Source of the DNA: a bacterium
GTDB taxonomy: Bacteria; CLD3; SB21
Assembly: GCA_019695335.1 (NCBI GenBank)
Contig: JAIBAF010000011.1
Coordinates: 13,277 to 77,276 of the forward strand
Length of the DNA: 64,000 bases
Direction: 5' to 3'
Part shown: piece after piece, positions 1 to 64,000 of the stretch
Position numbering within the stretch: the stretch's first letter is position 1
How the letters are laid out: each line of letters starts with the position of its first letter
Made by a program: the position numbers and the translations under genes
The notes under the pieces: generated by a model
Seen by the model: the letters and a program-made list of their open reading frames with translations, nothing else
Told to the model about the DNA's origin: nothing
The model's database searches: none

Positions 1-2
1 TT

Positions 3-1484
3 ATGTCAGCTGAGCCGATCACTCACGCAATTATATTGGCTTACAATGCAACCTCTGACGGCACGCAATTCGATGCCCGATATGGCGGTGAAACCATTTT
101 GAATCGCGCGCTGGTTGCTATGTCCAAGTCTGGAATTAAAAGCGTGTCAATACTTTGTAATAGCTCTGACAAAAATCGAATCGAAAAACAAATCGGATCG
201 GTTCGTCACCGGTTAACTCTTGACTACTCTATCTTTGAATCCAATAATGGATTATCTCATATCATTGCAGATATTGCAGGAAAGTGGAATCAGCGATTTC
301 TATTGTTTAATGCTGATATTTTAGTGCATCCGACATTTCTCAATCAAACCGTTCACATGCAAAGCGATTGCGGCTTGGTGTGTTACAAAGATGTTCGTAT
401 TAACAATCACAAAATCCATTTTACTGAAACATTTACTGAAAAATTCAAAGTCGTTTTTGAGCATCCCGAAAAATTGCGTCGATTCGATTTTACTAAATTA
501 AAGTCGCTTGAATTCACTGAACCGATAATGAGTCATACCGTTACGGATGAACTGAACTTAAACTATGCAAGCGATGGTGTTTTTAGTACTGATGTTCTGA
601 TAGTATCGCCTGCTTCGTTAAAATCTGCTGGACAATATTCTGAGTGGGACGAATTGGTAAAGAAGCTGCATTCTATGAAGATACTTCAATTACTATTCGT
701 TAAAGACGCTTGGTGGTTGCGAGTTTATCCTGGTATCAGCGACCATCATATCAAGAATTTTTTCTGGAAGATTGCTTTTAAAGATGTGAGCGGTGAATTT
801 TCAAAAATTGTCAATTCAAAATTTTCTAAGCCGCTTTCATTTTTTTTCGCACGTATGGGCGTTGCTCCCAACACCTTGAGCGCTGCGCAAATGATTTTGT
901 ATGTTTTAGCGTCACTGTTGTTGTTTATCAATGCTCACTGGGCAATCATCGCTTTTGCAATTATCTGGCAGTTTTCAGCAGGTGTGTTGGATCGGTGTGA
1001 CGGTGAAACGGCACGGATCCGGAATTACGAATCAGAAGGCGGCGCTAAATTCGACGTTTTGGTTGATGACTTGCGTTTCGGAATTCCATTCATCGTCCTG
1101 ACATTCGAATGTTATATTGAATCCGGCTTTAATTTTATTTTTCCAGTAACGGCATTTTTATGTATTGGCGGATTTTTGGCAATCGCTTTTAAAGAGTTAG
1201 CCAACATGCGGAAAGCCGGCTATCAAAGTCGTCAATTTCTGGCGGCTGACATTTTCAGGATGATGGGACAGGAAACAGCTTCGACTAAACTTGCTCAAAA
1301 AATTCGTCCCTTTTTCAAAGGTGATATCCGGACATTTTACATCTCCATCATTGCGCTTTTCGGTGTTAAAACACTTGTTTTTTGGGTGTTGGGAGGTAAT
1401 ATTATATTTATGGGAGTCATGGGGCTTGCCTCAATAATTCAGATTAAAAAATTAGTTCATTTTAAACTTACGCATAAAGGTTAG
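3..1484 (+). CDS. Fusion protein: N-terminal nucleotidyltransferase-like domain plus C-terminal CDP-alcohol phosphatidyltransferase domain (IPCT/DIPPS-like architecture). The 5' end may lie upstream of the window.
   Basis: N-terminus (AIILAYNATSDG...GETILNRALVAM) has an NTP-transferase-like fold with a degenerate Gly loop. The C-terminal hydrophobic half carries a perfect CDP-OH-P motif, DRCDGETARIRNYESEGGAKFDVLVDD (DG-x2-AR-x8-G-x3-D-x3-D). Confidence 0.6.
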   Translation: MSAEPITHAIILAYNATSDGTQFDARYGGETILNRALVAMSKSGIKSVSILCNSSDKNRIEKQIGSVRHRLTLDYSIFESNNGLSHIIADIAGKWNQRFLLFNADILVHPTFLNQTVHMQSDCGLVCYKDVRINNHKIHFTETFTEKFKVVFEHPEKLRRFDFTKLKSLEFTEPIMSHTVTDELNLNYASDGVFSTDVLIVSPASLKSAGQYSEWDELVKKLHSMKILQLLFVKDAWWLRVYPGISDHHIKNFFWKIAFKDVSGEFSKIVNSKFSKPLSFFFARMGVAPNTLSAAQMILYVLASLLLFINAHWAIIAFAIIWQFSAGVLDRCDGETARIRNYESEGGAKFDVLVDDLRFGIPFIVLTFECYIESGFNFIFPVTAFLCIGGFLAIAFKELANMRKAGYQSRQFLAADIFRMMGQETASTKLAQKIRPFFKGDIRTFYISIIALFGVKTLVFWVLGGNIIFMGVMGLASIIQIKKLVHFKLTHKG

Positions 1485-1491
1485 CGGCGTC

Positions 1492-2178
1492 ATGGAAAAG
1501 ACAAAAGACAAAGAACGAGTCAACGATATCCTTCTCGGACCGCTGGAACGTCCGGCATTGTTGTGGCTGTCAGAACGTATGCCGGCATGGGTCACTCCGG
1601 ATGTATTGACGGTTATCGGCATCATGGCTACATTAATTATTACCGGAAGTTACTATTTGTCCAATTTTGAAAAAAATTTTTTATGGCTGGCTAATTTTGG
1701 TTTTATACTCAATTGGTTTGGCGATTCATTAGACGGCAGCGTTGCGCGTTTCCGGCATATTGAACGTCCGAAATACGGCTATTTCGTCGATCACGCGGTA
1801 GATGCTTTTAGTTCAACAGCTATTTGCATTGGGTTGGGAATCTCTCCGTATGTGGGTTTTACGTACGGCCTCCTAGCATTGATCGGATATTTGTTGATGT
1901 CCATTTACGTTTACTTATCGACCAACGTTACCGGAGTTTTTAAAATTTCTTACGGAAAAATCGGCCCAACAGAAATCAGAGTTCTGTATATGAGCGTGAA
2001 CGCAGTATTTTATTTTGTCAACAATTTCAGCGTCACCATCGGATCATTTACCATTATGTTTTTTGACCTGATCGCACTGGTTGTTGCCATTGCATTGTTC
2101 TTTTATTTTGCCTTTTTCACAATTAAAACCATTTCCGAACTGGCGATAATCGATCCTCCTGGCGTTAAAAAATCGTAG
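1492..2178 (+). CDS. CDP-alcohol phosphatidyltransferase family membrane protein
   Basis: Motif GDSLDGSVARFRHIERPKYGYFVDHAVD (D-G-x2-A-R-x9-G-x3-D-x3-D). Multiple TM helices. The start is 8 nt after the previous gene, suggesting an operon. Confidence 0.7.
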   Translation: MEKTKDKERVNDILLGPLERPALLWLSERMPAWVTPDVLTVIGIMATLIITGSYYLSNFEKNFLWLANFGFILNWFGDSLDGSVARFRHIERPKYGYFVDHAVDAFSSTAICIGLGISPYVGFTYGLLALIGYLLMSIYVYLSTNVTGVFKISYGKIGPTEIRVLYMSVNAVFYFVNNFSVTIGSFTIMFFDLIALVVAIALFFYFAFFTIKTISELAIIDPPGVKKS

Positions 2179-2203
2179 TTATTAATGAAAGGCGTGATGT
2201 ATT

Positions 2204-2923
2204 ATGTCTATTGTATTTGTCAACATCCTTATGGCAATTATTTTTGCGCTCATCCCGAATTATGAGCCAATACCAGAAAATGATGTTATTTTGATCGAAG
2301 ACTTTTCAAAAGGAACTACAGGGCAATTTCCACAGGGCTGGGGCTGGGTCGAAGGCCTTAAAGTAAAAAAAATATCCGAAGCGGCAGCGGGTCAAGTACC
2401 TTATGTCATCGCAGAGGAAAATGGAAATAAATTTCTGCATGCAGATGATACCGGACAGGCCATCACTATTGTCAGCGAAAAAAAATGGAATGTCAAAAAA
2501 TATCCCTGTCTTAGTTGGCGGTGGCGTATACGGGAATTTCCAAAGGGCGCTAATGAAAAATTAAAAGGCAAAGGCGACAGCGCAGCGGGCTTATATATTA
2601 CTTATTATGTTTCTTTTTTCGGAATTCCAAAAAGCATTAAATATATTTGGAGCAATGAAGTGCCATTATGCGATACGTTTCGCCGGGAAGGAACGGGTAA
2701 AGCCACTATGACCGTAGTTGAAAGCGGAATGGGAAAAAAAGATGTATGGGTAACCGAGACCATCAATATTTATGAACATTACAAAAAAGTTTTTGGAGAA
2801 TATCCGCCGGACGAAGTCGTAGGTATTGCTATCCGCACTGACGCCGATGGAACCGGTTCACGCGCTATTGCCGACTATGACGATATTAAAGTCATGAAAT
2901 CCTGTAATGGACAATGCGAATAA
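2204..2923 (+). CDS. Conserved hypothetical protein with N-terminal membrane anchor. The DUF3047-like assignment is tentative.
   Basis: N-terminal TM or signal segment followed by a soluble domain with Trp-rich motifs (GWGWVEG, SWRWRIREFP). Third gene of the operon, followed by a strong terminator. Confidence 0.5.
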   Translation: MSIVFVNILMAIIFALIPNYEPIPENDVILIEDFSKGTTGQFPQGWGWVEGLKVKKISEAAAGQVPYVIAEENGNKFLHADDTGQAITIVSEKKWNVKKYPCLSWRWRIREFPKGANEKLKGKGDSAAGLYITYYVSFFGIPKSIKYIWSNEVPLCDTFRREGTGKATMTVVESGMGKKDVWVTETINIYEHYKKVFGEYPPDEVVGIAIRTDADGTGSRAIADYDDIKVMKSCNGQCE

Positions 2924-2949
2924 AACTTAGAATTCAATAACACTCTAAT

Positions 2950-2988
2950 AAAAAAACCCGTTTCGAAAAATCGAAACGGGTTTTTTTA
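2950..2988. terminator. Bidirectional rho-independent terminator between convergent genes
   Basis: A-run, then CCCGTTTCGA aaaa TCGAAACGGG, then T7-run. Confidence 0.65.
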
Positions 2989-3006
2989 CCTAACCTAAAC
3001 CAAGGA

Positions 3007-4032
3007 TCAGAACTTAATACCCACCGAAAAGCGATGAGTTGCATCGAGTTGTCCCACGTCCATGTAACCATAATCGAAAGTGACACCTAAATCATCATTA
3101 AATTTATAATCCAACCCACCGCCAAAAGTCAAACCAGCCGTTGCGGCTTTGCTCGTGCGATAATCGCGATTACGTTTTAGGGTTGACGTATAGCCAACAC
3201 GTGCAAAAAACATGTTTTGAAAACCGTATTCGGCACCGAAATTAGTGCGGTTAGCCTGAAAACTATTTATATTTTGTTCCAAAATACCAGTAATAGAATT
3301 TTGTTCGTTACGATATAATTCCATACTAGCGCCAAAATTGACAGCCGCAGGTAACTCAAACGGCTCAGAACCAAACTTTAGAAAGGATTGCTGGCCTGAA
3401 ATAGGATCCGTTGTATTGCGCACTAATCCATCACCATTATATATTGATTGAGGGCCAATATTGGTTGCAGCAAAGCCTAATTTAAGCCCTCGATAACCAG
3501 TATTGTAGGTGAAACCAAAATCAAACGCAAAAGCCGATGCTGAAACTTGGTCAATGGCTGAATTAAGAAACTTCACCGTCAAACCGCCGCTTACACGATC
3601 CGTAATTTGCTTTGAATAAGTAAATCCAAGTGCTAAATCATATGGTGTGTAATTTCCCAAACCTCCGTTCGGATTGGTTTCACTTGTTTTTTCAATTGAC
3701 CCATAGCTTAAATAATTAAAACTCAAACCGAACACACCTGTTTCTCCCATAGGAAAACTGACTGCAGCGTAGTTCGATGTAATACCGGCAAAATGATTCA
3801 AATATGAAAAAGTAAAAGTTGCCCGGTCTGCACTCGATACATTAGCCGGATTCCAATAAATAGCGCTTGCACCGCTGCTATTGGTAAGCCCGGTTGTTCC
3901 TAGTGCGGTCTCACGAGCACCCAATGGAACGTGAAGAAACATAAAACCTGCTTCACCACGTTTTTCTTCACCAGCAAAAACTGATGCAGTCCACAACAAT
4001 AAATATGTTATGGCTATAACTCTTTGTTTCAT
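3007..4032 (-). CDS. Outer-membrane beta-barrel protein, PorV/PorQ-like (T9SS-associated, FadL-like). Family assignment is tentative.
   Basis: Signal peptide, conserved GARETALGTTG motif near the N-terminus, alternating beta-strand pattern, C-terminal ...GIKF ending in Phe. Last gene of an operon with a T9SS cargo protein. RBS AAGGAGA is present. Confidence 0.5.
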   Translation of the reverse strand: MKQRVIAITYLLLWTASVFAGEEKRGEAGFMFLHVPLGARETALGTTGLTNSSGASAIYWNPANVSSADRATFTFSYLNHFAGITSNYAAVSFPMGETGVFGLSFNYLSYGSIEKTSETNPNGGLGNYTPYDLALGFTYSKQITDRVSGGLTVKFLNSAIDQVSASAFAFDFGFTYNTGYRGLKLGFAATNIGPQSIYNGDGLVRNTTDPISGQQSFLKFGSEPFELPAAVNFGASMELYRNEQNSITGILEQNINSFQANRTNFGAEYGFQNMFFARVGYTSTLKRNRDYRTSKAATAGLTFGGGLDYKFNDDLGVTFDYGYMDVGQLDATHRFSVGIKF

Positions 4033-4102
4033 AAAATTCTCCTTAAAATTTTAACAACTTGTTGGGAGCACATTAATGCTCCCAACAATGGACAGCTGTC
4101 TT

Positions 4103-7100
4103 TTATTGAATATCCGGACCGTTAACACGAACTTCTTCTTGAATGACTGCAAATTTAACGGTTGTCTTACCGATTCCCGGAGCTTCAATTAGGGCAATGT
4201 ACATGCCGCTTGCGACAAATTTGTTACCCGCATTCTGAAGGTTCCATACCTCGACTGAAGTTTCGCCTGCTGTCGGCGTCGAACGACTATCTAACGGATT
4301 CGTATTGACTCGATTATTGTTAGAAGTTGCATTATGAACAAGGGTTCTAACTAAATCGCCAGAAACCGTAAAGATTTTGATCGTACATTGTCCGGGCAGA
4401 TTGATAAATTTTAATCGCTTATCAAAAAGTTGCGGCTGATAAGAGGAACGCGCATAATATGGATTCGGTACGACCCGAACGTCCTTGAGTTCTTTTTTCA
4501 AAGATTTCTTGTCGGTCATCGTCGGAGCAGCCACAGTAGTAAATCTAAATACATCGTCAACGGCATTTGGCCGAACGTGGAAGAATCTGAATTGATCACT
4601 ACCGGTTCCGGATGCCGACCATCCCGTATTATTTCTTCTAGCCCATGTTGCCATATACATAATTGGCATATTAGCTGTGCTTAGAGCATTGACCATCAAT
4701 TGCGGATCGGACGTAGTTGCATAGGTCTTATCGGAAATGAATAACCATTCCCTTGGACCAGTACCCGCATAGTTATCACCGCTAGAAAAGAATGGCGGCC
4801 AGTATTTGCCATTGACCAAACCATTTGTCACATTGTTTTCCAAGAAACCAATGGCCAGACGGCGTGGATTATCAGGATCTTCTACATCCCAGGCTGAAAG
4901 CGGCACTGTCTTTACAAAATCTTGATAAGCGTACGTAGCCGTAGTATTTATCATGAACGGAACAAATGCAGGCTGCGCAGGAGCTAATTGAGCATTACGC
5001 AGATACCGATGGCCATAAGATAAATTTACATCATTAACATCAAGCGGATCACCATTAGCATCCGTTGAGGCTAATTTAATTAAAATGTTTTTCAGATCTA
5101 CAGAAGGATAGCGATCGTTTTCATTTCCGAAGAAATGTACAGGACGATCCCAGCCGAGGGCTCCACTAAACGCTTCAAGCCCACCGGCATTGGCGCCACC
5201 GGCAAAAGTAAATTGACGCGTACCGGTTGGTATATCCCAGCCGACATGTTCGCCTCCAGGATTTAACCCAGGTGCCGGACCATATACGCCAATGAGCATT
5301 CCGTCGGCTATATTAAATTCTTCATCGCTATGATCGTTATCAGGAATTGCAATCCGCGTATCAAAATACCGTTCGTCGGCTGCAGTATTCGGATCATTAG
5401 TCCTGGTTTGGAAAGGCACTAACAAGTTGGTAGTAGTATCTCTTAATCTATAAGCCATCGTACCATCCGTGTATCCATCAACGGTGTGTAAGGTGAAGAA
5501 TTCAACTTTATACACATGGCCAGTAATTTTAGATGGATCGACTACTTCAACTGTGACGTTCCCATCCCCAGTGCCAGCAGAGTGTTCGACTTCGCCAAGT
5601 GATGCAGCATAGGTTTTTCCAATTAGCGGTTTCATCGGTACGATTGAAACCACATTGGCTGCAGGCGATGTCTCCAACGATATTGGATATCCGCTCGGTT
5701 TGTCAACAGTACCGCCAAACGGCGAAGTAACCTGTTCTTTGGTATCAGCTATATAAGGCTGTGCGTCATATGCCGTGACGCTATAAAAATATACCTGTCC
5801 GTTTGTGAGCCCTTCGTCGCGATAAGAATAATGTAATCCTGTATTGTTACCCACAACAAGATTCTCAGTAATGAGCGTGCCACTTGGATCAATTGTAATA
5901 TTGACCACTGTACCGAACTCGTCTACTTTATCATAATCCGCCAGCATAGCATAAGAGCCAGGAAGACCTGTTAAACTTCTGTAAACACGATAACCTTGAA
6001 AGTCATTAGTAATGTAATCAGCCGTAAAGCCACTGTCGATCTTGATACCCAGAATGTCACCGGCTTTATCGACGGAGTATTCTGAATTGTTCAACCAAGT
6101 AATGACCGCTTCACCATCCAATCCTACAACATTAATTTTCGGAATATCCGGCGGAGCAGGGGCGACAAGCCCAGCTTTAAAACCTTGCTGAATAGCATCG
6201 TCCAAAACAAACAATTGGGCTACAGCTGTTAACCTGTTATTTCCGCCAACGGACTCTTGACTGGTCCCCAGTACAGCTGCCCAAATTTCTTGTGATTCGC
6301 CGGCATCCAATTTAAAAGGTCCTACACAGTGTGCCATCCGCTGATCAGCGCCATCGGCCGCTTGCGCAACGTTCGGGTTGCTGCCTGCACCAGCAGCAGT
6401 CGGATCTCCGCGATAGGCATAATAATCGGATACCCCAACGCCTGTTTTAACCGAACCATCATTAAATTTTCCTTCTAATTGATTATAGCGCTGTTCGTCA
6501 TTGGCCGGTTGAGAACCACTCTTATACGTATTAAACGCAGTTGCTCCCAACCATATTTTGCCGGCCGGTAATGGCGTAGGTACATAAATATTTTGAGCGC
6601 CATTGTAAACCAAAGTCGATGTGTTGCTTGCAAATTTTGACGCAAGAAGTGGTGACACATCGCTGATATTAACAACTGGACCTTGCAAAAAATCAAAGCC
6701 AGTTGCCGCAGGTCTGTCTGCATCAGTACCATTATAGCAGAATCCCAAACCTCTTGATGTATCCACACCAACAATATCATTTGATGCGTTGTCAGAATTT
6801 ACATCCGGATCCATCCAGAGCCCAATATAGCCACCGGTATAATTTTCGTCTGTTTTATTAGTTAAAGTAAATTTCAAATAAACTGCATCATTCAAAGCAC
6901 CTGACGCGTACACAAACGATTCCAATGTAATTTGGATTCCTAAACCTGGGTCTTCCGTATCTTCACGTTCTTGAGTTAAATCAAGATCCAAATCATTGAA
7001 AACTGCCCACGTCTGAGCGTCGGCAATTAATGCAGGATTTCCATTATTATCACGCGGCGCATCGACCGGCCAATTCGTATAATCCGATCCAGACAAAGAG

Positions 7101-7543
7101 CGATCGATTTGATACACTTTAAGATCGGCTGAACCTGGATCTTCTGCTACCAATTGTTCAAATGGAAGTCCTGAATTAGTAATTCGGCCCGGTTGAAATT
7201 CCGAACGGAACTCTGCTTCGGAAACTGCTCTTATTGTATCTTTTTTCAATGCAGCAAACTGAAAACCACCGGCATAAACAATCGTTCGTCCTGATCCGCG
7301 AGGAAATTCTCCTCCTGGAGCTGAATTTGGCGAATCTTGCATATACCGACCGTTGTTTTCCATCACATAAATCCAGTTATTATAGCCTACACGGATAAGA
7401 TCGGAAATGTCTGGTTTTTTTAAACGAGCTTTTAATTTTTCTGAAGGGCCAAGCTTTGCAACGCCATATGACGACCACAAACTTATCGTCAAAATAACTG
7501 TAGCGGCAATAGTCAGCGCCGAAAATAAAACTTTTTTATTCAT
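4103..7543 (-). CDS. Large secreted protein (1146 aa) with a T9SS C-terminal sorting domain; function unknown
   Basis: Signal peptide. C-terminal ~80 aa (CTIKIFTVSGDLVRTL...GMYIALIEAPGIGKTTVKFAVIQ) matches the Por secretion tail. RBS GGAG is present. Confidence 0.7.
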   Translation of the reverse strand: MNKKVLFSALTIAATVILTISLWSSYGVAKLGPSEKLKARLKKPDISDLIRVGYNNWIYVMENNGRYMQDSPNSAPGGEFPRGSGRTIVYAGGFQFAALKKDTIRAVSEAEFRSEFQPGRITNSGLPFEQLVAEDPGSADLKVYQIDRSLSGSDYTNWPVDAPRDNNGNPALIADAQTWAVFNDLDLDLTQEREDTEDPGLGIQITLESFVYASGALNDAVYLKFTLTNKTDENYTGGYIGLWMDPDVNSDNASNDIVGVDTSRGLGFCYNGTDADRPAATGFDFLQGPVVNISDVSPLLASKFASNTSTLVYNGAQNIYVPTPLPAGKIWLGATAFNTYKSGSQPANDEQRYNQLEGKFNDGSVKTGVGVSDYYAYRGDPTAAGAGSNPNVAQAADGADQRMAHCVGPFKLDAGESQEIWAAVLGTSQESVGGNNRLTAVAQLFVLDDAIQQGFKAGLVAPAPPDIPKINVVGLDGEAVITWLNNSEYSVDKAGDILGIKIDSGFTADYITNDFQGYRVYRSLTGLPGSYAMLADYDKVDEFGTVVNITIDPSGTLITENLVVGNNTGLHYSYRDEGLTNGQVYFYSVTAYDAQPYIADTKEQVTSPFGGTVDKPSGYPISLETSPAANVVSIVPMKPLIGKTYAASLGEVEHSAGTGDGNVTVEVVDPSKITGHVYKVEFFTLHTVDGYTDGTMAYRLRDTTTNLLVPFQTRTNDPNTAADERYFDTRIAIPDNDHSDEEFNIADGMLIGVYGPAPGLNPGGEHVGWDIPTGTRQFTFAGGANAGGLEAFSGALGWDRPVHFFGNENDRYPSVDLKNILIKLASTDANGDPLDVNDVNLSYGHRYLRNAQLAPAQPAFVPFMINTTATYAYQDFVKTVPLSAWDVEDPDNPRRLAIGFLENNVTNGLVNGKYWPPFFSSGDNYAGTGPREWLFISDKTYATTSDPQLMVNALSTANMPIMYMATWARRNNTGWSASGTGSDQFRFFHVRPNAVDDVFRFTTVAAPTMTDKKSLKKELKDVRVVPNPYYARSSYQPQLFDKRLKFINLPGQCTIKIFTVSGDLVRTLVHNATSNNNRVNTNPLDSRSTPTAGETSVEVWNLQNAGNKFVASGMYIALIEAPGIGKTTVKFAVIQEEVRVNGPDIQ

Positions 7544-7616
7544 AAATTGACTCCATGCAATTTTTTTGTATAGGCGCCCGCATTTTAAACTAGAGCGCCT
7601 ATATCAATTCAACTTC

Positions 7617-10586
7617 TTAGAAATTAAATAGTATTCCTATACGAGCCTGACGTGGCGTATCGTATACAAGACCATCATGGCTTATAAGATAATATTGCTG
7701 TACCTGACGTTCATTCAGCGATCTGCCTGCTGCTGTTCCCAAATATCCATCGTCATCAGCATCGCCGGTAGCAGGCCATACTAGCGCAACATTTTTATGA
7801 TCTAGTAAGTTTAAAACCTGCAGATAAACATTAACATTCATCGTATTGGAGATGAAAACCGTTTTGTCAGCTTTAAGATCTAACCGTACCGTCCACGGCT
7901 GATTCTGTGAATTTCTACGCCCCACTGGTTTACCAGCTGGAACACCATTAATCCCAAACGAATTGATATTCACAGGCGTGTACGGAATACCACTTGCTGC
8001 ATTGAATTGGAAATTGACACCAGCGTTATCAAGAATATGATTTCCACCAATCATGGGGCCTTCATCTTTTCCATTACGAATATCCAAATTGGCATTGAAC
8101 GTATGACGTTGATCGAAATTCAAAGGCGCATTTAGCTTAGTGGTTTGAAATCCTAACCAAGCAGCTTGAAAACCGGTAGCTTGTCCTGAACCGCTTCCAC
8201 GAGCTGATTGTAACGTATAGGCCAAACGTCCTTGAATTTTAGAAGTCCGGCGCATTTCAAAGGCAATGTTAACACCTTGAACAACACCTTCATCATAATT
8301 ATTATACAGCACAAGTCCGTTAGGTTGAGATTGAGTGATTCGTACGTTGACAAGGTTTTTAATGTCTTTATAGTAAGCATTCACGTCAATTGAGATTCGA
8401 TCCGTTAACAATCTTCTGATTCCAACTTCATATTGAGTGCTTTCTTCAGCATGCAAATTCGGGTTACCCACGCTTGCCGAAAAAGGCGGTGAAATTGATT
8501 GGCGTTCAAGAAAATCAGGGCTCACATACAAGGCATTAAGATTGGGTTGCTGGAAGAACTTTCCATAACTCATACGGAATTGCGTTTTTTCAGACACAGG
8601 GAAACTAACGCTCAAACGCGGACTAATCTTATTATCGCTCTTCGAATTAGTATAGTCTTCCGGACCAATTGTTCCGGCCCATAAACGATCAACGCCTACA
8701 TCAAACGTATTATTACCATTGAGATCAGTATACTTACCTACATGATCAGGATTGGCCTGTCCTGTAGGATCGCTGAGATCTTTGACACGTTTCACACCGG
8801 CGTTGAATAAGTCATAACGTAAACCGGCACGAAGTACTAATCCTTCAACTTCCATTTTATTTTGTAAGTAACCTGAGAAGGAGATCGGATGAGTAGCACC
8901 GAGAATTTTGTTCTCAAGGTCATCGCTGTTGACTTTTTTCAATTTCTTGTCAGCTGTCACAGTATACCCAATATTATCATTCGCGCCATGTACTGGATCG
9001 GCTGAAAGTTCGCGAAGATTCAATAAGCGAACCGTATGACGGAAAAAGTCAGCTCCAAACTTTAATTGATTTTGTTTGTTGATCTGATTGACATAATTGG
9101 CTTTCACAGCAATGTATGCGTCTTCGCTACGAGTATAGGTTTGGTTCGGACGATCAGGAAAACGCATAAAGTTATCATTGTAATAAGTCGAGAAGCCAGT
9201 ATTATCAGTCGTTGAGTGATCATAATTGGTAATATTCTTGCCGTAATTATCATCATATACATGGAGCTTATTCGAAAAATAGTTAACGCCTAAATCGGCA
9301 AAACTATTAGCATTCAGTGTATAGGTTGCCACCGAGCCTATATTAATATTACTCAAGTCACGGTGCTGTGTATGATCAGGATTGACCGTATAGGTAAGAA
9401 GAAATGCACGACGGTAATTTCTGGTAAGATTACCATTTAGGTCTAAACGGAGTGAGTTTGGAATAACATCGAAAGATAATTTCGATTGAAAGTTAATTCC
9501 TCGATCACTGTTTACGCCATATCCGCTAGAAGTTTTTGGGCGTGCGCCTTTTTTATACTTAATGTTACCATTAGCATCGGTATCAAAAATGACGGTGTCA
9601 ATATCAGCTTCATTTTCACCGCGTATCCCTTCATTTGAAAAACTATATTTCGGATATCCATACACACTGGGCTCAGCATCCGTTATATCTTTTCCTTCAG
9701 CTGAAACATAAAATTTGATCCTGTTGTTTCCAGGAATTAACTGCCCACCGAATCCACCGCTGTATACATCATATCCGTAATACTCATTTTTGTTGAGGGC
9801 AAACATGGCACGGTCATTGACATATTCAAGACTTCCAGAATAGCGTTGACCGCCAGCTTTAGTCGTCACTTGAATAATACCCGATTGATTACGTCCGTAT
9901 TCGGCATCGAATCCACCTGTGATAACTTGTACTTCTTCAACAGAACCGTTTGGAATTGAAGCATTAGAAACCCCAGTTAACAAATTGTTTTGTTGAAAAC
10001 CATCAATATATACACCTGTTTCACTGGGACGACCACCACGTACAAATACTCCGCCCGTTCCACCGTCAACATTACGGCCGCCATTAGTATAAGTATTTGT
10101 AACAATACCCACACCTAAATTTGCTGCCGATTGAAAGCCACGAATCGGTAGATTCTTGATTTCTTCAGACGAAGTTACCGTCATGGTCATCGTCTGATCT
10201 TTTTGGATCAAAGGACGCTCAGCAACAATGATAACTTCTTCGCCACCAAGCGATTCAGGCGATAATTCAAAATCCAAACGTGTCGTAAAATCGGGAAGTA
10301 CACGAACGTTTTGTTTGGTTACTTTGGTATAACCAATCATGCTCGTACTGATAGAATAAACACCAGCGGGAACGTTAATGATACTAAATTCACCGCTTGC
10401 ATTCGTTGCAGCACCCATCGTCGTGCCGTCAAGAATGATATTCACACCCGGGAGAGCATCGCCGGTTTCTTTGTCTTTCACGATACCGGTTATCTTACCG
10501 GTCGTTCCTGAAAACAAATTAGCCGGAAGAGACAGCAGTCCCAAAGCTACCAATAAGGTCAGCTTTTTAATAGTACTTCTGAACAT
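7617..10586 (-). CDS. TonB-dependent outer-membrane receptor with an N-terminal carboxypeptidase-regulatory-like domain
   Basis: Signal peptide MFRSTIKKLTLLVALGLLS (start moved to the internal ATG preceded by AGGAGGA). CarboxypepD_reg-like segment (TGKITGIVKDKETGDALPGVNIILDG...), then a plug region and a long barrel ending in ...RIGILFNF. Confidence 0.75.
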   Translation of the reverse strand: MFRSTIKKLTLLVALGLLSLPANLFSGTTGKITGIVKDKETGDALPGVNIILDGTTMGAATNASGEFSIINVPAGVYSISTSMIGYTKVTKQNVRVLPDFTTRLDFELSPESLGGEEVIIVAERPLIQKDQTMTMTVTSSEEIKNLPIRGFQSAANLGVGIVTNTYTNGGRNVDGGTGGVFVRGGRPSETGVYIDGFQQNNLLTGVSNASIPNGSVEEVQVITGGFDAEYGRNQSGIIQVTTKAGGQRYSGSLEYVNDRAMFALNKNEYYGYDVYSGGFGGQLIPGNNRIKFYVSAEGKDITDAEPSVYGYPKYSFSNEGIRGENEADIDTVIFDTDANGNIKYKKGARPKTSSGYGVNSDRGINFQSKLSFDVIPNSLRLDLNGNLTRNYRRAFLLTYTVNPDHTQHRDLSNINIGSVATYTLNANSFADLGVNYFSNKLHVYDDNYGKNITNYDHSTTDNTGFSTYYNDNFMRFPDRPNQTYTRSEDAYIAVKANYVNQINKQNQLKFGADFFRHTVRLLNLRELSADPVHGANDNIGYTVTADKKLKKVNSDDLENKILGATHPISFSGYLQNKMEVEGLVLRAGLRYDLFNAGVKRVKDLSDPTGQANPDHVGKYTDLNGNNTFDVGVDRLWAGTIGPEDYTNSKSDNKISPRLSVSFPVSEKTQFRMSYGKFFQQPNLNALYVSPDFLERQSISPPFSASVGNPNLHAEESTQYEVGIRRLLTDRISIDVNAYYKDIKNLVNVRITQSQPNGLVLYNNYDEGVVQGVNIAFEMRRTSKIQGRLAYTLQSARGSGSGQATGFQAAWLGFQTTKLNAPLNFDQRHTFNANLDIRNGKDEGPMIGGNHILDNAGVNFQFNAASGIPYTPVNINSFGINGVPAGKPVGRRNSQNQPWTVRLDLKADKTVFISNTMNVNVYLQVLNLLDHKNVALVWPATGDADDDGYLGTAAGRSLNERQVQQYYLISHDGLVYDTPRQARIGILFNF

Positions 10587-10947
10587 AATGTTCCTCCTTC
10601 TGTTAAGAAAAGAAGCGTTAATTAGGTACGAAAACAAAATCGTAACAATTCTAACCATACACCTCCTTGGTAAGTTGAACGTTTTGATGTTTTAAGGGAG
10701 CAATAAACTTTCGTCGAAATACAGAACTTTAAAAAGATAAGATCGGAAAACAGATGTGTTATAAATTAGATGCACTAAGCACGTAGCAAGCTAACTAATT
10801 GAAATTCTTCTTACTATTACCTAAAAGGGTAAATATTTTCATAATTACCCATTGGGGTTATACTAAGATTTTTTGGTTAGTAAAAATTAAGGCTAGCTGT
10901 AAAGGCTTGTTGGATAAGGATTGACGAGGAGTTTAAATAAAAATAAA

Positions 10948-10985
10948 AAACTCCCGATGTTTTGCATCGGGAGTTAATAACCTAA
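10948..10985 (-). terminator. Rho-independent terminator downstream of the response-regulator gene
   Basis: CTCCCGATG ttttg CATCGGGAG with a T-run when read on the minus strand. Confidence 0.5.
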
Positions 10986-11003
10986 ACGGGTTATATGCTT
11001 GGT

Positions 11004-11621
11004 TTAAACTAATTTTTCCTTCAAAGCTTTTGCAACGGCTTCGGATTTTGAATGAACTTCAAGCTTTTTGTAAATACTCTTTAGATGTCTTCTGACAGTT
11101 TCTTCACTAATAAATAGAATATCTGCAATCATTTTGTAGCTTTTGCCAGTACACAATTGTTGTAAAACTTCAGTCTCACGCTGCGTCAGTAACGTATGTG
11201 TTTTTTTCTGAAAAGAGTGAACTACCATGCGTGCAATTTGTGTACTCATGGGTGCGCCGCCGTCTGCAACATCTTTGATCGCATCCAAAATTCGTGCGGT
11301 GGGAGTGTCTTTAACCAAATACCCGCAAGCACCTGCGCAGAGCGCATCGAAAACGTATTCATCATTTTCATGGACCGTTAATACAATAACATCCATGTCG
11401 GGAAGTTTTTCTTTAATTTTCTTAATACCTTCAATGCCCGACATATCCGGAAGCCCAATGTCCATTAACACAACATTCGGCGGATCTTTTATGACGCCGG
11501 CGATCCCTGTAGCGCAATCATTGTACGTATGCGTGCACTTGAACTGCAGTGTACTGTTAATCAACATAGCCAAGCTTTGGCATATGTCTTTGTCGTCTTC
11601 GACAATGGATACAGTTATCAT
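11004..11621 (-). CDS. Two-component response regulator, NarL/FixJ (LuxR-type HTH) family
   Basis: REC domain with acidic pocket (IVEDD...VLMDIGLPDMSG). C-terminal LuxR HTH (LTQRETEVLQQLCTGKSYKMIADILFISEETVRRHLKSIYKKL). Confidence 0.85.
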   Translation of the reverse strand: MITVSIVEDDKDICQSLAMLINSTLQFKCTHTYNDCATGIAGVIKDPPNVVLMDIGLPDMSGIEGIKKIKEKLPDMDVIVLTVHENDEYVFDALCAGACGYLVKDTPTARILDAIKDVADGGAPMSTQIARMVVHSFQKKTHTLLTQRETEVLQQLCTGKSYKMIADILFISEETVRRHLKSIYKKLEVHSKSEAVAKALKEKLV

Positions 11622-11646
11622 ATTTTTTTCCTGCTTGGTTTAGAAA

Positions 11647-14600
11647 TCAATTGAACTCGGTGGGCAATGATCCGGAAAAAGTAACGATGGTGCCGTGTTC
11701 TCCGGATTGTATATCTAAAAAACCATTGATCTTTTGTGCACGATTGTGCATGCTCATCAACCCCTGACCAGCCGAACCATTGTGAGCATTAAAACCCGTA
11801 CCGTCGTCTTTTAAAGATACAATAATCCCTGAATAATTCAACTTAAATTCCAATTGGACGTTGTGACACTGAGCATGCTTCAGAATGTTGGTCATGGCCT
11901 CCTTAAAGATCAGGGTCAAATGTCTCCGCCAGTCCATGGATAAACGCAAATGAGCCATATCCTGATTCAAGCCGTTCACGCGGAAAGCAACTCCCGTACG
12001 CTCAAACAGTTCGTCGCCAAAATCCTTGATTCGGACGGCAACATCGTACAAAGAATCTCTTTCCGGATTCAGCGTCCACAGAAAATCACGCATCCCGATC
12101 GACAACGTTTTGGACGTGTCTATGATCTTGTTCATCGATTCCACGCTCTCAGCCGTTGCTTCCTTCAATTCTTTTTTCATAACTTCCGTAAGCAGCGCGA
12201 TTTTGGTTAATTTGTGCCCGAATTCATCGTGAAAATCATCGGCAGCTTTTTTCCGAATACGTTCGCTTTCCAGTACCCGTACGCGCTCCAATTCCAACAT
12301 GTGCGCAATACGCTGGCGAACCCTGTATTCGTGAGAAACCACCAATAACAATACGATCAGACCAACGGCCAAGCCGTAAAACCACCACGTTCGCCAGAAT
12401 GGCGGCGTAATCGTAATCGCGATCGAAGCTCCAACCTCATTCCATACTTGATCGTTATTAGAGCCTCGTACTCTGAATACATAATCGCCAGGACTTAAAT
12501 TGGTATAACTCGCATAACGCCGTAAACCGCTATGGACCCAATCCTCATCGAATCCTTCTAATTTATAGACATATTGATTTTTAGCCGGTAAAGTATAATC
12601 CAAAGCCACGAATTCAAACGAAAAGAAATTGTCCTGATACGATAATTCGATCACATCCATATCTGAAACGGGTTTATTAAATTTAACACGTTTGTCAAAT
12701 TTATTGAATGCCGTAATTACAATAGGCGGTACGTAAGGATTGTCTTTCATTTCATCGGGATAAAAACTGTTAAATCCATTAATGCCCCCAAAAAACATCT
12801 CGCTGGCTCGCGTTTTATACACTGCTCCCTGATTGAATTCATTACTCTGTAAACCGTCGGCAATATCGTAATTTTTGTGACTTTTGGTAATTGGATTAAA
12901 TTTCGATAAGCCGTTATTAGTACTCAACCACAAATTGCCGTCGTTATCATCCAGAATCCCGTAAATGACATTATTAGGAATACCGTCCTCTTCCGTAAAG
13001 CGCACAAACGTCTCCGTTTCCCGATTAAAACGGTTGAGTCCTCCTCCATACGTTCCGATCCAAATTTGCTTATTCAAATCTTCGTATATATTCATCACAG
13101 CATTGTGGCTCAAACTAGTAGGATCATGAAGGATCCGCTTGAACTGCTTGAAATCATCTTGCGAGCGATTAAATCGATTCAATCCGTTGCGCGTGCCGAT
13201 CCACAAAGTTCCGGCGTGATCTTCAAAAATCGTTGTCACCGATGCGCCGCTCAATGATGTGCTATCTTTCGGATCGAATAGATAACGTTTAAATGTATTG
13301 GTAGAACGATCAAATCGATTTAAACCTAAGGATGTACCAACCCAAATAACATGTTGGTGATCTTGATATACGCTGGTTACATAATCCGAAGAAAGCGACT
13401 GAGGATCATTAGAATTATACCGGTAAGATATCACGCGTTTGGATTTCGGATCGATTTTGTCTAAACTGCGCGGCCTTGCGGCCCACAAAAAACCTTCATT
13501 ATCTTCGATGATCCTCAAATAAAGTCCTCCCGAATCGTCTTTCATTAAGGGCTTGAACGATTCATCCGAACGATCAAATTGACATAAACCTTCGTCCGTT
13601 CCAACCCATAATGTACCTTCACGATCTTCACAAAATGACCACACAGTATTACCTGTCAAGCTTTTCGGATCGGTTGGATCGTGCTTGTAATGTTTAAACC
13701 TGTCTCGAAAACGATTGAGATTGCTCAACCCACCCAACTCCGTTCCAATCCATAGAGTACCCGTACGATCTTCATAAATGGATAAAACCGTATTATGACT
13801 AAGACTGCGGACGTCGGCCTGACTATATAAATAATGTTTGAACGACTGCCGTTTCGCATCCAAGCGGTTAAGTCCGTTATTAGTACCAATCCACAAAATA
13901 CCGAAATTATCTTCGATGATGCTGTTAATATTATTGGAACTTAAACTGGCATAATTTTTAAGATCATGAAAATACCGCGTAAATTGACCTGTGTCTTTGT
14001 CAAAACGGTTAAGTCCAGCATTCTCGGTTCCAATCCAAATAGTACCGGTATTATCTTCACACAATGCCGTAATGGAATTACCGCTGATCCCTCGCAGATT
14101 TCCAGAATTGTATTCATAGCGTGCCATCTGTTGTTTGTCCCGATCAAGACAAATCAAACCGTTGCCCGTAGCAATCCACGTATATCCGCTTTTATCCAAT
14201 AACAACGCCCTGATAGGTCCGAGATGGCGTGCTTTATCCGTATCACAAAAATAACGTTTGAATGCCCCCGTTTTCGGATCAAAACTGTGTAACCCAATAT
14301 TTGTACCAATCCATAAAATACCATATTGATCCTGAGCGATCGACGATACAAAGTTGCCGTTAATCGAAGTGGAATCCGACGGATCGTGGCGATAGTGGGT
14401 AAAATTATCATGATTGACATCGAATCGGTTAAGACCTTCATTCGTGCCAACCCAAAGTACTCCGTCATTGTCCTCATAAAGCGCACTGATTAAATCATTA
14501 GAAAGTGAGGTGGAATCCATCGGATTGTGCTTGTATATCGTCAGGGAATATCCATCATACCGGTTCAAACCATTGGCTGTACCAAACCACATAAATCCTT

Positions 14601-14748
14601 TGCGATCCTGCAAAATACAACGCACCGTGCTTTGCGATAAACCGTCATCAATTCCAAGCCTTTGAAAATGAAAATTATGACGCTGAGCAATGACTGCTGA
14701 ATTCAGAACGAATAAAAGACAAAACGATGTGAATCGTAAATACGACAT
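11647..14748 (-). CDS. Sensor histidine kinase with a periplasmic two-component-regulator beta-propeller plus Y_Y_Y domain
   Basis: Repeated propeller motifs (WIGT/WVGT..GLNRFD) at least 12 times, a TM segment, a HisKA_3-like H-box (FHDEFGHKLT) and a HATPase_c (DDGTGFN...GQGLMSMHNRA). Confidence 0.8.
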   Translation of the reverse strand: MSYLRFTSFCLLFVLNSAVIAQRHNFHFQRLGIDDGLSQSTVRCILQDRKGFMWFGTANGLNRYDGYSLTIYKHNPMDSTSLSNDLISALYEDNDGVLWVGTNEGLNRFDVNHDNFTHYRHDPSDSTSINGNFVSSIAQDQYGILWIGTNIGLHSFDPKTGAFKRYFCDTDKARHLGPIRALLLDKSGYTWIATGNGLICLDRDKQQMARYEYNSGNLRGISGNSITALCEDNTGTIWIGTENAGLNRFDKDTGQFTRYFHDLKNYASLSSNNINSIIEDNFGILWIGTNNGLNRLDAKRQSFKHYLYSQADVRSLSHNTVLSIYEDRTGTLWIGTELGGLSNLNRFRDRFKHYKHDPTDPKSLTGNTVWSFCEDREGTLWVGTDEGLCQFDRSDESFKPLMKDDSGGLYLRIIEDNEGFLWAARPRSLDKIDPKSKRVISYRYNSNDPQSLSSDYVTSVYQDHQHVIWVGTSLGLNRFDRSTNTFKRYLFDPKDSTSLSGASVTTIFEDHAGTLWIGTRNGLNRFNRSQDDFKQFKRILHDPTSLSHNAVMNIYEDLNKQIWIGTYGGGLNRFNRETETFVRFTEEDGIPNNVIYGILDDNDGNLWLSTNNGLSKFNPITKSHKNYDIADGLQSNEFNQGAVYKTRASEMFFGGINGFNSFYPDEMKDNPYVPPIVITAFNKFDKRVKFNKPVSDMDVIELSYQDNFFSFEFVALDYTLPAKNQYVYKLEGFDEDWVHSGLRRYASYTNLSPGDYVFRVRGSNNDQVWNEVGASIAITITPPFWRTWWFYGLAVGLIVLLLVVSHEYRVRQRIAHMLELERVRVLESERIRKKAADDFHDEFGHKLTKIALLTEVMKKELKEATAESVESMNKIIDTSKTLSIGMRDFLWTLNPERDSLYDVAVRIKDFGDELFERTGVAFRVNGLNQDMAHLRLSMDWRRHLTLIFKEAMTNILKHAQCHNVQLEFKLNYSGIIVSLKDDGTGFNAHNGSAGQGLMSMHNRAQKINGFLDIQSGEHGTIVTFSGSLPTEFN

Positions 14749-14831
14749 AAAATTAGGAAAGGAATAATGTTTATCGAAAGGTTCGAGTCGTTGAAGTCTA
14801 ATCTAATATAATTCTGAGCGGTTCGCAAATT

Positions 14832-17800
14832 TTATCGGGCAGCGATTTTCAGATGGCCACGCCCGAGCAACTTGTGTAATTGATAAATCAGGTCATGATT
14901 GGGAACGATGCGGAACTTTTTGATTTTGTAGTTGGCAACGGCATTTTTTTCAGGCAAATCGACACACAGTTGAATATCGCATGGATTTGTACCCGGATTA
15001 TTTACTTGTTGGCTTTTTTGAAGTGTTTGAATAATTGAATCCATCAGACCGTTGCCAAGCTGATGGAGTTGCACGTGAATGTAAATCTTACCGGTAAATC
15101 GTTCGAAAGCATCTTCAATTGGAAAAAGTTGATCGCATAAAATTCCTGGCACGTCGTTGCGGATAGAGATTTTACCGGTTACCATGACGACATTTTCTTT
15201 TTTAAGTAACGGCGCTATGTCTTTCATGACGCTTGCAAATACGACCACTTCGATCGTTCCGCCAAATCCTTCCAGTTTAACAAAGGCCATCGGATTGCCT
15301 TTTTTGTCGAAAATCTGACGGAGATCGGCGATCATACCGCCGACACGAATTTCTGAACCTTCACGTAAATCAATTTCTTCGCCGATCCTGATCATCGAGA
15401 ATGTATCAATTTCCGCGCGGTATTTATCCAACGGATGTCCCGACGCATAAAAACCTAATAATTCTTTTTCTTTGGCAAGCGCTTCCCCATGCGACCAGCG
15501 TGGAATTTCCGGCAACGGTATTGAAGTAAGTTGCTTTTTCTGCTCACCACTCACCGATCCGAAAATATCAACCTGATCGCTGTTGGCCGATTCTTGAGCA
15601 TTTGAACCAAACGATAAAGCTTTTTCGATAACATCGAAAAGCTGTGCCCGATGCCCCTGCAATGAATCGCATGCTCCGGACATTACAAGACTTTCCAGAA
15701 CTTTTTTGTTGACCAATCGCAGATCGGCATGTTCGCATAAATCAAAAATTGTTTTGAATTTCCCAAATTTTTCACGGGCAGATATGATCGATTCAATAGC
15801 CCCTAGCCCGACATTCTTGACGGCACCTAAACCGAATCGGATTGAATTATCTTTGACGTCGAATTCCGCTAAGCTTTCATTGACGTCGGGAGGTAAGACG
15901 TCGATGCCGATGTCACCGCAGGCATTGATCAAAACGGAAATACGGTCGGTATTCGCCATTTCGCTGGATAACACCGCCGCCATAAATTCCGCCGGATAAT
16001 GCGATTTCAGATAGGCCGTTTGATACGCCAACACCGAATACGCGGCCGAATGCGACTTATTAAACGCATAATTCGAAAAGGGAACCAAAATATCGAAAAT
16101 TTTCTCGGCCAATTCCTTTGTGTAGCTGTTGGCAACAGCGCCGTTGATCCAGTCGGGACGAACTTTATCCAATTCTTCGGGCTTCTTTTTCGCCATGATG
16201 CGCCGTACTACGTCGGCTTTGCCAAGAGAAAAACCGGCCAAAACTTGAGCCACTTGCATCACTTGCTCCTGGTACACGATGACGCCGTAAGTGTTTTTCA
16301 AGATCGGCTCAAGATTGACGTGAAAACAGTCGATCGGCTCTCGTCCATGTTTACGATTGATAAACGTTTTGATAAAATCCATCGGGCCAGGACGATATAG
16401 CGCATTCATCGCGATCAGATCTTCGATACTCGTAGGCTTGAGTTGTTTCATATATTCCGTCATGCCCTGCGATTCAAACTGGAATATGCCGACAGTTTCA
16501 CCGTTCCAGAAAAGATCGAATACTTTTTTGTCATCGAGCGGAATCGCATCCATATCAAGATTGATTCCGTAATTTTTCTGGATATGCCGCAACGTATCAT
16601 CAATAATAGTAAGTGTCGTTAACCCGAGAAAATCCATTTTCAACAGGCCGATTTTCTCGACCCAATCTTTATCAAATTGTGTTGCAATTTCGTCTTTGGC
16701 GGATTTATAGACCGGTACAAATTTTTTGATCGCATCGGGCGTAATGACGACTCCGGCGGCGTGAATACCGGGTTGTCTGACCAAACCTTCAAGCCGAAGG
16801 GCATTGCGGATAAGCTGGCTCATCTTTTCGTCATTACTCTTTTCCAGCGCTTTCATTTCGGGAACTTCATCCAGCGCTTGTTTGAGCGTGATCCCGAGTT
16901 TTCTGGGCACCATTTTGGCGATCCGATCGGCGTCGGACAATGCAATGTTCAGCGCTCGCGCCACGTCGCGTAATACACCGCGAGCGGCCATCGTGCCGAA
17001 CGTTATAATTTGTGCAACGTTGTCTTTACCGTATTTGTTAATGACGTATTCTATGACGCGCCCGCGATTGCGATCGTCAAAATCAATATCAATATCGGGC
17101 ATTGAAATACGTTCGGGATTCAAAAAACGCTCGAAAAGCAACTGATATTTGATCGGATCAACATTAGTAATGCCGATGGCATACGATACGAGGCTTCCTG
17201 CAGCAGAACCGCGGCCCGGGCCAACCGATACACCGATCTCTTTGGCCGAATTAATAAAATCCTGAACAATCAGAAAATATCCCGGAAAATCCATTTTAGT
17301 AATCATGTCCAATTCATATTGCAAACGCTTTCCGATATCCATCGAATAGTCCGGCATTTTCTTTTTCAAACCTTCGTATGCAAGATGGCGTAAATAGTCA
17401 TCCTGCGAAGCAAAACCTTCCGGTAATGTATACCGCGGTAATTGGGACTGACCGAACTCCATTTTAAATGAAATTTTTTCAGTCAAAGCGAGAGTATTGT
17501 CGATAGCGGAAGGAATATCTTTAAAAAGATTTTTCATCTCATCGGAAGTTCGGAAATAAAACGTATCGCCGGGATACTTAGGCCGCGTAACGTCATTAAT
17601 CGTTTTACCGGATTGAATGCACAACAAAACTTCATGCGCCGAAGCATCAGCGGCTTCCATGTAATGAATGTCGTTGGTCGCAATTAAAGGAATTCCCAAT
17701 TCTTCCGAAAGCCGGATCATCCCTTCATTCACTATTTGATCGGCTTTCAAACCGTGTCTCTGAATTTCCAGGTAAAAATCACCGCTGAAAATTTCGATAT

Positions 17801-18269
17801 ATTCTTTGGCAATCTTTTTTGCCTCATCGTAACGGCCATGCAGCAGCGCTTGCGGAATTTCGCCTTTCAAACACGCTGACGTTCCAATTAATCCTTTTGC
17901 ATATTGGCGAATACAATTTTTATCAATGCGCGGTTTGTAATAAAAGCCGTCCAGGTATCCCTGAGAAGCCAATACCATCAGATTGGAATATCCATTCTGA
18001 TCTTTAGCCAGCAATACGAGGTGATAAATCAGTTTACTTTTTTCAAGCCGGTTGGGTGCAAGATAAGCTTCCATGCCGATGATCGGCTTAATTTTGGCGC
18101 TCTTCGCTGCATTGAAAAACTCAGCCGCGCCGAATAGATTACCATAATCCGTCAAAGCCAGCGCCGGCATTTGATCTTTCGCGGCCGCTTCAATCAAATC
18201 ATCAATACGGCAGCAACTGTCCAGTAAGCTATAATGAGAATGATTATGGAGATGAACAAAATCAGGCAT
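14832..18269 (-). CDS. dnaE: DNA polymerase III alpha subunit
   Basis: PHP domain N-terminus MPDFVHLHNHSHYSLLDS, 1145 aa, conserved polymerase core motifs. Confidence 0.95.
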   Translation of the reverse strand: MPDFVHLHNHSHYSLLDSCCRIDDLIEAAAKDQMPALALTDYGNLFGAAEFFNAAKSAKIKPIIGMEAYLAPNRLEKSKLIYHLVLLAKDQNGYSNLMVLASQGYLDGFYYKPRIDKNCIRQYAKGLIGTSACLKGEIPQALLHGRYDEAKKIAKEYIEIFSGDFYLEIQRHGLKADQIVNEGMIRLSEELGIPLIATNDIHYMEAADASAHEVLLCIQSGKTINDVTRPKYPGDTFYFRTSDEMKNLFKDIPSAIDNTLALTEKISFKMEFGQSQLPRYTLPEGFASQDDYLRHLAYEGLKKKMPDYSMDIGKRLQYELDMITKMDFPGYFLIVQDFINSAKEIGVSVGPGRGSAAGSLVSYAIGITNVDPIKYQLLFERFLNPERISMPDIDIDFDDRNRGRVIEYVINKYGKDNVAQIITFGTMAARGVLRDVARALNIALSDADRIAKMVPRKLGITLKQALDEVPEMKALEKSNDEKMSQLIRNALRLEGLVRQPGIHAAGVVITPDAIKKFVPVYKSAKDEIATQFDKDWVEKIGLLKMDFLGLTTLTIIDDTLRHIQKNYGINLDMDAIPLDDKKVFDLFWNGETVGIFQFESQGMTEYMKQLKPTSIEDLIAMNALYRPGPMDFIKTFINRKHGREPIDCFHVNLEPILKNTYGVIVYQEQVMQVAQVLAGFSLGKADVVRRIMAKKKPEELDKVRPDWINGAVANSYTKELAEKIFDILVPFSNYAFNKSHSAAYSVLAYQTAYLKSHYPAEFMAAVLSSEMANTDRISVLINACGDIGIDVLPPDVNESLAEFDVKDNSIRFGLGAVKNVGLGAIESIISAREKFGKFKTIFDLCEHADLRLVNKKVLESLVMSGACDSLQGHRAQLFDVIEKALSFGSNAQESANSDQVDIFGSVSGEQKKQLTSIPLPEIPRWSHGEALAKEKELLGFYASGHPLDKYRAEIDTFSMIRIGEEIDLREGSEIRVGGMIADLRQIFDKKGNPMAFVKLEGFGGTIEVVVFASVMKDIAPLLKKENVVMVTGKISIRNDVPGILCDQLFPIEDAFERFTGKIYIHVQLHQLGNGLMDSIIQTLQKSQQVNNPGTNPCDIQLCVDLPEKNAVANYKIKKFRIVPNHDLIYQLHKLLGRGHLKIAAR

Positions 18270-18409
18270 GGATTTTCGTAAATTTAAATGAAAAGGTTTT
18301 GCATAATATAAAAACTATGTTAAAAAAGCAATTGTAGCGCGTAATTACAATAAAGATTCTAAGTTCGTAATATCCGGTTTGCATATCACCTTCCGTTAAC
18401 AAATAAGAA

Positions 18410-18452
18410 AACAAAAAAAGCCGTTTACGGGAATGTCCGTAAACGGCTTTGA
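18410..18452 (-). terminator. Rho-independent terminator after lipoprotein gene copy 1
   Basis: GCCGTTTACGG gaatgt CCGTAAACGGC with a T-run on the minus strand. Confidence 0.55.
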
Positions 18453-18472
18453 TAAATTAAAAATCGTTAAAA

Positions 18473-19078
18473 TCAGGATCGCCTCTTCCCAAATTGTGTT
18501 TTCAGACTCTCGATCTTCTGGGACAACGATGCCAACCCGGCCGGTGTCGCCACATTCGCATTAAATCCTGAATCCAGAATCTTTACTTCCGCCAAACTCT
18601 GTGTAAACTCTCCCAGCACAAAATGATTCGACGCTTTCAAAACCCGTAAGTCAGAAACATCCAATCCAAGACCATACGTAAACTCCCAATCCGAATCCAA
18701 CGCCAAAGCCACGCCGATCTCCGTGTTCGCCGCCGCATAACTCTTCCCCGCACTCAGCACAAACGCCCATCCGGCAAACAAATCAGCCGGTGCATTCGTT
18801 TTATCCGCCCCGTCACTGAACGCATTCGACGCGGCCGTGATATTGCTCAACTGAATGTAGCACCACCCTATTGCACTGTAGATTTCAGCCTTGTCAGGAT
18901 CCGCATCCCGAGCGTCTTCAAACGCTGCCAAGGCTTCCGTGTAATCTCCCGACGCGAACAACGTCTCGCCCTCGGTTATCAGTTTATCGTAATCCCCTTT
19001 ACCGGAACCGCCACCACACGAAAGCATTCCCAATGCTACCGTCATAGCCATTAATGTAAATATCTTCCTCGATCTCAT
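18473..19078 (-). CDS. Small TPR-like lipoprotein, copy 1
   Basis: Lipobox MLSCGGGSG and a helical TPR-like body. Essentially identical to 22497..23108. Confidence 0.6.
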   Translation of the reverse strand: MRSRKIFTLMAMTVALGMLSCGGGSGKGDYDKLITEGETLFASGDYTEALAAFEDARDADPDKAEIYSAIGWCYIQLSNITAASNAFSDGADKTNAPADLFAGWAFVLSAGKSYAAANTEIGVALALDSDWEFTYGLGLDVSDLRVLKASNHFVLGEFTQSLAEVKILDSGFNANVATPAGLASLSQKIESLKTQFGKRRS

Positions 19079-19995
19079 AATTCTACTCCTTATTTGATCA
19101 ACATCATTTTTTTCGTTTTGACAAACGCGCCGGCTTCGACGCGGTATAAATACACCCCGCTCGCCACCTGCTGGCCCAGTTCATTCTTCCCATCCCAGCT
19201 GATGCGGTAACTGCCGGCCAATTGAAATCCGCTATACAGCGTCTTCACGCGCTGACCCAATAAATTATATACCACTAACTTCAGAGTACCGTCCTGTGGA
19301 AGATCAAACGCGATCGTTGTGCTCGGGTTAAATGGATTCGGATAGTTTTGTTTCAATGTAAATTCTTTCGGCACAACATTATTACCGGTAAATGTAGCAT
19401 CGAGCCCGACCTTAAACTCTCCCAAAGTTTTGACTAAGGCCCGCACTTGATGCTTCTCCGCATACACTTGTGTACGCAAAGGCGTCCACGTATCACCGGT
19501 CTTCTGATAAATAAACACCTTCCCTTCATCTGCGAAATTACCTTGGGCATAGGTCATCGTGAGCACCAGTTCCTCGGCGTAGTCGCTCTCCGGACCGAAT
19601 TTCACAACCGTTTCACTTTCATCCGAGGCTGTCATATAGGTCTCGGTTTTAACCGAATGTTTGCTCATCTGCAAGGTCCCTTGACCGTTGGGGGTGGTGA
19701 CCGAGGCGATCTGTCCCGGCTTGGCCAGCGTGACGCCATAGGTTCTTGTCTGGATCGAATCTCTTCCACCGCTCGTAGTTGCCTTGATCCGGAAATTATA
19801 AGTTCCGCTGACTGAGAACACCGACGCACCACGGTATACTTTATTGGTACCGTTCACCTGAGCCATCGCGATCGATGTAGTATCGGTTAAACCGGTCACC
19901 CACATCTTGACCGTCGGCACGCCGCTGAACGCTGTGTCGGTCACGACCACCATGTCAAAATATTTCGACAACGCCGGATTCTGTAAAATCGACGT
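18485..19995. repeat. Direct repeat copy 1 (~1.5 kb, at least 99% identical to 22515..24025). It spans the lipoprotein gene plus the 3' ~900 nt of the BNR cargo gene.
   Basis: Pairwise comparison at a constant 4030-bp offset: identical for ~1350 bp, then five SNPs (19843, 19888, 19939-19941, 19974-19976) before the copies diverge. Confidence 0.85.
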
Positions 19996-22164
19996 ACCCA
20001 ACGGTGCGGGCGATGAATTTCCGAAATACTTCAACGACCTAGCTAATATTTTACCCATATTCGAATTTTCGAATAAGCGATAAATCTGAGCGCTTATAAA
20101 TACTCCTCGCGCGCCATGCCCTGTGTTATCAACATTTACTCCTCCGACATTAACGCTATCGGGATCATAATTAGGTCCGTAATAAAATGCTTTGTGTACG
20201 TTGCTGTTCAACAAGGTCAACTTATCACGTGTTGAGCCTCCTAACGCAATTGATGTCGTAATTCCATCACCTATTTTATTGGCGGTAAATCCTTTGAAAC
20301 TACTCGACGATGTATAGTTCCCGTTAAATCCGACTCCAAGTTTGTTTTGAAAAAGCGGATGCGATGAATGCAATTCTACTAAATCCGGTCCTGCAGCAAA
20401 TAAATGAACTCCACGGTCACATAGTAAGCTTAATGTATCGAGGAACGCCGTTGTTGTTGTTATTGCTGATGATGCAGACCATATAATAACTCGTCTTTTT
20501 GTTTTTTCAATGGCCTCGACAGGCAAACTTCGTCCCATAGTCACTAAATCCCAAAGATATGTGGTATAACCAGAATCTAATAAATGGCTTTGCATAAAAG
20601 TACCATAGAAAGCGATATCAACCATTACAAAAACGTCCGCCCGATCAATATTAAATTCATAATTAGAATTCAAAGATGGTTGTGCAATGGACTGCCTTAC
20701 ATAAGGCGCTTCGGAAATCACTACAATTGAATCATAAAAATTGAGTGATGAAAGATTTGTAAAAGTATTCCCGGATAGCGTATCCGCTGGAAATAGAGTA
20801 CCATTGCCATATCGACCGTACAATAAAACTGTAGAATTGACGTCATCCTGATAGACGTTGACCACGCTTACGCCAATGGAACCCATCGTTCCATTTAGTG
20901 ATAATTGGAAATTAACGTCAGTTGTACCACCTGCATTGACGTTGACATTTCCGATAACCTGATTAACACCAGCAGATTGAGCTTTAAGAGAATAAGTGCC
21001 GGGTGATAAATACATGGTGTACTTTCCGTCAGTATTATTGACGATACAACTGTCCGAACCTCCGACGACTACTACCGACGCATGCCCAACCGGCAAACCT
21101 CCGGAAGTCGTTGTAATCGTACCGGATATTTTGCCATAGCCGGAAGGATTGGTATTGAGTTTATATAAATTGGTGCCAAGCGCATCCTGATTGAGTGCAT
21201 AGACATCATGACTCGTAGCTGCTTTAATCATCCAGATGGCAGGATACGTAAATAGGTTTCCAAGTTGCTGCCAACTCTTTCCTTTATCAGCGCTTCTGTA
21301 AATACCTACTTCGAGGGACGTTCGGGAACCAAATACACCGATAAATAAATCCCCATTGACCGGATCCTGATCCAAACCCCACATGAAAATTCCATACAAT
21401 CCCATATCATTCCATGTCACGCCGCCGTCAGTACTTCGAAAGAATGAATAAGCAGCATCCAGTTGAATAGCCGCGTACACCATATTTGGCGTCGACTTAT
21501 CCCAAACGATTTTCGGGCATTCAGAGAAATAAGGATTCCCTCCTTTGACCAATGTCCAAGTCAAACCGTAATCTGTCGACCTGGCAATCTTAGTATCACC
21601 GGCACCTATGACGATTACGTTGGGATGAAAAGGATCAGCTGCAATGGTACAAACGTTACCATAAGGAACAACCGAACGCACGTGCCACGTACGGCCCGTA
21701 TCCGCGCTCAGCCAAAATTCACTCGTGTAAAAATCGACAAAATACATCGTGTCGGGATGAACAATATTATAGTCAAATGATTCACCGTCAGTCGAGCCTT
21801 CTTCTTTAACTTGTTCCCAATCAAATCCTCCATTTGTACTACGAAGAATACCATTATTTCCTACCATAACGATAATGGAAGTATCCAACGGACTCACGCG
21901 AATAGTACGAATGCCCGGACCTTGCGAAATGGATCCCCGTGTACTCCAGGTCGAACCCGCATCATAACTCACTTTGAATATTTTCTCCACGTTGTCGTGA
22001 ATGTACACGACATTATTATTAAGTGGACTCAACACAAATGCATAACCGTCGTGAACAGTCGGATACGTTTTCGTCCACGTCAGGTTTGTCTGTGAGTGTG
22101 CTGAAGTAGCAATGACTAGCATTTCTACAAAAAAAGTCCAAAACACCGTACGTAAAAAATTCAT
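19090..22164 (-). CDS. T9SS-sorted surface protein, paralog A: N-terminal BNR/Asp-box beta-propeller, CarboxypepD_reg-like domain, central domain of unknown function, and Por secretion tail
   Basis: Signal peptide. Six S-x-D-x-G-x-T/S-W Asp-box motifs (SYDAGSTWS, STNGGFDWE, SADTGRTWH, STDYGLTWT, STDGGVTWN, SADKGKSWQ). C-terminal KQNYPNPFNPSTTIAFDLP...VYLYRVEAG...KKMMLIK matches the T9SS CTD. Confidence 0.7.
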   Translation of the reverse strand: MNFLRTVFWTFFVEMLVIATSAHSQTNLTWTKTYPTVHDGYAFVLSPLNNNVVYIHDNVEKIFKVSYDAGSTWSTRGSISQGPGIRTIRVSPLDTSIIVMVGNNGILRSTNGGFDWEQVKEEGSTDGESFDYNIVHPDTMYFVDFYTSEFWLSADTGRTWHVRSVVPYGNVCTIAADPFHPNVIVIGAGDTKIARSTDYGLTWTLVKGGNPYFSECPKIVWDKSTPNMVYAAIQLDAAYSFFRSTDGGVTWNDMGLYGIFMWGLDQDPVNGDLFIGVFGSRTSLEVGIYRSADKGKSWQQLGNLFTYPAIWMIKAATSHDVYALNQDALGTNLYKLNTNPSGYGKISGTITTTSGGLPVGHASVVVVGGSDSCIVNNTDGKYTMYLSPGTYSLKAQSAGVNQVIGNVNVNAGGTTDVNFQLSLNGTMGSIGVSVVNVYQDDVNSTVLLYGRYGNGTLFPADTLSGNTFTNLSSLNFYDSIVVISEAPYVRQSIAQPSLNSNYEFNIDRADVFVMVDIAFYGTFMQSHLLDSGYTTYLWDLVTMGRSLPVEAIEKTKRRVIIWSASSAITTTTAFLDTLSLLCDRGVHLFAAGPDLVELHSSHPLFQNKLGVGFNGNYTSSSSFKGFTANKIGDGITTSIALGGSTRDKLTLLNSNVHKAFYYGPNYDPDSVNVGGVNVDNTGHGARGVFISAQIYRLFENSNMGKILARSLKYFGNSSPAPLGTSILQNPALSKYFDMVVVTDTAFSGVPTVKMWVTGLTDTTSIAMAQVNGTNKVYRGASVFSVSGTYNFRIKATTSGGRDSIQTRTYGVTLAKPGQIASVTTPNGQGTLQMSKHSVKTETYMTASDESETVVKFGPESDYAEELVLTMTYAQGNFADEGKVFIYQKTGDTWTPLRTQVYAEKHQVRALVKTLGEFKVGLDATFTGNNVVPKEFTLKQNYPNPFNPSTTIAFDLPQDGTLKLVVYNLLGQRVKTLYSGFQLAGSYRISWDGKNELGQQVASGVYLYRVEAGAFVKTKKMMLIK

Positions 22165-22439
22165 AACGTCCTCTTTTTATTTAATACTTTCCACTTTTTC
22201 CGGTCGTAACAGACATCAAATATTTCGCATTTACAACATTTTTAAAAACCTGACTGAATATATGTTCTATATAAGCTCCATCTTAGGATACGACAACTAC
22301 CTGATTGGATAGTATTGATATGAAAAGAAAGGAATCTTTTATCAAAACTACCCTTTCGGCTATTTCTGGATGAATTACAAAAAGATGTTTCGTAATGTAA
22401 AAACTTTAAAAAGCGATCCCGGTCATGGCTAATGGGAAA

Positions 22440-22476
22440 TAAAAAAACCCTTTGAAAATCCAATCTCAAAGGGTTC
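22440..22476 (-). terminator. Rho-independent terminator after lipoprotein gene copy 2
   Basis: CCCTTTGA...TCAAAGGG hairpin with a T-run on the minus strand. Confidence 0.5.
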
Positions 22477-22496
22477 GTAAAGTATTCTCTTGATTC

Positions 22497-23108
22497 TTAA
22501 TTCGGTAACTTGAGCTTCCCAAATTGTGTTTTCAGACTCTCGATCTTCTGGGACAACGATGCCAACCCGGCCGGTGTCGCCACATTCGCATTAAATCCTG
22601 AATCCAGAATCTTTACTTCCGCCAAACTCTGTGTAAACTCTCCCAGCACAAAATGATTCGACGCTTTCAAAACCCGTAAGTCAGAAACATCCAATCCAAG
22701 ACCATACGTAAACTCCCAATCCGAATCCAACGCCAAAGCCACGCCGATCTCCGTGTTCGCCGCCGCATAACTCTTCCCCGCACTCAGCACAAACGCCCAT
22801 CCGGCAAACAAATCAGCCGGTGCATTCGTTTTATCCGCCCCGTCACTGAACGCATTCGACGCGGCCGTGATATTGCTCAACTGAATGTAGCACCACCCTA
22901 TTGCACTGTAGATTTCAGCCTTGTCAGGATCCGCATCCCGAGCGTCTTCAAACGCTGCCAAGGCTTCCGTGTAATCTCCCGACGCGAACAACGTCTCGCC
23001 CTCGGTTATCAGTTTATCGTAATCCCCTTTACCGGAACCGCCACCACACGAAAGCATTCCCAATGCTACCGTCATAGCCATTAATGTAAATATCTTCCTC
23101 GATCTCAT
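22497..23108 (-). CDS. Small TPR-like lipoprotein, copy 2
   Basis: Identical to copy 1 except for the last few C-terminal residues. Confidence 0.6.
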   Translation of the reverse strand: MRSRKIFTLMAMTVALGMLSCGGGSGKGDYDKLITEGETLFASGDYTEALAAFEDARDADPDKAEIYSAIGWCYIQLSNITAASNAFSDGADKTNAPADLFAGWAFVLSAGKSYAAANTEIGVALALDSDWEFTYGLGLDVSDLRVLKASNHFVLGEFTQSLAEVKILDSGFNANVATPAGLASLSQKIESLKTQFGKLKLPN

Positions 23109-24025
23109 AATTCTACTCCTTATTTGATCAACATCATTTTTTTCGTTTTGACAAACGCGCCGGCTTCGACGCGGTATAAATACACCCCGCTCGCCACCTG
23201 CTGGCCCAGTTCATTCTTCCCATCCCAGCTGATGCGGTAACTGCCGGCCAATTGAAATCCGCTATACAGCGTCTTCACGCGCTGACCCAATAAATTATAT
23301 ACCACTAACTTCAGAGTACCGTCCTGTGGAAGATCAAACGCGATCGTTGTGCTCGGGTTAAATGGATTCGGATAGTTTTGTTTCAATGTAAATTCTTTCG
23401 GCACAACATTATTACCGGTAAATGTAGCATCGAGCCCGACCTTAAACTCTCCCAAAGTTTTGACTAAGGCCCGCACTTGATGCTTCTCCGCATACACTTG
23501 TGTACGCAAAGGCGTCCACGTATCACCGGTCTTCTGATAAATAAACACCTTCCCTTCATCTGCGAAATTACCTTGGGCATAGGTCATCGTGAGCACCAGT
23601 TCCTCGGCGTAGTCGCTCTCCGGACCGAATTTCACAACCGTTTCACTTTCATCCGAGGCTGTCATATAGGTCTCGGTTTTAACCGAATGTTTGCTCATCT
23701 GCAAGGTCCCTTGACCGTTGGGGGTGGTGACCGAGGCGATCTGTCCCGGCTTGGCCAGCGTGACGCCATAGGTTCTTGTCTGGATCGAATCTCTTCCACC
23801 GCTCGTAGTTGCCTTGATCCGGAAATTATAAGTTCCGCTGACTGAGAACACCGACGCACCACGATATACTTTATTGGTACCGTTCACCTGAGCCATCGCG
23901 ATCGATGTAGTATCGGTCAAACCGGTCACCCACATCTTGACCGTCGGCACGCCGCTGAGCACTGTGTCGGTCACGACCACCATGTCAAAATATTTCGACA
24001 ACGCCGGATTCTGCAGAATCGACGT
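22515..24025. repeat. Direct repeat copy 2 (partner of 18485..19995)
   Basis: Same alignment as copy 1, at a 4030-bp offset. Confidence 0.85.
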
Positions 24026-26526
24026 CGCAATATGCGGTGCGTATTGTTCGCCCAACGGAAGCGCAAATGTAGTACTGTTGGCTTCATTCGAATTGGCCGA
24101 TGTGCCGCTGGCATTCACAGCTTTGACTACATAATAATATGTCGTACTGGCTGTTAAATTCGAATCGGTTAATGTTGTTTCATTCGCTTCAACCGTATCG
24201 ATATTGGCGTAACCGCTGCCGCTCGTCAATGAACGGGAAATAATAAATCCCGTTTCATTATCAGCATTATCCGTCCAGCTCAGTTGGATCTTTGACGCCG
24301 AAATGGTTGTCGTCATTAGATTGGATGGCGCGATAGGCGCATTAAGTGAAAGTGTCCTTTTAAAGATTTTGCCTATAACAGATGACGCAACACCGGACAA
24401 ATCAAAACCCAACAACAAAGCCCAGCCGTTGCTGCCCGTATTGTCGACAAACGCTCCACCAATATTAACGGAGTCTCCAGCAACCGAACCATAATAAAAT
24501 GCTTTATGACCTGAAGCAGAAAGAAGGTTGATTTTGTCACGCGAAGTGGAACTGCTTGCCGAAAAATTAATCCCGTTCCCAATGGGGCTGCTTGTAAAAC
24601 CGTTGATGGCTGTACTATTGGTGTAATTTCCTGTAAATCCCAATTTCAATGTATTCTTAAAAAATGAATGTGCCGAATCCAATTCTACCAGATTTTGTCC
24701 GGCAACAATAATATCTATCCCCTCATTACAGAACATCGCCAAACTATCCAGGAACTCCTGAGGCATGGATGAAAGGTGCCTACGAGTCAACCACATTACT
24801 GTTTTGAGATTGGTTTTATTAATTGCGCTCAATGAAATAGAACGCCCGCGCTCATCAACGTTCCAATTAAATGACGAAAAACCCGAATCCGATAAAGGGG
24901 TTTGGTATGTTGGTGCGTACGTAGCTCCGCCAACACCAAAATTAGGATCAGGATCATTGATAATAAGAACGTCAGCGCGTTTAACATTTATCGTATAATC
25001 ATTATTAAGCGCAAGCGGTGATACAGAGGTCGTTATATAGGGAACCGTACTTGGAACAACAACAATAGAATCATAAAAATTTAGCGAAGAAAGATTGGTA
25101 AAGGCATTGCCCGAAAGCGTATCGACCGGAAATGGAGCGCCGTTACCATATCGGCCATACAATAACGCGATGTAATCCAGATCATCCTGGTAAATGTTAC
25201 TTACACTCACTCCAATAGACCCCAAAGTTCCGCTTAATGGTAATTGAAAATCGACTACCGTATTTCCTGTAGCAACAATATTCACACTTCCAATGATTTG
25301 ATTAACACCTGCCGATTGGGCTTTGAGGGAATACGTGCCGGGTGATAGATACATCGTGTATGTGCCATCAACATTATTGACGATACAGCTATCCGAACCT
25401 CCGACTACAACGATGGAAGCGTGCTCTACCGGTAATCCACCCGTAACCGTAGTGATGGTACCTGAAACTTTACCGTAACCGGAAGGATCCGTATTAAGTT
25501 TATAAAGATGAACATTACCAAATGCGTTAGGATCATCTGCATTCAAAGCATAAACGTCATGATTCGAAGCAGTTTTGATCATCCAAACATTTGGATAGCA
25601 AAAGTATTTCCAAGCTGCTGCCAGCTTTTACCTTTATCGGCGCTTCTAAAGATACCAAGATTGAATTCATGCTGTGCGCTTCCTGTTGAACCAAAAACGC
25701 CAATGAACAGATCCCCATTATCCGGATCCTGATCCAGCCCCCACATAAATATTCCATATAATCCCATATCGTTCCATGTCACACCGCCATCCGTACTTCG
25801 ATAAAACGAGAAATTGACATCTTGTTGAATAGCCGCGTATACCATATTCGGTGTGGACTTATCCCAGACAATTTTCGGACACTCCGAAAAATATTCATTA
25901 CCGGTTTTAACTAATGTCCAGGTTTCGCCATAATCGGTTGAACGGGCAATACGCGTGTCCCCTGATCCGACAACAATGACATTCGGATGAAACGGATCGG
26001 CCGCAATCGTACAGACGTTGCCATACGGTACGACCGAACGTACTTGCCACGTACGTCCTGTATCCGCACTGAGCCAAAATTCGCTTGTGTAAAAATCAAC
26101 AAAATACATCGTATCCGGATGAGCAAAATTATAATCAATCGATTCACCGTCAATCGAACCCTCCGGCTGAACATTATCCCAGTTATACCCGCCATTCGTG
26201 CTGCGAAGAATACCCGAATTACCAACCATCACGATGATGGACGTATCCAACGGACTCACGCGTATTGTACGAATACCCGGACCCGGTGTAATGGAACCGC
26301 GCTTACCCCACGTCACGCCGCCGTTATAACTTACTTTAAATGCTCCCTCTACGTTATCATGAATATAAACGACATTATTATTAACGGGGCTTATGACAAA
26401 GGCATAACCGTTATGGACAGTCGGATATGCTTGCGTCCACGTGAGGTTTGTCTGAGCTCGGGCTGATGCAACAAGCACCAGCGCGGCTACAATAAAGCAC
26501 CCAAACGTTGTTCGTAAAAAATTCAT
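23120..26526 (-). pseudogene. T9SS-sorted BNR-propeller surface protein, paralog B. Domain order is BNR propeller, CPD-reg-like, central domain, an extra FN3 domain, then the shared C-terminal module plus CTD. Split by a -1 frameshift into ORFs 25579..26526 and 23120..25582.
   Basis: The N-terminal 315-aa ORF ends ...SWQQLGNTFAIQMFG*. The -1 frame continues ...YPNVWMIKTASNHDVY, matching paralog A (...LGNLFTYPAIWMIKAATSHDVY). A one-nucleotide deletion relative to copy A is inferred near 25596-25600. Confidence 0.55.
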
Positions 26527-26538
26527 AACGTTCCTCCT

Positions 26539-28371
26539 TTATTTGATGAACAAAAGCTTTTTTGTTTGAACAGTCTTACCGGCTATCATCCTGTAAAAAT
26601 ACAGTCCGGACGCGACCGTCTGCCCTTTGGCATTTCTGCCATCCCACGTTACTGCGTATTGACCTGCGTCTTTTCTAGAATTTTCAAGCGTCCGGATCTC
26701 CTGTCCCATCGCATTATATATTTTTATCGTTACCGATTGATTATTGTCTGGAACATCGTATTTGATCCGTGTATCACCATTGAATGGGTTCGGATAATTC
26801 TGATACAAAGCATAGTTCTCCGGCTCACGTATCGATTCATCAAATTGAATCTGAAACACCGTATCAATCATCACATATTCCCGCATATCCCAACCTTTGA
26901 CATCCGCCCACGCCTTGAAAACAGCACGGTACACCAACTGGATATGAATATTCGCCTGAGAGTTCTTGCCTACCTTGAACACCATGCTGCTGGTATCTGT
27001 CTTTCCTGCCGGAATCCGGCTATCATAAATAATCTCGGTAGCAAACCAATTTGTCGTTGGCGAATCGCCGGTATCCTCATTGCGTGTAAATAACGTAAAT
27101 CCTTTTCCCGGAAGGCCGGAAAAATTACCTTCCGCAGGACTGCCCACACCGCCGTAAAACGGAATGGTGTCCCCATCGAGTTGTGTCAACATTTGACCGT
27201 TATTATCCGCTTTGACTACCAGGAACATATTTCTGAAACTCACTCCGGTCGGTAATTTGTGACCCGCGCCGACGTTGGTCACCAGCGCTTTGAGCGACAA
27301 TTGATTTTGCGTCAACGTCTTTTCCACGGCCAATCGTGCCGATCGATTCATAAATGCCGGCGTCGTCCCTTTAAAAAACTGGCTGTACACTCTGTTCGTA
27401 TCACGTACCACCGCATCCGCGGCCGCAATTCCACCGGCGAAAATCGAATCACTGTTGGGGCGCATGTGACAATCTTGGCATTGAATACCTTGGGCCGCAA
27501 ACGAACTCGCCGCCCATGAGTCGTACGTATCATCGACAATCACTCCGTAGCGGTTTGCATATTGATGGCAACCGGAACAAAACGCACTTTTTTCATAAAT
27601 CGGGTTATACGTACCGCCCATCCAGTCCGTGGTCACATCGTCAAATTGTCCATAATTAATATCACGTGCATGCGGCATAGGCCGTTTCACAAAAATCGAT
27701 CCGTTCACTCCGGTAGAATAATTCACGTCCACGCTGTCAATCTTATGGCAGAAATCGCAGAACACACCGGCCGTGTCGATGCTGTTGGAATTCCATACAT
27801 CGTTTAATTCCGTATTTCCCGGCGTACGCAGCGCAGCCGACGGTGCATGGCAATCGCCGCAATCACCGCCTTCATTCGGAAAATTCAATTTAAACCCGGG
27901 ATATACTCCCGTATTACCGTTGACGTCCGTGCCGTTGTAGATTTGTTTCAGCATCGAATTCGTGGCCGCCCGCGCATGTTTGGATTCACTCCATTGATTA
28001 AATAAACCACCGTGACAATTCCGGCAAAACGTCGGATTTTGAAAAACAAAATCAGCATTATCTTCTTCAGGCAATGGTTCCATTTTGATAGTATCGCTGG
28101 TACCGACTACGAACAACCGCCGTTTATTGAACCATCCGCGCTTACCGGCTGCAAGTGTTACAAACGAACCGATGGCTTTATCCGTAAAGAGTGTAAATTC
28201 ACCTTGAGCATTGGTCAAAACGAAATCATTGCTTCCGGGAAACCGAACACGCGCGTCCGGCACCGGCATCAAGTCTTCTGAACTCACTACGACTCCTGAT
28301 ACAGGCTGACCTGATTGTGTCAGTAACACAAAGGAACAAAAAAGAATTATTGACAATATGGCCTTAAGCAT
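26539..28371 (-). CDS. Pentaheme c-type cytochrome with an N-terminal CarboxypepD_reg-like domain and a T9SS C-terminal sorting domain
   Basis: Signal peptide. Five CxxCH motifs: CRNCH (aa 116-120), CGDCH (171-175), CDFCH (205-209), CSGCH (265-269), CQDCH (298-302). C-terminus YALYQNYPNPFNGDTRIKYDVP...GLYFYRMIAGKTVQTKKLLFIK matches the Por secretion tail. Confidence 0.8.
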   Translation of the reverse strand: MLKAILSIILFCSFVLLTQSGQPVSGVVVSSEDLMPVPDARVRFPGSNDFVLTNAQGEFTLFTDKAIGSFVTLAAGKRGWFNKRRLFVVGTSDTIKMEPLPEEDNADFVFQNPTFCRNCHGGLFNQWSESKHARAATNSMLKQIYNGTDVNGNTGVYPGFKLNFPNEGGDCGDCHAPSAALRTPGNTELNDVWNSNSIDTAGVFCDFCHKIDSVDVNYSTGVNGSIFVKRPMPHARDINYGQFDDVTTDWMGGTYNPIYEKSAFCSGCHQYANRYGVIVDDTYDSWAASSFAAQGIQCQDCHMRPNSDSIFAGGIAAADAVVRDTNRVYSQFFKGTTPAFMNRSARLAVEKTLTQNQLSLKALVTNVGAGHKLPTGVSFRNMFLVVKADNNGQMLTQLDGDTIPFYGGVGSPAEGNFSGLPGKGFTLFTRNEDTGDSPTTNWFATEIIYDSRIPAGKTDTSSMVFKVGKNSQANIHIQLVYRAVFKAWADVKGWDMREYVMIDTVFQIQFDESIREPENYALYQNYPNPFNGDTRIKYDVPDNNQSVTIKIYNAMGQEIRTLENSRKDAGQYAVTWDGRNAKGQTVASGLYFYRMIAGKTVQTKKLLFIK

Positions 28372-29098
28372 TATTAATAATTATTGACTTTAATTGTAAA
28401 AACCCGTGAAACTATAACACTTCTAACACTCAAACAACCTGCATCATAATGTGGTTCACCATTAAGCAGAACTATCCAAACGACACTAAAACAATCCGTT
28501 GGCTTTATCTATAAATATTAGCGCAAGGAACAAACAGACAAAAATACTACTATCAAGGCGATTCTAACCATGAAATTACCTAGCTAAATGGAACTGACAA
28601 ACTATGACGCAATAGAGGGTGCGGTCAATGTAAGGATCGAACATAGTAAGCGCAAGGGAATTTTAAGGCTGTTTTGTTTTGGCTAACCACTGACGAACCC
28701 TTGCATCCGATGGATTGAGGGTTAAGGCTTTCGATAGATAGTCTCTAGCTATTAAACGAATCTTACCAAGTCCAAAATAAGCGTCGTAAAGGTCGGATTA
28801 ATTTGAAAGCACTTGAAAACATGCTTCTTCAGCTTCACTAGGCCTTCGATTTCTCTAAAAACCGGATACGCTAAAAGGAGCTTCCCTCTACAATCGCGCG
28901 TGTGCTTGGTGCCATGGCCTGGACGGAGAAGGATTGACGGCAAAGGCGAATCGTTGGATATAAAACCTTCACAAACTCTGACCATCATCGAACAAATCCG
29001 GCAGGGCGGTTACCGTATGCCATTCTTTCAAACCGATATCATTTCAGACTAGGAACTGGCCGATATAGCCGCTTTACATTATTGCTTTACGAAGCCGC

Positions 29099-29545
29099 TC
29101 AAAGCAGCCGTGAGATGCTGAAGGTTGTTCCGGTTTGAGGAAAGTAAACAACACCGACAACGTCCATTGTCTGTCCGTTAAATGAAACCGTAGGTTTATC
29201 GATATTGGCCGTCACAAAATAAATGCAACGCGTCGACCAATAGCTCTTGCCATCCACCGTCACATCGGCAACATATTCCGCTTGTTCATTCCTCTTGTAG
29301 TTGTATACGACACTTTTACCAACCACATCCATGACGGTTTTGTCGTTTTTCTGAAAGAAAATGCGGATAGGAATGGACGATGTGAACGTCACGTCTTTGT
29401 AGAAACCTTCAGGAGCTTGGTTACTGCAACTGATGTCAATAGTATTACTGCCAAAAGTCAGCGTGTACCGTTGCTGCTGAGCCGAAATATTCGTGACAGC
29501 TAAAAAAGCCAACATAACAATCCCGATTCCACATTTCATAGGCAT
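29099..29545 (-). CDS. Small secreted hypothetical protein
   Basis: 148-aa ORF with a signal peptide (MPMKCGIGIVMLAFLAVTNISAQ). No recognisable domain. Confidence 0.45.
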   Translation of the reverse strand: MPMKCGIGIVMLAFLAVTNISAQQQRYTLTFGSNTIDISCSNQAPEGFYKDVTFTSSIPIRIFFQKNDKTVMDVVGKSVVYNYKRNEQAEYVADVTVDGKSYWSTRCIYFVTANIDKPTVSFNGQTMDVVGVVYFPQTGTTFSISRLL

Positions 29546-29618
29546 GGATCCTTTCTTAAAGTTTGTGAACCATCTGTAGTGTACAATTTTTGCTTTATAT
29601 TTTCAAATTAAAAATAAT

Positions 29619-30854
29619 TCAGGCCTTGGGCTCAAGCAATACCATGGTTTCAACGCTGTCCGTACCGGGAAACATATCAAAAGGTATAATCCGAACAGGC
29701 CTGAATCCGCTTCGATTCCAGCGCTCAATTTCCTTCGGAAGATGGTCAATTTCACAAAATAAATGGAGCGCTTTTTTGATGCCACCTTCCGCAAGCCACT
29801 CGATCACGCCTTGATCCGTGCCGTTACGCGGCGGATCGAGGATAACAACCGTTTCGTTGCTAACCGGGAATCTTGTAATCGTATCGCGATCGAGGCGAGC
29901 GTTGGTAAAACGTACGTTGGAAATCTTCAATCGCGATGCATTGACTTTGGCTGATTCGACCGCGTCTGCCGACGATTCGACTCCATGAACGGCCTTGTAA
30001 GCATGCGCCAGCGAAATAGCAAAAACGCCATAGCCGCAATACCAGTCATACAAGTGTTCGTCCGGCTTCGGCTGAAGACATTCCGATGCTTTTTGTACCA
30101 TCCAATTAATCATTGATGCATTGGTCTGCGAGAAAACCAGAGGTGAATATGAAAGTTTGTTGCCGGTAACCGTTGCAGTAATTTCAGAGCCACCGAAAAT
30201 TTTTCTCAAACCTTGTGGCGAAATATCGGCTTTATCGGACATGTAATAACGACTGTGTTCATCCAAAAACGAAAAAACGCTCGTGACCGATTGGATTTCC
30301 CGTGTAAGGTTTTTGGAGAGTTGATTGAGCCCGGCATTAAGAGACGGTGTATAATGTTTAAGGCTCAACAAAACGGTAAGCTGTTTGTACGTCCCTTTGA
30401 CAATAACATAATTCATTTCTCGACCCAATGCCCGTCCACTGCGATCGTCAATGAATTGTTGAACGAGATTATAAACACGTGAGTGATCCGACGGTTCAAT
30501 CGGGCAGTCGATCACGTCCAAAGGCCTGACGCGTCCGGTGCGATCCAATTCTGTAAACCCCAACAAAGGGCCTTCACGCGTTGCAAATACGCGACGCTTG
30601 CTGTTCGTACGGTATCGCCTTCCCAACGGCGACGCCGTCAATGATTCCGGTTTGCCCGGAAATCCGTTCTTACTCCAAAATTCTTTAAAGGCTCGGTCCT
30701 TCAGCTTTACTTCCGTTTCATAACGCAATGAAATCGCCGGACAAATCGTGCAGCGGTGTTCATGATAAGTCAGGCATTCGTATTTTTTGAAGGAATGGCG
30801 GGGCTCATTTGAAGAACGGATGAGGCTACGAAAAATCGTTCCGAAAGATGTCAT
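29619..30854 (-). CDS. Class I SAM-dependent RNA (uracil-5-)-methyltransferase, RumA/RlmD/TrmA family
   Basis: SAM-binding motif LYDWYCGYGVFAISLA, catalytic VILDPPRNG, and an N-terminal Cys cluster (CLTYHEHRCTICP). Confidence 0.75.
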   Translation of the reverse strand: MTSFGTIFRSLIRSSNEPRHSFKKYECLTYHEHRCTICPAISLRYETEVKLKDRAFKEFWSKNGFPGKPESLTASPLGRRYRTNSKRRVFATREGPLLGFTELDRTGRVRPLDVIDCPIEPSDHSRVYNLVQQFIDDRSGRALGREMNYVIVKGTYKQLTVLLSLKHYTPSLNAGLNQLSKNLTREIQSVTSVFSFLDEHSRYYMSDKADISPQGLRKIFGGSEITATVTGNKLSYSPLVFSQTNASMINWMVQKASECLQPKPDEHLYDWYCGYGVFAISLAHAYKAVHGVESSADAVESAKVNASRLKISNVRFTNARLDRDTITRFPVSNETVVILDPPRNGTDQGVIEWLAEGGIKKALHLFCEIDHLPKEIERWNRSGFRPVRIIPFDMFPGTDSVETMVLLEPKA

Positions 30855-30895
30855 AAATTGTATTCAAAAAATTAACGATCACAATCGCTAGGTAA

Positions 30896-32449
30896 TTATT
30901 CCCATTCAATCGTCGCCGGCGGTTTGGAACTGATATCGTATGTAACGCGATTGATGCCTTTGACTTCATTGATAATGCGGTTTGAAATTTTTCCGAGCAG
31001 TTCGTACGGCAAATGCGCCCAATCCGCCGTCATACCATCCTGACTGGTCACCGCGCGAATCGCCACGGCATTCTGATACGTACGCGCATCACCCATTACA
31101 CCGACCGATTTGACGGGCAATAACACGGTAAAAGCCTGCCAAACCCGGCTGTATTGTCCCGAAGATTTAAGTTCGTCGATAAAAATAGCGTCGGCTTCCC
31201 GAAGCACGTCACATCGTTCCTTAGTGACTTCACCCAGCACGCGAACAGCCAAACCGGGACCTGGAAAAGGATGCCTCATTAATAACTCATCCGACAATCC
31301 GAGTTCACGTCCTACGGCCCGCACTTCGTCTTTAAACAATTCACGTAAAGGTTCGATAAGCTTTAAATGCATCTTTTCGGGCAATCCACCTACGTTGTGA
31401 TGCGTCTTGATCGTAGCCGACGGTCCCTTGATCGAAACGCTTTCAATAACGTCCGGATACAAAGTGCCTTGAGCCAGAAAATCGACATGTCCAACGGATG
31501 ATTTTAATTTTTGAACTTCACCGTCGAAGACGTCGATAAATGTATTACCAATAATTTTTCTTTTTTTCTCCGGATCTTCAATGCCTTTTAACCGCGACAA
31601 GAATAATTCAGAAGCGTCGGCTACGATCAGATGATTATTAAAAAATTTCTTAAAAGTTTGTTCGACCTGGTCGCGTTCGTTTTTTCGGAGCAAACCGTTA
31701 TCGACAAAAATAGCCGAAAATCTATCCGGAATGGCCCGATGCAATAGCATTGCCACTACAGAAGAGTCGACGCCGCCGGATAATGCGCAAATGACATAAC
31801 CGTCTTTGACTTTTTCACGAATTTCACGAATCGTTTCCTGTACGAAAGAAGCCGTCGTCCAGTTGCCGGAACATTTACAAATGTCGAAGATAAAATTTTT
31901 AAGCAGTTCCTTCCCCATCGGAGTATGCGCAACTTCGGGATGGAATTGGACGGCCCAGCATTTTTTTGATATATCACGCATGGCGGCAATCGGTGCGTTT
32001 TCCGTATGAGCGATGCTCTCAAATCCCGGAGGAATTTTTTCCAGCCGATCGCCATGACTTTCCCAAACGACCGTTTCAGCCGGAAAATTTTTAAATAAAT
32101 CTTCCTTGCGATCGACCAGCAAATGTGCCCGACCGAATTCGCGTTGAGCTGCGCGATCGACTTTGCCGCCAAAATAATGTGCGATCAACTGCATGCCGTA
32201 ACATACGCCCAAAACGGGGATGCCTAATTCAAAAATTTTGCGATCCGGCAACGGCGCGCCTTCTTCATCCACGCTTGAAGGGCTTCCCGATAAAATGATC
32301 CCTGCCGGATTAAACGCTCTTACCTTCTCTGGAGTAATGTTGAAAGGATGAATTTCGCAATAAACATTCATCTCGCGGATACGCCGCGCGATTAATTGTG
32401 TGTACTGTGAACCAAAATCCAAAATTAAAATGGATTCCGAATGTTGCAT
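30896..32449 (-). CDS. guaA: GMP synthase (glutamine-hydrolysing)
   Basis: GATase1 N-terminus ([20 protein letters not shown], catalytic CYGMQ), ATP-PPase SGGVDSSV motif, and a characteristic C-terminus. Confidence 0.95.
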
Positions 32450-32515
32450 AAATACTCCGTTCTAACTATCAAAAATTACTTATTTTTCAACTATTCGTGT
32501 TGGGCATGCCGTCGT

Positions 32516-32938
32516 TCATTTTTTTATTTTATTGTAAAGCGCCCACGCTTTTTCAAAATCAATTAACTTAAAGCCCGGTTCGCCATCCGCCAACGGTGGA
32601 TTACCTGCCCGTAAATTATCGATAGCGGCCCATTGAAATGCAGAATGTTCATCGGATAATTGTACTCCCGCATGATCGGTTTCTGCAAGATAATCAATGG
32701 AAACAAGAACACCTTCGCGAAATGACCCGTACCAGATATCGGCCGGCCCAAGCAGGTTAATATCTAATCCACTTTCTTCTTTGACCTCCCGTAAGATTCC
32801 TTCTGCAGGATTTTCATTTATTTCCAGACGTCCGCCAGGCGGACCCCAGACTTTGGGTTCATGATTACGCTTCAAAAGAAGAAATTTTCCGTTATGAATT
32901 ACATAAGCAATAACGGCTAACTGATGCGTGAGCGGCAT
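32516..32938 (-). CDS. NUDIX hydrolase
   Basis: Nudix box GGRLEINENPAEGILREVKEESGL. Confidence 0.8.
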   Translation of the reverse strand: MPLTHQLAVIAYVIHNGKFLLLKRNHEPKVWGPPGGRLEINENPAEGILREVKEESGLDINLLGPADIWYGSFREGVLVSIDYLAETDHAGVQLSDEHSAFQWAAIDNLRAGNPPLADGEPGFKLIDFEKAWALYNKIKK

Positions 32939-33468
32939 TATTGTGCCCGTTTGATTTCCAGATATTTTTCATGCCCAAGCCGAATAGCACTCCGGGCAAA
33001 TTCCGTCGGTTCCCAGCCGAAACTCTGAACATGCTTTCCTTCGAGATGTTTGTACGTCGTAAAAAAATGTTCGATTTCGACAAGCAAGTGATGCGGCAAT
33101 TGCTCTACGCGCCGCATATCGCGGTAATGCTCGTCCCCGATGGCCACGCCCAGAATTTTGTCATCGGCGCCTTTGTCGTCGCGCATCCGTAATACGCCAA
33201 GGGGCCGCGTCTCTACCAAAATGCCCGTCAACAACGGTTGACTGGCAAGCACCAGGATATCCAACGGATCGCCATCGTCGTAATACGTGCTCGGAATAAA
33301 GCCATACGCTGTCGGATAATGAACGGCTGAATACAATACGCGATCCAATTTAAAAACTTCAAGCTTCACATCGTATTCATATTTATTGCGGCTGCCTTCG
33401 GGAATTTCAATAATGGCGTTGACTACATTGGGAAAATCGTTGCCAACAGGAATATCTTTCAAATTCAT
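32938..33468 (-). CDS. ppa: Inorganic pyrophosphatase
   Basis: Family I PPase motifs (EIPEGSRNKYEYD, DGDPLDILVL). Confidence 0.9.
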   Translation of the reverse strand: MNLKDIPVGNDFPNVVNAIIEIPEGSRNKYEYDVKLEVFKLDRVLYSAVHYPTAYGFIPSTYYDDGDPLDILVLASQPLLTGILVETRPLGVLRMRDDKGADDKILGVAIGDEHYRDMRRVEQLPHHLLVEIEHFFTTYKHLEGKHVQSFGWEPTEFARSAIRLGHEKYLEIKRAQ

Positions 33469-33565
33469 GTTCTGTACTTAGTCTAATGAATCGTTGTAGG
33501 CTTATTTTACTTGCGGGCGAATATGCGGAAAAAAGAAGTAAGATACAATTGAAGTTTGAAAAAAA

Positions 33566-33967
33566 TCAGTTCTCTTTTTTGAGCGTTTTGATCATGATGA
33601 GATGAATCGAAACGCCGACAGCGATGAGTATCAAAATTACATCGACGTAGATCGGAGCTTTGGTAAAAACAATTGTATAGCCAATACTGGCCCATAACAC
33701 GGCCATTGAACCGATTTTTACTGATAACGGCGTGCCACGTTTTTCTCTATAGTTTTTGAGATAACTTCCAAAATAGCGATTAGTATGAAGCCATTCATAC
33801 AGTTGTGGCGAGCTTTTGGCATAACACCCGGCAGCCAGCAACAAAAATATCGTGGTCGGCATCAACGGCAATATCGCACCGATAATACCCAGTGCAACAA
33901 ACCCATGCCCGGCAAACAGATAGGCTGTTCGATGAAATCCTTTAGATGGTTGTTCTTCGTGTTCCAT
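33566..33967 (-). CDS. YbaN/DUF454 family inner-membrane protein
   Basis: 133 aa with two TM hairpins, similar to YbaN-like proteins. Confidence 0.55.
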   Translation of the reverse strand: MEHEEQPSKGFHRTAYLFAGHGFVALGIIGAILPLMPTTIFLLLAAGCYAKSSPQLYEWLHTNRYFGSYLKNYREKRGTPLSVKIGSMAVLWASIGYTIVFTKAPIYVDVILILIAVGVSIHLIMIKTLKKEN

Positions 33968-34045
33968 ACTTTACAGGTTGTTTTACATTTTCACGTGAAG
34001 ATACATAAACTGCAGTCATGTTTTCAAGTACGAATTCGGCCGAGA

Positions 34046-35413
34046 TTACGCTTTTAGTTTTTTCAACGCTTGGTTAGCCGCGACTAAAATCGGATCCCAG
34101 ACCGGTGCGAACGGCGGCGTGTACATCAGATCCATTTCAGCTATCTGCCTGATCGTCATTTTATTTTGAATGGCAACGGATAAGACGTCGGCACGTAAAG
34201 CGGCTCCTTTTTCACCAACCAGATTCGCCCCGATCAGGCGTTTCGTCAGGCCGTCCATGATCAGTTTGACAAAAACGGGTTTGCTGCCGGGATAAGCACG
34301 TACATGCGAATAAGCGTTGATCGATTCAGTAACAACTTTGAAGTCTGATGCTTCGGCTTCCGCCGAATTCAATCCGACGCTCGCCACTTCCAGATCGAAA
34401 ACTTTAACAGCTGTTGTCCTGACAACGCCTTTGAATTCTACGTGCCCGCCTGCCATGTTTTCCCCTGCAATCCATCCCATTTTATTCGCAATATTCCCGA
34501 GCGGAAGATAAATCGGTTTATTAGAAATGATATTTTTAATTTCCGTACATGCACCGGCCGCATAAATATGATCCACATTCGTTCGTAAAAACGAATCCGT
34601 CAAAATTCCTCCGAACCGCCCGCAACGGATTTTTATACTCTTCGCCAATTCGGTATTTGGTTCGAAACCCAATGCCAATATAATAAGATCGGCATCAACC
34701 GATTGATGCTGCAATTTCAAAGATCTTGCGACACCACTATGGATAACAATGTCTTGAACTTCACTCGAACCTATAAATTGAACACCGTGCCTTTTGATTT
34801 CATCCAGCACGATCGCCTGAGTTTCCGATTCCAGAGTATTCATAGGATGACTGTCTTTATGAATCACCGTAACATCCAAGCGTCTCTCTGAAAATGCTTC
34901 GGCCATTTCCATCCCTATATAGCCCCCGCCGATAATAACTACCCGACGCGGGTTCTTTTCTGCAATATATTTTTTGATCGCGATGCTGTCGCTTAAGTGT
35001 TTGACGGTAAAAACATTGGATGCTTTTAACCATTCTTTATTGGGAACTCTGGCTCTGGCTCCAGTGGCAATTAATAACTGATCGTATTCATATTCTTCCA
35101 TTTTATCGTAGTGCAGGTTATGGACAACAACTCTGTGCCGATGCGGTTTGATATCGACGACCCGATGTTTTGTCTTGACCGTACAGCCTTTTTCTTTCTC
35201 AAATTTTTCAGCGCTGAATGTAATAATATCTTCGTGATGTTTGATAACATCGCCGACATAATACGGCATCGAGCAAGTTCCGTACGAAATAAACTCACCC
35301 TGTTCGAACATGGTAATGTCCAGATCCGGATTCAACCGTTTGGCTTTGGCAGCTGCCGCAGGTCCTGCCGCGACGCCGCCGATGATCAGTATGCGATGCG
35401 AGGCGCGTTTCAA
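34046..35413 (-). CDS. FAD-dependent pyridine nucleotide-disulfide oxidoreductase, CoA-disulfide reductase / NADH oxidase family
   Basis: Rossmann GxGxxG (IIGGVAAGPAAA) and the single redox Cys motif SYGTCSMPYY typical of CoADR/Nox/Npx. Confidence 0.75.
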   Translation of the reverse strand: MKRASHRILIIGGVAAGPAAAAKAKRLNPDLDITMFEQGEFISYGTCSMPYYVGDVIKHHEDIITFSAEKFEKEKGCTVKTKHRVVDIKPHRHRVVVHNLHYDKMEEYEYDQLLIATGARARVPNKEWLKASNVFTVKHLSDSIAIKKYIAEKNPRRVVIIGGGYIGMEMAEAFSERRLDVTVIHKDSHPMNTLESETQAIVLDEIKRHGVQFIGSSEVQDIVIHSGVARSLKLQHQSVDADLIILALGFEPNTELAKSIKIRCGRFGGILTDSFLRTNVDHIYAAGACTEIKNIISNKPIYLPLGNIANKMGWIAGENMAGGHVEFKGVVRTTAVKVFDLEVASVGLNSAEAEASDFKVVTESINAYSHVRAYPGSKPVFVKLIMDGLTKRLIGANLVGEKGAALRADVLSVAIQNKMTIRQIAEMDLMYTPPFAPVWDPILVAANQALKKLKA

Positions 35414-35418
35414 AACGG

Positions 35419-36705
35419 TTACGTTTTCTGAGGTTTTTTCTTGGCTGCCGGGAAAAGAATATTATTTAAGATGAGCCTGTAGCCCGGAGAGTTTTTATGT
35501 AACGATAGATCCGTAGGCGGATCGCCGACCTGATGCGCATAATCTTCAGGATCGTGGCCGCCGTAAAAAGTAAACGTTCCTTTACCGACATTGGCATGAA
35601 TATATTTTGCAGCCCCGATTGACGCATCTTCTCCCATGACAATCACGTTATCTTTGAGAAGCGTTTTACGGTAACCTGTCGTTTGTCCCATAAAACCCTT
35701 TACCACCGATACGTGATTTTGCGTTAGCATCGTCGGAACGGGATCGTATTTAGCTGAAAAATCGAACAATGTAAAGTAATCCTCTTCCGCGCTTTTCAGA
35801 ACAGCGCCCTGACTCGACGGATGATCGATATCGGAAAATTCGTAATTGTAGGGATTCATATCGGCTTTAAAAGCCGTAAATGCAAAACACTGCGAATAAT
35901 CAAGTTTACTGTTAGCCATCGGATCGGCCGGATCGCCGTCATACATGACATCGCAAATGTCGGTGTTTTGCGCAGCCAAGGCGATATCAAAACTGTCCGT
36001 CGCTCCGCACATGGCAAACAGGAAACCTCCTTTGAGTACATAATCGCGCATCATTTTGACGACGGCTAATTTTTCTTTAGAAACTTTGGCGTAACCCATT
36101 TGGCGTGCAAACGCTTCGTAGTCTTTTTGCTGTTGGATATACCAGGAAGTACGGCCATAATTGGCATAAAATTTCCCGTATTGCCCGGTAAAATCTTCGT
36201 GATGCAAATGCAGCCAATCGTAATCGGACAATTTTCCTTGTAACACTTCAAGGTCAAATATTTTATCGTATTTGATTTCAGCATACTCCAACGCCATTGT
36301 CACGGCATCGTCCCACGGTTTTTTATCAGGGGGAGTGTAGACGGCCACACGCGGCGCTTTCTCCAGGAGAATAGTTTCCATATTATTGTCTTCGATCGTC
36401 TGATAAATTTCGACTACATCCGACGAACTCAGCATTTCGCATGTCACACCTCTGACCAAACATTCATTACGGATTGATTCGGAAGCGTTCATCATAAATG
36501 CTCCGCCTCGATAATTCAATAGCCATTCCACATTCATCTCCGATTCCAGCGCGTGAAAGGCAATGCCGTAAGCTTTTAAATGGTCGGCTTGTTTTAGATC
36601 CATCGGAATGAGAAGTTTCTGGCTAAAGCCCGTATGGAGGCTGGAGCAGAAGAAAAATGCATACGCGGCACAACGAATGATTCTTTTGAGTGACCCTTCG
36701 ATCAC
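35419..36705 (-). CDS. Secreted hypothetical protein (428 aa) with a possible GATase1/ThuA-like nucleophile elbow
   Basis: Signal peptide. Motif GGFLFAMCGATDSFD resembles a class-I amidotransferase-like Cys elbow. No confident family. Confidence 0.45.
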   Translation of the reverse strand: MIEGSLKRIIRCAAYAFFFCSSLHTGFSQKLLIPMDLKQADHLKAYGIAFHALESEMNVEWLLNYRGGAFMMNASESIRNECLVRGVTCEMLSSSDVVEIYQTIEDNNMETILLEKAPRVAVYTPPDKKPWDDAVTMALEYAEIKYDKIFDLEVLQGKLSDYDWLHLHHEDFTGQYGKFYANYGRTSWYIQQQKDYEAFARQMGYAKVSKEKLAVVKMMRDYVLKGGFLFAMCGATDSFDIALAAQNTDICDVMYDGDPADPMANSKLDYSQCFAFTAFKADMNPYNYEFSDIDHPSSQGAVLKSAEEDYFTLFDFSAKYDPVPTMLTQNHVSVVKGFMGQTTGYRKTLLKDNVIVMGEDASIGAAKYIHANVGKGTFTFYGGHDPEDYAHQVGDPPTDLSLHKNSPGYRLILNNILFPAAKKKPQKT

Positions 36706-36708
36706 AGT

Positions 36709-37224
36709 TCAACCTTTCTTATCAAAGATAGAGAAAACTTCTTCAGTTGTTTTGGCCGCAAAGATAATTTCGCGATTTCGTTCATTACGCATAAATTTAG
36801 CCACAGCCGCTAATGCTTTTACGTGAGGTCCGGAAACGCTTTTTGGAGAAACTAGCATGAAAAATAACTTGGCCGGGGCTCCGTCTGCCGCATCAAAAGA
36901 AATTCCAGTCCGATGGATCCCGAATGCCCCCACAAGTCGTTCTACTCCGATAGTTTTGCCGTGCGGTACGGCTATACCGTTACCAAGCCCCGTACTTAAT
37001 TTTCTTTCGCGCTCGATTACAGCTTCGCGCACCTGTGACCGGTCAAGCAATAAACCGGCAGCATCCATCACTCCGATCAATTCATCAATGACCGCTTGCT
37101 TACTTTGGCCCACTAAATCAACGATAATCGTTTCGGGACGAAGAAAATTCGATAGTTTTGTTTTTTCCAATGGATAATTTCCAGATAAACTTTCAGGGAG
37201 TATTATATTTTCAGATTCGAACAT
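36709..37224 (-). CDS. ptsN: PTS EIIA type-2 (nitrogen regulatory EIIA-Ntr)
   Basis: EIIA-2 fold with the phosphorylatable His context (NGIAVPHGKT). Confidence 0.75.
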   Translation of the reverse strand: MFESENIILPESLSGNYPLEKTKLSNFLRPETIIVDLVGQSKQAVIDELIGVMDAAGLLLDRSQVREAVIERERKLSTGLGNGIAVPHGKTIGVERLVGAFGIHRTGISFDAADGAPAKLFFMLVSPKSVSGPHVKALAAVAKFMRNERNREIIFAAKTTEEVFSIFDKKG

Positions 37225-37309
37225 GACATTTTCCTGTTGAAGGTATATAAACCGGTCTTCAAATTCAATTGTTTACTAGCCGGTCATATACGTGCGGACG
37301 CCCTTAAAG

Positions 37310-37960
37310 TTACTCACTCACCGGAGGATTATAATAAGCGATACCGCTGTCATGTTTTAAAACTTTTTGCAGAAGATCCTGGGTCAATCGATGATCGGAA
37401 GAATGAAATTGATTGCCGTTGACGATCAGCACCGGCGACCATGCAAAATGCAGAAAAAACTGATTAAATTCATCGTTGAGACTTTGAATATAACCGGCAT
37501 CGATGGCATGTTTTCCGCGCAAACCATAATTCGTTGCCAGCTTATCCATAACGGTTTCGGGATTGCTCTGTAAATAAATAACCATGTCAGGAATGGGCAA
37601 TTCTTTTTCCATAGAATCGAGCAACGCCTCATAAACTTGCAAGTCGCCTGAATCTAATTTCAGATTTGCATAAATGCGGTCGGTATAAAATAAATAATCC
37701 GTAACGACGCGTTCATAGAAAATTTCTGTTTGTCTCAACTGACGCTGCTGTTTATATCGATCAATAAGGCGTAGAATATGTTTTTTAAAAAGAAAATCTT
37801 TTGGATCCGAGCTTTGAAAATCGATCATCGGCGTGACGGCATTTTCCTCAAGCATCGGTTCGGCATGCATGACCGAAGATAAAGCTTTGGCCAAGGCCGT
37901 ATTATCGCGTTTGACAATACCATCAACGGCAATAAATTTTATGTCGTCTCGTTGCGTCAC
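37310..37960 (-). CDS. Deoxynucleoside kinase family protein with a degenerate Walker A motif
   Basis: dNK-family core (ERVVTDYLFYTDRIY, PDMVIYLQSNPETVMDKL). The P-loop reads FIAVDGIVKRDNTA and lacks G-K-[ST]. Confidence 0.55.
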   Translation of the reverse strand: MTQRDDIKFIAVDGIVKRDNTALAKALSSVMHAEPMLEENAVTPMIDFQSSDPKDFLFKKHILRLIDRYKQQRQLRQTEIFYERVVTDYLFYTDRIYANLKLDSGDLQVYEALLDSMEKELPIPDMVIYLQSNPETVMDKLATNYGLRGKHAIDAGYIQSLNDEFNQFFLHFAWSPVLIVNGNQFHSSDHRLTQDLLQKVLKHDSGIAYYNPPVSE

Positions 37961-37978
37961 GTTTGTAAAATGCTTCCC

Positions 37979-38467
37979 TTAAAATATTTTTTTTACAGCA
38001 TGCTTATCCGGTGACCGGCGTAACAATTCACTAACAGTTGTTTTTAAAACGGGACATTGAAAATCCGGCGCTATATCCGCTAACGGCACCAACACAAAAT
38101 TACGTTCAGCAAATCGCGGATGCGGGATAATCAGAGTGTCCGAGTTGACGATCAGATCGTCAAAAAAAATAATATCGATATCAATTGTACGCGGTCCCCA
38201 GACGGCTCGGCGTTCACGGCCAAGCTGTTTTTCAACCGATAAAAGCCTTTGGTGCAACGCTTCAGGTTTTTCTTCCGCTTCGATCAACGCAGCGCAATTG
38301 AGAAAATCATCCTGAGATTCGTCGCCCACAGGCGCTGTCTCATAGAAGGGTGAAACAATTGTGACGCCGCCAATCATCGTAAGCGCGCGATTCAAAAAAT
38401 CTTTCCGGTCACCAATATTTGAGCCTAAACTAAGGTATACAGAATGTACGGATGAAGCTTTCATCAC
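37979..38467 (-). CDS. folK: 2-amino-4-hydroxy-6-hydroxymethyldihydropteridine pyrophosphokinase
   Basis: HPPK motifs (VYLSLGSNIGDR, GPRTIDIDIIFFDD). Confidence 0.9.
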   Translation of the reverse strand: MMKASSVHSVYLSLGSNIGDRKDFLNRALTMIGGVTIVSPFYETAPVGDESQDDFLNCAALIEAEEKPEALHQRLLSVEKQLGRERRAVWGPRTIDIDIIFFDDLIVNSDTLIIPHPRFAERNFVLVPLADIAPDFQCPVLKTTVSELLRRSPDKHAVKKIF

Positions 38468-38829
38468 CGGCGCCGGGTGATTTCGACTTCGACGTGATCG
38501 AGCGAACCTTTAATCGGCACGCTTGGCTTGCGCACGCGCACGGTGACTTCTTCGACCGTAAAGGAAGTTAAAATTTTCTTGGCAATTTTTTCGGCAACAG
38601 CCTCGATCAGGTAATATTTTTTTTCCGTTACCACTTCGATGATTTTATTATAAACTTTTTCATAATCGATTGACAATTCAAGTTTATCCTCTTCAGCGGC
38701 GTGTGAGAAATCCAATCCCATTTCGACGTCGATTTCAAACCGTTGCCCCAGCCGGCGTTCCTCTTCGATCGCGCCATGGTGTGCATATACAATCATATGT
38801 GTGAGTTTGATTTTATCGAATGGTTTCAA
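38464..38829 (-). CDS. folB: Dihydroneopterin aldolase
   Basis: 121 aa with DHNA-fold motifs. Overlaps the folK start by 4 nt. Confidence 0.85.
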   Translation of the reverse strand: MKPFDKIKLTHMIVYAHHGAIEEERRLGQRFEIDVEMGLDFSHAAEEDKLELSIDYEKVYNKIIEVVTEKKYYLIEAVAEKIAKKILTSFTVEEVTVRVRKPSVPIKGSLDHVEVEITRRR

Positions 38830-38869
38830 AAAAATCTCCTCATAACAGCTATCACTTTTAAAGGGTCAT

Positions 38870-40039
38870 TCATATTTCAGTTTTACAAAATTCGCTGATT
38901 CGCTGTACGGCTTCAGCAAGCCGGGCTTCGTTTGTCGTCAAGGCAATTCGGAAATAGCTCGCACAAGCTGTTCCCAGTCCTGCGCCCGGCGTCACAACGA
39001 CGCCTTTTTCGTTGACCAGCTTGATCGCAAAATCCATCGAATTCATTCCATCCGGCAACTCCGCCCAGACATAAATTGTTCCCGACGGAATTTCAGCACG
39101 GATCGGGGTTTTATTTAATCCGTCGATCACAACATCCCGCCGTTTTTTATACAAATGGATCATCGGAGCGGATAATTCTTCTACGTGATCGAGTGCAAAT
39201 GCCGCGGCTTCCTGGATTCCCAAAAATAATCCCGTATCGATATTGGTTTTGATTCGATTAAGTCCTGCAATGAGCGAGGCTTCGCCGGCGGCAAATCCGG
39301 CGCGCCAGCCCGTCATGTTAAATGTTTTGGAAAGGGAATGAAATTCAATTCCTATTTCCGATGATCCTTCGACCTGAAGAAAACTCGGTGGCGCCTTTTC
39401 AAAAAACAATTCCTGATACGCCGCATCATGCGCACCGATAATGTTATTGGCTTTGCAGAATCGGCCGATTTTATTGAAGTAGTCGATATCCGCCGGAGCT
39501 GTCGTTGGATTATTGGGATAATTAAAAAAAAGTAACCGCGCTTTCTTACGAACATGATCCGGAATGGTGTCAATATCCATTAAAAATTTATTCTTCTTCA
39601 ACAACGGCAGGCGGTACAATTCCGCATCAGCAAGCGCGGTTCCGGTAACATACGCCGGATAACCGGGATCAGGTGATAAAACGACGTCGCCAGGATTAAC
39701 AAAAGCAATCGGAAAATGAGCCAGTCCTTCTTTCGTACCGATGAGCGGAATGATATTTTTGACAGGATCAAGTTGAACATTATACCGGCGCTTTAAAAAA
39801 CTTACTATAGCCTCACGGTAGCGCATGGAACCGGCTTGATACGGATACCGGTGATTGGCAGGATTCTTCAGCGCTTCCGCCAGGGCGTTAATGATAGGTT
39901 GCGGCGTGGGAATATCGGGATCGCCGACGCCCAGATCTATCACGTCCTGACCACGGGCAATCGCTTCGCGCTTCAACCGGTCGACTTCGGCAAATAAATG
40001 CGGCGGAATTTTTTCAAAACGTCTGGCTAATTGAAACAT
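38870..40039 (-). CDS. Pyridoxal-phosphate-dependent aminotransferase, class I/II (AspC/DapL-like)
   Basis: PLP-lysine region SLSKTFNMTGWRAGFAAG. 389 aa. Confidence 0.8.
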   Translation of the reverse strand: MFQLARRFEKIPPHLFAEVDRLKREAIARGQDVIDLGVGDPDIPTPQPIINALAEALKNPANHRYPYQAGSMRYREAIVSFLKRRYNVQLDPVKNIIPLIGTKEGLAHFPIAFVNPGDVVLSPDPGYPAYVTGTALADAELYRLPLLKKNKFLMDIDTIPDHVRKKARLLFFNYPNNPTTAPADIDYFNKIGRFCKANNIIGAHDAAYQELFFEKAPPSFLQVEGSSEIGIEFHSLSKTFNMTGWRAGFAAGEASLIAGLNRIKTNIDTGLFLGIQEAAAFALDHVEELSAPMIHLYKKRRDVVIDGLNKTPIRAEIPSGTIYVWAELPDGMNSMDFAIKLVNEKGVVVTPGAGLGTACASYFRIALTTNEARLAEAVQRISEFCKTEI

Positions 40040-40164
40040 CGAATCTACTCCAAAAAAAGACCGCGTAATATATTAATATACTCTGTGCAATTCAAGGCGA
40101 GATATGAAAAGTTCTTAATGAAATTATAAGCCTCCATGGGCAACAGGGTGTCTTAAAATACTTC

Positions 40165-40193
40165 TTGACCAATAGATAATAATTTTTTAATAT
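40165..40193 (+). promoter_or_regulatory. Candidate sigma-70-like promoter (TTGACC, 17-nt spacer, TAATAT) upstream of the TonB-dependent receptor gene
   Basis: Read directly from the sequence, ~100 nt upstream of the ATG at 40294. Confidence 0.3.
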
Positions 40194-40293
40194 GGCCGCA
40201 ACATTCCTGCATTATATTAATAACCTAGACACTTTCCCGTTTTTATAAATTAAATCCCTCTTTAAAACTAACCTAAAACCATGGAGAACCAAC

Positions 40294-43200
40294 ATGATGA
40301 GTAGCTTCTACCTGTCAGGTTTGTTCCGCAAGTGGGCGGCTAAGTTGAGCATCATAACCATGCTGGTTATCGCGGCGGCTTCTGTTCATGCCCAAGGCGT
40401 CACGACGGCGTCTTTTAGCGGAATGATCAAAGATAATAACGGACAGCCGGTGTATGGCGCCAATGTTATCGCAAAACACGAACCTTCTGGGACGGTATTC
40501 GGAGCGGCCTCCCGCGCCGACGGACGGTATAATATCCCCGCTGTCCGCGTCGGCGGCCCTTATACGATCCGTGTTGAATTTATCGGCTATAAAGCTGAAC
40601 CGGTTGAAAACATTACGGTAGCACTCGGCCAAGACCGCCGTATCGATTTTACAATGGTCGAAGAAGCCGTAGCATTAGAAGAAGTAGCAATCGTTGCGGA
40701 ACGCAGTTCTATCATCAATGAGAGCCGCACCGGCGCTTCTAAGACGGTGTCCAATACTGAAATTATGAGTCTACCGACGATCAGTCGCAGTTTTGATGAT
40801 TTTACACGTTTAACCCCTCAATTCCAAGGCAACCAAGCTGCCGGTCGTAACAACCGTTACAATACTATCTTGATTGACGGTGCCGTCAACAACGACGTGT
40901 TCGGCTTAGCGGCAAGCGGAACTCCAGGCGGTCAGGCTGGTACTGTCCCAATCAGCTTGGACGCTATTCAGGAATTCCAGATCGAAATTGCACCTTATGA
41001 TATCCGTAAATCAGGCTTTACTGGAGGAAGTATTAATGCCATTACCCGCGGCGGAACCAATACTTTTCACGGTACATTCTACGCGACTACTCGCAATGAA
41101 GGATTAGTCGGAAAAGCAGAAGGCCAAAGCAAAATTGCCGATTTCAGTGAGAAATGGTATGGTTTCAGTGTCGGCGGACCGATCCAACGAGACAAAATAT
41201 TCTTTTTTGTCAATGCCGAATTTACAGACAGAAATGCACCGTCGGCTTTCGGTATAACTGGCTCCGGCAATTCGAATGATTTCGGCTCGTTAACCGGTAT
41301 CACGGTTGCTGATGCTGAAAATTTCCGTAATGTATTAATGAATCAGTATGGTTATGATCCGGGTTCGTTTGGAGTTAAGACTTTGAATCGCACAAGCACC
41401 AGACTTTTTGGCCGTATTGATTACAATATCTCAAAAAATCATCGTCTAACCCTGCGTCACAATTATGTGGATGCTGGTGACGATAACCTTGGACGCTCAA
41501 CAGGAACAGGCTCCAGCAACGGCTTCCAATTCAGTAAAGCCGGATACGAATTTGCTGATGTGACGAATTCATCTGTGTTGCAACTGAATAGTACTTTAAG
41601 CAACACCATGTACAATGAATTCAGATTCACTTATCAAACCATTCGTGATAAACGGAAAACTTCTGATCCATTTCCTTTTGTACGCGTACAATACGGATCG
41701 AATTTGTTAGTTGCCGGAACGGAGAATTTCTCACAAGCCAATTCTCTGGATTATGATATAATCGAATTGACGGATGACTTTTCCTACTATATGGGAGATC
41801 ATACGTTTACCGTCGGGACGCACAATGAAATCTATAAATTCGATAACGTTTTTATCCGTGATTTCTATGGTAACTACACGTTTGCCAATATCGACTCACT
41901 CGTACGCGGAACTCCTTCTTCGTACGCTTTGAGTTATTCGCTGGATCCGGCCGATCCGAAGCCTTCCGCCAAGTTCGGTTACCAACAATTGGGCTTCTAC
42001 GTACAGGATGTATACAAAGTCATGGAACACATGAATGTTACAGCCGGTGTACGTTTTGACGTTCCGATTTTCCCGGACAAGCCAGCGGCTAATGATACTG
42101 TTGCTAATACTTCATTTCTTGACGGAATCACAGAAAGAACCGAAAAAGTTCCTACTGGCAATATCCTCATTTCTCCTCGTTTAGGTGCAAATTGGGATGT
42201 TCACGGTGATGGCAAAACACAGATTCGAGGCGGTATCGGAATTTTCTCAGGCCGTACACCTTTTGTGTGGATTTCCAACCAATATGGAAATACCGGAGTT
42301 GAATTTGGACGCACCACCACAAACCCAGGTGTTGGCAGCTTTACTACGGATATCGATAATCAGCCAGGCAAAGTTTTTACAGCTCCTCCTAGCGAAATCG
42401 ATCTTACTGCAAAAGACTTTAAATTGCCTCAAGTCTGGAGATTGAGCTTAGGTGTTGATCATGAATTGCCTTACGGCATTATCGGAACTATTGATTTTAT
42501 CGCATCGAAGAATATCAATCAAATTCGTTATCAAGATATCAACCTCAGACCTGCAGCCAACACTCGTCAACTTAGCTTGAGCGGTGATCCTAACGGCCTC
42601 CGGCCCGTATACTCTACTGCAACTGCAGGCAAATACAAATCGCAGTATACCAATGTGATTTACTTATCAAATACGGATAACGGCTACGAATATAATTTAA
42701 CTTTTGCTTTGCAAAAGAATTTTGCGCCAGGTCTTTTTGGTAAATTCGATAAAGGTTATTATGCCAATGTCGCTTATACATACGGACGTTCCGTCGATGA
42801 AAATAGCGGTACTTCAAGCCAGGCCATTTCGAACTGGAGATTTAATCCGATCCAAGGAGATCCAAATCACGTAGGTTCGGCTACCTCCAATTATGAAACA
42901 CGCCACCGGATCGTCGGATCGTATTCACATTCATTCGAATTTGTTTCAAAATATACTACGACCTTCTCATTTGTATATGTTGGCCGTTCCGGAAGACCTT
43001 ATTCCGAAACATACAGCGGTGACGTCAACGGCGACGGACAAACATCCAATGACTTAGTATATGTTCCAAAAGATCAAAGTGATATTAACATTGTACCCGT
43101 CAACAACGATCCGCGTACAGCAACAGAAGTCTGGAACGATCTGAATGACTATATCAACGGCGACGATGCCATGAAAGATGCTCGCGGCAAAATCATCAAA

Positions 43201-43527
43201 AGAAATGCTAGCACCGAACCGTGGGTAAACCGCGTTGATTTCCATTTTGCTCAAGTTGTTCCTCTCGACATTGCAAAAGGAAAATTTGAATTCACCATGG
43301 ATCTGTTGAACCTATTCAACTTCATCGACAAGAGCATGGGTGTTGAAAAATTTGTCAATAACCAAGACAATACTAACATCATTTACCGCGGTGTAATAAG
43401 TGGTCAACCTGCGTTTACCTTCGGTAATGTAAGTGGAGCCGGTGTAGTTACGCTTCCGAAACGTTTCCAAACCAACGACTTGAATTCACGCTGGCAGATT
43501 CAATTCGGCATGCGTTACACATTCTAA
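40294..43527 (+). CDS. TonB-dependent outer-membrane receptor with an N-terminal CarboxypepD_reg-like domain
   Basis: Signal peptide. CarboxypepD_reg-like segment (GMIKDNNGQPVYGANVIAKHEPSG...), a plug, and a barrel ending in ...GMRYTF. Confidence 0.8.
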   Translation: MMSSFYLSGLFRKWAAKLSIITMLVIAAASVHAQGVTTASFSGMIKDNNGQPVYGANVIAKHEPSGTVFGAASRADGRYNIPAVRVGGPYTIRVEFIGYKAEPVENITVALGQDRRIDFTMVEEAVALEEVAIVAERSSIINESRTGASKTVSNTEIMSLPTISRSFDDFTRLTPQFQGNQAAGRNNRYNTILIDGAVNNDVFGLAASGTPGGQAGTVPISLDAIQEFQIEIAPYDIRKSGFTGGSINAITRGGTNTFHGTFYATTRNEGLVGKAEGQSKIADFSEKWYGFSVGGPIQRDKIFFFVNAEFTDRNAPSAFGITGSGNSNDFGSLTGITVADAENFRNVLMNQYGYDPGSFGVKTLNRTSTRLFGRIDYNISKNHRLTLRHNYVDAGDDNLGRSTGTGSSNGFQFSKAGYEFADVTNSSVLQLNSTLSNTMYNEFRFTYQTIRDKRKTSDPFPFVRVQYGSNLLVAGTENFSQANSLDYDIIELTDDFSYYMGDHTFTVGTHNEIYKFDNVFIRDFYGNYTFANIDSLVRGTPSSYALSYSLDPADPKPSAKFGYQQLGFYVQDVYKVMEHMNVTAGVRFDVPIFPDKPAANDTVANTSFLDGITERTEKVPTGNILISPRLGANWDVHGDGKTQIRGGIGIFSGRTPFVWISNQYGNTGVEFGRTTTNPGVGSFTTDIDNQPGKVFTAPPSEIDLTAKDFKLPQVWRLSLGVDHELPYGIIGTIDFIASKNINQIRYQDINLRPAANTRQLSLSGDPNGLRPVYSTATAGKYKSQYTNVIYLSNTDNGYEYNLTFALQKNFAPGLFGKFDKGYYANVAYTYGRSVDENSGTSSQAISNWRFNPIQGDPNHVGSATSNYETRHRIVGSYSHSFEFVSKYTTTFSFVYVGRSGRPYSETYSGDVNGDGQTSNDLVYVPKDQSDINIVPVNNDPRTATEVWNDLNDYINGDDAMKDARGKIIKRNASTEPWVNRVDFHFAQVVPLDIAKGKFEFTMDLLNLFNFIDKSMGVEKFVNNQDNTNIIYRGVISGQPAFTFGNVSGAGVVTLPKRFQTNDLNSRWQIQFGMRYTF

Positions 43528-43561
43528 GAATTCTAATTCTTACTGAAATTCAAAAACCCCG

Positions 43562-43600
43562 ATGTTGAATCAACATCGGGGTTTTTTTTATTACTGTTTG
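43562..43600. terminator. Bidirectional rho-independent terminator
   Basis: A-run, then CCCCGATGTTG aat CAACATCGGGG, then T8-run. Confidence 0.65.
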
Positions 43601-43612
43601 CAAAAAGCGGAT

Positions 43613-46402
43613 TTATTTCTTTTCAAAAAACTCATCCAGGGCGGCTGTCAATTCTTTTTCATTCGGCATCATATAGGTACTCGTTGGAAGAGAGCCTGTG
43701 AAGGTCGTTCCGTAGCCTTTGGTTGAAACACGATTGTCCATAATTAATACAACACCGCGATCAGTTTTACTACGAATCAGGCGACCAAAGCCTTGGCGAA
43801 ATTTGATCACTGCTTCCGGAACAGAATAATCGAAAAAGGGTTTACCGCCATTTCGTTCGATGCGCTCCATCTTCGCCGCTACCAAAGGGTCGCTCGGCAC
43901 TTCAAACGGCAATTTCGTAATAACCAGCAATTCCAGCGCATCGCCGGGAACGTCCACCCCTTCCCAGAAACTGTCTGTTCCCAACAAAACCGACGTCCGA
44001 TCTTTGCGAAAGCGTTCAGCAAGCGCCGTTCTCGAGCCGTCACGGCCTTGCATCAGTAACGTAATATTGTCATTAGCCAGGCTTTCTTTCAATTGTTTGT
44101 AGCTGTCACGCATCATCGCATACGACGTAAAAAGAATCAGCGCACCGCGCCGGTACCGCCTGATTATTCTGGACAACACTTCATTACAATGTAAGCTAAA
44201 TGAAGCATGTGTCGGATCCGGCATAAACGCCAATGCCAGAGAAAGACATTGCTCTTCAAAGTTAAATGGCGATCCGACCGAAAATTCACACAACTTAGTA
44301 TCCGGGAATGATTCGAGGCCTACCCGGCTTTTGTAATAATTAAAACTTCCTGATACGGACAACGTCGCCGAAGAAAACACACAGGTGTGAAGCTTATTGA
44401 ACAATACCGTCTGCAGAATATCCCCGATATTCAGCGGAACGCCGTAAAAACGTAAATCATACGATTTTTCTCGCATAGGCAATTCGCACCAATAGACGAA
44501 ATTTTTTTGTTCGGCCTTCGCCAATTGCTCAAACGTTGTCATCAGCGTGGCCACTTCCTGTAATCTTAACATCAATAGCTGGCGCATTTCATCCGCTTCT
44601 TCAAATACATCCGATTGCCAATCCTTCATTGTATCCACAAGTATTGCAAGTTGGTTTGACACTTCTGCAGCGGCTTCAATAAATTCGGTACGTTCATTAC
44701 ATTCCTTTTTCAACAGACTGGATTCAAGGGTGTACCGGTGCTTTGTAAAATACATTTCTTTGCCGGGTTGTTTGTTGGTCCATTCGTACGCATCAAGCGT
44801 CATCCGCTGAAGATACGTCTGTGTTTTGGCCCACCAGCGTCCGCATGTATCCGAAGCCGCTGTCAGTAAATTCATAAATTGTCGGGACTCGCCAGCCGAT
44901 AATTTGGATTGCTTGAGCTTTTGACGAATTCGAATAAACAAACCGGTTTCAAATTGATCGCGCTCATACAAAGTGGACAACATATTTTTTACAGCCCACA
45001 TTGAAAATTCAAGCCCCAGATAGGATTGTGCCGTGCGCTCAAGATGATGCGCTTCATCAATGATCAGGTTCGGATAATCGCCGAGAATGGAGTTTTCAGT
45101 CACCAGATCCGAGAACAGCAATGAATGATTCACGACGGTAACGTGCGCTTTCCTGGACTCTTCGCGGATTTTTTTGACAAAACACTCCTCACTGCTGTTA
45201 CATTTTTGTGCCTGGCAATACACGCTTTCCGACGCTAGTTTGTGCCACAAAGCCAGATTCTCTTCAAAGGAAAATCCGGTACATTCACTGATATCACCGG
45301 TCTGCGTTTGTTGTGACCAGAAAACGAGTGGCACAACTTTCTCACGTTCGGACGGCGTCAGAAACGAGCCAGGATCGTTGAGAATTTCTTTCCACTTTTT
45401 CATACAGAGATAATTGCTCCGGCCTTTCAATAAAACCGCGCGGAAATTAACCGGCAAAATTTGATTAAGAAGCGGGATATCTTTATAGAAAAGCTGGTCC
45501 TGCAAATTTTTGGTGTGTGTGCTGACGACGGCCGATTCACCGAATAGCTTGTTTTTTGCCGTCCACAGTGCCGCCGGAACCAGATACGCCAGCGACTTGC
45601 CTGTTCCTGTTCCCGCTTCAGCTAAAATAAAATTCGACTGATTGAATGCCTCATTGATTTCCAAAGCCAATCGGATCTGTTCCTCACGTTCTTCATAGGC
45701 GTCAAAATGAGCGTTCAGGTAACCGCCGCCGGCAAAAATTTTTTCGACCATTTGCCGGCCTACAGGTTCGACTGTATCCGAAGACACTGGATTCGCCGAT
45801 TCGCCGACCACATTCGACGGCGCAGGCGGCGGCGTTACACGCGGATAATGAAACGTGACTTCCGGAGCGTCCTTGGCAAATGCCGCCGCATCCGCAAAAA
45901 GTTTCTTCAACTCCTCCCGTGGTGTTGCTTCCAGCAAGCGTCCAAGCGTTGTGACTGTTTTGAGAGGCATTCGTACCAGGTGCTCTAATATCCTTAGGAA
46001 AATAACTGGTAACGCTGCGTCGATCGAACCTTCGCCTTGAAGATAAAACCGGTGAAGTGAAGGAAGCGAAACGTCGCCAAGCAAAGGAAAAAACATTCCC
46101 GTTAATTCGCTTACATCCCATATTTCCTGTTGCATCAAAAGCGCCTGATCGGCCGATCCCTCCCCCAACACAAAAAATGTGTTTTCCTTTTGGCACATCA
46201 CCCAAGGACAATCGCTATAATTCTGCATTATTTCTTTGGCTAATTTATCCCGGTTCGACGGCGATATTTTTCCCGATAAAACTTCTGATATTTCATATAA
46301 TTTGCATGATACAACGCTTATCCGAAAGTCATCAGGCTCCTGTTGCCAAACACTAATGGCATAAAACCTGTCAAATCCCGTAAGATTAAAAAAATTTTCC
46401 AT
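43613..46402 (-). CDS. dinG: DinG/Rad3-family ATP-dependent DNA helicase with an uncharacterised ~250-aa N-terminal domain
   Basis: Walker A AEAGTGTGKSLAY, DEAH box IIDEAHHLE, and Fe-S Cys in the helicase core. The N-terminal domain lacks DnaQ exonuclease catalytic motifs. Confidence 0.75.
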   Translation of the reverse strand: MENFFNLTGFDRFYAISVWQQEPDDFRISVVSCKLYEISEVLSGKISPSNRDKLAKEIMQNYSDCPWVMCQKENTFFVLGEGSADQALLMQQEIWDVSELTGMFFPLLGDVSLPSLHRFYLQGEGSIDAALPVIFLRILEHLVRMPLKTVTTLGRLLEATPREELKKLFADAAAFAKDAPEVTFHYPRVTPPPAPSNVVGESANPVSSDTVEPVGRQMVEKIFAGGGYLNAHFDAYEEREEQIRLALEINEAFNQSNFILAEAGTGTGKSLAYLVPAALWTAKNKLFGESAVVSTHTKNLQDQLFYKDIPLLNQILPVNFRAVLLKGRSNYLCMKKWKEILNDPGSFLTPSEREKVVPLVFWSQQTQTGDISECTGFSFEENLALWHKLASESVYCQAQKCNSSEECFVKKIREESRKAHVTVVNHSLLFSDLVTENSILGDYPNLIIDEAHHLERTAQSYLGLEFSMWAVKNMLSTLYERDQFETGLFIRIRQKLKQSKLSAGESRQFMNLLTAASDTCGRWWAKTQTYLQRMTLDAYEWTNKQPGKEMYFTKHRYTLESSLLKKECNERTEFIEAAAEVSNQLAILVDTMKDWQSDVFEEADEMRQLLMLRLQEVATLMTTFEQLAKAEQKNFVYWCELPMREKSYDLRFYGVPLNIGDILQTVLFNKLHTCVFSSATLSVSGSFNYYKSRVGLESFPDTKLCEFSVGSPFNFEEQCLSLALAFMPDPTHASFSLHCNEVLSRIIRRYRRGALILFTSYAMMRDSYKQLKESLANDNITLLMQGRDGSRTALAERFRKDRTSVLLGTDSFWEGVDVPGDALELLVITKLPFEVPSDPLVAAKMERIERNGGKPFFDYSVPEAVIKFRQGFGRLIRSKTDRGVVLIMDNRVSTKGYGTTFTGSLPTSTYMMPNEKELTAALDEFFEKK

Positions 46403-46662
46403 GAGAGTTTTTTATTTTAGAAAGCTCTACAGAGCCCTTTAAATACGGATTTATTGATATGAATCATTTTGAGGCAAAACTACAATAGCTGACTCGTTTT
46501 TTACACAACTGAATTTAAAAACTTGCAGTCACATATTTATTCAAATTTAAAAAAACCAATGAATTAAAAAAATGTAATTTTCTCGGAAACATGGGCACGG
46601 AAATTGATTCATTTAGTAATCGTTACTTTAGATAACGCAATTTAAAAAAAGCGGGAGGTTTT

Positions 46663-46884
46663 ATGAAAGCTTTGACTACGAATCAGCATCGCGTAATATT
46701 CAGTATTCCTTCGCGCGATACGAAACAGGTTCTCGAAGCGAAATTCAAACTGTCCCCTTTTGGCTATGCATACGGAAACTTTCACAATGTGCATTATTGG
46801 AGTTTCCCGGCAGAACTTGAGAATCAATGCCGCAATATTTTGGAAACAGTATTTCCCAAAAACATGATCAGCCGAATTAACTAG
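46663..46884 (+). CDS. Small hypothetical protein (73 aa)
   Basis: Good RBS (GCGGGAGG, 7 nt before ATG) and a downstream hairpin terminator. No known domain. Confidence 0.4.
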   Translation: MKALTTNQHRVIFSIPSRDTKQVLEAKFKLSPFGYAYGNFHNVHYWSFPAELENQCRNILETVFPKNMISRIN

Positions 46885-46934
46885 TAATCGCTACAGCAGG
46901 ATGCTGTATTGAAATAAAAGCCTCATCCTCCTTC

Positions 46935-46985
46935 TAATTAAACCCGCATTGCCCAGTGTGTTAGCGATGCGGGTCCTCTTTTTTT
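46935..46985 (+). terminator. Rho-independent terminator
   Basis: CCCGCAT...ATGCGGG hairpin followed by a T-run. Confidence 0.45.
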
Positions 46986-47045
46986 AATGTCAAAATCGTC
47001 AGAATTATTTAATATTCGTGCTTGGATCGAAATCTTGTTTGAAAA

Positions 47046-48269
47046 CTATTTTTCAAAATACCGGATCATCAAATTACTCAATAATTCCACAGCATAACCT
47101 ATCACTCGTTCATCCACATTGAATTTTGGGCTATGCAACGGATACGACGTGGCTTCGCCGGACGCAATACCGAGCCTAAGGAAATAAATCGGACACTTTT
47201 CGCGATAATACGCAAAATCTTCACTCGCCGTCATTGGATGTTCTAAACGAACAATACTTTCTTCTCCAAAAACTTCGGCAATTGTTTCTTCAACCAACAA
47301 ACCTAAACGTTCATCATTAATGACCGGTGGTGCATTGGGCGTGATACGAACTTCACATTCCGCGCCATGTGCACGGCTAATGCTCACTGCCGTCTCTTCA
47401 ACTAATTGGCGCAGTTGAACGCGCACAGCATCATCGAACGTACGGAAAGTACCGGCAAATGTGCACGACGCCGGAATAACATTGGCCTGATGTCCGCCGT
47501 TGATTTTACAGATCGAGATCACGGACGGTTGTTCCAGCGCACTGAATCGCCGGCTATGCATTTGGTAAAGCGCATTCATGACTTGTGATGTGACAAAAAG
47601 CGTATCGACGGTTTGATGCGGCCGCGCACCATGACCGCCAGGCCCGCGGACTGTGATCTCAAAAAAATCGATCGATGCCATCATTGCGCCAGCGCGGACG
47701 CCGAATTTTCCTACTGGAAGCGACGGGTCGACGTGAATACCGAACATCGCTTCGACATCGTCGATGAACCCTTCGCGAATTACCATTTCCGCGCCGCCAC
47801 GGTCCGCTTCTTCCGCAGGCTGGTAAATGCATTTCACGTTTCCCGGCAGATTATCACGCAATGCATGTAATATTACATTCGTACCGGCAACAACGGAGGT
47901 GTGCACATCATGCCCGCACGCATGCATCACGCCGGGATGGCGGCTTGCGAAGGGCGAACCCGTTTCTTCGGTAATTTGCAGTGCATCCAGATCACAGCGC
48001 AACCCGATCGTACGATTTACGCGGCCTTTGTTTTGAGTGACCAAACCGGTTACAGCTGCGCCAGCTTGCACCGCAATTCCTTCACGTTGAAGAAATTCGG
48101 CCACATACTGTGATGTCTTGAATTCTTTATGGCTCAATTCAGGAAATGAATGCAAATGCCGCCGTAAAGCGATCCACTCATCCTGCCGTTTTTTGACCCA
48201 ATCGTGAATTGCCGTTGATTTCATATTGACAATTGCAAATAACAGTATTTTTTCTTTACTTTTAACCAA
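47046..48269 (-). CDS. M20D family amidohydrolase (N-acyl-L-amino acid amidohydrolase / hippurate hydrolase-like)
   Basis: Metal-binding motifs MHACGHD and HTS, with the M20 dimerisation domain. Confidence 0.85.
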   Translation of the reverse strand: MVKSKEKILLFAIVNMKSTAIHDWVKKRQDEWIALRRHLHSFPELSHKEFKTSQYVAEFLQREGIAVQAGAAVTGLVTQNKGRVNRTIGLRCDLDALQITEETGSPFASRHPGVMHACGHDVHTSVVAGTNVILHALRDNLPGNVKCIYQPAEEADRGGAEMVIREGFIDDVEAMFGIHVDPSLPVGKFGVRAGAMMASIDFFEITVRGPGGHGARPHQTVDTLFVTSQVMNALYQMHSRRFSALEQPSVISICKINGGHQANVIPASCTFAGTFRTFDDAVRVQLRQLVEETAVSISRAHGAECEVRITPNAPPVINDERLGLLVEETIAEVFGEESIVRLEHPMTASEDFAYYREKCPIYFLRLGIASGEATSYPLHSPKFNVDERVIGYAVELLSNLMIRYFEK

Positions 48270-48298
48270 GAAACTTTGAATCTCAACTACCCAACGTT

Positions 48299-48553
48299 AT
48301 GGACATTGAATCCAAAGAAAAATCGATCACAATGGCGCGGGAAATCGAAGAAGCCATGGAGACCCTGGATATAGCGCTGGTCGATGGCGCAGAAGACCGT
48401 GAAATCATCGAGGCCAAAAATGTCGTTGCCGGCGTCCTCCGCAGTTATAAAATCTTCATGGAAAGTTTCAGCGGCGCGGAAAAAGACGAAGCACATAAAC
48501 TTTTTGCCAAGAAAATTGACGCCATGGCTCACAAAGCCAAACAACTGAAATAA
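48299..48553 (+). CDS. Small helical hypothetical protein (84 aa)
   Basis: Fills the gap between convergent genes with a charged helical composition. No homology recognised. Confidence 0.35.
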   Translation: MDIESKEKSITMAREIEEAMETLDIALVDGAEDREIIEAKNVVAGVLRSYKIFMESFSGAEKDEAHKLFAKKIDAMAHKAKQLK

Positions 48554-48997
48554 CTAACTGCCGAATTCTTTTTTCAATTCATCGTCGTATTGATCGGCGT
48601 ACCATCCAACGCGGTCAAACATCGCTCGACACTCGGCGGCATCCATTCCCGCACATTCCCGTAAAATTCTCAGCCATACCCACCCCTGATTGATCGAAAA
48701 ACTCGCCGCATACATATCATGATTCAGTTTCAATAATTTTTCGTACAATCCAGCCGTATTCGCAGTCACGATTTTCATGATCGGTGACGCGACACAACAA
48801 TAAGCGTAACCATCCTGCGTCGTGTACACATCGACATAAATATTCGCAGACCCTTTAACTAAATTCCACTGCCCGGGCGTCACAGCACCGTTCTGATCCT
48901 TGACACGACAGACGTCAGGCGCAACGCCTAAACCGGAAATAACTTGTTCGATAATCGCATAATAGCCTTGCAAATCGCTTGAACCGGGACCTGACAT
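48554..48997 (-). CDS. YbjN-domain protein (putative sensory-transduction regulator / chaperone-like)
   Basis: 147 aa. Pattern consistent with the YbjN family (low certainty). Confidence 0.5.
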   Translation of the reverse strand: MSGPGSSDLQGYYAIIEQVISGLGVAPDVCRVKDQNGAVTPGQWNLVKGSANIYVDVYTTQDGYAYCCVASPIMKIVTANTAGLYEKLLKLNHDMYAASFSINQGWVWLRILRECAGMDAAECRAMFDRVGWYADQYDDELKKEFGS

Positions 48998-49011
48998 AAC
49001 GCCTCCTTTTT

Positions 49012-49896
49012 TTATGAGTTAAAAACCTGTTCGAATCCTTCTTCAATAGTTTGAATTCGGGTTTTGAGAATCGATTTTGCTTTGTCGGTATTCAATGAAA
49101 CATCCGCCGGCCGGCGCGCTCTACTTTTTATTGCCGACATTGGCTGCGATGATAAGGTTTTGGCATTGACGCCGAGAAATTTAGCGAGGCGCTTGCCGAA
49201 ATCTAACCGGCTGATCCGCTCCGGCCCGCCAAGATGCAATAGACCGGTCTGCTCACCTTCCGCTAGTTCGAGCAGACATGCTGCGGCATTGGAAACATTC
49301 ATCATGGTTCTGAACTGATCGCTGAAAAGGACGATGGGTTGTTTGTTTTTAATCGATGTAACCATCTGATCAAAAAAAATCTGACGTAAATTTAAATTAA
49401 AACCGTATAAAAGACTGATTCGCACGTTCAACAATCGTCCCATGCGTTCGTTCACAATTTGCTCGGCTTCAGCTTTTGTATCACCGTAAAAACTAACCGG
49501 ATTGAATGTATCGTCTTCAAAATAATTGCCCTTCTCACCGTCAAACACCAGATCGCTTGAAGTAAAAATCATACGAATCTGATGCGCATGCGAATAATCG
49601 GCTATTTCCTTGGTAGTTTCGACGTTGATTTGCCACGCATCCAATTTTTTGGATTCACACGCATCGGGCGACGTCATCGCGAGCGTATGAATAACGCAGT
49701 CCGGTTTGATTTTTTCCAGAATCGGACTAATCGAATTGCGCGCATCCATGTAATGCCAGAAAATTTTATGAAAATTCGGATTCAACGTACAGTAGGTCGA
49801 ATGAATTTCATCCCACCGTCCATCAGCGTCGGCCATTCTAACCAGATGACTGCCCAGTGTTCCAGTTCCGCCAGTAATCAATAATCGCCCAGGCAT
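49012..49896 (-). CDS. SDR-family NAD(P)-dependent sugar-nucleotide epimerase/reductase (RmlD-like)
   Basis: N-terminal LLITGGTGTLGSHL Rossmann motif. 294 aa. Confidence 0.7.
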   Translation of the reverse strand: MPGRLLITGGTGTLGSHLVRMADADGRWDEIHSTYCTLNPNFHKIFWHYMDARNSISPILEKIKPDCVIHTLAMTSPDACESKKLDAWQINVETTKEIADYSHAHQIRMIFTSSDLVFDGEKGNYFEDDTFNPVSFYGDTKAEAEQIVNERMGRLLNVRISLLYGFNLNLRQIFFDQMVTSIKNKQPIVLFSDQFRTMMNVSNAAACLLELAEGEQTGLLHLGGPERISRLDFGKRLAKFLGVNAKTLSSQPMSAIKSRARRPADVSLNTDKAKSILKTRIQTIEEGFEQVFNS

Positions 49897-49897
49897 A

Positions 49898-50701
49898 TCA
49901 ACTCGTCCATTGGTTACGTTGTTGACGACGAACGAATCCCGGGAACGACTGTTTTAGCCACGTCTCGGCTTCATTCATGAAAGGGTATGCTTCTTCCATT
50001 TTTTTGAATGCTTTGGTATGAATCACATGGCGTCCTTTTTTGAATTCGACAGGATTCAGATGGTGTAACATTTCATGATAAACTATCGATTCGATGACAA
50101 AAGGCGGAACCGATCTATGATCCAAAGCTGCGCTTAATACGATCGCTTTAGCCGATCCGTCGTAATGACCGAGTCGCCGAATGGCTTTCTTATGGCTCCA
50201 GCCAATATTAACATCCTTGAACCCTTCCACCGAAAAATATGTGTTGATCAATCCGTCCATTATCGCCTGTAAGTCATATACGCTCCCTTTGGGAGGTCGA
50301 ATAATTTTTTTAGAACCGTCTTGTCCTGAAGGAATTTGCTCCATTAGAGTCCGTTCACGTTCCCGGTATTTCTCCTGATAGTGAAGCGGACATTTTACAC
50401 TAAAAATTTTTGACCACAGAATATGTGCCAACGCTTCGAAAAAGTCAGCGCTTTCGCACCGCGACCATTCGCTAAGCCTGATGACTGCAAGATGATGATG
50501 AATACGTAGGGTATGCTTGAGACCGGAATACCGAAAAAAACAGATATGAAATTCTTTGACAATAATATCTTTCCGTGAACGACCTTTATAAAACCCATAA
50601 GTCTTCCGGAAAATTTCATGCAACGTGACTGAATCAACCTGCTCACTCACAGGCATTTCATTGACAATGGGATTTACTCTGAAGTCAAGAGCAAGTTGCA
50701 T
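49898..50701 (-). CDS. YgjP/DUF45-like zinc metallohydrolase (HExxH)
   Basis: C-terminal IVYHEMLHHLNPVEFKKGRHVIHTKAFKKMEEAYP matches the DUF45 pattern. The true start may be internal. Confidence 0.6.
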   Translation of the reverse strand: MQLALDFRVNPIVNEMPVSEQVDSVTLHEIFRKTYGFYKGRSRKDIIVKEFHICFFRYSGLKHTLRIHHHLAVIRLSEWSRCESADFFEALAHILWSKIFSVKCPLHYQEKYRERERTLMEQIPSGQDGSKKIIRPPKGSVYDLQAIMDGLINTYFSVEGFKDVNIGWSHKKAIRRLGHYDGSAKAIVLSAALDHRSVPPFVIESIVYHEMLHHLNPVEFKKGRHVIHTKAFKKMEEAYPFMNEAETWLKQSFPGFVRRQQRNQWTS

Positions 50702-50788
50702 GAATTTTTGTCATCGTTATGTCCATTTAACTTAAAGATAAAGCATTGAAAAATCAAGCCAAAAACTTGTTAAATCCAAAACACAGGT

Positions 50789-50805
50789 TGTATCATTGTG
50801 ATACA
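50789..50805. promoter_or_regulatory. Perfect 7-bp inverted repeat TGTATCA-ttg-TGATACA in an AT-rich divergent promoter region
   Basis: Read directly from the sequence. It lies ~90 nt upstream of the DUF45 gene start and upstream of the small membrane protein and MCP genes. Confidence 0.3.
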
Positions 50806-51031
50806 GTTAGTTTGTTACGAAACACACAATCAAACTAAAAACCAACTATGCAATTCAAATGCTTTCAATGTATTTATATATATTTCAATTATTTAGACTT
50901 AATTGGATTTTTATAAAAACTTGGCATTGGAATTGAAATGTTATAGTCAGCACCACATGAAATTCACTATGAACCAGATATGAGATTTTTCGATGGAAAG
51001 ACAAGCGGAACAGATCAATGTGGAGGAAATT

Positions 51032-51217
51032 ATGCGTAACAAAACATTATTACGAATTACCGGGTTCTTGTTATTAGGAGTCATTCTGACCAGCATCGGA
51101 TATATTTTTTATTCGCCGCATGTCCTGACGGGCAATACAGGAATTTTCTACCCGGTCGCTTTGTTCGCAACCTTACTCCTTGCATTTTATTTACTAATTC
51201 TTAGCACAAAGTCATGA
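51032..51217 (+). CDS. Small two-TM membrane protein
   Basis: ORF MRNKTLLRITGFLLLGVILTSIGYIF...ATLLLAFYLLILSTKS, followed by a hairpin terminator. Confidence 0.4.
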   Translation: MRNKTLLRITGFLLLGVILTSIGYIFYSPHVLTGNTGIFYPVALFATLLLAFYLLILSTKS

Positions 51218-51265
51218 TCTAAAATTATAAATGCCATTTAACTCTGTTAACCTTGCTCCTTACGG

Positions 51266-51300
51266 AAAACCCGATGCCTGATGCATCGGGTTTGTTTTTT
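51266..51300 (+). terminator. Rho-independent terminator
   Basis: CCCGATGC ctgat GCATCGGG followed by TTTGTTTTTT. Confidence 0.55.
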
Positions 51301-51387
51301 ATGTAAGGCTTTCGATTCTGTTCTTGCAAAAAGCGGCGTAAATAATTACTTTCAAAACATCCCGACGACCAACCTTTCCGGAGTGTC

Positions 51388-53175
51388 ATGATACGGAATA
51401 TCGCCGAACGTTTATCCTTTCAGCATTTTTTTAATACAAACCGTGCGACGTATTTTCCTTCGGCGTTTGCATATTCCCGCCTGACGCATGCGGCAGGTTT
51501 ATGCTTGTTTTTAGCTTTCTCCTCTTTATTCACAAGAGATTCAATCCATCCGGTCATTGACACACCGGTTATTCTGGGATTTATGGCTTACCTCGGGTTG
51601 ACGTTCTTGATTCACCGGAAAATGCTTTATACTGCACACAAAGCGATCTCATTAAAAAAACCTTCTCGTACTCAATTCGAAAAAGCTGGACGCGATCTGA
51701 TTGAATTTCCCCGACAATTGTTTATTATTGAATTCGTATTGTTTTCGGTATGTACCGTTTTACCGTCGATGATATGGGGATCATCCAATGAACTAACCAA
51801 CGATATATTTATTGCCGTTATTTTTACGATTGCGTTAGATTATCTGGTGATGGAACGTTACGTAACGCCGCCACTGATGGCATTGCGACATGAAGGATTC
51901 CCTATTGACCTATCACAAACGCTTTCGATCAAACATAAAATCCTCATGGTTTGTTTGCTGGCAACAGCCGTTTTAGCGGTCAACGCCTGGTCAAAAGCGG
52001 AGTTTCACCATGAACGGCTGCAAATTTTGATCATCCAGAAACCGGCAAAATTACCGCTGCTAACCGACCATGAAATTCGCCGGTTTTCGGGAGATCTGTT
52101 ACTCAGTACGCTTGGAATCTGCGCAGCTTTTTCACTGATCGTTTGGTTGATGGTGTACCGTTTTACGGGCGCTTTGTCGCGATTAGAAAAAACATTGGGC
52201 GCCGTCCATCAGGGACAATTCGGTGAAGTAACTGTTTCACTCACACCCGACGAAACCGGCTTGCTGAATAACCGGCTGGATGATGTCGTACAAATGATTC
52301 AGGATAAAATTAACCAATTGCAAACCCACAGCAGTGAAATGCACGCCGCATCCAATCTCATGGCGGATATTTCCTCCGAACAAAATCAATCGCTGGTTCG
52401 CCAATCGGCGTCGGTTACACAGACTTCTTCAACATTGAATGAACTTTTGGAATCGTCGAAACAAATCTCCGAAAGCGCCAGTTCGGTCGTCAACTTTGCA
52501 GAAGACACTGAAAAACACGCTACCAACGGTTTGACGAATATGAACAATACGGTTCAACTAATGTCGGCTGTCCGCGAGCAGAATCACGTCAGCGTATCGG
52601 ACATTATTCAACTGAGTGAAGCAATTCAGGAAATCGAGCAAGTATTGAATCTGATTATCAGTATTGCCGACGAAACGAATCTTATCGCATTGAATGCGGC
52701 TATCGAAGCAAGTTCAGCCGGCGAATATGGCAAGCGCTTCAAAGTCGTCGCCAACGAAGTACGCGGATTGTCAGACCGCGTGACCAAATCGATTCATAGT
52801 ATCAAGATGTTGACGGAAACAATTCAGGATGCCACATCGCGTTTGGTCGTTGCGTCACAAGAAAACTCCGAAAAAGTTGAAGACACGTATCAATCCGCTC
52901 AGATGACATACCAGTATTTTAGGGAAATTTCCGAGTGGGCAAAAAAATCAGCCGACGCCGCAAAACAAATTTACATCGCGATCCAGCAACAACGTATGGC
53001 CAATCAGCAAATTTCCGTTTCTTTTACCGATATTTCCAATGACATCGTTGAACTGGCCGCCGCCAGCGAACGTTATAAACAATACGCCGGTACGTTGAAA
53101 AAATTTTCGTCCAGTATGGAATCAGTCATGGCGTATTTTAATATTCAATCCAACGATAACGGCCTGCTCAAATGA
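51388..53175 (+). CDS. Methyl-accepting chemotaxis protein
   Basis: N-terminal TM helices, a HAMP-like linker, and the highly conserved signalling domain (ETNLIALNAAIEASSAGEYGKRFKVVANEVRGLSDR). Confidence 0.85.
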   Translation: MIRNIAERLSFQHFFNTNRATYFPSAFAYSRLTHAAGLCLFLAFSSLFTRDSIHPVIDTPVILGFMAYLGLTFLIHRKMLYTAHKAISLKKPSRTQFEKAGRDLIEFPRQLFIIEFVLFSVCTVLPSMIWGSSNELTNDIFIAVIFTIALDYLVMERYVTPPLMALRHEGFPIDLSQTLSIKHKILMVCLLATAVLAVNAWSKAEFHHERLQILIIQKPAKLPLLTDHEIRRFSGDLLLSTLGICAAFSLIVWLMVYRFTGALSRLEKTLGAVHQGQFGEVTVSLTPDETGLLNNRLDDVVQMIQDKINQLQTHSSEMHAASNLMADISSEQNQSLVRQSASVTQTSSTLNELLESSKQISESASSVVNFAEDTEKHATNGLTNMNNTVQLMSAVREQNHVSVSDIIQLSEAIQEIEQVLNLIISIADETNLIALNAAIEASSAGEYGKRFKVVANEVRGLSDRVTKSIHSIKMLTETIQDATSRLVVASQENSEKVEDTYQSAQMTYQYFREISEWAKKSADAAKQIYIAIQQQRMANQQISVSFTDISNDIVELAAASERYKQYAGTLKKFSSSMESVMAYFNIQSNDNGLLK

Positions 53176-54659
53176 ACCGCCTGCTCTCCGAATTAATTGC
53201 TTCCCAACCGCTTGTCATTACTATCAAAGGTCCAACGGACGTTGCCGTCGCCGGATTCAATAGCGATTCACGATTCATTCGCCCTCAAGAAATGTTTTTT
53301 GCAATAACCGGCGAACAGCGTGACGGTAATGCATTTATCGAAAATGCGCTCGCCAAAGGGGCTTCGGTCATTGTCTCGCAACACATGCCTCAGCTGATTC
53401 GGCCAAACATTGCTTACATCCATGTCAGCGATATCCATCAATTTATGGCCGAAACGGCCATAAAATTTTATCAAACCGATACTATCAACATGACGATGAT
53501 CGGCGTGACCGGCACCAATGGCAAAACAACTATTGCCACCATGATTCACCATCTTTTAACATCCTTTTCGCAATCGTCCGTCTTCATCGGTACAACAGGA
53601 ATTTATGTCGCCGGTACTTATTATCCGACGGATTACACGACTCCGCCGGCATTCGAAATTCATCGAATTATCCGGGAAGGTTATGATCGCGGTGCAAAAT
53701 TTTTAGTCATGGAAGTATCGTCGCATGCTCTCAAACTCAAACGCGTCTGGGGAATGGCTTTCGATGCTGCGATTTTTACCAACCTGACACACGAACACCG
53801 CGAATTACATCCGACGATGGATGATTATTTTCAGGCCAAATCGCAACTATTCGATATGATCAAACCCACCGGCTTTATGGTGATTAATACTGACGATCCT
53901 TACGGCGGAAAAATTTTTCAGCGCGGCAAAGCTCTGCGACGGATATCGTTTGATTACGGAAAAGCAGCCGACACTTTTAAATTGACAGGATCGCAATTCG
54001 ATCCGACAACCCGTCTTCAAAAAGTTCAAATAACGTACGAACGCTCACAGTTGATTCTTCAAACGCGTTTGATCGGCGAATACAACGCGTATAACATGTT
54101 GGCGGTTTATGCGACCATGATACGCCTTGGCTTTGATTCGAAAAAAATCCTGTCCGAACTTCCCATATTGCCGGGTGTTGACGGGCGATTTGAGTGGCTG
54201 GACGCCGACAATTTCAGTGTCGTTATCGATTTTGCTCACACTCCTGACGGCCTTGAAAAACTGTTGACCGCCGTAGACTCCATTCGGGGCAATGGCCGGA
54301 TCATTACGATTTTTGGTTGCCCCGGCAGCCGCGATCCTTCCAAACGTCCGTTAATGGGAGCTATTGCATCGCGATTATCGGATTTGGTTATTGTCACAAC
54401 CGATGATGTTCACTTTGAAGAGCCCACCGCAATTATTCGGGACATCATTGCAGGTATGACAACGGATCGTTATAAGGTGATCGAAGACCGGAGATTAGCA
54501 ATAGCGGAAGGGATAAAAACAGCACAGGCCGGAGACATTGTGGTTATTGCAGGAAGAGGACACGAACGATTTCAATATATCAAGGATGAAAAGAAACCAT
54601 TCGTCGATAAAGAAGTTTTAAAAGAAGAGGCCGCAAAACTTCAATTGGCCATAAACTAA
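53172..54659 (+). CDS. murE: UDP-N-acetylmuramoyl-L-alanyl-D-glutamate--2,6-diaminopimelate ligase
   Basis: Mur ligase P-loop GVTGTNGKTT and DNPR-like motif (DDPY). The ATG overlaps the MCP stop (ATGA). Confidence 0.9.
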   Translation: MNRLLSELIASQPLVITIKGPTDVAVAGFNSDSRFIRPQEMFFAITGEQRDGNAFIENALAKGASVIVSQHMPQLIRPNIAYIHVSDIHQFMAETAIKFYQTDTINMTMIGVTGTNGKTTIATMIHHLLTSFSQSSVFIGTTGIYVAGTYYPTDYTTPPAFEIHRIIREGYDRGAKFLVMEVSSHALKLKRVWGMAFDAAIFTNLTHEHRELHPTMDDYFQAKSQLFDMIKPTGFMVINTDDPYGGKIFQRGKALRRISFDYGKAADTFKLTGSQFDPTTRLQKVQITYERSQLILQTRLIGEYNAYNMLAVYATMIRLGFDSKKILSELPILPGVDGRFEWLDADNFSVVIDFAHTPDGLEKLLTAVDSIRGNGRIITIFGCPGSRDPSKRPLMGAIASRLSDLVIVTTDDVHFEEPTAIIRDIIAGMTTDRYKVIEDRRLAIAEGIKTAQAGDIVVIAGRGHERFQYIKDEKKPFVDKEVLKEEAAKLQLAIN

Positions 54660-54686
54660 AAAACCGGGCGAACCCGGTTTTTTCTT
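54655..54686. terminator. Bidirectional hairpin terminator between murE and rpsT
   Basis: A-run, then CCGGGCG aa CCCGG, then T-run. Confidence 0.5.
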
Positions 54687-54939
54687 AAGCCATTGCTTGA
54701 ACTTTTTTGGCAACTTTTGATTTGGTATTGGCTGCTTTATTGCGGTGCAGGATACCTTTTACAACCATCTTATCTACCAAACTCACGAAAGCATTCAAAC
54801 TTTCCGTTGCGGCTTTTTTATCTTTCGCCGAAGTAACCGCTTTTAAAGACGTTTTCAACAAGCTTTTATAGTGACGGTTTTTACTATTGTCGCGCTCATT
54901 GCGACGGACACGTTCTTCAGCCGACTTGTGATTAGGCAT
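54685..54939 (-). CDS. rpsT: 30S ribosomal protein S20
   Basis: MPNHKSAEERVRRNERDNSKNRHYKS..., 84 aa. Confidence 0.9.
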   Translation of the reverse strand: MPNHKSAEERVRRNERDNSKNRHYKSLLKTSLKAVTSAKDKKAATESLNAFVSLVDKMVVKGILHRNKAANTKSKVAKKVQAMA

Positions 54940-55141
54940 GCGAGATGCTCCTGTATGGTTTTATTTATATTTAATTTCTTAACTTTCAGTCTTTATCTTA
55001 AGGGACGGCAATATAAACAACTCATTGTGGATTGTCAAACTAAAAATTGTTACCATTTTTTAGTTGAACTCTTTGATGGAAATTCTATATTTTCAAAGGT
55101 TCTTAAAGAATTCCCTTCATACACACACTAACATTATTTGC

Positions 55142-56938
55142 ATGAAATATTCCTGGTCACTGGCATTATGCCTTTTTACCGTATCCCTCCTTGCTCAAAA
55201 CGATCCAAACGAAAAAAAACTTTTTAACCAGGCTTTGCAAGCTTATCAAGCTCACCGCTATGATGAATCCTTGCACTCCCTTCAGAATCTGCTCGAACAG
55301 TATCCATCGGGTTCTTACACTTCGGCATCGTTATTACTATTATCAAAAACATACAGCCAGACCGGACTGATGCAGCGCTCCGCACAAACGGCATCGTTAC
55401 TTTTAGAGAAATTTCCAAAATCCGATTACCGCGACGACGCATTGCTTCAATTAGCACAGGCTGACTATGAATCGCGTCAATACGAAAGTGCAATCAAGAA
55501 GCTAACGGAAATTAAAAATTCAAAAAATAAGCAAGCATCCGAAGAAGCTGCGCTTATACTCGACCAGATGATACAGTATTCGCTGTCGTCGCAGGAGATT
55601 GCTCCGCTCGTTTCTACTAACAATGATCTGCAATTATTCTACGCACGAAAACTTATTTCCATCGAACGTTATCGAAAAGCCTCATCAATTCTTGAAGAAT
55701 TTATCAAACTCAATCCGAAGCATGACGATATCAAAATTGCAAAAGCTTTGTTGAAAGAAGCCGATGAGAAAAATGACGGACCTGTAGTGATCGGATTGAT
55801 CGTATCTCTAAGCGGTCCTTATGCCGAAATCGGTAAATCGGTCAAAAACGGAGTCGAACTGGCGATTGCGAAATACAATGAATCCAATAAGATTAAAATT
55901 GAATTGATCACGTATGACGATCGATCCGATATCGTGCAATGTATTAAAGCGGCTCAAGCTTTGACGGACAATCCTTCGATCAGCCTGATCATCGGGCCGG
56001 CAGAAAGTACGATGATGGCCGCAGCAGCAGTCGTAGCCAATTTTCGTCATATGCCAATGATCTCTCCTACCGCCACACAGTCCGACCTAACGGACATTGG
56101 CGCGTATATTTATCAGGCCAATGTGGACGTTGAAACACGCAGCAGGGCGATCGCACGGTATGCCGTTCAGAAAATGGGACTTAAAAAGTTTGCAATCCTT
56201 GCTCCGTCGGATGCTTACGGAGAAACTGCAACTACTAGTTTTTCTGCTGCAGTAGAATCTTTTGGTGGCCACGTCGTCGTATCACAAAAATTTTATGATA
56301 ATACGCAGGATTACCGCGCTCAGATTACGACGATTCGCAAACTTGGGCTCATCGATCAGGTTAATGGTGCTATCAGTAAAGGCGTTTGGAGTATTCAACA
56401 AATCGATTCTATTTACAACCGTTACTTTCCCGTTGATCCTGATAACCCAGAAGATTTTAAAACACCTCTGACGAATATCGACGCCGTTTTTCTTCCGATC
56501 TACTCCGATGATATCAAATATATCGCGCCGCAACTTGCCTTCTATAATATTAAAACACAATTACTCGGCGGCGATAATTGGTACGATCTGACCGAACTCA
56601 AACTGCAACAAAATTATGTTAACGGAGCGATTTTTATTTCGGAATATTTTGTTAATAACGGCGAAACGCGAACTAAAAATTTTCTGCAAGCCTACCGTCA
56701 AAAATTCGGATACGATGCCGGAAGGGAAGGAGTGTACGGGTATGATCTGATGGAGTTGATTTCAGAAATCATCAAAAAAGGAAACTATTTATCTGAAGAT
56801 ATTCAGGCCGAACTCGAAAAAGGGATCGAGTGGAACGGCATTCATAATACTATCCGATTCTCAAAAGATTCCCGCGCCAATACGTCGGTTCATCTTTTGC
56901 AATTTCAAAGCGGCGCCGTATCTAAATTAAAAGAATAA
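55142..56938 (+). CDS. Periplasmic TPR-repeat protein fused to a type-1 periplasmic-binding-protein (Leu/Ile/Val-BP-like) domain; LpoA-like architecture
   Basis: Signal peptide MKYSWSLALCLFTVSLLAQ. TPR-like helices in the N-terminal ~230 aa, then a PBP1 fold (VVIGLIVSLSGPYAEIGKSVKNGVELAI...). Start placed at the internal ATG that has the signal peptide. Confidence 0.7.
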   Translation: MKYSWSLALCLFTVSLLAQNDPNEKKLFNQALQAYQAHRYDESLHSLQNLLEQYPSGSYTSASLLLLSKTYSQTGLMQRSAQTASLLLEKFPKSDYRDDALLQLAQADYESRQYESAIKKLTEIKNSKNKQASEEAALILDQMIQYSLSSQEIAPLVSTNNDLQLFYARKLISIERYRKASSILEEFIKLNPKHDDIKIAKALLKEADEKNDGPVVIGLIVSLSGPYAEIGKSVKNGVELAIAKYNESNKIKIELITYDDRSDIVQCIKAAQALTDNPSISLIIGPAESTMMAAAAVVANFRHMPMISPTATQSDLTDIGAYIYQANVDVETRSRAIARYAVQKMGLKKFAILAPSDAYGETATTSFSAAVESFGGHVVVSQKFYDNTQDYRAQITTIRKLGLIDQVNGAISKGVWSIQQIDSIYNRYFPVDPDNPEDFKTPLTNIDAVFLPIYSDDIKYIAPQLAFYNIKTQLLGGDNWYDLTELKLQQNYVNGAIFISEYFVNNGETRTKNFLQAYRQKFGYDAGREGVYGYDLMELISEIIKKGNYLSEDIQAELEKGIEWNGIHNTIRFSKDSRANTSVHLLQFQSGAVSKLKE

Positions 56939-56959
56939 AATCACCATCATCGTAGCGTC

Positions 56960-59900
56960 ATGTCTAATCGATTCATGTTTTTTTTATTCACGCTTTTAGT
57001 GTGGATCCCGGGGCTTCAGTCGGCCCCTACGGATAGTTTGACCATTACAGAAGTCATGTTCGACCCTTCCGGAAGTGAAACCACTGATGAATTCATAGAA
57101 GTTTATAATTACAGTAAGACGCTGACTTATGATTTGTCGAACTGGATTATATCCGATAGCGCCGGGGGAAACGACTCAGATAAAGTAATAGGCACCACGG
57201 AAGGCACTCTGCTTTATCCCGGGCAATTTGCAATTATTTTTGACACTGACTACTCCATCTCATCAGGGCTTTATAGAAATATAATTCCTGATACAGCGCG
57301 GATTCTAAAAATTCAGGGCACTACTTTTGGTTCGGGAGGATTGAATAATTCAGCATCCGAAACGGTGATGCTCATCAAAACTTTTCCACGAGATACTATC
57401 GCTAGATACCGTTATTCGCTCGGTAACACGGAAGGTTTTTCAGATGAAAAAATTAACTTAGTCAATGACGACGCACCAAACAATTGGACGAATAGTATTT
57501 TTTTACTAGGTACTCCCGGCGCGCCGCCGGAAACCGACCTTTCGATCAAATCCAGCCCGCTTCAATTTAATCCTCTTTCTCCGCCAACGGGCAATTCGGT
57601 TCAAATTTCCGCAAACATTAAAAATATCGGTATATACAACGTCGAGACTTTTAAAATAAAATTTTATGAGGATCTGAATGCCAATTATTCGGCCGATCCT
57701 TCGGAAGCAATTGATTCTGTCACTTCTGAAACACTTCTCAATCGCGGCGACTCGGCTATAGTTTCGATAACGACCAATCCGTTGTCGGCGGGAAAGCATA
57801 TTTATATGGCTCAAATCGTCGGCGACAGTACATTGCCCTCTATGGACACGGTATTGGCCAATAATGTTATTATCGATTCGCTTGAAACTATTCCGGCTTT
57901 CGACGTCGCCGTTGTTCCAATGAATTTTTCTCCGCTAGTTCCTGTGGCCGGTGGATCATTGCAAATTAATGTTCCAATCAAAAATTTGGGCGTGAATGCC
58001 ATTAATGGATTTACTGCCAACCTCTATGAAGATTTAAATAAAAATTTAATCGCCGACATTGATGAATTAAAAAACACTGAAAATTATTCAGGCAATTTCG
58101 CCTCGGGTGATTCAACCATCATTTCATTTTCAGTTTTAAATGTTACCCTTGGCAAACATTATTACATTGTTGAAATTCCAATTAATAGTTTAAACCCCTC
58201 GCCTGATGAAAAAGCTACCAATAATTCGCGCCGCGACTCGATTGTAGTTTCGGCTGCTCCGGGTTCTATTGTCGTTAATGAATTTCTTTACAATGCTATT
58301 TCCGGCGAAATTCCCGAATGGGTGGAATTATTCAACCGAACCGACAACGACATCAGCCTCCAATCGTGGAAAATTGGTGACTCCTCTTCGGTCATTATGC
58401 TCACCAATAAAGCTGACAGTCTGCGCGCCGGACACTATGCCGTAATTATCCAGGACTCGACATCCTTTCATCAGCATTATGGCACATTAGACAATGCCAT
58501 CAAAAGAATTTATTTATCGGGGTTACCTTCCCTGAACAACGGCGGCGACGTTGTAAAAATCATCACTCCGACCGGCATTACAATCGATAGCGTACGTTTC
58601 CGTTCCGGTTGGGGTGGAGGCGTCGGAATATCGCTTGAACGAAGGCTCGCCGACAGCGCTTCGAACAGTGTCACGAATTGGAAATCAACTACAGCAATTA
58701 TTGGCGGCACTCCCGGGACAGAAAATACAGCCACACCGGCCAGCTACGATTTGAGCATATCGGCAGCGGATATCACTTTCTCGCCAGGTTTTCCTATATT
58801 CGGGCAAGTCTTCACCATTTTCAGCAAAGTACACAATGTCGGATTGCTGGCCAGCGAAAATTTTAGCGTCAATGTATTCAGGATTGCCGGAGCGGATACA
58901 ACTATACTCTTGCAACAGAATGTAGTCCTACTAGCTGCGGGCGACTCGCTCATTACAATGATCAACGATACAGCACAAGCAGGCCGAATCATTTTTGTTC
59001 GAATTGACTATAATGCCGATCAACGCGCGCAAAATAATTCTGCGTCGCATTCCCTTTTAATAGGAACAAGACGATCAAGCATCATCATCAACGAAATTAA
59101 TTATGTTCCCGGCACCGGCGCGACCGAATGGATTGAATTATATAACCCGGGTCCCGATACTATTGATTTAAAAAAATGGACCATCGCTGACGGCAATTCC
59201 GATCAGACCAACTTTGCAACGAAAATTACAATTACCAACCCCTCCTCACCTATTTATCCAGGAGAATATGTTGTCGTTGGTAAAGACTCCAACCAGTTTA
59301 ATTTAAAATTTCCGAATGTGTCAAAAAAGCTTTTCATTTCATCATTCCCAACGCTGAATAATAGCGGCGATATGATTGGCCTTTTCGACAGCGTAGGTGC
59401 GGTCATTGATAGTTTGATGTACGAATCGAAATGGGGCGGGTCAACAGATGTTTCACTTGAACGCATCAGCGCTGCCGGGAATTCATATTCATCGGCCAAT
59501 TGGCATTCTTCTATAAATCCATTCGGAGCTACTCCCGGGAAAATCAATAGCGTCACACCGGTCCCGCTCGATATCGCTTTATTCAAAAAAGACATTACAT
59601 TTTCGCCGGCGCATCCGGCTGTTGGCGAACCCGTTTCGATTCACGCTCTTATCCGAAACATCGGTTTACAGCCCATCACAGCATCATTTACCGTCACGGC
59701 ATTTTACGACGGCAATAACAACAATCTGCCGGAAACCACTGAGGAAATATCTCATCAATCGTTTAATAATCTCGCTGAAAACGACTCCATGGTAATTACG
59801 TTTGCGTGGACAACGCCTGGAGTTTCCGGAGTTTCGCCGCAAATTTTCGTGGTCATTGATTTTACCGATGATCAGAGAATAGAAAATAATTCGGCCTTCC

Positions 59901-61231
59901 AAAATCTCAGTTTCGGTGTCCAATCTTTTTCTGTTGTGATCAATGAGTTTTTGTATGAACCTGACTCGACTCAATCGGAATTTGTAGAAATTTATAATCG
60001 CAGCGATGAGATTCTGAACTTAAGGAATTGGAAAATCGGCGATGCATCCGGACAGAAAACAATTGTTACGAACGATTATTGGCTTTTTCCTCAATCGTTT
60101 AGAATTCTGACTTCGGATACGGCATTTCATTCAAAATTTCAAAAAAAATCTTTACCCAAAAATGCTGCCATTCCGGATAGTTTGATTATCGTTATTCCAT
60201 CAATGCCAAGCCTGAACAATACGGATGACGCCGTTTATCTGGCCGACTCTGTCGGAGTAGTGGTCGATAGCGTTTATTATTTCAGTTCGTGGGGCGGAAG
60301 GAAAGGCATAAGCATTGAACGAATTGACATCGGCGGCCTTTCCAACGATCCCGGCAATTGGACGACGTGTGTGGCTGCTCAGGGATCGACTCCAGGACAA
60401 CTCAATAGCATTTTATCAGCCACTCCTTTTCCGGAGCATTCGCTCATTATCAATGAAATCATGTTCAGTTCGTTTTCAGATGAACCGGAATACATTGAGT
60501 TATATAATCCCGGAGATTCAGCCATATCTTTGTCAAACTGGGTATTGCAAATTAATGACGATAAGATGCTTATTACGCAATCATCAGTTTCAGTAGCCCC
60601 GAAAGCATACATTGTCATAGCACAAAACAAAACCTTTTCAGACCGATTTGATCTCAATACGGACCGGATCATCGTTCCTTCTTCATGGAAAACTTTACAA
60701 AATACAGGCGCAAGAATTATCCTTCGAGATTGGATCGGATCAGCAATCGACAGCGTCGACTATCTGGCGTCGTGGGGCGGCGGCGAGGGTATCGCTCTTG
60801 AAAAGATTAATCCAACGGCTAATGCAAGTCAAGCTGTTAACTGGGGCTCTTGCGTCTTTATCGAAGGCGGTACTCCGGGTGAAGTCAACAGTATTTTTGC
60901 CGGTGGACAGCAACCGAAAAAAATTAAACTCAGCGCTACACCGAATCCTTTTTTCATCGATCGTAACGAAGAAACAAAAATTATTATTGAACTACCGGTT
61001 ACACAAGCACGCGTCACTCTGAAAATTTATGACCATCAAGGTCGTCACATTCGAACGCTGCTCAATAATGCACCAACAGGTGTTTATAGAGAAGTGTCTT
61101 GGGATGGGAAAGATCAGCAGAACCGTTTTGTCAGGATGGGAATTTATGTTATGTATCTTGAGGTCATTGACGAAATTACAGGATTCAATAAAAATGCAAA
61201 AAAAACGGTGGTGGTTGGAAGGAAATTGTGA
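56960..61231 (+). CDS. Giant secreted protein (1423 aa) with repeated lamin-tail domains, CARDB/Ig-like domains, and a C-terminal Ig-like (FlgD-Ig/T9SS-like) tail
   Basis: Signal peptide. At least 5 LTD repeats (ITEVMFDPSG..EFIEVYNYS, VVNEFLYNA..EWVELFNRTD, IINEINYVPG..EWIELYNPGPD, VINEFLYEPD..EFVEIYNRSDE, IINEIMFSSF..EYIELYNPGDS), each followed by SWGG. C-terminus ...RVTLKIYDHQGRHIRTL...GIYVMYLEV. Confidence 0.75.
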   Translation: MSNRFMFFLFTLLVWIPGLQSAPTDSLTITEVMFDPSGSETTDEFIEVYNYSKTLTYDLSNWIISDSAGGNDSDKVIGTTEGTLLYPGQFAIIFDTDYSISSGLYRNIIPDTARILKIQGTTFGSGGLNNSASETVMLIKTFPRDTIARYRYSLGNTEGFSDEKINLVNDDAPNNWTNSIFLLGTPGAPPETDLSIKSSPLQFNPLSPPTGNSVQISANIKNIGIYNVETFKIKFYEDLNANYSADPSEAIDSVTSETLLNRGDSAIVSITTNPLSAGKHIYMAQIVGDSTLPSMDTVLANNVIIDSLETIPAFDVAVVPMNFSPLVPVAGGSLQINVPIKNLGVNAINGFTANLYEDLNKNLIADIDELKNTENYSGNFASGDSTIISFSVLNVTLGKHYYIVEIPINSLNPSPDEKATNNSRRDSIVVSAAPGSIVVNEFLYNAISGEIPEWVELFNRTDNDISLQSWKIGDSSSVIMLTNKADSLRAGHYAVIIQDSTSFHQHYGTLDNAIKRIYLSGLPSLNNGGDVVKIITPTGITIDSVRFRSGWGGGVGISLERRLADSASNSVTNWKSTTAIIGGTPGTENTATPASYDLSISAADITFSPGFPIFGQVFTIFSKVHNVGLLASENFSVNVFRIAGADTTILLQQNVVLLAAGDSLITMINDTAQAGRIIFVRIDYNADQRAQNNSASHSLLIGTRRSSIIINEINYVPGTGATEWIELYNPGPDTIDLKKWTIADGNSDQTNFATKITITNPSSPIYPGEYVVVGKDSNQFNLKFPNVSKKLFISSFPTLNNSGDMIGLFDSVGAVIDSLMYESKWGGSTDVSLERISAAGNSYSSANWHSSINPFGATPGKINSVTPVPLDIALFKKDITFSPAHPAVGEPVSIHALIRNIGLQPITASFTVTAFYDGNNNNLPETTEEISHQSFNNLAENDSMVITFAWTTPGVSGVSPQIFVVIDFTDDQRIENNSAFQNLSFGVQSFSVVINEFLYEPDSTQSEFVEIYNRSDEILNLRNWKIGDASGQKTIVTNDYWLFPQSFRILTSDTAFHSKFQKKSLPKNAAIPDSLIIVIPSMPSLNNTDDAVYLADSVGVVVDSVYYFSSWGGRKGISIERIDIGGLSNDPGNWTTCVAAQGSTPGQLNSILSATPFPEHSLIINEIMFSSFSDEPEYIELYNPGDSAISLSNWVLQINDDKMLITQSSVSVAPKAYIVIAQNKTFSDRFDLNTDRIIVPSSWKTLQNTGARIILRDWIGSAIDSVDYLASWGGGEGIALEKINPTANASQAVNWGSCVFIEGGTPGEVNSIFAGGQQPKKIKLSATPNPFFIDRNEETKIIIELPVTQARVTLKIYDHQGRHIRTLLNNAPTGVYREVSWDGKDQQNRFVRMGIYVMYLEVIDEITGFNKNAKKTVVVGRKL

Positions 61232-61249
61232 TCACATTAAAAATAGCCC

Positions 61250-61290
61250 GATAAAAAAACGCTGCGAGCATCTGACTGCAGCGTTTTTTA
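61250..61290. terminator. Hairpin terminator between convergent genes
   Basis: A-run, then AACGCTGC...GCAGCGTT, then TTTTAT. Confidence 0.5.
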
Positions 61291-61311
61291 TTTTCTTATG
61301 AATTCGAATAA

Positions 61312-61794
61312 CTAATGATGGTGCCCTCCGGCTCCGTGAACATGGCCATGACTGAGTTCTTCAGCGGTAGCTGGTCTTACGTTGACTACGGCCACATCGA
61401 AATTCAATGTCATGTCAGCCAGAGGATGATTCCCGTCAAGTGTTACTTCATCGTCCGTGACTTCCACCACCGTCATGACACGCGGCCCTTCGGCGGTTTG
61501 GATTTGAAATTGATTTCCTATTTCAACGCCTTCCATGTCCCCGAACGCACTCATAGGCACTACCTGCATCAGTGATTCTTCCCAAATACCGTAAGCATCT
61601 TCCGGTGGAATCGATACTTTGAATATGTCGCCTGCAACGCGTCCTTCCATGGCCGTTTCCAATCCGGTAATAATATTACCAATACCCTGAATATAGGATA
61701 ACGGTTCATGACCTTTCGAAGTATCCAAAATTTCGCCGTCGTCGTTAGTAAGCGTGTAGTCGATCGTCACAACCGTATTTTTTGCTACTTGCAT
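61312..61794 (-). CDS. slyD: FKBP-type peptidyl-prolyl cis-trans isomerase SlyD
   Basis: MQVAKNTVVTIDYTLTNDDGEILDTS... FKBP fold, IF domain, and a His-rich tail HGHVHGAGGHHH. The track ORF extends upstream via a TTG into htrA; the internal ATG was chosen instead. Confidence 0.8.
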   Translation of the reverse strand: MQVAKNTVVTIDYTLTNDDGEILDTSKGHEPLSYIQGIGNIITGLETAMEGRVAGDIFKVSIPPEDAYGIWEESLMQVVPMSAFGDMEGVEIGNQFQIQTAEGPRVMTVVEVTDDEVTLDGNHPLADMTLNFDVAVVNVRPATAEELSHGHVHGAGGHHH

Positions 61795-61810
61795 GATAAA
61801 ACCTTCCGAA

Positions 61811-62911
61811 TTAAGACGCTTTTCCAAGCGTCAGTTTAGCCTTAAATTTTTTCTTTTCGCGAACAATTTCCATATCCACTACGTCACCAACGCGTAAATC
61901 ATCTCCGAGAATGATTTTTTGAAAGTCGTATTCATTGTTTACGTTTTTCCCGTTCATCGTCAGAATCACATCGCTAACCTTCAAACCTGATTTTTCAGCC
62001 GGACCGTTTTTTTCGACTTCTGATACCACAATGCCGCGAACATCGCCAACCCCGAGGTATTGCGCAATCATACGATCAACCGACTGATACTTGAATCCCA
62101 TTGTAAATGTCCGGTCAACGGCACCCTTTTCTTTCAGCTCCTTCAGAATTTTATTGATACGATTGATAGGAATGGCAAAACCGATTCCAATGCTGGTTTT
62201 TGCATTGGTACTTCCGCTATAGATAAACGTGTTAATTCCTATCACTTCACCAAGCGCATTCACCAACGGACCGCCGCTATTGCCGCCGTTAATGGCCGCA
62301 TCTGTTTGGATCATGTTCTGATAAACATGCTGGCCGTCTACCATGCCGAAATCCCGTTGCGTAGCGCTGATGACGCCCACCGTTACCGTCGGCTGGTTGT
62401 TAATATCAAAAAGACCGAACGGGTTTCCCAGAGCAATCACCCATTCGCCGATAATCAAATCGTCGGAATCGCCGAATTTCAGAAACGTTAATTTTCTATC
62501 GGGATTAACTTTTAACAGCGCAAGATCAGTCGTTTGATCTAAGCCGACGATTTGCGCAGGATATTTAGAGCCATCAGTCAGCGTAATCAAAATTTCTACT
62601 GCACCTTCGACAACGTGCTGGTTCGTCAAAATATATCCGTCTTCGGAAATAATAAATCCCGACCCCAAACCCTTCACTTTATCGTAATATTTCTGCTTAG
62701 GAAAAAATTGACTGAAAAATTCGTCATTGAAAAACGGATTGCGATACGTGTACTCTTTGATTGAAACCACATTGATACCTACGACGGCCGGAACGACTTT
62801 TTTAATCGCGCGCGTCAATGCGTTTTGCCGTGAAAACGTCACATCATCCTGTGAAACAACAGACATGACGGACACAATCAGAAAAACCAATCCGAAAAAC
62901 AAGCGTTTCAT
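61811..62911 (-). CDS. htrA: Periplasmic serine endoprotease, HtrA/DegP/DegS family (trypsin-like domain plus one PDZ)
   Basis: Catalytic triad context (TNQHVV, D, GNSGGPL) and a C-terminal PDZ domain. Confidence 0.85.
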   Translation of the reverse strand: MKRLFFGLVFLIVSVMSVVSQDDVTFSRQNALTRAIKKVVPAVVGINVVSIKEYTYRNPFFNDEFFSQFFPKQKYYDKVKGLGSGFIISEDGYILTNQHVVEGAVEILITLTDGSKYPAQIVGLDQTTDLALLKVNPDRKLTFLKFGDSDDLIIGEWVIALGNPFGLFDINNQPTVTVGVISATQRDFGMVDGQHVYQNMIQTDAAINGGNSGGPLVNALGEVIGINTFIYSGSTNAKTSIGIGFAIPINRINKILKELKEKGAVDRTFTMGFKYQSVDRMIAQYLGVGDVRGIVVSEVEKNGPAEKSGLKVSDVILTMNGKNVNNEYDFQKIILGDDLRVGDVVDMEIVREKKKFKAKLTLGKAS

Positions 62912-63009
62912 AAATACTCTACCTCAATTAAAAATAAAAATGCGTTCGATGATTCAACGACCAAATACATTTCAAAGTTTCAACCTATCGAACGCACGTA
63001 AATGATTAA

Positions 63010-63663
63010 CTATTTTCCGCTTTTCATTTTTTCCCAGTCAGACAAGAATTTTTTCAATCCAATATCCGTCAACGGATGTTGAATCAATTGTTCGATCACT
63101 TTAAACGGCATAGTACAGACATGAGCGCCGATTTGGCAAGCTTCGACGACATGCATCGGATGCCGCACGCTGGCCACCAACACTTGCGTTTTATAATCAT
63201 AATTGTGGTACACCGTAACAATTTCCTGGATCAGTTGCATACCGTCGGTGCTGATATCATCTAAACGACCCACAAACGGACTGACAAACGTCGCGCCGGC
63301 TTTGGCCGCAAGCAGCGCCTGGTTCGGCGAAAAACACAGCGTAACATTAGTCTTAATGCCTTCCGACGTGAAAATTTTACACGCCTGCAATCCGGTCTTG
63401 ATCAGCGGTAATTTGACGGTTATGTTGGAATGGAGTTTAGCGAGTTCATGACCTTCTTTCAAAATACCGTCAAGATCGGTGCTAACAACTTCGGCCGAAA
63501 TTGGACCGTCAACGATCTTACAGATTTCCTTGAGTAATTCGATAAAATTGACATTTTTTTCTTTGGCTACAAGCGAAGGATTGGTTGTGACGCCATCCAA
63601 TACGCCTAAGGATGCGGCTTCGCGAATTTCGTCCAAATTCGCGGTATCAATGAAAAACTTCAT
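63010..63663 (-). CDS. tal: Transaldolase / fructose-6-phosphate aldolase family (short MipB/TalC type)
   Basis: [31 protein letters not shown] with the Schiff-base Lys region. 217 aa. Confidence 0.85.
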
Positions 63664-63863
63664 AATCCACTCCTTTTATTATATTTGTATTTATGTTTTA
63701 AATTTTTATGGGTCTTCAGAAGTTTCACGAAATTAAACTATTCCATTCTGTAATGCAAGGGATTATTCCGATGAAACATGAAGTTTGAGCATCCGATGCA
63801 TCTTTCACTCTTTCCTTCCATAATTTTTTTACTTATGTTCACGCACTTAAACGAAAGCGACCC

Positions 63864-64000
63864 ATGCATTATAAAGATTCCAAATTCAATCTCGTCAGTG
63901 ATTATAAGCCCGAAGGCGATCAGATTACGGCTATTCAAAAACTTATCGACGGCATCCGGCGCGGTGATAAACATCAGACGCTGCTCGGTGTTACCGGTTC
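63864..64000 (+). CDS. uvrB: Excinuclease ABC subunit B, 5' fragment (continues past the window end)
   Basis: [46 protein letters not shown] matches the UvrB N-terminus through the start of the Walker A motif. Confidence 0.8.

Follow-up and report, generated by a model that had tools for sequence, protein, structure and literature searches.

A conserved operon linking CDP-alcohol phosphotransferase paralogs, a degenerate nucleotidyltransferase-like fusion and DUF3047 in uncultured bacteria

The locus and the extent of the operon

The window that we have analyzed is a stretch of 64,000 nucleotides from a bacterial contig, and the genes discussed here lie at its very start. Three open reading frames on the + strand, which we call g1, g2 and g3, are found exactly where an earlier reading of the letters alone (the sequence-only reading) had placed them. 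They are co-directional, with 7 nt between g1 and g2 and 25 nt between g2 and g3, and they are real genes, each one with many conserved homologues. The features are as follows.

1-2, + strand: edge of the window; the operon runs on upstream, beyond it
3-1484, + strand: g1, 493 aa, MBX7150841.1 (ORF call)
39-68, + strand: AYNATSDGTQ (aa 13-22 of g1), at the position of the G-x-G-x-R loop (column counts, alignment)
990-1067, + strand: CDP-alcohol phosphotransferase (CDP-AP) motif of g1, D330xxD333GxxAR-x8-G347xxxD351xxxD355 (column counts)
g1, aa 1 to ~245: nucleotidyltransferase-like domain (AlphaFold2, Foldseek, profile alignment)
g1, aa ~247-493: CDP-AP membrane domain (PF01066, AlphaFold2)
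1492-2178, + strand: g2, 228 aa, MBX7150842.1 (ORF call)
2204-2923, + strand: g3, 239 aa, MBX7150843.1 (ORF call)
2949-2988, no strand assigned: bidirectional intrinsic terminator hairpin (folding calculation and sequence reading)

The hairpin has an 18-bp stem with an A-run in front and a T-run behind, and it sits between g3 and a convergent PorV/PorQ-family gene. It folds with a dG of -23.9 kcal/mol (z -8.4), and none of 200 shuffled sequences was equally stable. It marks where the operon ends on its 3′ side.

The window begins 2 nt 5′ of the g1 ATG, and what had been described as a three-gene operon is one cut by the window edge. In a Logan contig with an identical g1 (L001), a + strand gene stops 65 nt upstream of g1, and its C-terminus, ...LWMIVTFIFHLYRYVWIRFIKPS*, matches the 404-aa protein of loci L086 and L007. 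Judged by this match, the gene directly upstream of the window's g1 is a degenerate g1 paralog of ~404 aa, a protein that lacks the last catalytic Asp of the CDP-AP motif. Among the relatives with a longer contig, L086 is the nearest (identity to the window of 87% for g3, 91% for g2 and 66% for g1), and in it five further co-directional genes precede g1. The order is GT4, Polysacc_synt (Wzx-like) flippase, PgsA-like CDP-AP (214 aa; 62.9 bits with the pgsA model), HAD-IB phosphatase, ~404-aa paralog, g1, g2 and DUF3047. The same module is found again in CLD3-type and other loci (L002/L006/L010, L011, L026, L095). From these comparisons, a conserved operon of eight genes or more has the three window genes at its 3′ end, where the window's own upstream genes are read from L086 (g1 66% identical) and from a 117-nt fragment. 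An operon of the L086 type holds four CDP-AP-family genes, one of them with a degenerate catalytic motif. The earlier proposal that two transferases carry out sequential steps was right to see more than one transferase, but it understated their number.

A fusion protein with the architecture of IPCT/DIPPS

In the AlphaFold2 model of g1 (pLDDT 85.9), residues 8 to ~240 form one unbroken alpha/beta domain, in which only an insertion at ~160-190 is weaker, and a conserved juxtamembrane helix joins this domain to the membrane domain. When the model is searched with Foldseek, the top matches are 4MND (IPCT-DIPPS, full length, E 3e-12) and 4JD0 (T. maritima IPCT, TMt 0.67), with RmlA-type enzymes ranking after these two, and ~280 columns of g1 align to whole nucleotidyltransferases. 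The g1 family profile, compared to the PDB, gives AF2299 (4O6M) and 4MND as the best sequence relatives, and aligns g1 residues 194-260 to the C-terminal part of the 4MND IPCT domain. The IPCT/DIPPS-type architecture that had been proposed for g1, a nucleotidyltransferase fold followed by a membrane CDP-AP, is thus what the structural matches show. The ~170-aa linker supposed to separate the two domains does not exist; taking AlphaFold2, Foldseek and the profile alignment to 4MND together, the nucleotidyltransferase-like fold covers residues 1 to ~245.

The membrane domain belongs to PF01066 (E 3e-9, 37.8 bits vs. a threshold of 22), is helical, and carries the complete motif. The motif had been called perfect, and indeed its eight residues (D330, D333, G334, A337, R338, G347, D351 and D355) are invariant in the 33 family members. 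The C-terminal domain of g1 is a CDP-AP of the AF2299/DIPPS clade, predicted from these residues to be catalytically intact. AF2299 is the best solved sequence match for this domain (E 7e-14, with the membrane part alone aligning), and its genomic context differs from that of g1. AF2299 is an archaeal protein that carries an extramembrane cytidylyltransferase-like domain and binds CDP-glycerol; like AfDIPPS, the other closest solved relative of g1, it has soluble substrates and processes no lipid (PMC4634129).

The N-terminal domain is a different matter. Enzymes of the nucleotidyltransferase superfamily carry the signature G-x-G-x-R for NTP binding, with a (P)K lysine after it. In g1 the place of the Gly loop is occupied by AYNATSDGTQ (family consensus LA-x-N-T...), as the sequence-only reading had already noticed. 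No member of the g1 family, paralogs included, has the G-x-G-x-R loop or the PK lysine, and the family alignment has no invariant residue ahead of G28. Compared with a canonical IPCT-like fusion (AAGNGSR...PKPL), g1 has neither the loop nor the 7-residue PKPL segment. Nucleotidyltransferase HMMs match g1 only from model position ~29-30, and a sequence search of the PDB with the N-domain profile picks up no nucleotidyltransferase. The best NCBIfam model for g1 is the IPCT/DIPPS equivalog NF041135, but at 52.7 bits against a cut-off of 580. Of what characterizes an IPCT/DIPPS, g1 has the N-terminal fold and the CDP-AP motif, and it lacks the loop and lysine signature and a score above the cut-off. 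Because the whole family is without the G-x-G-x-R loop and the Lys that follows, it is unlikely, on these sequence grounds, that g1 has cytidylyltransferase activity, and the bifunctionality once suggested for it is not supported. The pocket is partly kept (E30, R35, R70 and H109 are invariant, D105 and K147 nearly so), and in related families degenerate fused N-domains accompany a separate canonical nucleotidyltransferase (L037 and Dadabacteria-type loci). We infer that the N-domain of g1 would be a non-catalytic docking or ligand-binding module rather than a cytidylyltransferase.

These observations bear on whether the operon could encode an inositol pathway of the IPCT/DIPPS or BEPIS kind. 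Here g1 would make and transfer CDP-inositol or CDP-polyol using a non-canonical active site, g2 would perform a second transfer, and the product would be an inositol/polyol phospholipid or a DIP-like solute. In favor of such a pathway are the architecture of g1 and its top structural match, its best NCBIfam model, the partly conserved pocket and the presence of a HAD phosphatase in the operon, and there are bacterial precedents for CDP-inositol with a nucleotidyltransferase, a CDP-AP and a HAD protein. In Rhodothermus marinus, the inositol-lipid pathway comprises MIPS, IPCT and BEPIS (PMC4587543); in Bacteroides vulgatus, the proposed cluster, still unconfirmed, comprises an NTP-transferase, a CDP-AP and a HAD protein (PMC9246714). 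Compared by description, these pathways share with our operon the component types, FCB hosts and, on our proposal, a lipid outcome. But in those clusters MIPS is linked and the NTP transferase is intact, while here the nucleotidyltransferase domain is degenerate and no MIPS domain is seen either among the 36 ORFs of the window or in the Pfam lists of the related loci, which leaves inositol without backing as the substrate. Against an inositol pathway there are also the signature missing family-wide, the score far under the cut-off, the N-domain profile with no nucleotidyltransferase match, and the separate intact nucleotidyltransferase found beside related degenerate fusions; the flippase and the exported DUF3047 speak against a cytoplasmic solute. 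All in all, we find the inositol pathway improbable.

The comparison with the Archaeoglobus fulgidus IPCT/DIPPS (AF0263, 4MND, NF041135) goes the same way. The domain order is that of g1 (nucleotidyltransferase fold, juxtamembrane helix, CDP-AP), and both proteins have the motif form CDGE(I/V)AR and a K-x-D-x-R-x-F stretch near the C-terminus. On the other hand, g1 is without the cytidylyltransferase loop and lysine, has no MIPS nearby, is accompanied by three further CDP-AP paralogs, and belongs to a flippase/GT4/DUF3047 operon of mesophilic-looking uncultured bacteria.

The partners of the fusion protein

The description of g2 as a second, stand-alone CDP-alcohol phosphatidyltransferase is confirmed by its match to PF01066 (E 3.6e-9, 37.6 bits vs. 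a threshold of 22), by its helical membrane domain, and by a motif invariant in the family, D78xxD81GxxAR-x9-G96xxxD100xxxD104, in which the spacing is x9, not x8. The protein is highly conserved, with homologues 53-64% identical across phyla. It adjoins g1 in 19 loci (FCB-type MAGs, Methylomirabilota, "delta" and Binatia); in 7 loci a second g1 paralog stands in place of g2, and this paralog and g2 never occur together.

Kennedy-type enzymes transfer a phospho-alcohol from a soluble CDP-alcohol to a lipid, and the choline/ethanolamine phosphotransferases of this type (CEPT1 8GYW, CHPT1 9UET, CPT1 8ERO) are the closest solved relatives of g2, with E-values from 2e-12 to 2e-6. The g2 family profile reaches CEPT1 at E 2e-12 and CHPT1 at 5e-11, compared with 0.017 for PIS and 0.15 for PIPS, and the likeness extends past the motif (ISYGKIGPTEIRV vs. 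RFGIIDVTEVQIF). Unlike the Kennedy enzymes, g2 is short (228 aa, ~6 helices), has the x9 spacing, and is without their extra C-terminal helices. In the eukaryotic enzymes there are 3-4 such additional TM helices, to which binding of the lipid acceptor is ascribed (PMC4634129). We propose that g2 would be a second catalytic CDP-AP, nearest to the Kennedy type.

Could g1 and g2 simply be a housekeeping PgsA, PssA or PIP synthase that happens to be next to an unrelated DUF3047 gene? Homologues are annotated as "phosphatidylglycerophosphate synthase" or "archaetidylinositol phosphate synthase," and there are weak matches to the PIPS and AIPS models. But all equivalog scores are far under their cut-offs, both for g1 (pssA 22.9 vs. 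107, PRK10832 16.9 vs. 304, PIPS 33.4 vs. 170) and for g2 (AIPS 51.9 vs. 180, PIPS 30.9 vs. 170). Moreover, members of the g1 family are uncommon (1.84 billion representatives contain 33 clusters at E<=1e-30), and g1, g2 and DUF3047 are syntenic in many loci and phyla. We consider this explanation very improbable. The sequence-only reading had named two outcomes that would speak against its own interpretation, an N-terminal domain without an NTP-transferase fold and a cluster of ordinary PssA or PgsA enzymes; the Foldseek matches find the fold, and the pssA and pgsA scores are far below cut-off.

The third gene had been described as a membrane-anchored protein of unknown function. The anchor stands, in that hydropathy and the model both give a single N-terminal hydrophobic helix (aa 1-19) acting as signal or anchor; but the protein does have a family, DUF3047 (PF11249, E 7e-34, 117.5 bits vs. 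a threshold of 27). In the literature searched, DUF3047 is mentioned in a single paper, which gives it no function. The AlphaFold2 model (pLDDT 91.3) shows a beta jelly-roll domain, and its structural matches are to generic beta-sandwiches (CBM30/11, GH12 and the N-domain of a GlcA C5-epimerase). Orthologues 63-87% identical are found beside g1 in 16 other loci.

Outside these loci, DUF3047 is fused to MlaC, or adjoins lipid-trafficking modules of MlaC, MMPL (HpnN-like) and OEP, in four loci from several independent lineages. As an example, locus L088 has an MlaC::DUF3047 fusion beside a canonical IPCT-like fusion, a radical-SAM protein and an OEP gene. A Gemmatimonadaceae locus (L037) brings together a stand-alone nucleotidyltransferase, a degenerate fusion, LPG_synthase_TM, OEP, DUF3047, MlaC and MMPL, and in L091 and L090 the OEP, DUF3047, MlaC and MMPL genes are grouped. 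None of these genes adjoins g3 in the window, where the link to lipid handling is one of g3 homology only. DUF3047 occurs in an unrelated context in Rokubacteria, and in Aliifodinibius a Wzi gene is close to it.

A putative envelope lipid pathway

Almost all phospholipids owe their headgroups to CDP-alcohol phosphotransferases. We propose, with about even confidence, that the operon most likely assembles an unusual phosphodiester-linked and probably glycosylated headgroup of a membrane lipid. The headgroup would be built at the cytoplasmic face of the membrane, and the product would then be flipped and handled in the periplasm or the outer membrane, where g3, as an exported beta jelly-roll, may act on it or escort it. 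That the product is a lipid and not a solute, the order of the steps, and the non-catalytic N-domain are all things that we infer. The option of a compatible solute, which had been put forward next to that of a polar lipid, does not go well with the conserved neighbors, namely GT4, the Wzx-like flippase and DUF3047, which is exported and in other loci goes with the lipid-export genes MlaC, MMPL and OEP. As far as sequences can tell, the operon is most likely an uncharacterized envelope phospho(glyco)lipid pathway and not a compatible-solute pathway.

Two points complicate this proposal. Neither the window nor L086 shows a cytidylyltransferase, and thus the donor has no explanation unless it is CDP-diacylglycerol or is produced elsewhere. 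And because AF2299 and AfDIPPS use soluble substrates, the step carried out by g1 could have a soluble phosphodiester product.

Polysacc_synt flippases and GT4 enzymes are typical of polysaccharide pathways too. The operon could then belong to a cell-surface glycan pathway instead of a membrane phospholipid pathway, with a lipid-linked oligosaccharide to which the CDP-APs add units of polyol-phosphate or phospho-alcohol (as a teichoic-acid-like, capsule or LPS decoration) and which is exported by a Wzx-type flippase, and with DUF3047 as a periplasmic carbohydrate-binding or processing module. Besides the GT4 and flippase genes of the operon itself, such a pathway would fit GmhA and further GT4 genes in CLD3-type loci, further GT2/GT4 genes in a Methylomirabilota locus (L004), Elm1-type transferases in L094, the Wzi gene of Aliifodinibius, and the resemblance of the DUF3047 fold to CBM and GH12 jelly-rolls. 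It fits less well with the recurrence of DUF3047 next to MlaC, MMPL and LPG_synthase_TM, or with the lipid-modifying neighbors of the relatives (a FA desaturase, an OlsC-like hydroxylase and an acyl-CoA-dehydratase-activase/DUF2229 protein). Moreover, to our knowledge, PF01066 enzymes have been described as making phospholipids and solutes and not as polymerizing glycans. We regard a glycan pathway as rather unlikely.

Within the lipid pathway that we favor, a more specific and more tentative idea is that the paralogs work together as one machine. Two catalytically dead or altered parts, the ~404-aa paralog and the pseudo-nucleotidyltransferase domain of g1, could serve as scaffolds, either by pairing into heterodimers or by docking a ligand or a soluble cytidylyltransferase. 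The CDP-APs that are active (the PgsA-like protein, g1, and either g2 or a g1 paralog) would lay successive phosphodiester links to give a complex polyol-phosphate or glyco-phospholipid headgroup. DUF3047 would be a new periplasmic part of a lipid route from the inner to the outer membrane, for which MlaC, MMPL and OEP proteins are employed elsewhere.

Four paralogs in one operon, of which two carry degenerate catalytic signatures, would indicate headgroup chemistry and enzyme organization beyond the textbook pathways. For DUF3047, its recurrence beside nucleotidyltransferase/CDP-AP fusions and beside MlaC, MMPL and OEP genes provides a first testable context. Importantly for metagenome annotation, because the fold is retained and the cytidylyltransferase signature is lost, such fusions should not be labeled IPCT/DIPPS, nor used as markers for di-myo-inositol phosphate or for inositol lipids. 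Uncultured FCB-type bacteria share the operon as a conserved unit, and Methylomirabilota and related groups also have its core of g1 and g2.

The gene cluster and its relatives

At the start of the window, three open reading frames lie exactly at the + strand coordinates that the sequence-only reading had given them, separated by 7 nt (g1/g2) and 25 nt (g2/g3).

Features of the cluster

3-1484, + strand: g1, 493 aa (MBX7150841), a fusion of a nucleotidyltransferase (NTase)-like domain and a CDP-alcohol phosphotransferase (CDP-AP)
1492-2178, + strand: g2, 228 aa (MBX7150842), a stand-alone CDP-AP
2204-2923, + strand: g3, 239 aa (MBX7150843), a DUF3047 protein
2949-2988: hairpin from folding, 18-bp stem preceded by an A-run and followed by a T-run, in the gap that separates g3 from a convergent gene of the PorV/PorQ family

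The NCBI names of MBX7150841-43 are generic only. Conserved homologues are numerous for each of the three, the Pfam profile CDP-OH_P_transf matches both g1 and g2 above threshold, and judged by their sequences all three are real genes. The hairpin, which we spotted by reading the sequence and then folded, has a free energy of -23.9 kcal/mol and a z of -8.4, and we therefore take it as the end of the transcription unit. A scan for consensus promoters and terminators performed on par with shuffles and missed it.

The cluster had been described as a three-gene operon, but it is cut by the window edge, which lies 2 nt before the g1 ATG. In a 1.9-kb Logan contig with an identical g1, a + strand gene stops 65 nt upstream of g1, and its C-terminus matches a ~404-aa protein found 5′ of g1 in relatives. 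The species is not one of the GTDB representatives (best match 67% identical). Among relatives with a longer contig, L086 is the closest (66%, 91% and 87% identical for g1, g2 and g3), and its gene order is GT4, a Polysacc_synt flippase, a 214-aa PgsA-like CDP-AP, a HAD-IB phosphatase, the 404-aa protein, g1, g2 and DUF3047.

g1 belongs to a rare, well-delimited family, with only 33 clusters at E<=1e-30 among 1.84 billion representatives, about 14 of them with full-length members. All come from MAGs or metagenomic contigs labelled Bacteroidota/CLD3, Methylomirabilota, "delta proteobacterium" or Binatia. We ran family HMMs over all fetched loci as a neighbourhood census. Orthologues of g2 (53-64% identical) adjoin g1 in 19 loci and a second g1 paralog does so in 7; in no case are both present, which points to a shared slot. 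In 16 other loci, all of FCB type, g1 is accompanied by a DUF3047 orthologue (63-87% identical). In the Methylomirabilota, delta and Binatia loci the g2-g1 pair lacks DUF3047; glycosyltransferases are present there and, in one locus, a fatty-acid desaturase as well. Shortened paralogs of g1, the ~404/410-aa proteins have a short, NTase-like N-terminus; they keep D1xxD2GxxAR, have only Asp or Glu at the D3 position, and keep neither G2 nor D4.

Loci of CLD3 type have dnaE near the cluster, as the window does, and add GmhA, more GT4, a LarA-family protein and an acyl-CoA-dehydratase-activase/DUF2229 pair. In L002, L006 and L010, the pair lies at ~13.4-17.9 kb of each locus, with the g1 paralog on one side and DUF3047 on the other, and consists of a double acyl-CoA-dehydratase-activase/DUF2229 protein of 1028 aa and a weak-DUF2229 protein of 437 aa. 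Such proteins, which may resemble plasmalogen or ether-lipid synthase components, are absent from L086. As clues to the acceptor, we rejected the BshA/MshA-like top matches of GT4 (scores far below cut-off, unspecific) and the malate-racemase-like LarA homologue of the CLD3-type loci (below cut-off, unspecific).

Fold and lost signature of g1

The CDP-AP motif of g1 is perfect, as had been noticed, D330xxD333GxxAR-x8-G347xxxD351xxxD355, with 8/8 residues invariant in 33 homologues. The proposed 170-aa linker is absent: the AlphaFold2 model (pLDDT 85.9) has one alpha/beta domain at about residues 8-240, weaker in an insertion at ~160-190, then a long juxtamembrane helix (247-284) and the membrane domain. 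[quoted passage not shown] By sequence, the membrane domain is nearest to AF2299 (E 7e-14) and 4MND (E 1e-10), and in the family profile alignment g1 194-260 falls on the last part of the 4MND IPCT domain. Given the 4MND, 4JD0 and AF2299 matches, the IPCT/DIPPS-type architecture proposed for g1 is therefore correct, and the NTP-transferase fold is present in the predicted structure. This fold assignment rests on the AlphaFold2 model and Foldseek, because the N-domain sequence profile found no nucleotidyltransferase among PDB sequences.

Membership in IPCT/DIPPS does not hold, as the equivalog model gives g1 52.7 bits vs. a cut-off of 580. NTase HMM matches are marginal and begin only at model position ~29-30, column counts show no invariant residue before G28, and the N-terminal consensus of the family reads 'AVLLA-x-N-T-...-YD-x-VYGGETLLNRAL'. 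Our reference for alignment was the canonical bacterial IPCT-like fusion of locus L088 ('AAGNGSRLQGYRNNCPKPLIKVAG', 248.7 bits to NF041135, the NCBIfam model of the A. fulgidus fusion). Relative to it, g1 lacks the G-x-G-x-R loop and a 7-residue segment with the PK lysine, and so do the g1 paralogs of CLD3-type loci. Loop and lysine are the catalytic signature of the NTase superfamily. The pocket is partly kept (E30, R35, R70 and H109-P110 conserved; D105 and K147 near-invariant), and we infer a pseudo-cytidylyltransferase that would still bind something.

A cytidylyltransferase-like domain is present in AF2299 and in AfDIPPS, and lipids are not processed by either enzyme (PMC4634129). For R. 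marinus and B. vulgatus, lipid synthesis that depends on CDP-inositol is known or proposed, in every case together with an inositol-phosphate synthase (MIPS) (PMC4587543, PMC9246714). Neither MIPS nor an NTP transferase is found among the 36 ORFs of the window that have 150 aa or more, and the Pfam lists of related loci hold no MIPS. With the 4MND-like architecture on one side, and on the other the missing signature and no MIPS in the window or the related loci, a true bifunctional CDP-inositol or polyol pathway strikes us as quite improbable.

Degenerate fused N-domains could leave nucleotide activation to another enzyme, an idea that fits the separate canonical NTP transferases found beside the fusions of a Gemmatimonadaceae locus (L037) and of Dadabacteria-type loci. 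In Dadabacteria and Thermodesulfobacteriota, distant ~440-aa fusions have the N-terminus 'AAGTGIDGE', without the Arg or Lys, and a stand-alone canonical NTP transferase lies directly 5′ in 2/2 annotated representatives; an OlsC-like lipid hydroxylase lies 3′ in one of the two (L044). Other loci of this type have equal-sized ORFs at the same positions. A stand-alone NTP transferase is ~4.5 kb away on the other strand in L004 (Methylomirabilota), and none is visible in the window or L086.

These MAG blocks (L030-L085) run, as in L044 at 7921-11599, PanD, NTP transferase (~255 aa), ~440-aa fusion and then, in L044, the OlsC-like acyl hydroxylase, with a sodium-dependent transporter on the opposite strand. 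We set PanD aside as an unsupported substrate clue.

g2, DUF3047 and a proposed lipid headgroup pathway

The motif of g2 is invariant within its family, with x9 spacing vs. x8 in g1. By its above-threshold Pfam match, g2 is a stand-alone CDP-AP. In the cluster, equivalog models for pgsA and pssA score far under their cut-offs, and ordinary housekeeping synthases are a highly improbable explanation. Against the PDB, the g2 family profile finds CEPT1 (8GYW, E 2e-12), CHPT1 (9UET, 5e-11) and CPT1 (8ERO, 2e-6), and is far weaker on PI synthase (0.017) and PIP synthase (0.15). CEPT1-type enzymes transfer a phospho-alcohol from a soluble CDP-alcohol to a lipid. They have extra C-terminal helices (PMC4634129) that g2 lacks, and the likeness is therefore a lead, not membership.

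The g3 protein is a DUF3047 protein (PF11249, E 7e-34), modelled (pLDDT 91.3) as an N-terminal helix and a beta jelly-roll, with generic sandwich matches only (CBM30/11, GH12, glucuronyl C5-epimerase N-domain). We found no functional literature on DUF3047. In L088, one operon has, in order, the canonical IPCT-like/CDP-AP fusion, a radical-SAM/SPASM protein, an MlaC::DUF3047 fusion and OEP. L037 has, likewise in order, a stand-alone NTP transferase, a degenerate NTase-like/CDP-AP fusion, LPG_synthase_TM, OEP, DUF3047, MlaC and MMPL, and Calditrichaeota and Aliifodinibius loci group OEP, DUF3047, MlaC and MMPL. From these contexts, DUF3047 is repeatedly tied to NTase/CDP-AP fusions and to modules for lipid export through the periplasm; in Rokubacteria it has one unrelated context.

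The L088 operon (3307-8635, ENA ERZ27262676 k141_435971), whose fusion has DG-x2-A-H in place of A-R, looks like an uncharacterised make-and-export lipid module. The L037 block (2706-10726, MAG CAZPXM010000011.1), where LPG_synthase_TM is an MprF-type flippase domain, may be read as a complete activate-transfer-flip-export layout.

The best supported reading of the operon, to which we give about an even chance, is an envelope phospho(glyco)lipid headgroup pathway. The several CDP-APs would make phosphodiester links at the cytoplasmic face, the HAD-IB enzyme would cleave off a terminal phosphate, a step known from the PGP and PIP routes, GT4 would be the glycosyltransferase, the Wzx-like flippase would translocate the product, and DUF3047 would act outside the cytoplasm. 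The same GT4 and flippase would also suit a lipid-linked glycan or teichoic-acid-like pathway; with DUF3047 tied to lipid export, we consider that unlikely, if a serious candidate.

We found no description of a g1-g2-DUF3047 system in the literature. New here is a family of IPCT/DIPPS architecture with a pseudo-NTase domain, inside a multi-paralog CDP-AP operon with DUF3047. DUF3047 gains a testable context, and an easy mis-annotation of g1-type fusions is corrected.

Remainder of the window

Everything else in the window is unrelated to the g1-g2-g3 pathway and includes genes for PorV/Q and for cargo of the type IX secretion system (T9SS), TonB-dependent receptors, dnaE, guaA and murE-type genes. 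A direct repeat, 100% identical over at least 300 nt (18485-18784 and 22515-22814), spans two genes for TPR proteins. A T9SS-cargo gene (Por_Secre_tail/FlgD_ig) is paired with each of them, and these two cargo genes are paralogs, 73-76% identical in stretches. The genes, all on the - strand, are 18473..19078, 22497..23108, 19090..22164 and 23120..25582, and the arrangement suggests that a tandem duplication or gene conversion took place recently. The PorV/PorQ-family outer-membrane protein at 3007..4032 (-; NF033709, 196 bits) has directly upstream a 1146-aa gene (4103..7543, -) with no Pfam match at E<=0.001 and a C-terminus that by eye resembles a T9SS sorting signal; this gene adjoins a CarboxypepD_reg TonB-dependent receptor. 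The gene at 26539..28371 (-) encodes 610 aa with multihaem cytochrome c domains (Cytochrome_C554, C7, MtrC-like) and, at the C-terminus, a sorting domain for type IX secretion, which suggests a surface-exposed, T9SS-exported cytochrome.

Follow-up and report, generated by a model that had tools for sequence, protein, structure and literature searches.

Three open reading frames lie close together on the minus strand of the stretch of DNA analysed here (the window, 64,000 nucleotides in full). In order of transcription they encode a TonB-dependent transporter (7617-10586), a 1146-aa protein that we call BIG (4103-7543) and a 341-aa outer-membrane barrel (3007-4032), with spacers of 73 nt between the first and second genes and 70 nt between the second and third. 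A preliminary description of the locus had given the same reading frames, their common orientation and the 73-nt gap, and needs correcting as to the strand, which is minus. It had also placed a strong terminator only after the third gene. An intrinsic terminator with a perfect 20-bp stem and a U-run does lie there (2947-2990, minus strand; RNA fold -28.7 kcal/mol, z -6.5), where it is shared with the convergent upstream gene; both spacers, however, also hold strong, non-canonical hairpins. Between transporter and BIG (7544-7616, minus strand), an 11-bp G+C-rich hairpin is followed by an A-run and is non-canonical as a terminator (-19.8 kcal/mol, z -3.0). Between BIG and barrel (4033-4102, minus strand), a perfect 12-bp hairpin with an interrupted U-tract forms no canonical terminator (-27.7 kcal/mol, z -6.0); a comparable hairpin occurs in 7 of the 18 related loci whose spacer is at least 40 nt long, and the element may be an attenuator or may stabilise the mRNA. 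Because both spacers carry strong hairpins, there is room for unequal expression of the three genes, a point against the reading that we favour below.

Upstream and co-oriented lies a two-component pair (11004-14748, minus strand) with its own terminator before the triad (10949-10975, minus strand). It consists of a histidine kinase of the Reg_prop/Y_Y_Y periplasmic-sensor kind (14748-11647; Pfam Reg_prop 225 bits, Y_Y_Y 70.7 bits, with HisKA_3 and HATPase_c) and a NarL/LuxR-type response regulator (11621-11004; Pfam Response_reg and GerE). Similar sensors occur near the triad in close relatives only, and the pair may regulate these three genes in the source lineage alone; such a sensor beside the locus recalls the hybrid two-component regulators of Bacteroides. 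Besides this pair, the neighbourhood encodes a DUF3047 protein, membrane proteins of lipid-synthesis type and DNA polymerase III alpha. No SusD-family match was found among the open reading frames in positions 1-16000, in keeping with the earlier remark that the receptor lacks a SusD partner, and neither the list of reading frames nor the Pfam search gave a CAZyme or peptidase gene at the triad locus. With none of these genes present, the locus offers no pointer to a substrate, which again counts against the favoured reading. Canonical T9SS cargo is encoded elsewhere in the 64-kb window, indicating that the source organism uses the T9SS.

The TonB-dependent transporter

The first gene encodes 989 aa from a Met codon at 10586 that is preceded by a Shine-Dalgarno sequence, GGAGG; a longer reading frame, from 10658, would give 1013 aa. 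Its product combines a signal peptide, a CarboxypepD_reg-like N-terminal extension (10227-10493, minus strand; Pfam PF13715/PF13620, residues 56-144 of the 1013-aa frame), a TonB-box-like motif, a plug, a 22-strand-type barrel and a terminal Phe. Matches to CarbopepD_reg_2 (69.9 bits), Plug (PF07715, 38.9 bits, cut-off 23.9) and TonB_dep_Rec_b-barrel (PF00593, 104.7 bits, cut-off 27) all exceed their cut-offs, bearing out the original assignment to CarboxypepD_reg-type TonB-dependent receptors. Searched against the PDB, the profile of the transporter family matched Cir, PhuR and FepA at 1e-19 to 5e-25, together with PfeA and a SusC homologue; it also matched isolated SusC/TBDR N-terminal extensions (9hfj, 6ytc), and the extension is the same kind of domain as that of SusC. 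The TonB-box-like motif, GGEEVIIVAERPLIQ (10203-10247, minus strand), lies between extension and plug, and its consensus VVVxAERPLIxKDxT is kept across 59 triad transporters; from its resemblance to classical boxes we take it to be a functional TonB box. On its domain content, then, gene 1 is a true TonB-dependent transporter.

Membership in SusC/RagA was rejected: the transporter scores 55.6 bits against TIGR04056 (cut-off 368.25), with the match limited to the N-terminal ~210 model positions, and the triad transporters of I. album and Eisenbacteria fail the same model. This score, along with the lack of SusD, CAZyme and peptidase genes at the locus, means that the label 'PUL-like' does not apply in its strict sense. 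Likenesses to the SusC/SusD and RagA/RagB pairs of Bacteroidota polysaccharide and peptide loci are nonetheless clear, in that a CarboxypepD_reg-like extension precedes the TonB box and plug and the transporter gene adjoins the gene for a large, non-catalytic partner, here one that we propose to be surface-exposed. As in SusC/SusD, the unit is multi-copy and its partner variable. The differences are equally marked: the triad barrel is as close to classical receptors as to SusC, and SusD is a lipoprotein of TPR fold, whereas BIG is an all-beta, non-lipidated protein of 1146 aa with a T9SS-type tail. Unlike SusC/SusD loci, the triad always includes a third gene, that for a PorV-family barrel, and has no CAZymes at the locus.

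TonB-dependent barrels that are long and carry a CarboxypepD_reg N-domain need not work inward. Oar of Myxococcus xanthus, a transporter of this description, is required for protein secretion (PMC6434023), and by analogy with Oar and PopC the triad transporter might secrete BIG or another protein, which would make the triad a secretion device. Both systems are tied to an extracellular protein, functionally so in the case of Oar. Against this, the Pfam search gave no match between the triad transporter and the Oar-type barrel model PF25183 (OMP_b-brl_4), though another protein of the window, at 40294-43527, matches that model at 190 bits, and BIG already bears a T9SS-type signal of its own. We consider outward transport highly improbable and presume that the triad transporter, unlike Oar, works inward.

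BIG and its C-terminal domain

BIG (minus strand) begins with a Sec signal peptide without a lipobox and ends in a divergent T9SS-type C-terminal domain. Between them lie a beta-supersandwich N-domain (~aa 46-460), an FN3-like domain (~466-600), further beta domains and a variable region (~760-985). The protein matches no Pfam or NCBIfam family, and its AF2 model (pLDDT 80.8, pTM 0.74) is almost all-beta. Foldseek returned PorZ and the non-catalytic N-domains of GH15, GH65, GH94 and GH116 enzymes as weak matches (TM 0.1-0.2). The earlier view that BIG has no recognisable catalytic domain holds across the Pfam search, the AF2 model and Foldseek.

BIG belongs to a family of about 15,000 cluster representatives, among which we found no characterised member. 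Conservation across the family is modular, with a variable middle region; BIG is multi-copy, and 62 of 63 members lack a lipobox (a lipobox-like signal appears in just one). Some homologues are named 'T9SS type A sorting domain-containing protein' by NCBI, and relatives of the N-domain (P0053-55 and P0059) bear ordinary Por_Secre_tail domains. Paralogues also form tandem arrays with neither transporter nor barrel (loci L004 and L005), and BIG is therefore not strictly dependent on a private barrel or transporter.

The C-terminal domain (aa 1018-1135; 4139-4492, minus strand) runs VVPNPYY...NLPGQCTIKIFT...VASGMYIALIEAPGIGK..KFAVIQ, with an 11-aa tail behind it. No other part of BIG is as well conserved: median identity is 44% here and 14-30% elsewhere. 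Matches of the last ~135 aa to individual models are weak: the PorZ tail is matched at E 4.5e-7, and the curated type-A models TIGR04183 (17.8 bits, cut-off 23, E 0.0024) and PF18962 (14.8 bits, E 0.037) are matched below threshold. Profile-to-profile alignment with canonical type-A domains by hhalign gives 97.3% probability (E 2.3e-11), and the best NCBIfam matches are repeatedly the PorZ and PorU tails, with PDB 5m11 also matched. Judged by these profiles, the BIG tail shares homology with the type-A sorting domains of the T9SS, in line with the T9SS CTD named in the preliminary description, and forms a distinct, unusually conserved subfamily that is most like the sorting domains of PorZ and PorU, the two known to be retained.

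A barrel of the PorV/PorQ family

The third gene (minus strand) encodes a 14-strand-type barrel that scores 196.1 bits against the PorV-family model NF033709 (PorV_fam; cut-off 90) and 30.5 bits against PF19572 (cut-off 27); the five barrels examined from other triads pass as well. The GARETALGTTG motif and terminal Phe from which it had first been called PorV-like are both present. By phmmer it matches PorV in the PDB (6h3i_F) at 1.7e-11, and with its AF2 model (pLDDT 89.5) the top Foldseek match is again PorV (8gl6_F, E 3.7e-16, TM 0.66; 6h3i_F, 6.2e-13). Orthology to the named family members was rejected, with scores below the equivalog cut-offs for PorV (NF033710, 79.2 bits, cut-off 250), PorQ (NF033711, 137.7 bits, cut-off 220), PorV2 (56 bits, cut-off 325) and BamG. 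Other triad barrels likewise fall below the PorV and PorQ cut-offs, and calling the protein a PorV shuttle proper would thus go too far.

PorV-family proteins have the FadL fold, and a better match to FadL or OmpP1 lipid transporters than to PorV had been named at the outset as a finding that would refute the proposal. On this alternative the barrel would be a FadL-type channel and the triad would import lipids or other hydrophobic molecules. FadL, TodX and CymD are indeed significant structural matches (E ~4e-9, best 3.7e-9; TM 0.50-0.55). PorV is clearly the better one, however, and the FadL model PF03349 gave no match to the window barrel at E<=0.01 in the Pfam search, while the PorV models match. 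As far as profiles and predicted structure can tell, the barrel has only the superfamily fold in common with FadL and is PorV-type both by HMM and by fold. A hydrophobic-compound channel is accordingly very unlikely.

A second possibility is that the barrel serves only as a cargo-specific export shuttle, after which the tail would be removed and BIG released or linked to LPS; the transporter would then be merely co-regulated, importing products generated by BIG or by secreted proteins encoded nearby. The closest solved structure to the barrel, 8gl6_F, is a PorV shuttle with a bound substrate C-terminal domain, the BIG tail shares homology with cleavable type-A domains, and other canonical T9SS cargo genes adjoin the triad in 28 loci. 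Yet the many canonical cargo proteins of the organism must already be served by a general PorV, and the BIG tail, a distinct and unusually conserved subfamily, is nearest to those of the retained PorZ and PorU. We judge a pure export role to be rather unlikely. The window barrel scores higher on the PorQ model than on the PorV model. We read it as a PorQ-like barrel dedicated to docking in preference to a general shuttle, and propose that the C-terminal domain of BIG is its cognate partner.

Retention of T9SS tails by cognate PorV-like barrels has precedent (PMC10202324). In the attachment complex of Porphyromonas gingivalis, PorZ with PorQ and PorU with PorV exemplify exported proteins kept on the surface by a retained C-terminal domain bound to a PorV/PorQ-family barrel. 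The BIG tail would behave in the same way, as its resemblance to both tails suggests. In contrast to those proteins, BIG has neither the beta-propellers of PorZ nor the peptidase domain of PorU, and, unlike PorZ and PorQ, BIG and its barrel are tied genetically to a TonB-dependent transporter.

Conservation of the triad and a proposed surface assembly

The identical ordered, co-oriented triad is present in 62 of 87 fetched related loci, the others being mostly truncated contigs or paralogue arrays, and its median spacer is 21 nt. That the three genes are conserved together, which the preliminary description had made a test of its proposal, is borne out. Triad loci span Ignavibacteria, Calditrichota, Marinimicrobia, Eisenbacteria, KSB1, Zixibacteria, Cloacimonadota, WOR-3, Gemmatimonadota and Bacteroidota, reaching at least 10 FCB phyla with identity down to 23-33%. 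The arrangement is far beyond chance; it is one conserved, tightly spaced unit and a very widespread, superphylum-level module, not a peculiarity of the source genome. The three proteins co-diverge (Spearman 0.63-0.83), a pattern that marks no particular pair among them as partners. In some distant loci, T9SS cargo with CBM20/X25 is encoded near the triad. We found no paper describing the triad.

This distribution bears on a further alternative, in which BIG is a surface coat or adhesin and the triad a display cassette, with the PorV-like barrel (perhaps also the transporter-like one) acting only as membrane anchor for a T9SS-delivered adhesin or S-layer-like protein, in the manner of SprB and SprF. 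BIG is large, all-beta, FN3-containing, non-catalytic and multi-copy, with a hypervariable region; its paralogue arrays exist without a transporter; and Bacteroidota have the triad as a single locus adjoining greA. Dedicated PorP/SprF-type barrels encoded beside adhesin genes are, moreover, an established precedent (PMC10202324). In Flavobacterium johnsoniae SprB-SprF, as in the triad, the gene for a large T9SS cargo protein has that of a dedicated small barrel immediately behind it; the triad differs in that its barrel is of the PorV/PorQ family, its tail is a relative of type A and not type B, and the unit includes a transporter gene. What a coat or adhesin leaves unexplained is that nearly all loci, in at least 10 phyla, keep a complete TonB-dependent transporter with conserved TonB-box-like motif and plug directly upstream, and we regard this explanation as unlikely.

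We favour instead a reading to which we give a probability of about one half: BIG is exported by the T9SS, keeps its tail and docks through it on the cognate barrel, and is the surface partner of the transporter. BIG would cross the inner membrane via Sec and the outer membrane via the T9SS, with the C-terminal domain as signal. That domain would remain uncut and without linkage to LPS, docking on the barrel encoded just downstream much as PorQ holds PorZ and PorV holds PorU. As BIG has no lipid anchor, such docking would fix it at the cell surface, where, as extracellular partner of the upstream-encoded transporter, it would capture or present a ligand imported on TonB energy, in a role like that of SusD and surface glycan-binding proteins for SusC. 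The variable middle region would set ligand specificity, and paralogous copies would serve different ligands. Further points in favour are the canonical T9SS cargo genes in the window and beside the triad in 28 loci, the almost uniform lack of a lipobox in the family, and the Reg_prop/Y_Y_Y sensor kinase upstream. Weighing against it, besides the hairpins and the lack of a pointer to a substrate, are the sub-threshold scores of the tail on the curated type-A models, the weak fold matches of BIG, the paralogue arrays with neither transporter nor barrel, and a co-divergence that favours no one pair. What is established for the triad is its gene content, the family assignments, the homology between the BIG tail and T9SS sorting domains, its conservation and its tight spacing; tail retention, contacts of BIG with barrel and transporter, import and the kind of ligand are what we infer. 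A polymer or some other large nutrient is the likeliest ligand.

On this reading the three genes encode one outer-membrane assembly in which the barrel probably holds BIG on the cell, and the triad, with its putative uptake of a polymer, looks like an undescribed alternative to the SusC/SusD nutrient-capture pair. More tentatively, and at somewhat less than even odds, it may be an ancient, superphylum-wide uptake machine in which the partner of a TonB transporter is delivered by the T9SS instead of lipoprotein export and a dedicated PorV-family barrel holds its retained sorting domain. If so, the triad would be a functional alternative to SusCD and perhaps its evolutionary forerunner, would account for the capture of large substrates in FCB phyla that are poor in SusD (Ignavibacteria, Marinimicrobia, Calditrichota and others), and would directly link the T9SS to TonB-dependent import.

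Components of the transporter-BIG-barrel triad

The triad consists of three minus-strand ORFs in the same orientation, separated by spacers of 73 and 70 nt: a TonB-dependent transporter gene (gene 1, 10658/10586..7617, 1013 or 989 aa), the gene for the 1146-aa protein that we call BIG (gene 2, 7543..4103), and a 341-aa barrel gene (gene 3, 4032..3007). For gene 1, the sequence makes the Met at 10586 the likelier start, because GGAGG precedes it, a normal signal peptide begins there and the N-termini of homologues agree. Upstream, in the same orientation, a sensor kinase gene is paired with a response regulator gene; the pair has its own terminator at 10949-10975, and ~360 nt of non-coding DNA lie between it and the triad. 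Downstream, a DUF3047 protein (117.5 bits) is encoded on the plus strand (2204-2923), convergent with the triad and with a terminator common to both.

The preliminary description placed a strong terminator after the third gene only. RNA folding recovered that element, a perfect 20-bp minus-strand hairpin with a U-run downstream of gene 3, but strong hairpins also form within the operon in both spacers (7544-7616 and 4033-4102, minus strand; z -3.0 and -6.0, respectively). Of 18 related loci whose spacer is at least 40 nt, seven, including L001 (13484-13555) and L006 (11133-11190), also have a hairpin between BIG and the barrel gene, with a sequence unrelated to that in the window. We detected neither a sigma-70-like promoter nor a canonical terminator in either window spacer, and our reading is that the hairpins give no sign of independent transcription; they may be attenuators or mRNA-stabilising elements that could make expression of the three genes unequal.

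The product of gene 1 is a genuine TonB-dependent transporter: its N-terminal domain is CarboxypepD_reg-like, a plug and a receptor barrel follow, and each of these exceeds its Pfam cut-off. As a single sequence it retrieved only the CarboxypepD_reg domain from the PDB, and a 24-member family profile was needed to match Cir, PhuR, FepA/PfeA and a SusC homologue, together with isolated SusC N-terminal-extension structures. The stretch linking the N-terminal domain to the plug contains EEVIIVAERPLIQ, a motif whose consensus, VVVxAERPLIxKDxT, is kept in 59 homologues and which, from its resemblance to classical boxes, we take to be the TonB box. Profile scores place the protein outside the SusC/RagA family (55.6 bits against TIGR04056, cut-off 368), and it is not Oar-type either, as the Oar-type model PF25183 gave no match in the Pfam search. 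A transporter acting outward in an Oar-like manner (PMC6434023) is a rival reading, less consistent with the evidence than a transporter acting in uptake. Elsewhere in the window, a 1077-aa protein (40294-43527, plus strand) combines CarboxypepD_reg with an OMP_b-brl_4 barrel (PF25183, 190 bits), making it another long outer-membrane barrel headed by CarboxypepD_reg, one that belongs to a different family than the gene 1 product and lacks triad partners.

Gene 3, labeled 'PorV/PorQ family protein' by NCBI, scores 196 bits against the NCBIfam PorV_fam model (cut-off 90), and falls below the equivalog cut-offs for PorQ (138 vs 220), PorV (79 vs 250) and PorV2 (56 vs 325). A phmmer search of the PDB matched it to F. 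johnsoniae PorV (1.7e-11), and its confident AF2 model (pLDDT 89.5) found PorV as the best structural match (chain 8gl6_F, E 3.7e-16, TM 0.66; also 6h3i_F). FadL, TodX and CymD appear among the structural matches, seven orders of magnitude behind PorV, with BamG weaker again. Family score, phmmer hit and model matches therefore favour PorV over FadL or OmpP1, the match that would have told against the initial proposal; the PorV-like character first proposed for this barrel holds in both HMM and fold comparisons, and a lipid channel is the less consistent reading. Profiles and model together assign gene 3 to the PorV/PorQ family, and five barrels from other triads are likewise family members, none of them PorV, PorQ, PorV2 or BamG.

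BIG had been described as a T9SS cargo protein with a C-terminal sorting domain and no recognisable catalytic domain; a T9SS-type tail and the lack of a catalytic match are both supported. Neither BIG nor eight distant homologues matched any Pfam family, and the NCBIfam matches were all weak ones, covering the C-termini of PorZ and PorU and the type-A sorting domain. The AF2 model is nearly all beta (pLDDT 80.8, pTM 0.74); Foldseek returned PorZ first (5m11), followed by the non-catalytic beta-supersandwich N-domains of GH15, GH65, GH94 and GH116 enzymes and relatives, all with low TM-scores, and matched no catalytic domain. The protein is modular, with a conserved N-terminal stretch of ~760 residues that includes an FN3-like domain, a variable segment (residues ~760-985) that is entirely absent from 750-aa paralogues, and a C-terminal domain conserved more strongly than any other part (median 44% identical to the window protein, vs 14-30% elsewhere). 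In profile-profile comparison, this BIG tail matched canonical type-A sorting domains from the same genomes with 97.3% probability (E 2.3e-11). An ordinary Por_Secre_tail occurs on relatives of the BIG N-domain, NCBI names several Bacteroidota homologues 'T9SS type A sorting domain-containing protein', and 62 of 63 family members have a Sec signal peptide and lack a lipobox. An exhaustive profile search sized the family at 15,430 representatives of 50%-identity clusters at E<=1e-3 (4,434 at E<=1e-30); we found neither a domain model for it nor a member that has been characterised, all named ones being 'hypothetical' or generic.

Conservation and variants across phyla

The three genes, grouped at the outset from the window alone, are kept together far beyond it. 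Gene order is identical in homologous loci at BIG identities of 49%, 33% and 23%. A survey of one genome per species yielded at least 534 loci, and 80 of these were retained; in phmmer searches with the three window proteins, 62 of 87 loci had the full triad, contig ends truncating most of the others, and the median spacer was 21 nt on both sides of BIG. Because of this conservation and spacing, chance adjacency and independent transcription were ruled out as the main explanation. The triad occurs in Ignavibacteria (I. album and M. roseus among them), Calditrichota, Neomarinimicrobiota, Eisenbacteria, KSB1, Zixibacteria, Cloacimonadota, WOR-3, Gemmatimonadota, Latescibacterota, and several orders of Bacteroidota and Rhodothermota. 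Transporter, BIG and barrel co-diverge (Spearman 0.63-0.83), and mirror-tree analysis with partial correlation did not separate the BIG tail's link to the barrel from its link to the transporter (partial r 0.35 vs 0.30).

Variants of the arrangement include two tandem triads (L048) and a transporter-BIG-barrel-BIG-barrel order (L073). In close relatives, four to five BIG paralogues also lie in tandem without transporter or barrel (L004 4470-19438; L005 8001-19471), next to small Reg_prop proteins and a TPR protein of ~1030 aa; the copies in these arrays finish in ...KFAIIQ, and triad copies add a tail of ~11 residues (QEExxINGPDxR). Such arrays would suit a cassette for a surface coat or adhesin, a reading that is less consistent with the data as a whole, since the triad keeps BIG beside a transporter. 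In Bacteroidota, the transporter (~1240 aa) and BIG (~1260-1450 aa) are longer, and greA follows the triad in eight loci (L007, L029, L034, L040, L041, L072, L084 and L085), which suggests a stable, possibly housekeeping locus.

Canonical T9SS cargo genes with FG-GAP, M23, Amidase_2 or CBM20/X25 domains flank the triad in 28 loci, and a gene for a PPIC-type rotamase (SurA-like, ~500 aa) directly precedes or follows it in 12, among them Melioribacter, Calditrichaceae and others (e.g. L076 7899-9491). A peptidyl-prolyl isomerase is also part of the SprA-PorV translocon complex. These recurrent neighbours are heterogeneous, and no substrate could be deduced from the cargo or rotamase genes. The window's Reg_prop/Y_Y_Y sensor has counterparts next to the triad only in the closest relatives, and such a sensor was rejected as family-wide evidence of glycan sensing.

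The organism itself clearly uses the T9SS, since canonical cargo proteins are encoded elsewhere in the same window. Separately, a ~4-kb tandem duplication (18473-26526, minus strand; 18485-18784 and 22515-22814 identical at 100%, other parts 73-76%) repeats a gene for a ~200-aa lipoprotein-like protein and one for a T9SS cargo protein of ~1024 aa that has Sortilin/BNR-like, CarboxypepD_reg and Por_Secre_tail domains; the second copy is divided between ORFs of 315 and 820 aa, suggesting a frameshift, pseudogene or assembly error. A 610-aa multihaem cytochrome (26539-28371, minus strand) matches Cytochrome_C554/C7/c3 models and carries a canonical T9SS sorting domain, with 35 bits for Por_Secre_tail and 52.6 bits for FlgD_ig; this predicted T9SS-exported cytochrome might point to extracellular electron transfer.

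Proposed assembly and implications

The best-supported reading of the whole is that the T9SS would export BIG, that its unusually conserved tail would stay on and dock at the cognate PorV-family barrel, and that BIG at the surface would be to the neighbouring TonB-dependent transporter what SusD and surface glycan-binding proteins are to SusC. Gene content, family assignments, tail homology and conservation are shown by the sequences, whereas we infer tail retention, the contacts of BIG, import and the ligand; nothing in the triad locus points to a substrate. Retained tails docked on barrels have been published for PorZ-PorQ and PorU-PorV, and a review proposes that cognate PorV-like barrels shield such tails from cleavage (PMC10202324). 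A barrel serving purely as an export shuttle would also agree with its PorV-type fold, and is less consistent with the combined evidence than docking of a retained tail.

We found no description of the triad in the open-access full-text literature. Its components are of known kinds, and we rate the kind as TonB-dependent capture with a surface partner; their combination differs from those of SusCD, PorZ/PorQ, SprB/SprF and Oar, and there is a reasonable chance that the triad defines a distinct class of outer-membrane machine. Because cultured organisms carry it (I. album, M. roseus, Owenweeksia hongkongensis and Phaeocystidibacter marisrubri), the idea is directly testable.

In the accepted model, Bacteroidota take up large nutrients through SusCD-type complexes; how this is achieved in related phyla that are poor in SusD genes or lack them is, to our knowledge, poorly understood. 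The three-gene unit is kept from Bacteroidota to Eisenbacteria, and its central family comprises ~15,000 clusters at 50% identity. If transporter, surface partner and anchor do form one complex, TonB-dependent capture would have a second architecture, the many unassigned PorV/PorQ-family paralogues would gain a physiological role, and that of the T9SS would extend from secretion and attachment to the building of import machines.

What the first reader, a model, noticed from the sequence alone, without database searches (positions are those of the whole stretch)
18473..28371. Tandem T9SS cargo island: cytochrome, then two paralogous BNR-propeller surface proteins, each followed by a small TPR lipoprotein
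Five consecutive minus-strand genes form two repeated units of a T9SS cargo gene, a lipoprotein and a terminator. The pentaheme cytochrome gene sits immediately upstream, 13 nt from the start of cargo B, with no terminator between them. Both cargo paralogs share three modules. The first is an N-terminal 6x Asp-box (BNR) propeller. The second is a CarboxypepD_reg-like domain, which also appears in the cytochrome and in both TonB receptors in this window. The third is a shared 300-aa C-terminal module ending in the CTD. Co-transcription of a secreted multiheme cytochrome with a propeller surface protein and a lipoprotein suggests a functional module. Candidate roles are a surface redox or substrate-binding complex with a lipoprotein partner or anchor. 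The composition has no described counterpart that I recognise.
Basis: partly seen in the sequence, partly recalled or inferred. Interest (0 to 1): 0.7.

Follow-up and report, generated by a model that had tools for sequence, protein, structure and literature searches.

The report
Secreted cytochrome–propeller pair plus lipoprotein cassette
An uncultured bacterium encodes a five-heme cytochrome, apparently exported to the cell surface, next to a conserved partner protein; the small lipoproteins nearby belong to a separate, previously undescribed add-on found on many unrelated secreted proteins.

Summary
The genes are real, with corrections. Cargo B is split by a 1-nt deletion near 25597 into 315-aa and 820-aa ORFs. 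The "shared C-terminal module" is a 1349-bp block of 100% identical DNA, although the two paralogs are otherwise old (propeller 82% aa identity, synonymous sites saturated).

The island resolves into two separable conserved units.

1. A pentaheme cytochrome with a T9SS signal sits beside the propeller cargo. It belongs to the c552/ExtKL/MccSep family but lacks MccSep's catalytic Cys and Sec. The cargo has a six-Asp-box propeller, two beta-sandwiches and a GATase1-like domain with no conserved Cys/His triad. The pair is adjacent in 7 of 8 independent loci, in either gene order and with different flanks.

2. A roughly 210-aa double beta-sandwich module directly precedes the CTD and is followed by a roughly 200-aa TPR lipoprotein. 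This pair occurs on unrelated cargoes (subtilase, FG-GAP, discoidin, giant adhesins). Every locus I could score fitted: 13/13 starting from the lipoprotein, 3/3 starting from the module. It is absent from the four cytochrome–cargo loci whose cargo lacks the module.

So the lipoprotein partners the pre-CTD module, not the cytochrome. A surface redox role is inferred, not shown. I found no paper linking T9SS and multiheme cytochromes.

The parts
26539..28371 (-). Pentaheme c-type cytochrome, 610 aa: signal peptide, CarboxypepD_reg-like N-domain, five-CXXCH domain, Ig-like domain with a GHKLPTGVSFRN motif, and a T9SS type A CTD
   Evidence: A profile of the family matches PDB 5ZE8 (cytochrome c552) at E 5.6e-21 and 9WT8 (MccSep) at E 1.4e-6.
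27466..28026 (-). Heme-binding region, from the first to the fifth CXXCH (aa 116-302). All 10 Cys of the mature protein lie in these motifs.
26542..26796 (-). T9SS type A C-terminal sorting domain of the cytochrome (aa 526-610)
   Evidence: PF18962, 35.2 bits against a cut-off of 27; TIGR04183, 41.4 bits against 23
26527..26538 (-). 12-nt spacer AGGAGGAACGTT (Shine-Dalgarno) between the cytochrome stop codon and the cargo B start codon
   Evidence: no convincing terminator here
23120..26526 (-). Cargo B, a paralog of cargo A, interrupted by a 1-nt deletion. It reads as 315-aa and 820-aa ORFs; repaired it would be 1135 aa.
   Evidence: The database holds the 820-aa ORF as a separate NCBI protein (P0002).
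25597..25598 (-). Frameshift site in cargo B: cargo A has TTTACGTATCC, cargo B has TTTGC-TATCC
24077..24331 (-). fn3 domain found only in cargo B, inserted just upstream of the pre-CTD module
   Evidence: PF00041, E 9.6e-8; 113 residues specific to cargo B across the A/B alignment
22497..23108 (-). TPR lipoprotein B (203 aa)
22445..22476 (-). Terminator-like hairpin after lipoprotein B (13 pairs plus a T run)
19090..22164 (-). Cargo A, intact, 1024 aa
21160..22092 (-). Six-Asp-box (BNR/Sortilin-type) beta-propeller of cargo A (aa 25-335)
   Evidence: PF15902, 53.7 bits against a cut-off of 33
20899..21129 (-). CarboxypepD_reg domain of cargo A (aa 346-422). A second beta-sandwich follows at 20650-20883.
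20002..20649 (-). Central alpha/beta domain with a class I glutamine-amidotransferase-like (ThuA/GH42M-like) fold. No Cys or His is conserved across the family.
19360..20001 (-). Pre-CTD module ('Cmod', aa 722-935): a tandem beta-sandwich that always lies directly before the CTD
   Evidence: (pLDDT 96)
19093..19359 (-). T9SS type A CTD of cargo A (aa 936-1024)
   Evidence: TIGR04183, 37.4 bits against a cut-off of 23
18473..19078 (-). TPR lipoprotein A (201 aa), starting 11 nt after the cargo A stop codon
18417..18450 (-). Terminator-like hairpin after lipoprotein A (14 pairs plus a T run)
18485..19833 (.). Copy 1 of the 1349-bp exact repeat. It covers the lipoprotein gene except its last 4 codons, the CTD and most of Cmod, and stays near-identical to about 20000.
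22515..23863 (.). Copy 2 of the 1349-bp exact repeat

Best explanation
The island holds two independent, conserved two-gene units joined together.

Unit 1 pairs a T9SS-exported pentaheme cytochrome with a T9SS-exported partner. The cytochrome belongs to the c552/ExtKL/MccSep ('PHC') family. The partner has a six-bladed Asp-box propeller, two beta-sandwiches and a GATase1-like domain with no conserved catalytic triad. Shown: homology, domain make-up, T9SS signals, and conserved adjacency in either gene order. Inferred: both proteins are placed on the cell surface and act together. The cytochrome would be an electron-transfer protein rather than an MccSep-type enzyme, and the propeller protein its binding or scaffold partner. 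Together they would exchange electrons with an insoluble or polymeric extracellular substrate. The direction and the substrate are unknown.

Unit 2 is a portable cassette: a roughly 210-aa tandem beta-sandwich module fused directly before a type A CTD, followed by a roughly 200-aa TPR lipoprotein gene. Shown: strict co-occurrence on unrelated cargo proteins. Inferred: the TPR lipoprotein binds the pre-CTD module and acts as a cargo-specific chaperone or surface anchor.

In this genome an old tandem duplication made two cargo-plus-cassette units. A recent gene conversion then made the two cassettes identical. Cargo B carries a very recent frameshift, or a sequencing error.
For: Cytochrome:
- It has five CXXCH motifs. 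A profile of 28 family members matches PDB 5ZE8 (T. tepidum c552) at E 5.6e-21 and 9WT8 (MccSep) at E 1.4e-6.
- The PHC family concept and its link to ExtKL, c552 and the archaeal nanowire AvECN come from PMC11976967.
- The CTD scores above the TIGR04183 and PF18962 cut-offs.
- About 28 close homologs (44-89% identity) are listed. Most are about 600-630 aa and score for a T9SS CTD, either Por_Secre_tail or the overlapping FlgD_ig model.

Cytochrome-cargo pairing:
- The two genes are adjacent in the window, L001, L002, L003/4 and L105/6 (cytochrome then cargo) and in L107 and L110 (cargo then cytochrome).
- The gaps run from an overlap to 72 nt, and the flanking genes differ between loci, apart from L001 and L002, which share upstream genes.
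- The window junction is 12 nt with AGGAGG.

Cassette:
- Of 20 metagenome loci retrieved with the lipoprotein alignment, all 13 with enough upstream sequence have Cmod plus CTD immediately upstream. None has a cytochrome or a propeller.
- Three Cmod proteins picked independently (P0248, P0270, P0289) all have a lipoprotein homolog immediately downstream.
- The N-terminal parts of these cargoes are unrelated: S8 subtilase, VWA/ASH, FG-GAP/ASPIC, discoidin and giant adhesins.
- Cmod ends a median of 90 aa before the protein C-terminus in 96 hits.
- Within the propeller-cargo family, Cmod and the lipoprotein are either both present (window A and B, L001, L002) or both absent (L003, L105, L107, L110), with no discordant case.
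- The exact repeat in the window covers just Cmod, CTD and lipoprotein.

Paralogs: synonymous sites are saturated (pS 0.71) and dN/dS is 0.05 in the propeller, so the duplication is old and both copies were constrained until very recently.
Against: - No function has been tested, and every organism involved is an uncultured MAG.
- No route is visible by which electrons would cross the outer membrane to a surface cytochrome. The window holds no other cytochrome and no porin-cytochrome genes.
- One close cytochrome homolog (L108/9) has no propeller cargo next to it.
- Only two non-motif His residues are invariant. A third (position 331, His in 75% of the family) is Gln here, so the heme ligation is unclear.
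- The propeller and the GATase-like domain give no clue to a ligand.
- Physical binding of the lipoprotein to Cmod rests on gene linkage and on the general peptide-binding nature of TPR proteins. I could not run a complex prediction.
- The sample of loci is small: 8 for the pair and about 22 for the cassette.
Confidence: 0.5

Rival explanations
1. One reading: cytochrome, propeller protein and lipoprotein form one three-part surface redox complex, with the lipoprotein as its anchor.
For: All three genes lie in one orientation with short gaps, and a terminator appears only after the lipoprotein. L001 and L002 keep the same three-gene order.
Against: Four independent cytochrome-cargo loci (L003, L105, L107, L110) have no lipoprotein gene. 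Homologs of the lipoprotein sit behind unrelated Cmod-bearing cargoes with no cytochrome nearby.
Confidence: 0.07
2. The propeller protein is a glycan-binding or glycan-active surface protein. The cytochrome either supplies electrons for oxidative polysaccharide breakdown or is only loosely related.
For: The closest sequence matches of the propeller in the PDB are BNR 'glycosyl hydrolase' 3b7f and a cellulase, 7kn8. The NCBIfam F510_1955 glycosylhydrolase model gives 76 bits. The GATase1-like fold recurs as an accessory domain in GH42, GH5 and GH164 enzymes and in a beta-1,2-glucosyltransferase from Ignavibacterium.
Against: All these matches are weak and driven by the Asp-box repeat: 76 bits against a cut-off of 175, and PDB E-values of 4e-5 or worse. 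No glycoside hydrolase catalytic domain is present, and no catalytic residues are identifiable. No carbohydrate-utilisation genes flank the module in the loci examined.
Confidence: 0.15
3. The cytochrome is a surface-located catalytic reductase of the MccSep type, acting on polysulfide, elemental sulfur or selenite, and the propeller protein binds the sulfur.
For: It is homologous to MccSep (9WT8, E 1.4e-6), which a preprint reports as the polysulfide reductase essential for S0 respiration in G. sulfurreducens. The GHxxPxG motif next to the MccSep active site is conserved.
Against: The active-site Sec325 aligns with Val (GHSIPDGU against GHKLPTGV). The heme-ligating Cys239 has no counterpart, because the mature protein has no Cys outside the five CXXCH motifs. 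MccSep is periplasmic and carries no CTD.
Confidence: 0.08
4. The adjacency of cytochrome and propeller cargo reflects general clustering of T9SS cargo genes, with no specific functional link.
For: Other T9SS cargo genes also cluster nearby in L003, L107 and L110. One cytochrome homolog stands alone.
Against: The same two families are neighbours in 7 of 8 loci, at 44-63% cytochrome identity. The flanks differ, the gene order is inverted in two loci, and the gaps are very short or overlapping.
Confidence: 0.1
5. The exact 1349-bp repeat and/or the frameshift are assembly or polishing artefacts rather than biology.
For: Exact identity within otherwise saturated paralogs is unusual. A single-base indel is a typical sequencing error. 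Both halves of cargo B show strong past constraint.
Against: The repeat ends at a domain boundary on one side and 4 codons before the lipoprotein stop on the other. Different gene ends and different terminators follow each copy, and the stretch just beyond the exact block has a few real mismatches. A strain chimera would not produce the distinct 332-nt region upstream of cargo A.
Confidence: 0.1

Closest known systems
Pentaheme cytochrome (PHC) family: Thermochromatium tepidum cytochrome c552 (PDB 5ZE8) and Geobacter ExtKL/MccSep (PDB 9WT8)
   Same: Five CXXCH motifs in the same order, followed by an Ig-like domain that contributes a GHxxPxG motif. The profile match runs over about 290 residues.
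   Different: The window protein adds an N-terminal CarboxypepD_reg-like domain and a C-terminal T9SS type A CTD, which predicts export across the outer membrane; MccSep is periplasmic. It lacks MccSep's Cys239 and Sec325. It scores 56.5 bits against the ExtKL NCBIfam cut-off of 250.
Outer-surface multiheme cytochromes of metal reducers (MtrC/OmcA of Shewanella, exported by the type II system; named from general knowledge)
   Same: A multiheme cytochrome predicted to be displayed outside the outer membrane by a dedicated secretion system. There are weak Pfam hits to MtrC/MtrF domains II/IV.
   Different: The fold family differs (five hemes of PHC type, not a decaheme). The predicted export route is T9SS. 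No porin-cytochrome conduit genes are adjacent. The dedicated neighbour is a propeller protein, not a beta-barrel or a periplasmic cytochrome.
T9SS type B CTD cargo with a cognate PorP/SprF-like partner encoded next to it (PMC9143113)
   Same: A cargo-specific accessory protein is encoded immediately beside the cargo gene, and the pairing depends on the C-terminal region of the cargo, not on its functional domains.
   Different: Here the CTD is type A (TIGR04183 passes; CHU_C scores below its cut-off). The partner is a roughly 200-aa TPR lipoprotein, not a beta-barrel. The covarying element is an extra roughly 210-aa module in front of the CTD.
ThuA-like / GATase1-like non-catalytic domains (PDB 2gk3, 1t0b, 3rht; GH42 middle domain)
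   Different: There is no detectable sequence similarity (no Pfam hit at E<=10). No Cys-His-Glu triad is conserved. The setting, a T9SS surface protein next to a cytochrome, is different.
ZU5 domains of ankyrin and UNC5 (PDB 6m3q, 3f59, 3ud1)
   Different: The resemblance is at fold level only, with 7-11% identity. Generic Ig-like, CBM56 and CopC sandwiches score nearly as well.

Membership tests
T9SS type A CTD cargo | C-terminal domain scoring above the curated cut-off of TIGR04183 / PF18962 | tested here: met
   TIGR04183 (cut-off 23): cytochrome 41.4 bits, cargo A 37.4, the 820-aa ORF of cargo B 37.8. PF18962 (cut-off 27): cytochrome 35.2, cargo A only 24.4.
T9SS type A CTD cargo | N-terminal Sec signal peptide | tested here: inconclusive
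   By eye only: hydrophobic N-termini MLKAILSIILFCSFVLLTQSG (cytochrome) and MNFLRTVFWTFFVEMLVIATSAHSQ (cargo A). No predictor was run. The 820-aa ORF of cargo B has no such N-terminus.
T9SS type A CTD cargo | T9SS machinery in the same genome, and actual secretion with CTD cleavage | not testable with these tools
   The only lead is a PorV-like outer-membrane protein at 3007-4032 (PF19572, 30.5 bits against a cut-off of 27). The rest of the genome was not available.
PHC pentaheme cytochromes (c552 / ExtKL / MccSep) | Five CXXCH motifs plus an Ig-like domain, with significant homology to solved members | tested here: met
   Five invariant CXXCH motifs. 5ZE8 matches at E 5.6e-21 and 9WT8 at E 1.4e-6 over profile positions 115-404.
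ExtKL equivalog (NCBIfam NF040886) | Score at or above the curated cut-off of 250 bits | tested here: not met
   56.5 bits.
MccSep-type polysulfide reductase | Heme-ligating Cys239 and catalytic Sec/Cys325 | tested here: not met
   Position 325 aligns with Val. The mature protein has no Cys outside the CXXCH motifs. The defining features are taken from bioRxiv 10.1101/2025.11.18.688581.
BNR/Asp-box (Sortilin-Vps10 type) beta-propeller | Pfam PF15902 above its cut-off, with repeated SxDxGxxW boxes | tested here: met
   53.7 bits (cargo A) and 59 bits (cargo B N-terminal ORF) against a cut-off of 33. Six Asp-boxes are visible in the translation.
BNR glycoside hydrolase (NCBIfam F510_1955 family) | Score at or above the curated cut-off of 175 bits | tested here: not met
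   76.2 bits. PDB sequence matches are E 3.6e-5 or weaker.
Class I glutamine amidotransferase | Flavodoxin-like GATase1 fold | tested here: met
Class I glutamine amidotransferase | Catalytic Cys-His-Glu triad | tested here: not met
   No Cys or His is invariant between aa 506 and 725 in the alignment of 9 family members.
Type B CTD cargo with a PorP/SprF partner | Type B CTD (CHU_C/TIGR04131 type) and an adjacent PorP/SprF beta-barrel | tested here: not met
   CHU_C scores 17.1 bits (cargo A) and 22 bits (cargo B) against a cut-off of 27. The adjacent gene encodes a TPR lipoprotein.

The most novel reading that the evidence does not exclude
Uncultured FCB-group bacteria use the type IX secretion system to put a PHC-family pentaheme cytochrome on or beyond the cell surface, together with a dedicated propeller partner. 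That would be a new terminal module for extracellular electron transfer. Because this family is related to the archaeal cytochrome nanowire AvECN (PMC11976967), it might even polymerise. Separately, the pre-CTD module and its TPR lipoprotein would be a new cargo-specific sorting or anchoring system for type A CTD cargo, analogous to the PorP partners of type B cargo.
Probability: 0.2. Interest if true: 0.8.

Novelty: new variant of a known kind. Interest (0 to 1): 0.6.

Why it matters
Bacteroidota and Ignavibacteria relatives are repeatedly suspected of extracellular electron transfer, and large sets of predicted secreted multiheme proteins have been reported for them (PMC11495043). No export route or partner proteins have been described. 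I found no paper that joins T9SS and multiheme cytochromes.

A conserved pair of a T9SS-signalled cytochrome and a propeller protein gives a concrete, testable candidate for such a route.

The second unit may matter more for secretion biology. Type A CTD cargo is thought to need only the general attachment complex. Here a subset of cargo carries an extra module strictly linked to its own TPR lipoprotein. This suggests a cargo-specific accessory layer that could be tested in any cultivable carrier.

The exact repeat also shows this cassette behaving as a recombination unit.

Tried and rejected
- Exact look-ups of the cytochrome and cargo A found no contig, so the window's own record could not be examined there.
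It returned almost only unrelated CTD proteins, so taxon names for true homologs were not obtained.
- The search for homologous proteins with Cmod alone returned nothing, not even cargo A's own entry, so it tells us nothing about Cmod's relatives. The exhaustive HMMER search replaced it.
- Pfam at E<=10 gave nothing for the central domain or for Cmod. An earlier call with a wrong frame failed.
- Rfam found nothing in 17500-30000, including the 727-nt non-coding stretch upstream of the cytochrome.
- The sigma-70 promoter scan found fewer sites than the shuffled controls and was not used. The weak hairpin at 26619-26601, inside the cytochrome coding region, was rejected as a terminator.
- The afdb50 fold library was unavailable. 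Foldseek against the PDB gave only generic tandem beta-sandwich matches for Cmod.
- L034, a distant 375-aa PHC homolog, had uninformative neighbours.
- Taxonomy could not be resolved beyond NCBI's '[bacterium]' (MBX7150851.1). There are no tRNA or rRNA genes in the window.

Full report
**What is in the sequence**

Six ORFs of 180 aa or more lie on the minus strand between 18473 and 28371:
- Lipoprotein A, 18473-19078, 201 aa.
- Cargo A, 19090-22164, 1024 aa.
- Lipoprotein B, 22497-23108, 203 aa.
- An 820-aa ORF, 23120-25582.
- A 315-aa ORF, 25579-26526.
- A 610-aa cytochrome, 26539-28371.

The 315-aa and 820-aa ORFs are the two halves of a paralog of cargo A. Aligning the DNA shows a single missing base in cargo B: cargo A has TTTACGTATCC and cargo B has TTTGC-TATCC, between 25598 and 25597. 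The database holds the 820-aa ORF as a separate NCBI protein (P0002). The downstream half has no signal peptide, so as written cargo B could not be exported.

Strong hairpin-plus-T-run sites follow each lipoprotein gene. None separates the cytochrome from cargo B. That junction is TAA-AGGAGGAACGTT-ATG, 12 nt.

The flanks are housekeeping genes: dnaE downstream, and a tRNA methyltransferase and guaA upstream. The window holds no other cytochrome or porin-cytochrome genes.

**Domain make-up**

Pfam and NCBIfam give the following:
- Cytochrome: five CXXCH motifs, weak cytochrome c554/c7/MtrC-type hits, a weak N-terminal CarboxypepD_reg hit, and a type A T9SS CTD above both curated cut-offs.
- Cargo A: a Sortilin/BNR propeller with six Asp-boxes, CarboxypepD_reg, and a type A CTD.
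- Cargo B: the same, plus an fn3 domain.
- Lipoproteins: TPR repeats behind a lipobox.

An alignment of cargo A with its eight database relatives sets the domain boundaries:

| Domain | Residues of cargo A |
|---|---|
| Propeller | 25-335 |
| CarboxypepD_reg | 346-422 |
| Second beta-sandwich | 428-505 |
| Central alpha/beta domain | 506-721 |
| Pre-CTD module ("Cmod"), absent from five relatives | 722-935 |
| CTD | 936-1024 |

**The repeat**

The segment 18485-19833 is identical, base for base, to 22515-23863 (1349 bp). Identity stays at 90-98% for about 150 bp more and then falls to background at about 20000. The block covers the lipoprotein gene except its last four codons, the CTD and nearly all of Cmod.

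Elsewhere the paralogs are old:

| Region | Amino-acid identity, A vs repaired B |
|---|---|
| Propeller | 82% |
| CarboxypepD_reg | 79% |
| Second beta-sandwich | 67% |
| GATase-like domain | 42% |

Synonymous sites are saturated (pS 0.71) and dN/dS is 0.05 in the propeller. This points to an old duplication with both copies under purifying selection. A recent gene conversion, or exchange of the 3' cassette, came later, and the frameshift is either very recent or an error.

A strain chimera is unlikely. Each copy is followed by a different gene end and a different terminator, and cargo A has its own 332-nt upstream region.

**The cytochrome**

By sequence the best solved relative is T. tepidum pentaheme cytochrome c552 (5ZE8, E 9e-8). 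A profile of 28 family members raises this to E 5.6e-21. It also finds MccSep (9WT8, E 1.4e-6).

MccSep is the product of G. sulfurreducens extKL. A 2025 preprint reports it as a periplasmic polysulfide reductase whose active site is heme 2, ligated by Cys239, together with Sec325. In the window protein Sec325 aligns with Val (GHSIPDGU against GHKLPTGV). The mature protein has no Cys outside the five CXXCH motifs. MccSep-type catalysis is therefore excluded.

c552, ExtKL and related proteins have been grouped as a pentaheme cytochrome (PHC) family, related to the archaeal nanowire cytochrome AvECN (PMC11976967).

Only His132 and His371 are invariant outside the heme motifs. A third position is His in 75% of relatives but Gln here. 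Met251 and Met303 are conserved. The heme ligation is therefore open.

About 28 close homologs (44-89% identity) are listed; most are about 600-630 aa and score for a T9SS CTD model. A wider set at 30-37% identity mostly lacks the CTD.

**Is the cytochrome linked to the propeller cargo?**

Starting from cargo homologs, all three loci fetched have the cytochrome gene immediately upstream (L001, L002, L003/L004).

Starting from cytochrome homologs:
- L105/6 has cytochrome then cargo.
- L107 and L110 have cargo then cytochrome, so the order is inverted.
- L108/9 has the cytochrome alone.

Counting the window, that is 7 of 8 independent loci. The gaps run from an overlap to 72 nt, and the flanking genes differ between loci, apart from L001 and L002. 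Adjacency that survives inversion of the gene order is good evidence of a functional link.

Two further pairs (P0005 with P0393, and P0009 with P0133) sit on contigs of equal length (9604 and 4816 nt) and are probably adjacent too. I could not check them.

**Is the lipoprotein part of that module?**

No.
- In the same searches, L003, L105, L107 and L110 have cargo without Cmod and no lipoprotein gene. The window (twice), L001 and L002 have both.
- L005 and L006 carry Cmod, CTD and the lipoprotein on proteins with other N-terminal parts, one of them FG-GAP/ASPIC.
- A metagenome scan with a lipoprotein alignment returned 20 loci. All 13 with enough upstream sequence have Cmod plus CTD directly upstream, and none has a cytochrome or propeller hit. 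The cargoes there include an S8 subtilase, a VWA/ASH protein and giant adhesin-like proteins.
- In the other direction, an exhaustive HMMER search with Cmod found 145 representatives (73 at E<=1e-10) in proteins of 149 to 3751 aa. Cmod ends a median of 90 residues (range 84-108) before the C-terminus, which places it directly in front of the CTD.
- Three of these proteins, chosen across the identity range, all have a lipoprotein homolog as the next gene, at E 1e-25 to 1e-39.

Cmod plus CTD plus lipoprotein is therefore a portable cassette. The exact repeat in the window coincides with it.

**Most likely mechanism**

Shown:
- Two conserved gene pairs, their domain make-up, and T9SS signals on the cytochrome and the cargo.
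- Absence of MccSep's catalytic residues and of a conserved GATase triad.

Inferred:
- The cytochrome and the propeller protein are exported by the T9SS and work together at the cell surface, with the cytochrome as the electron-transfer component and the propeller protein as a binding or scaffold partner.
- The TPR lipoprotein binds the pre-CTD module of its cognate cargo, as a chaperone or anchor.

The main weakness is that no route for electrons across the outer membrane is visible, and no ligand can be named.

**Comparison with what is known**

The cytochrome is a new architectural variant of the PHC family. The closest analogue of the cassette is the pairing of type B CTD cargo with adjacent PorP-like proteins (PMC9143113). 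Here, however, the CTD is type A and the partner is a lipoprotein.

Searches of the paper library for T9SS together with multiheme cytochromes found nothing. A survey of activated-sludge MAGs reports many predicted secreted multiheme proteins in Bacteroidota and does not mention the T9SS.

**Verdict**

The most interesting outcome is that the island splits into two conserved, undescribed gene pairs. Function remains inferred.

Noticed in passing
window 28372-29098: A 727-nt stretch upstream of the cytochrome has no ORF over 79 aa and no Rfam match. That is unusually long for this otherwise tightly packed window. It may hold the promoter or regulatory region of the cytochrome operon, or a decayed gene.
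   Followed up: partly
window 3007-14748: A run of minus-strand genes that looks like an uptake or sensing locus unrelated to the finding: a PorV-like outer-membrane protein (3007-4032), a 1146-aa protein with no Pfam hit (4103-7543), a TonB-dependent receptor with CarboxypepD_reg (7617-10658), a LuxR-type response regulator (11004-11621), and a Reg_prop/Y_Y_Y hybrid sensor kinase (11647-14748).
   Followed up: partly
window 19975-20001 (start of Cmod) and 19330-19359 (start of the CTD): Cmod begins with an invariant LQNP motif (Q and N invariant in 29 sequences). This resembles the QNYPNPFNP motif that opens the CTD itself. The first sandwich of Cmod might be an old, diverged copy of a CTD-like domain. 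The Por_Secre_tail model does not detect it.
   Followed up: partly
window 27379-27381 (cytochrome residue 331): Where 75% of aligned relatives have His, a likely distal heme ligand, the window cytochrome has Gln. One heme may therefore be ligated differently in this protein.
   Followed up: no
window 56960-61231: A 1423-aa plus-strand protein with five Lamin Tail Domain repeats and CARDB. L034 has a similar LTD protein that carries a T9SS CTD.
   Followed up: no
L003 5447-7870 and 12543-15122; L107 1976-4369; L110 8899-11040: In other genomes the cytochrome-cargo pair is flanked by further T9SS cargo genes of other families (Rax2/DUF5122 propeller, a second BNR protein, LVIVD with CarboxypepD_reg, VIT). 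The pair often sits inside larger clusters of surface-protein genes.
   Followed up: partly
L110 1969-4372: In the one large genome carrying the pair (a 4.7-Mb contig), cytochrome bd oxidase subunits I and II lie directly upstream of the cargo-cytochrome pair on the opposite strand. This is a single case.
   Followed up: no

Follow-up and report, generated by a model that had tools for sequence, protein, structure and literature searches.

In Helicobacter pylori, the babA/babB pair of outer-membrane protein genes (and likewise sabA/sabB) combines nearly identical 3' segments with divergent 5' and middle regions, and inter-locus gene conversion between the copies is documented. In the cassette-based antigenic variation of Neisseria, non-reciprocal recombination takes place between an expressed gene, pilE, and its defective paralog, pilS, drawing on many silent cassettes and on dedicated cis elements. 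The tufA/tufB genes provide a case of interlocus conversion and concerted evolution of bacterial paralogs (Santoyo & Romero, 2005, for review; PMC6053082), and the adhesin-domain repeats of Porphyromonas gingivalis rgpA, kgp and hagA one of identical repeats that automated assembly left unresolved (PMC5266723).

The locus considered here lies in a 64-kb window (the whole stretch of DNA that was analysed), taken from an 80.9-kb contig of a metagenome-assembled genome (MAG), and comprises two tandem cassettes known from sequence alone; the H. pylori genes, by contrast, occupy dispersed loci and serve functional/antigenic switching. Conversion at pilE/pilS diversifies a variable region, whereas here there are two copies, it is the constant part that appears homogenised, and no elements of the Neisseria kind were found. 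As with tufA/tufB, paralogs within one genome are identical at synonymous and non-synonymous sites, probably through homologous recombination, and the duplication itself appears far older; however, tuf conversion spans whole genes in dispersed, functional copies that have been homogenised over very long periods, whereas here the conversion would be restricted to 1.5 kb at the 3' end of a cassette of two genes, in tandem direct copies, one of them frameshifted, with the 5' two-thirds freely diverged. The likeness to rgpA/kgp/hagA is that of cargo for the type IX secretion system (T9SS) with divergent N-terminal functional parts (PMC5266723), but those are separate multi-repeat genes lacking a co-homogenised downstream partner gene, and neither the organism nor its protein families bear any relation to the Sortilin/BNR cargo described below.

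Comparison of the window with itself by BLAST returned just two repeats. The first, at 99.6% identity, has two copies of 1511 nt (copy A, 18485-19995; copy B, 22515-24025; these and all features of the locus given below lie on the minus strand), and the second pairs the diverged 5' halves of the two cargo genes (20720-22185 with 25059-26547, 74.0%). Each 1511-nt copy carries the last 302 codons (906 nt) of a cargo gene, an 11-nt spacer and most of a TPR lipoprotein gene, stopping short of the lipoprotein ORF end by 12 nt in copy A and by 18 nt in copy B; the final three codons of lipoprotein A, the final five of lipoprotein B and the stop codons differ. In an ungapped comparison at an offset of 4030, 18485-19833 matches 22515-23863 exactly over 1349 nt, a perfect core that we read as the youngest homogenised tract. 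Six mismatches, at 19834, 19888, 19929, 19931, 19984 and 19986, then fall in four clusters within the remaining 162 nt (19834-19995, partner 23864-24025), a zone that may represent an older homogenised tract; four are synonymous and two non-synonymous (pS ~0.10), and polarisation with a related contig, L090, places three derived changes in A and three in B. Homology breaks at 19996/24026, and from there, as below 18485/22515, ungapped identity is ~25-35%. At a flank identity of 74% the probability of a perfect 1349-nt run is ~10^-176, and that of all six differences falling within the terminal 162 of 1511 nt is ~1.5e-6 (1.3e-4 if they represent four events); chance is excluded as the source of this profile. 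The initial annotation had put the run of full identity at about 1350 bp with a 4030-bp offset, as we also find, and had correctly placed the differences at the end of the tract, although it counted five; its account of the content agrees with ours for the 3' ~900 nt of the cargo genes and the spacer, but not for the lipoprotein gene, which it took to be included whole.

Cargo paralog A (19090-22164; 1024 aa; NCBI MBX7150851.1) is organised as a signal peptide, Sortilin/BNR propeller, CarboxypepD_reg domain, variable middle, unannotated module of ~215 aa and T9SS type A C-terminal domain, and is followed by TPR lipoprotein A (18473-19078; 201 aa, with the tail KRRS). Cargo paralog B (23120-26526), which precedes TPR lipoprotein B (22497-23108; 203 aa, tail KLKLPN), is split by a frameshift into ORFs of 315 aa (25579-26526) and 820 aa (23120-25582). 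The cause is a 1-nt deletion between 25598 and 25597, present also in a 100% identical Logan contig from a separate short-read assembly (L004); programmed -1 frameshifting was rejected, there being no slippery heptamer at 25590-25600. An fn3 domain (24077-24331), absent from A, sits within a ~375-nt indel block (24026-24400) that adjoins the 5' end of the tract. Both cargo proteins match TIGR04183 (Por_Secre_tail) at 37.4 bits against a cutoff of 23, a hydrophobic N-terminus can be read in the sequence, and a T9SS component of the PorV/PorQ family is encoded at 3007-4032 (196 bits, cutoff 90); we thus assign them, by homology, as T9SS type A cargo with an N-terminal Sec signal.

The units are separated by a spacer (22165-22496) made up of a strong terminator (22445-22476), a relic (22380-22473) and ~190 nt of DNA directly upstream of gene A for which we found no homology, including against the 3' end of the cytochrome gene. 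The terminator 3' of lipoprotein A (18417-18450) differs in sequence from that following lipoprotein B, and is homologous to the one in the related contigs L090 and L087. Upstream of the cassettes lies a gene for a multihaem c-type cytochrome with a T9SS C-terminal domain (26539-28371), a conserved neighbour whose synteny with the cassette is the same in L005, L006 and L090, and downstream lies dnaE (DNA polymerase III alpha; 14832-18269). No inverted repeats of at least 40 nt occur in 14000-30000, no recombinase was seen among the neighbouring ORFs examined, and the window holds two copies only; a programmed cassette or shufflon-type system was rejected on these grounds. Rfam gave no match in the window.

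The initial annotation had favoured gene conversion and recommended a comparison of synonymous divergence along the paralogs. By the Nei-Gojobori method, pS across codons 1-700 of the cargo genes is 0.70-0.76, and hence saturated, with a dN/dS of ~0.06 in the propeller, whereas no difference at all occurs in the final 246 codons of the cargo gene, in the 11-nt spacer or in 198 codons of the lipoprotein gene. Saturated dS combined with so low a dN/dS points to age, and not to fast adaptive change, in the 5' parts. Nucleotide identity of the cargo paralogs outside the repeat is 74%; at the protein level, where 60-85% had been suggested, we find ~26-53% in the middle region and 64-95% in the propeller.

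The comparative set consists of a few short metagenomic contigs, one of which, L090, may itself be chimeric, and L087, L088 and L090, the closer relatives, came to light only via the dnaE cluster and a lipoprotein search. A homologue search with the 720 non-repeat residues of cargo A returned nothing between 53% and 100% identity, and a profile search of genome contigs with the cargo alignment, dominated by the generic T9SS motif QNYPNPFN, no close relatives; in JGI metagenomes an exact 27-mer from the tract was unmatched, and the lipoprotein profile recovered relatives of <=59% identity only, on short contigs. Look-ups of the exact proteins, run for cargo A, dnaE, lipoprotein B and a 75-aa ORF of the spacer, gave no hit, so that support for the tandem junction comes from the one assembly, and a literature search on the SRA and assembly accessions gave no match.

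Distant relatives have one cassette only, in the same synteny, and L090 likewise has one between the cytochrome gene and dnaE. Its single cargo gene is a mosaic, B-like over residues 1-160 and A-like over 160-280 and 571-720 (0.72-0.83 against 0.52-0.63 nucleotide identity); since it draws on both types, the tandem duplication would predate the species split, and the data are consistent with a duplication older than the divergence from L090. The two lipoprotein tails tell a similar story, each having an orthologue in a different related organism, albeit over only ~18 nt of homology: KRRS corresponds to KRRA in P0127, L090 and L087, and KLKLPN to KLKLSS in P0126 and L088, with P0127 located at the dnaE locus and P0126 beside accA. 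In addition, the spacer relic resembles a terminator and dnaE-upstream region (74.5% over 98 nt against L087 1679-1775, E = 2e-11), and from these separate orthologies and the ~74% relic after B it follows that the sequence beyond the 3' end of the tract is old and paralogous too. In the relatives the two lipoprotein types share ~77% nucleotide identity, against 100% here, and the window lipoprotein is ~76% identical to those of the relatives. At the 199 informative sites where the relatives' types differ, the tract agrees with the 201-aa type at 86, with the 203-aa type at 78 and with neither at 35, so that it is equidistant from both and carries no donor signal. Within the tract, then, the paralogs appear closer in-genome than orthologues are between genomes, as judged from few relatives and short contigs.

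The identical tract is thus an internal patch that is bounded by indels and has paralogous DNA of ancient divergence on either side, a pattern characteristic of interlocus gene conversion, and here we come down on the side of the initial annotation: the saturated synonymous divergence outside and its absence inside, the old DNA on both sides, the ~77% separation of the lipoprotein types in relatives and the frameshift in B all favour its proposal. We consider it likely, on this comparative evidence, that the 1.5-kb near-identity stems from recent interlocus conversion between the tandem cassettes. In the model we propose, an ancient tandem duplication, of a segment that began ~20 nt ahead of the ATG of the cargo gene and reached into the region upstream of dnaE, would have produced two bicistronic cassettes, each pairing a gene for a T9SS-secreted Sortilin/BNR-propeller protein with one for a TPR lipoprotein. 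The copies would then have diverged to synonymous saturation and acquired indels, with fn3 lost or gained and the lipoprotein tails becoming different. Much later, homologous recombination between the direct copies, either inside one chromosome or from one sister chromosome to the other, and presumably dependent on RecA, may have written the 3' 1.5 kb of one copy onto the other, heteroduplex extension being halted at the nearest structural heterologies: on the 5' side a 24-nt indel and the fn3 indel at 19996/24026, and on the 3' side the non-homologous lipoprotein tails at 18484/22514. We suggest at least two events of different ages, an older one that reached 19995 and has since gathered six substitutions (dS ~0.11), and a very recent one over 18485-19833 with no differences since; the recombination pathway, the number of events and their non-reciprocity are our inferences from this pattern.

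The alternative that survives best, though we regard it as unlikely, is that the tandem is real but its 3' segments are merely similar, and were collapsed to one graph edge that was written twice by loop traversal, in which case the exact match over 1349 nt, and perhaps also the number of copies, would be artefacts. As the source is a MAG, the assembly may indeed have imposed the lack of any difference within the patch, and the copy number too; a de Bruijn loop makes the core copies identical by construction, with isolated paralog SNPs collapsed, and the SNPs that were retained could have been chained from the unique flank, since the identical runs between them (53, 40 and 52 nt) are each shorter than a k of 55. 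The region is also the assembly hazard that the initial annotation took it for: this organism's Logan contigs are short and break up in this region, L004 stops precisely 31 nt (k = 31) beyond the SNP at 24014 that is specific to B, and L001 and L002 start (at 19771 and 19767, respectively) inside the perfect tract, for a cause that is not visible. A complete lipoprotein gene is found on three Logan contigs, always A and never B, and all three run unbroken from the repeat into the dnaE side. That said, the stretch that lies less than k from the 3' boundary is free of SNPs too, although one there would have been retained through its link to unique flanking DNA, and contigs of three SRA runs (L001-L003) are 100% identical to the perfect core over up to 1287 nt. 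Moreover, a segment of 74% identity would not collapse, so the hidden differences could be no more than a few isolated SNPs, and the conversion inference would stand intact. As a whole explanation, the collapsed or chimeric repeat that had also been raised does not hold: all four repeat junctions enter distinct sequence, and the inter-copy spacer, a dnaE-upstream relic with its own terminator, is unique and diverged, which makes a pure artefact (a single real copy or a chimeric tandem) untenable.

Unequal crossing-over, in which misaligned sister-chromosome recombination in the 3' segment would expand the array to three units before a contraction and so homogenise that segment with no non-reciprocal patch, strikes us as rather improbable. 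Tandem direct units are the right substrate for it, and the L090 locus resembles the B/A fusion that such an exchange would leave; however, two successive rearrangements with compatible endpoints would be required, the tract ends at heterologies and the older SNP zone would be left unexplained by this route alone, and the present data fit conversion equally well. We give very little credence to a chimeric assembly of two strains or species with one cassette each, suggested by the single cassette of the close relative L090 between the cytochrome gene and dnaE: lipoprotein B runs continuously from its tail through the unique 332-nt spacer into gene A, the sole alternative path being a 4-kb circle, the diverged relic in that spacer is beyond any assembler's making, and A and B alleles occur together in one SRA run. 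Finally, an origin with no recombination, whether by strong purifying selection (the T9SS C-terminal domain being under functional constraint) or by recent whole-unit duplication with rapid 5' divergence, has a negligible probability, as it is refuted by the synonymous-site contrast, with every synonymous site of the core and the intergenic spacer identical although one copy is frameshifted, dS saturated in the 5' parts at a dN/dS of ~0.06, and a duplication that appears older than the L090 split.

Interlocus conversion, as we favour it here, is a new instance of a well-known process, ordinary bacterial gene conversion, and involves no new mechanism. Its value is that of a well-delimited natural conversion tract ending at indels, in T9SS cargo genes of an uncultured FCB-type bacterium, where a secretion domain appears to have been co-homogenised with a downstream lipoprotein gene. 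It is equally a known trap for short-read assembly, and as a 1.35-kb perfect direct repeat in a MAG contig it calls for read verification of copy number, of hidden paralogous SNPs and of a possible deletion variant, in which the B head would be joined to the A tail.

A far more adventurous idea, and one we hold to be very improbable, is that the cassette pair acts as a head-swapping device for a surface protein, with alternative N-terminal propeller heads on a constant 1.5-kb anchor. Were this so, the anchor would be the C-terminal module, the T9SS sorting domain and the partner lipoprotein, whose identity recurrent GC-biased conversion would maintain; the heads, one of them a frameshifted silent copy, would be swapped through RecA by deletion, duplication or conversion; and the fused mosaic of L090, a raised GC content at third codon positions (GC3) across species and an adjacent island of divergent alleles would be traces of a long-term recombination hotspot.

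The locus also offers a data point for concerted evolution, and possibly for GC-biased conversion, in bacteria: the tract has a GC3 of 0.56-0.60, against 0.34-0.42 for the remaining parts of these genes and 0.43 +/- 0.05 for a set of 23 further ORFs, and the raised value in the tract is compatible with long-term biased conversion.

In the cassette locus, all of the listed genes lie on the minus strand of what is an 80.9-kb NCBI MAG contig labelled 'bacterium'. In gene order, a multihaem cytochrome with a T9SS C-terminal domain (26539-28371) is followed by cargo B (23120-26526), lipoprotein B (22497-23108) with its own terminator, a 332-nt spacer, cargo A (19090-22164; NCBI MBX7150851.1), lipoprotein A (18473-19078), again with its own terminator, and lastly dnaE (14832-18269). 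The two cargo genes share a common layout: a signal peptide comes first, then a Sortilin/BNR propeller, a CarboxypepD_reg domain, a variable middle region and an unannotated ~215-aa module, with the T9SS type A sorting domain at the end; an fn3 domain is found in cargo B, not in cargo A. Cargo B, probably a recent pseudogene, is split into ORFs of 315 and 820 aa by a 1-nt deletion (relative to A) between 25598 and 25597, a frameshift also present in L004, a contig of a short-read (Logan) assembly that matches the window at 100% over 2621 nt. The 315-aa ORF retains the signal peptide, the 820-aa ORF is without one, and the ATG of the latter overlaps the TGA stop of the former.

An ungapped comparison at an offset of 4030 nt shows that 18485-19833 and 22515-23863 are perfectly identical over 1349 nt, with six mismatches beyond this core (at 19834, 19888, 19929, 19931, 19984 and 19986), and identity at background level from 19996/24026 and below 18485/22515. 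The repeat coordinates of the initial annotation (18485-19995 and 22515-24025) are correct; it had counted five point differences rather than six, and had placed the whole lipoprotein gene inside the repeat, which in fact stops 3-5 codons short of the stop codons. Self-BLAST of the whole window returned the 1511-nt tract at 99.6%, together with the 5' halves of the same genes at 74.0%, and no other repeats. All six differences fall within the terminal 162 nt (P ~1e-4 to 1e-6); four are synonymous and two non-synonymous, and polarisation with the related contig L090 assigns three derived states to A and three to B.

Within the spacer 3' of lipoprotein B, the terminator and adjacent segment (22380-22473) match the terminator and dnaE-upstream region of a second related contig, L087 (74.5% over 98 nt, E = 2e-11), and show weak similarity to the region upstream of dnaE in the window itself. 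The segment that was anciently duplicated thus ran on past the lipoprotein gene, as far as the dnaE promoter region. The tract is sandwiched between two blocks of paralogous DNA, each ~74% identical, a configuration that defines a gene-conversion patch. Its 5' end adjoins a 24-nt indel and then the fn3 indel block of ~375 nt, and its 3' end the non-homologous lipoprotein tails. It thus takes up all of the collinear DNA from one heterology to the other, as it should if indels block extension of heteroduplex.

The assembly itself could have contributed: were the MAG built by loop traversal, the core copies would be identical by construction and isolated SNPs might have been collapsed; the copy number is provisional. 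Logan contigs from three runs match the tract at 100% and continue into the dnaE side, and L004 ends exactly 31 nt past position 24014, a B-specific SNP, which is where a de Bruijn branch would be expected to stop it; A and B alleles are therefore both present in SRR14610251. An exact-protein look-up found no complete lipoprotein B on record. None of these effects could bring back 74% divergence, so the inference of gene conversion holds. The tandem arrangement is biological, because a diverged paralogous spacer cannot be an assembler's invention. Two of the tract-matching contigs, from different runs, start at 19771 and 19767, within 4 nt of each other and 62-66 nt inside the perfect core, with no visible reason for a start there, and each of the three contigs that carry lipoprotein A runs on into the dnaE flank with no break at a branch; hidden variation, or unequal abundance of the two junctions, may underlie this.

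In a codon alignment made with the B frameshift repaired, pS is saturated across codons 1-700 (0.70-0.76), with a propeller dN/dS of ~0.06 and a dN of ~0.55 in the middle region; pS falls to ~0.10 in the zone holding the six differences (19834-19995), and not one difference is seen over 246 codons at the cargo 3' end, the 11-nt spacer and 198 codons of the lipoprotein gene. Selection is excluded as the cause of this identity, because synonymous and intergenic sites are identical and one copy is frameshifted; consequently, the converted and remaining parts of the cassette unit have very different coalescence times. The clustering of the six differences fits a scheme whereby an older homogenisation, with mutations accumulating since, would have been overlaid by a shorter, very recent event.

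Distant relatives (42-44% amino acid identity) carry a single cassette with the same cytochrome-cargo-lipoprotein synteny. Among the closer relatives, found via the dnaE cluster and a lipoprotein search, L090 and L087 represent one species (dnaE ~83-85% identical to the window at nucleotide level), in which the cytochrome is followed by a single cargo gene encoding 1234 aa with two fn3 domains, then by the gene for a 201-aa lipoprotein with the tail KRRA, an HNOB/V4R gene and dnaE; L088 and L089 encode a 203-aa lipoprotein with the tail KLKLSS, adjoining a convergent accA-like gene. Each of the window's two lipoprotein tails has its orthologue here, KRRS in the KRRA type and KLKLPN in the KLKLSS type. 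The two types share only ~77% nucleotide identity; the tract is ~76% identical to either. The L090 cargo gene (1841-5545) is a mosaic, with residues 1-160 nearer B, residues 160-280 and 571-720 much nearer A (0.72-0.83 versus 0.52-0.63 nucleotide identity), and a second fn3 domain matching that of cargo B. By this mosaic, with the caveat that L090 is a k = 31 metagenomic contig, the A/B duplication is older than the divergence of these species. Unless the Logan contig is chimeric, its locus resembles the product of an unequal exchange that fused B to A within an ancestral tandem pair.

In the tract, GC3 reaches 0.60 for cargo codons and 0.56 for lipoprotein codons, ~3 SD above other window genes. 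The remainder of these genes has 0.34-0.42, and 23 other ORFs have 0.43 +/- 0.05, with none above 0.49; the orthologous segments in L090 and L088 are likewise raised (0.50-0.56). This is compatible with, though not proof of, long-term GC-biased conversion, or could reflect a different origin of the segment.

Bacterial paralogs are well known to undergo gene conversion and concerted evolution, tuf being one example (PMC6053082 and references therein). In P. gingivalis, T9SS cargo genes have identical repeats in common, on which automated assembly fails (PMC5266723). The present tract is a new, well-delimited instance of gene conversion, not a new kind of system, its features being that it is partial and tandem, with the partner lipoprotein gene co-converted and one copy frameshifted.

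The ~215-aa module (19186-19995; cargo A residues 721-936), lying between the middle region and the T9SS domain and without a Pfam match, is found in A, B, the related proteins P0003-P0005 and contig L007, and is missing from family members of 811-832 aa; the 5' start of the tract coincides exactly with its N-terminal edge. Synteny of cytochrome, Sortilin/BNR cargo and TPR lipoprotein is kept in L005, L006 and L090, down to 42% amino acid identity, which suggests that the trio functions as a unit, perhaps as an extracellular redox or surface complex. Between L087 (900-1800) and L090 (6180-7080), the lipoprotein gene and dnaE are 98-100% identical and the intervening HNOB/V4R gene, which is not in the window, only 60-75%; this stretch between the lipoprotein gene and dnaE looks like an island of divergent alleles or of recombination. 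Lastly, a 1146-aa protein (4103-7543), encoded directly upstream of the PorV/PorQ gene (3007-4032), shows no Pfam hit and resembles PorZ only weakly, at its C-terminus; it could be a further T9SS component or cargo.
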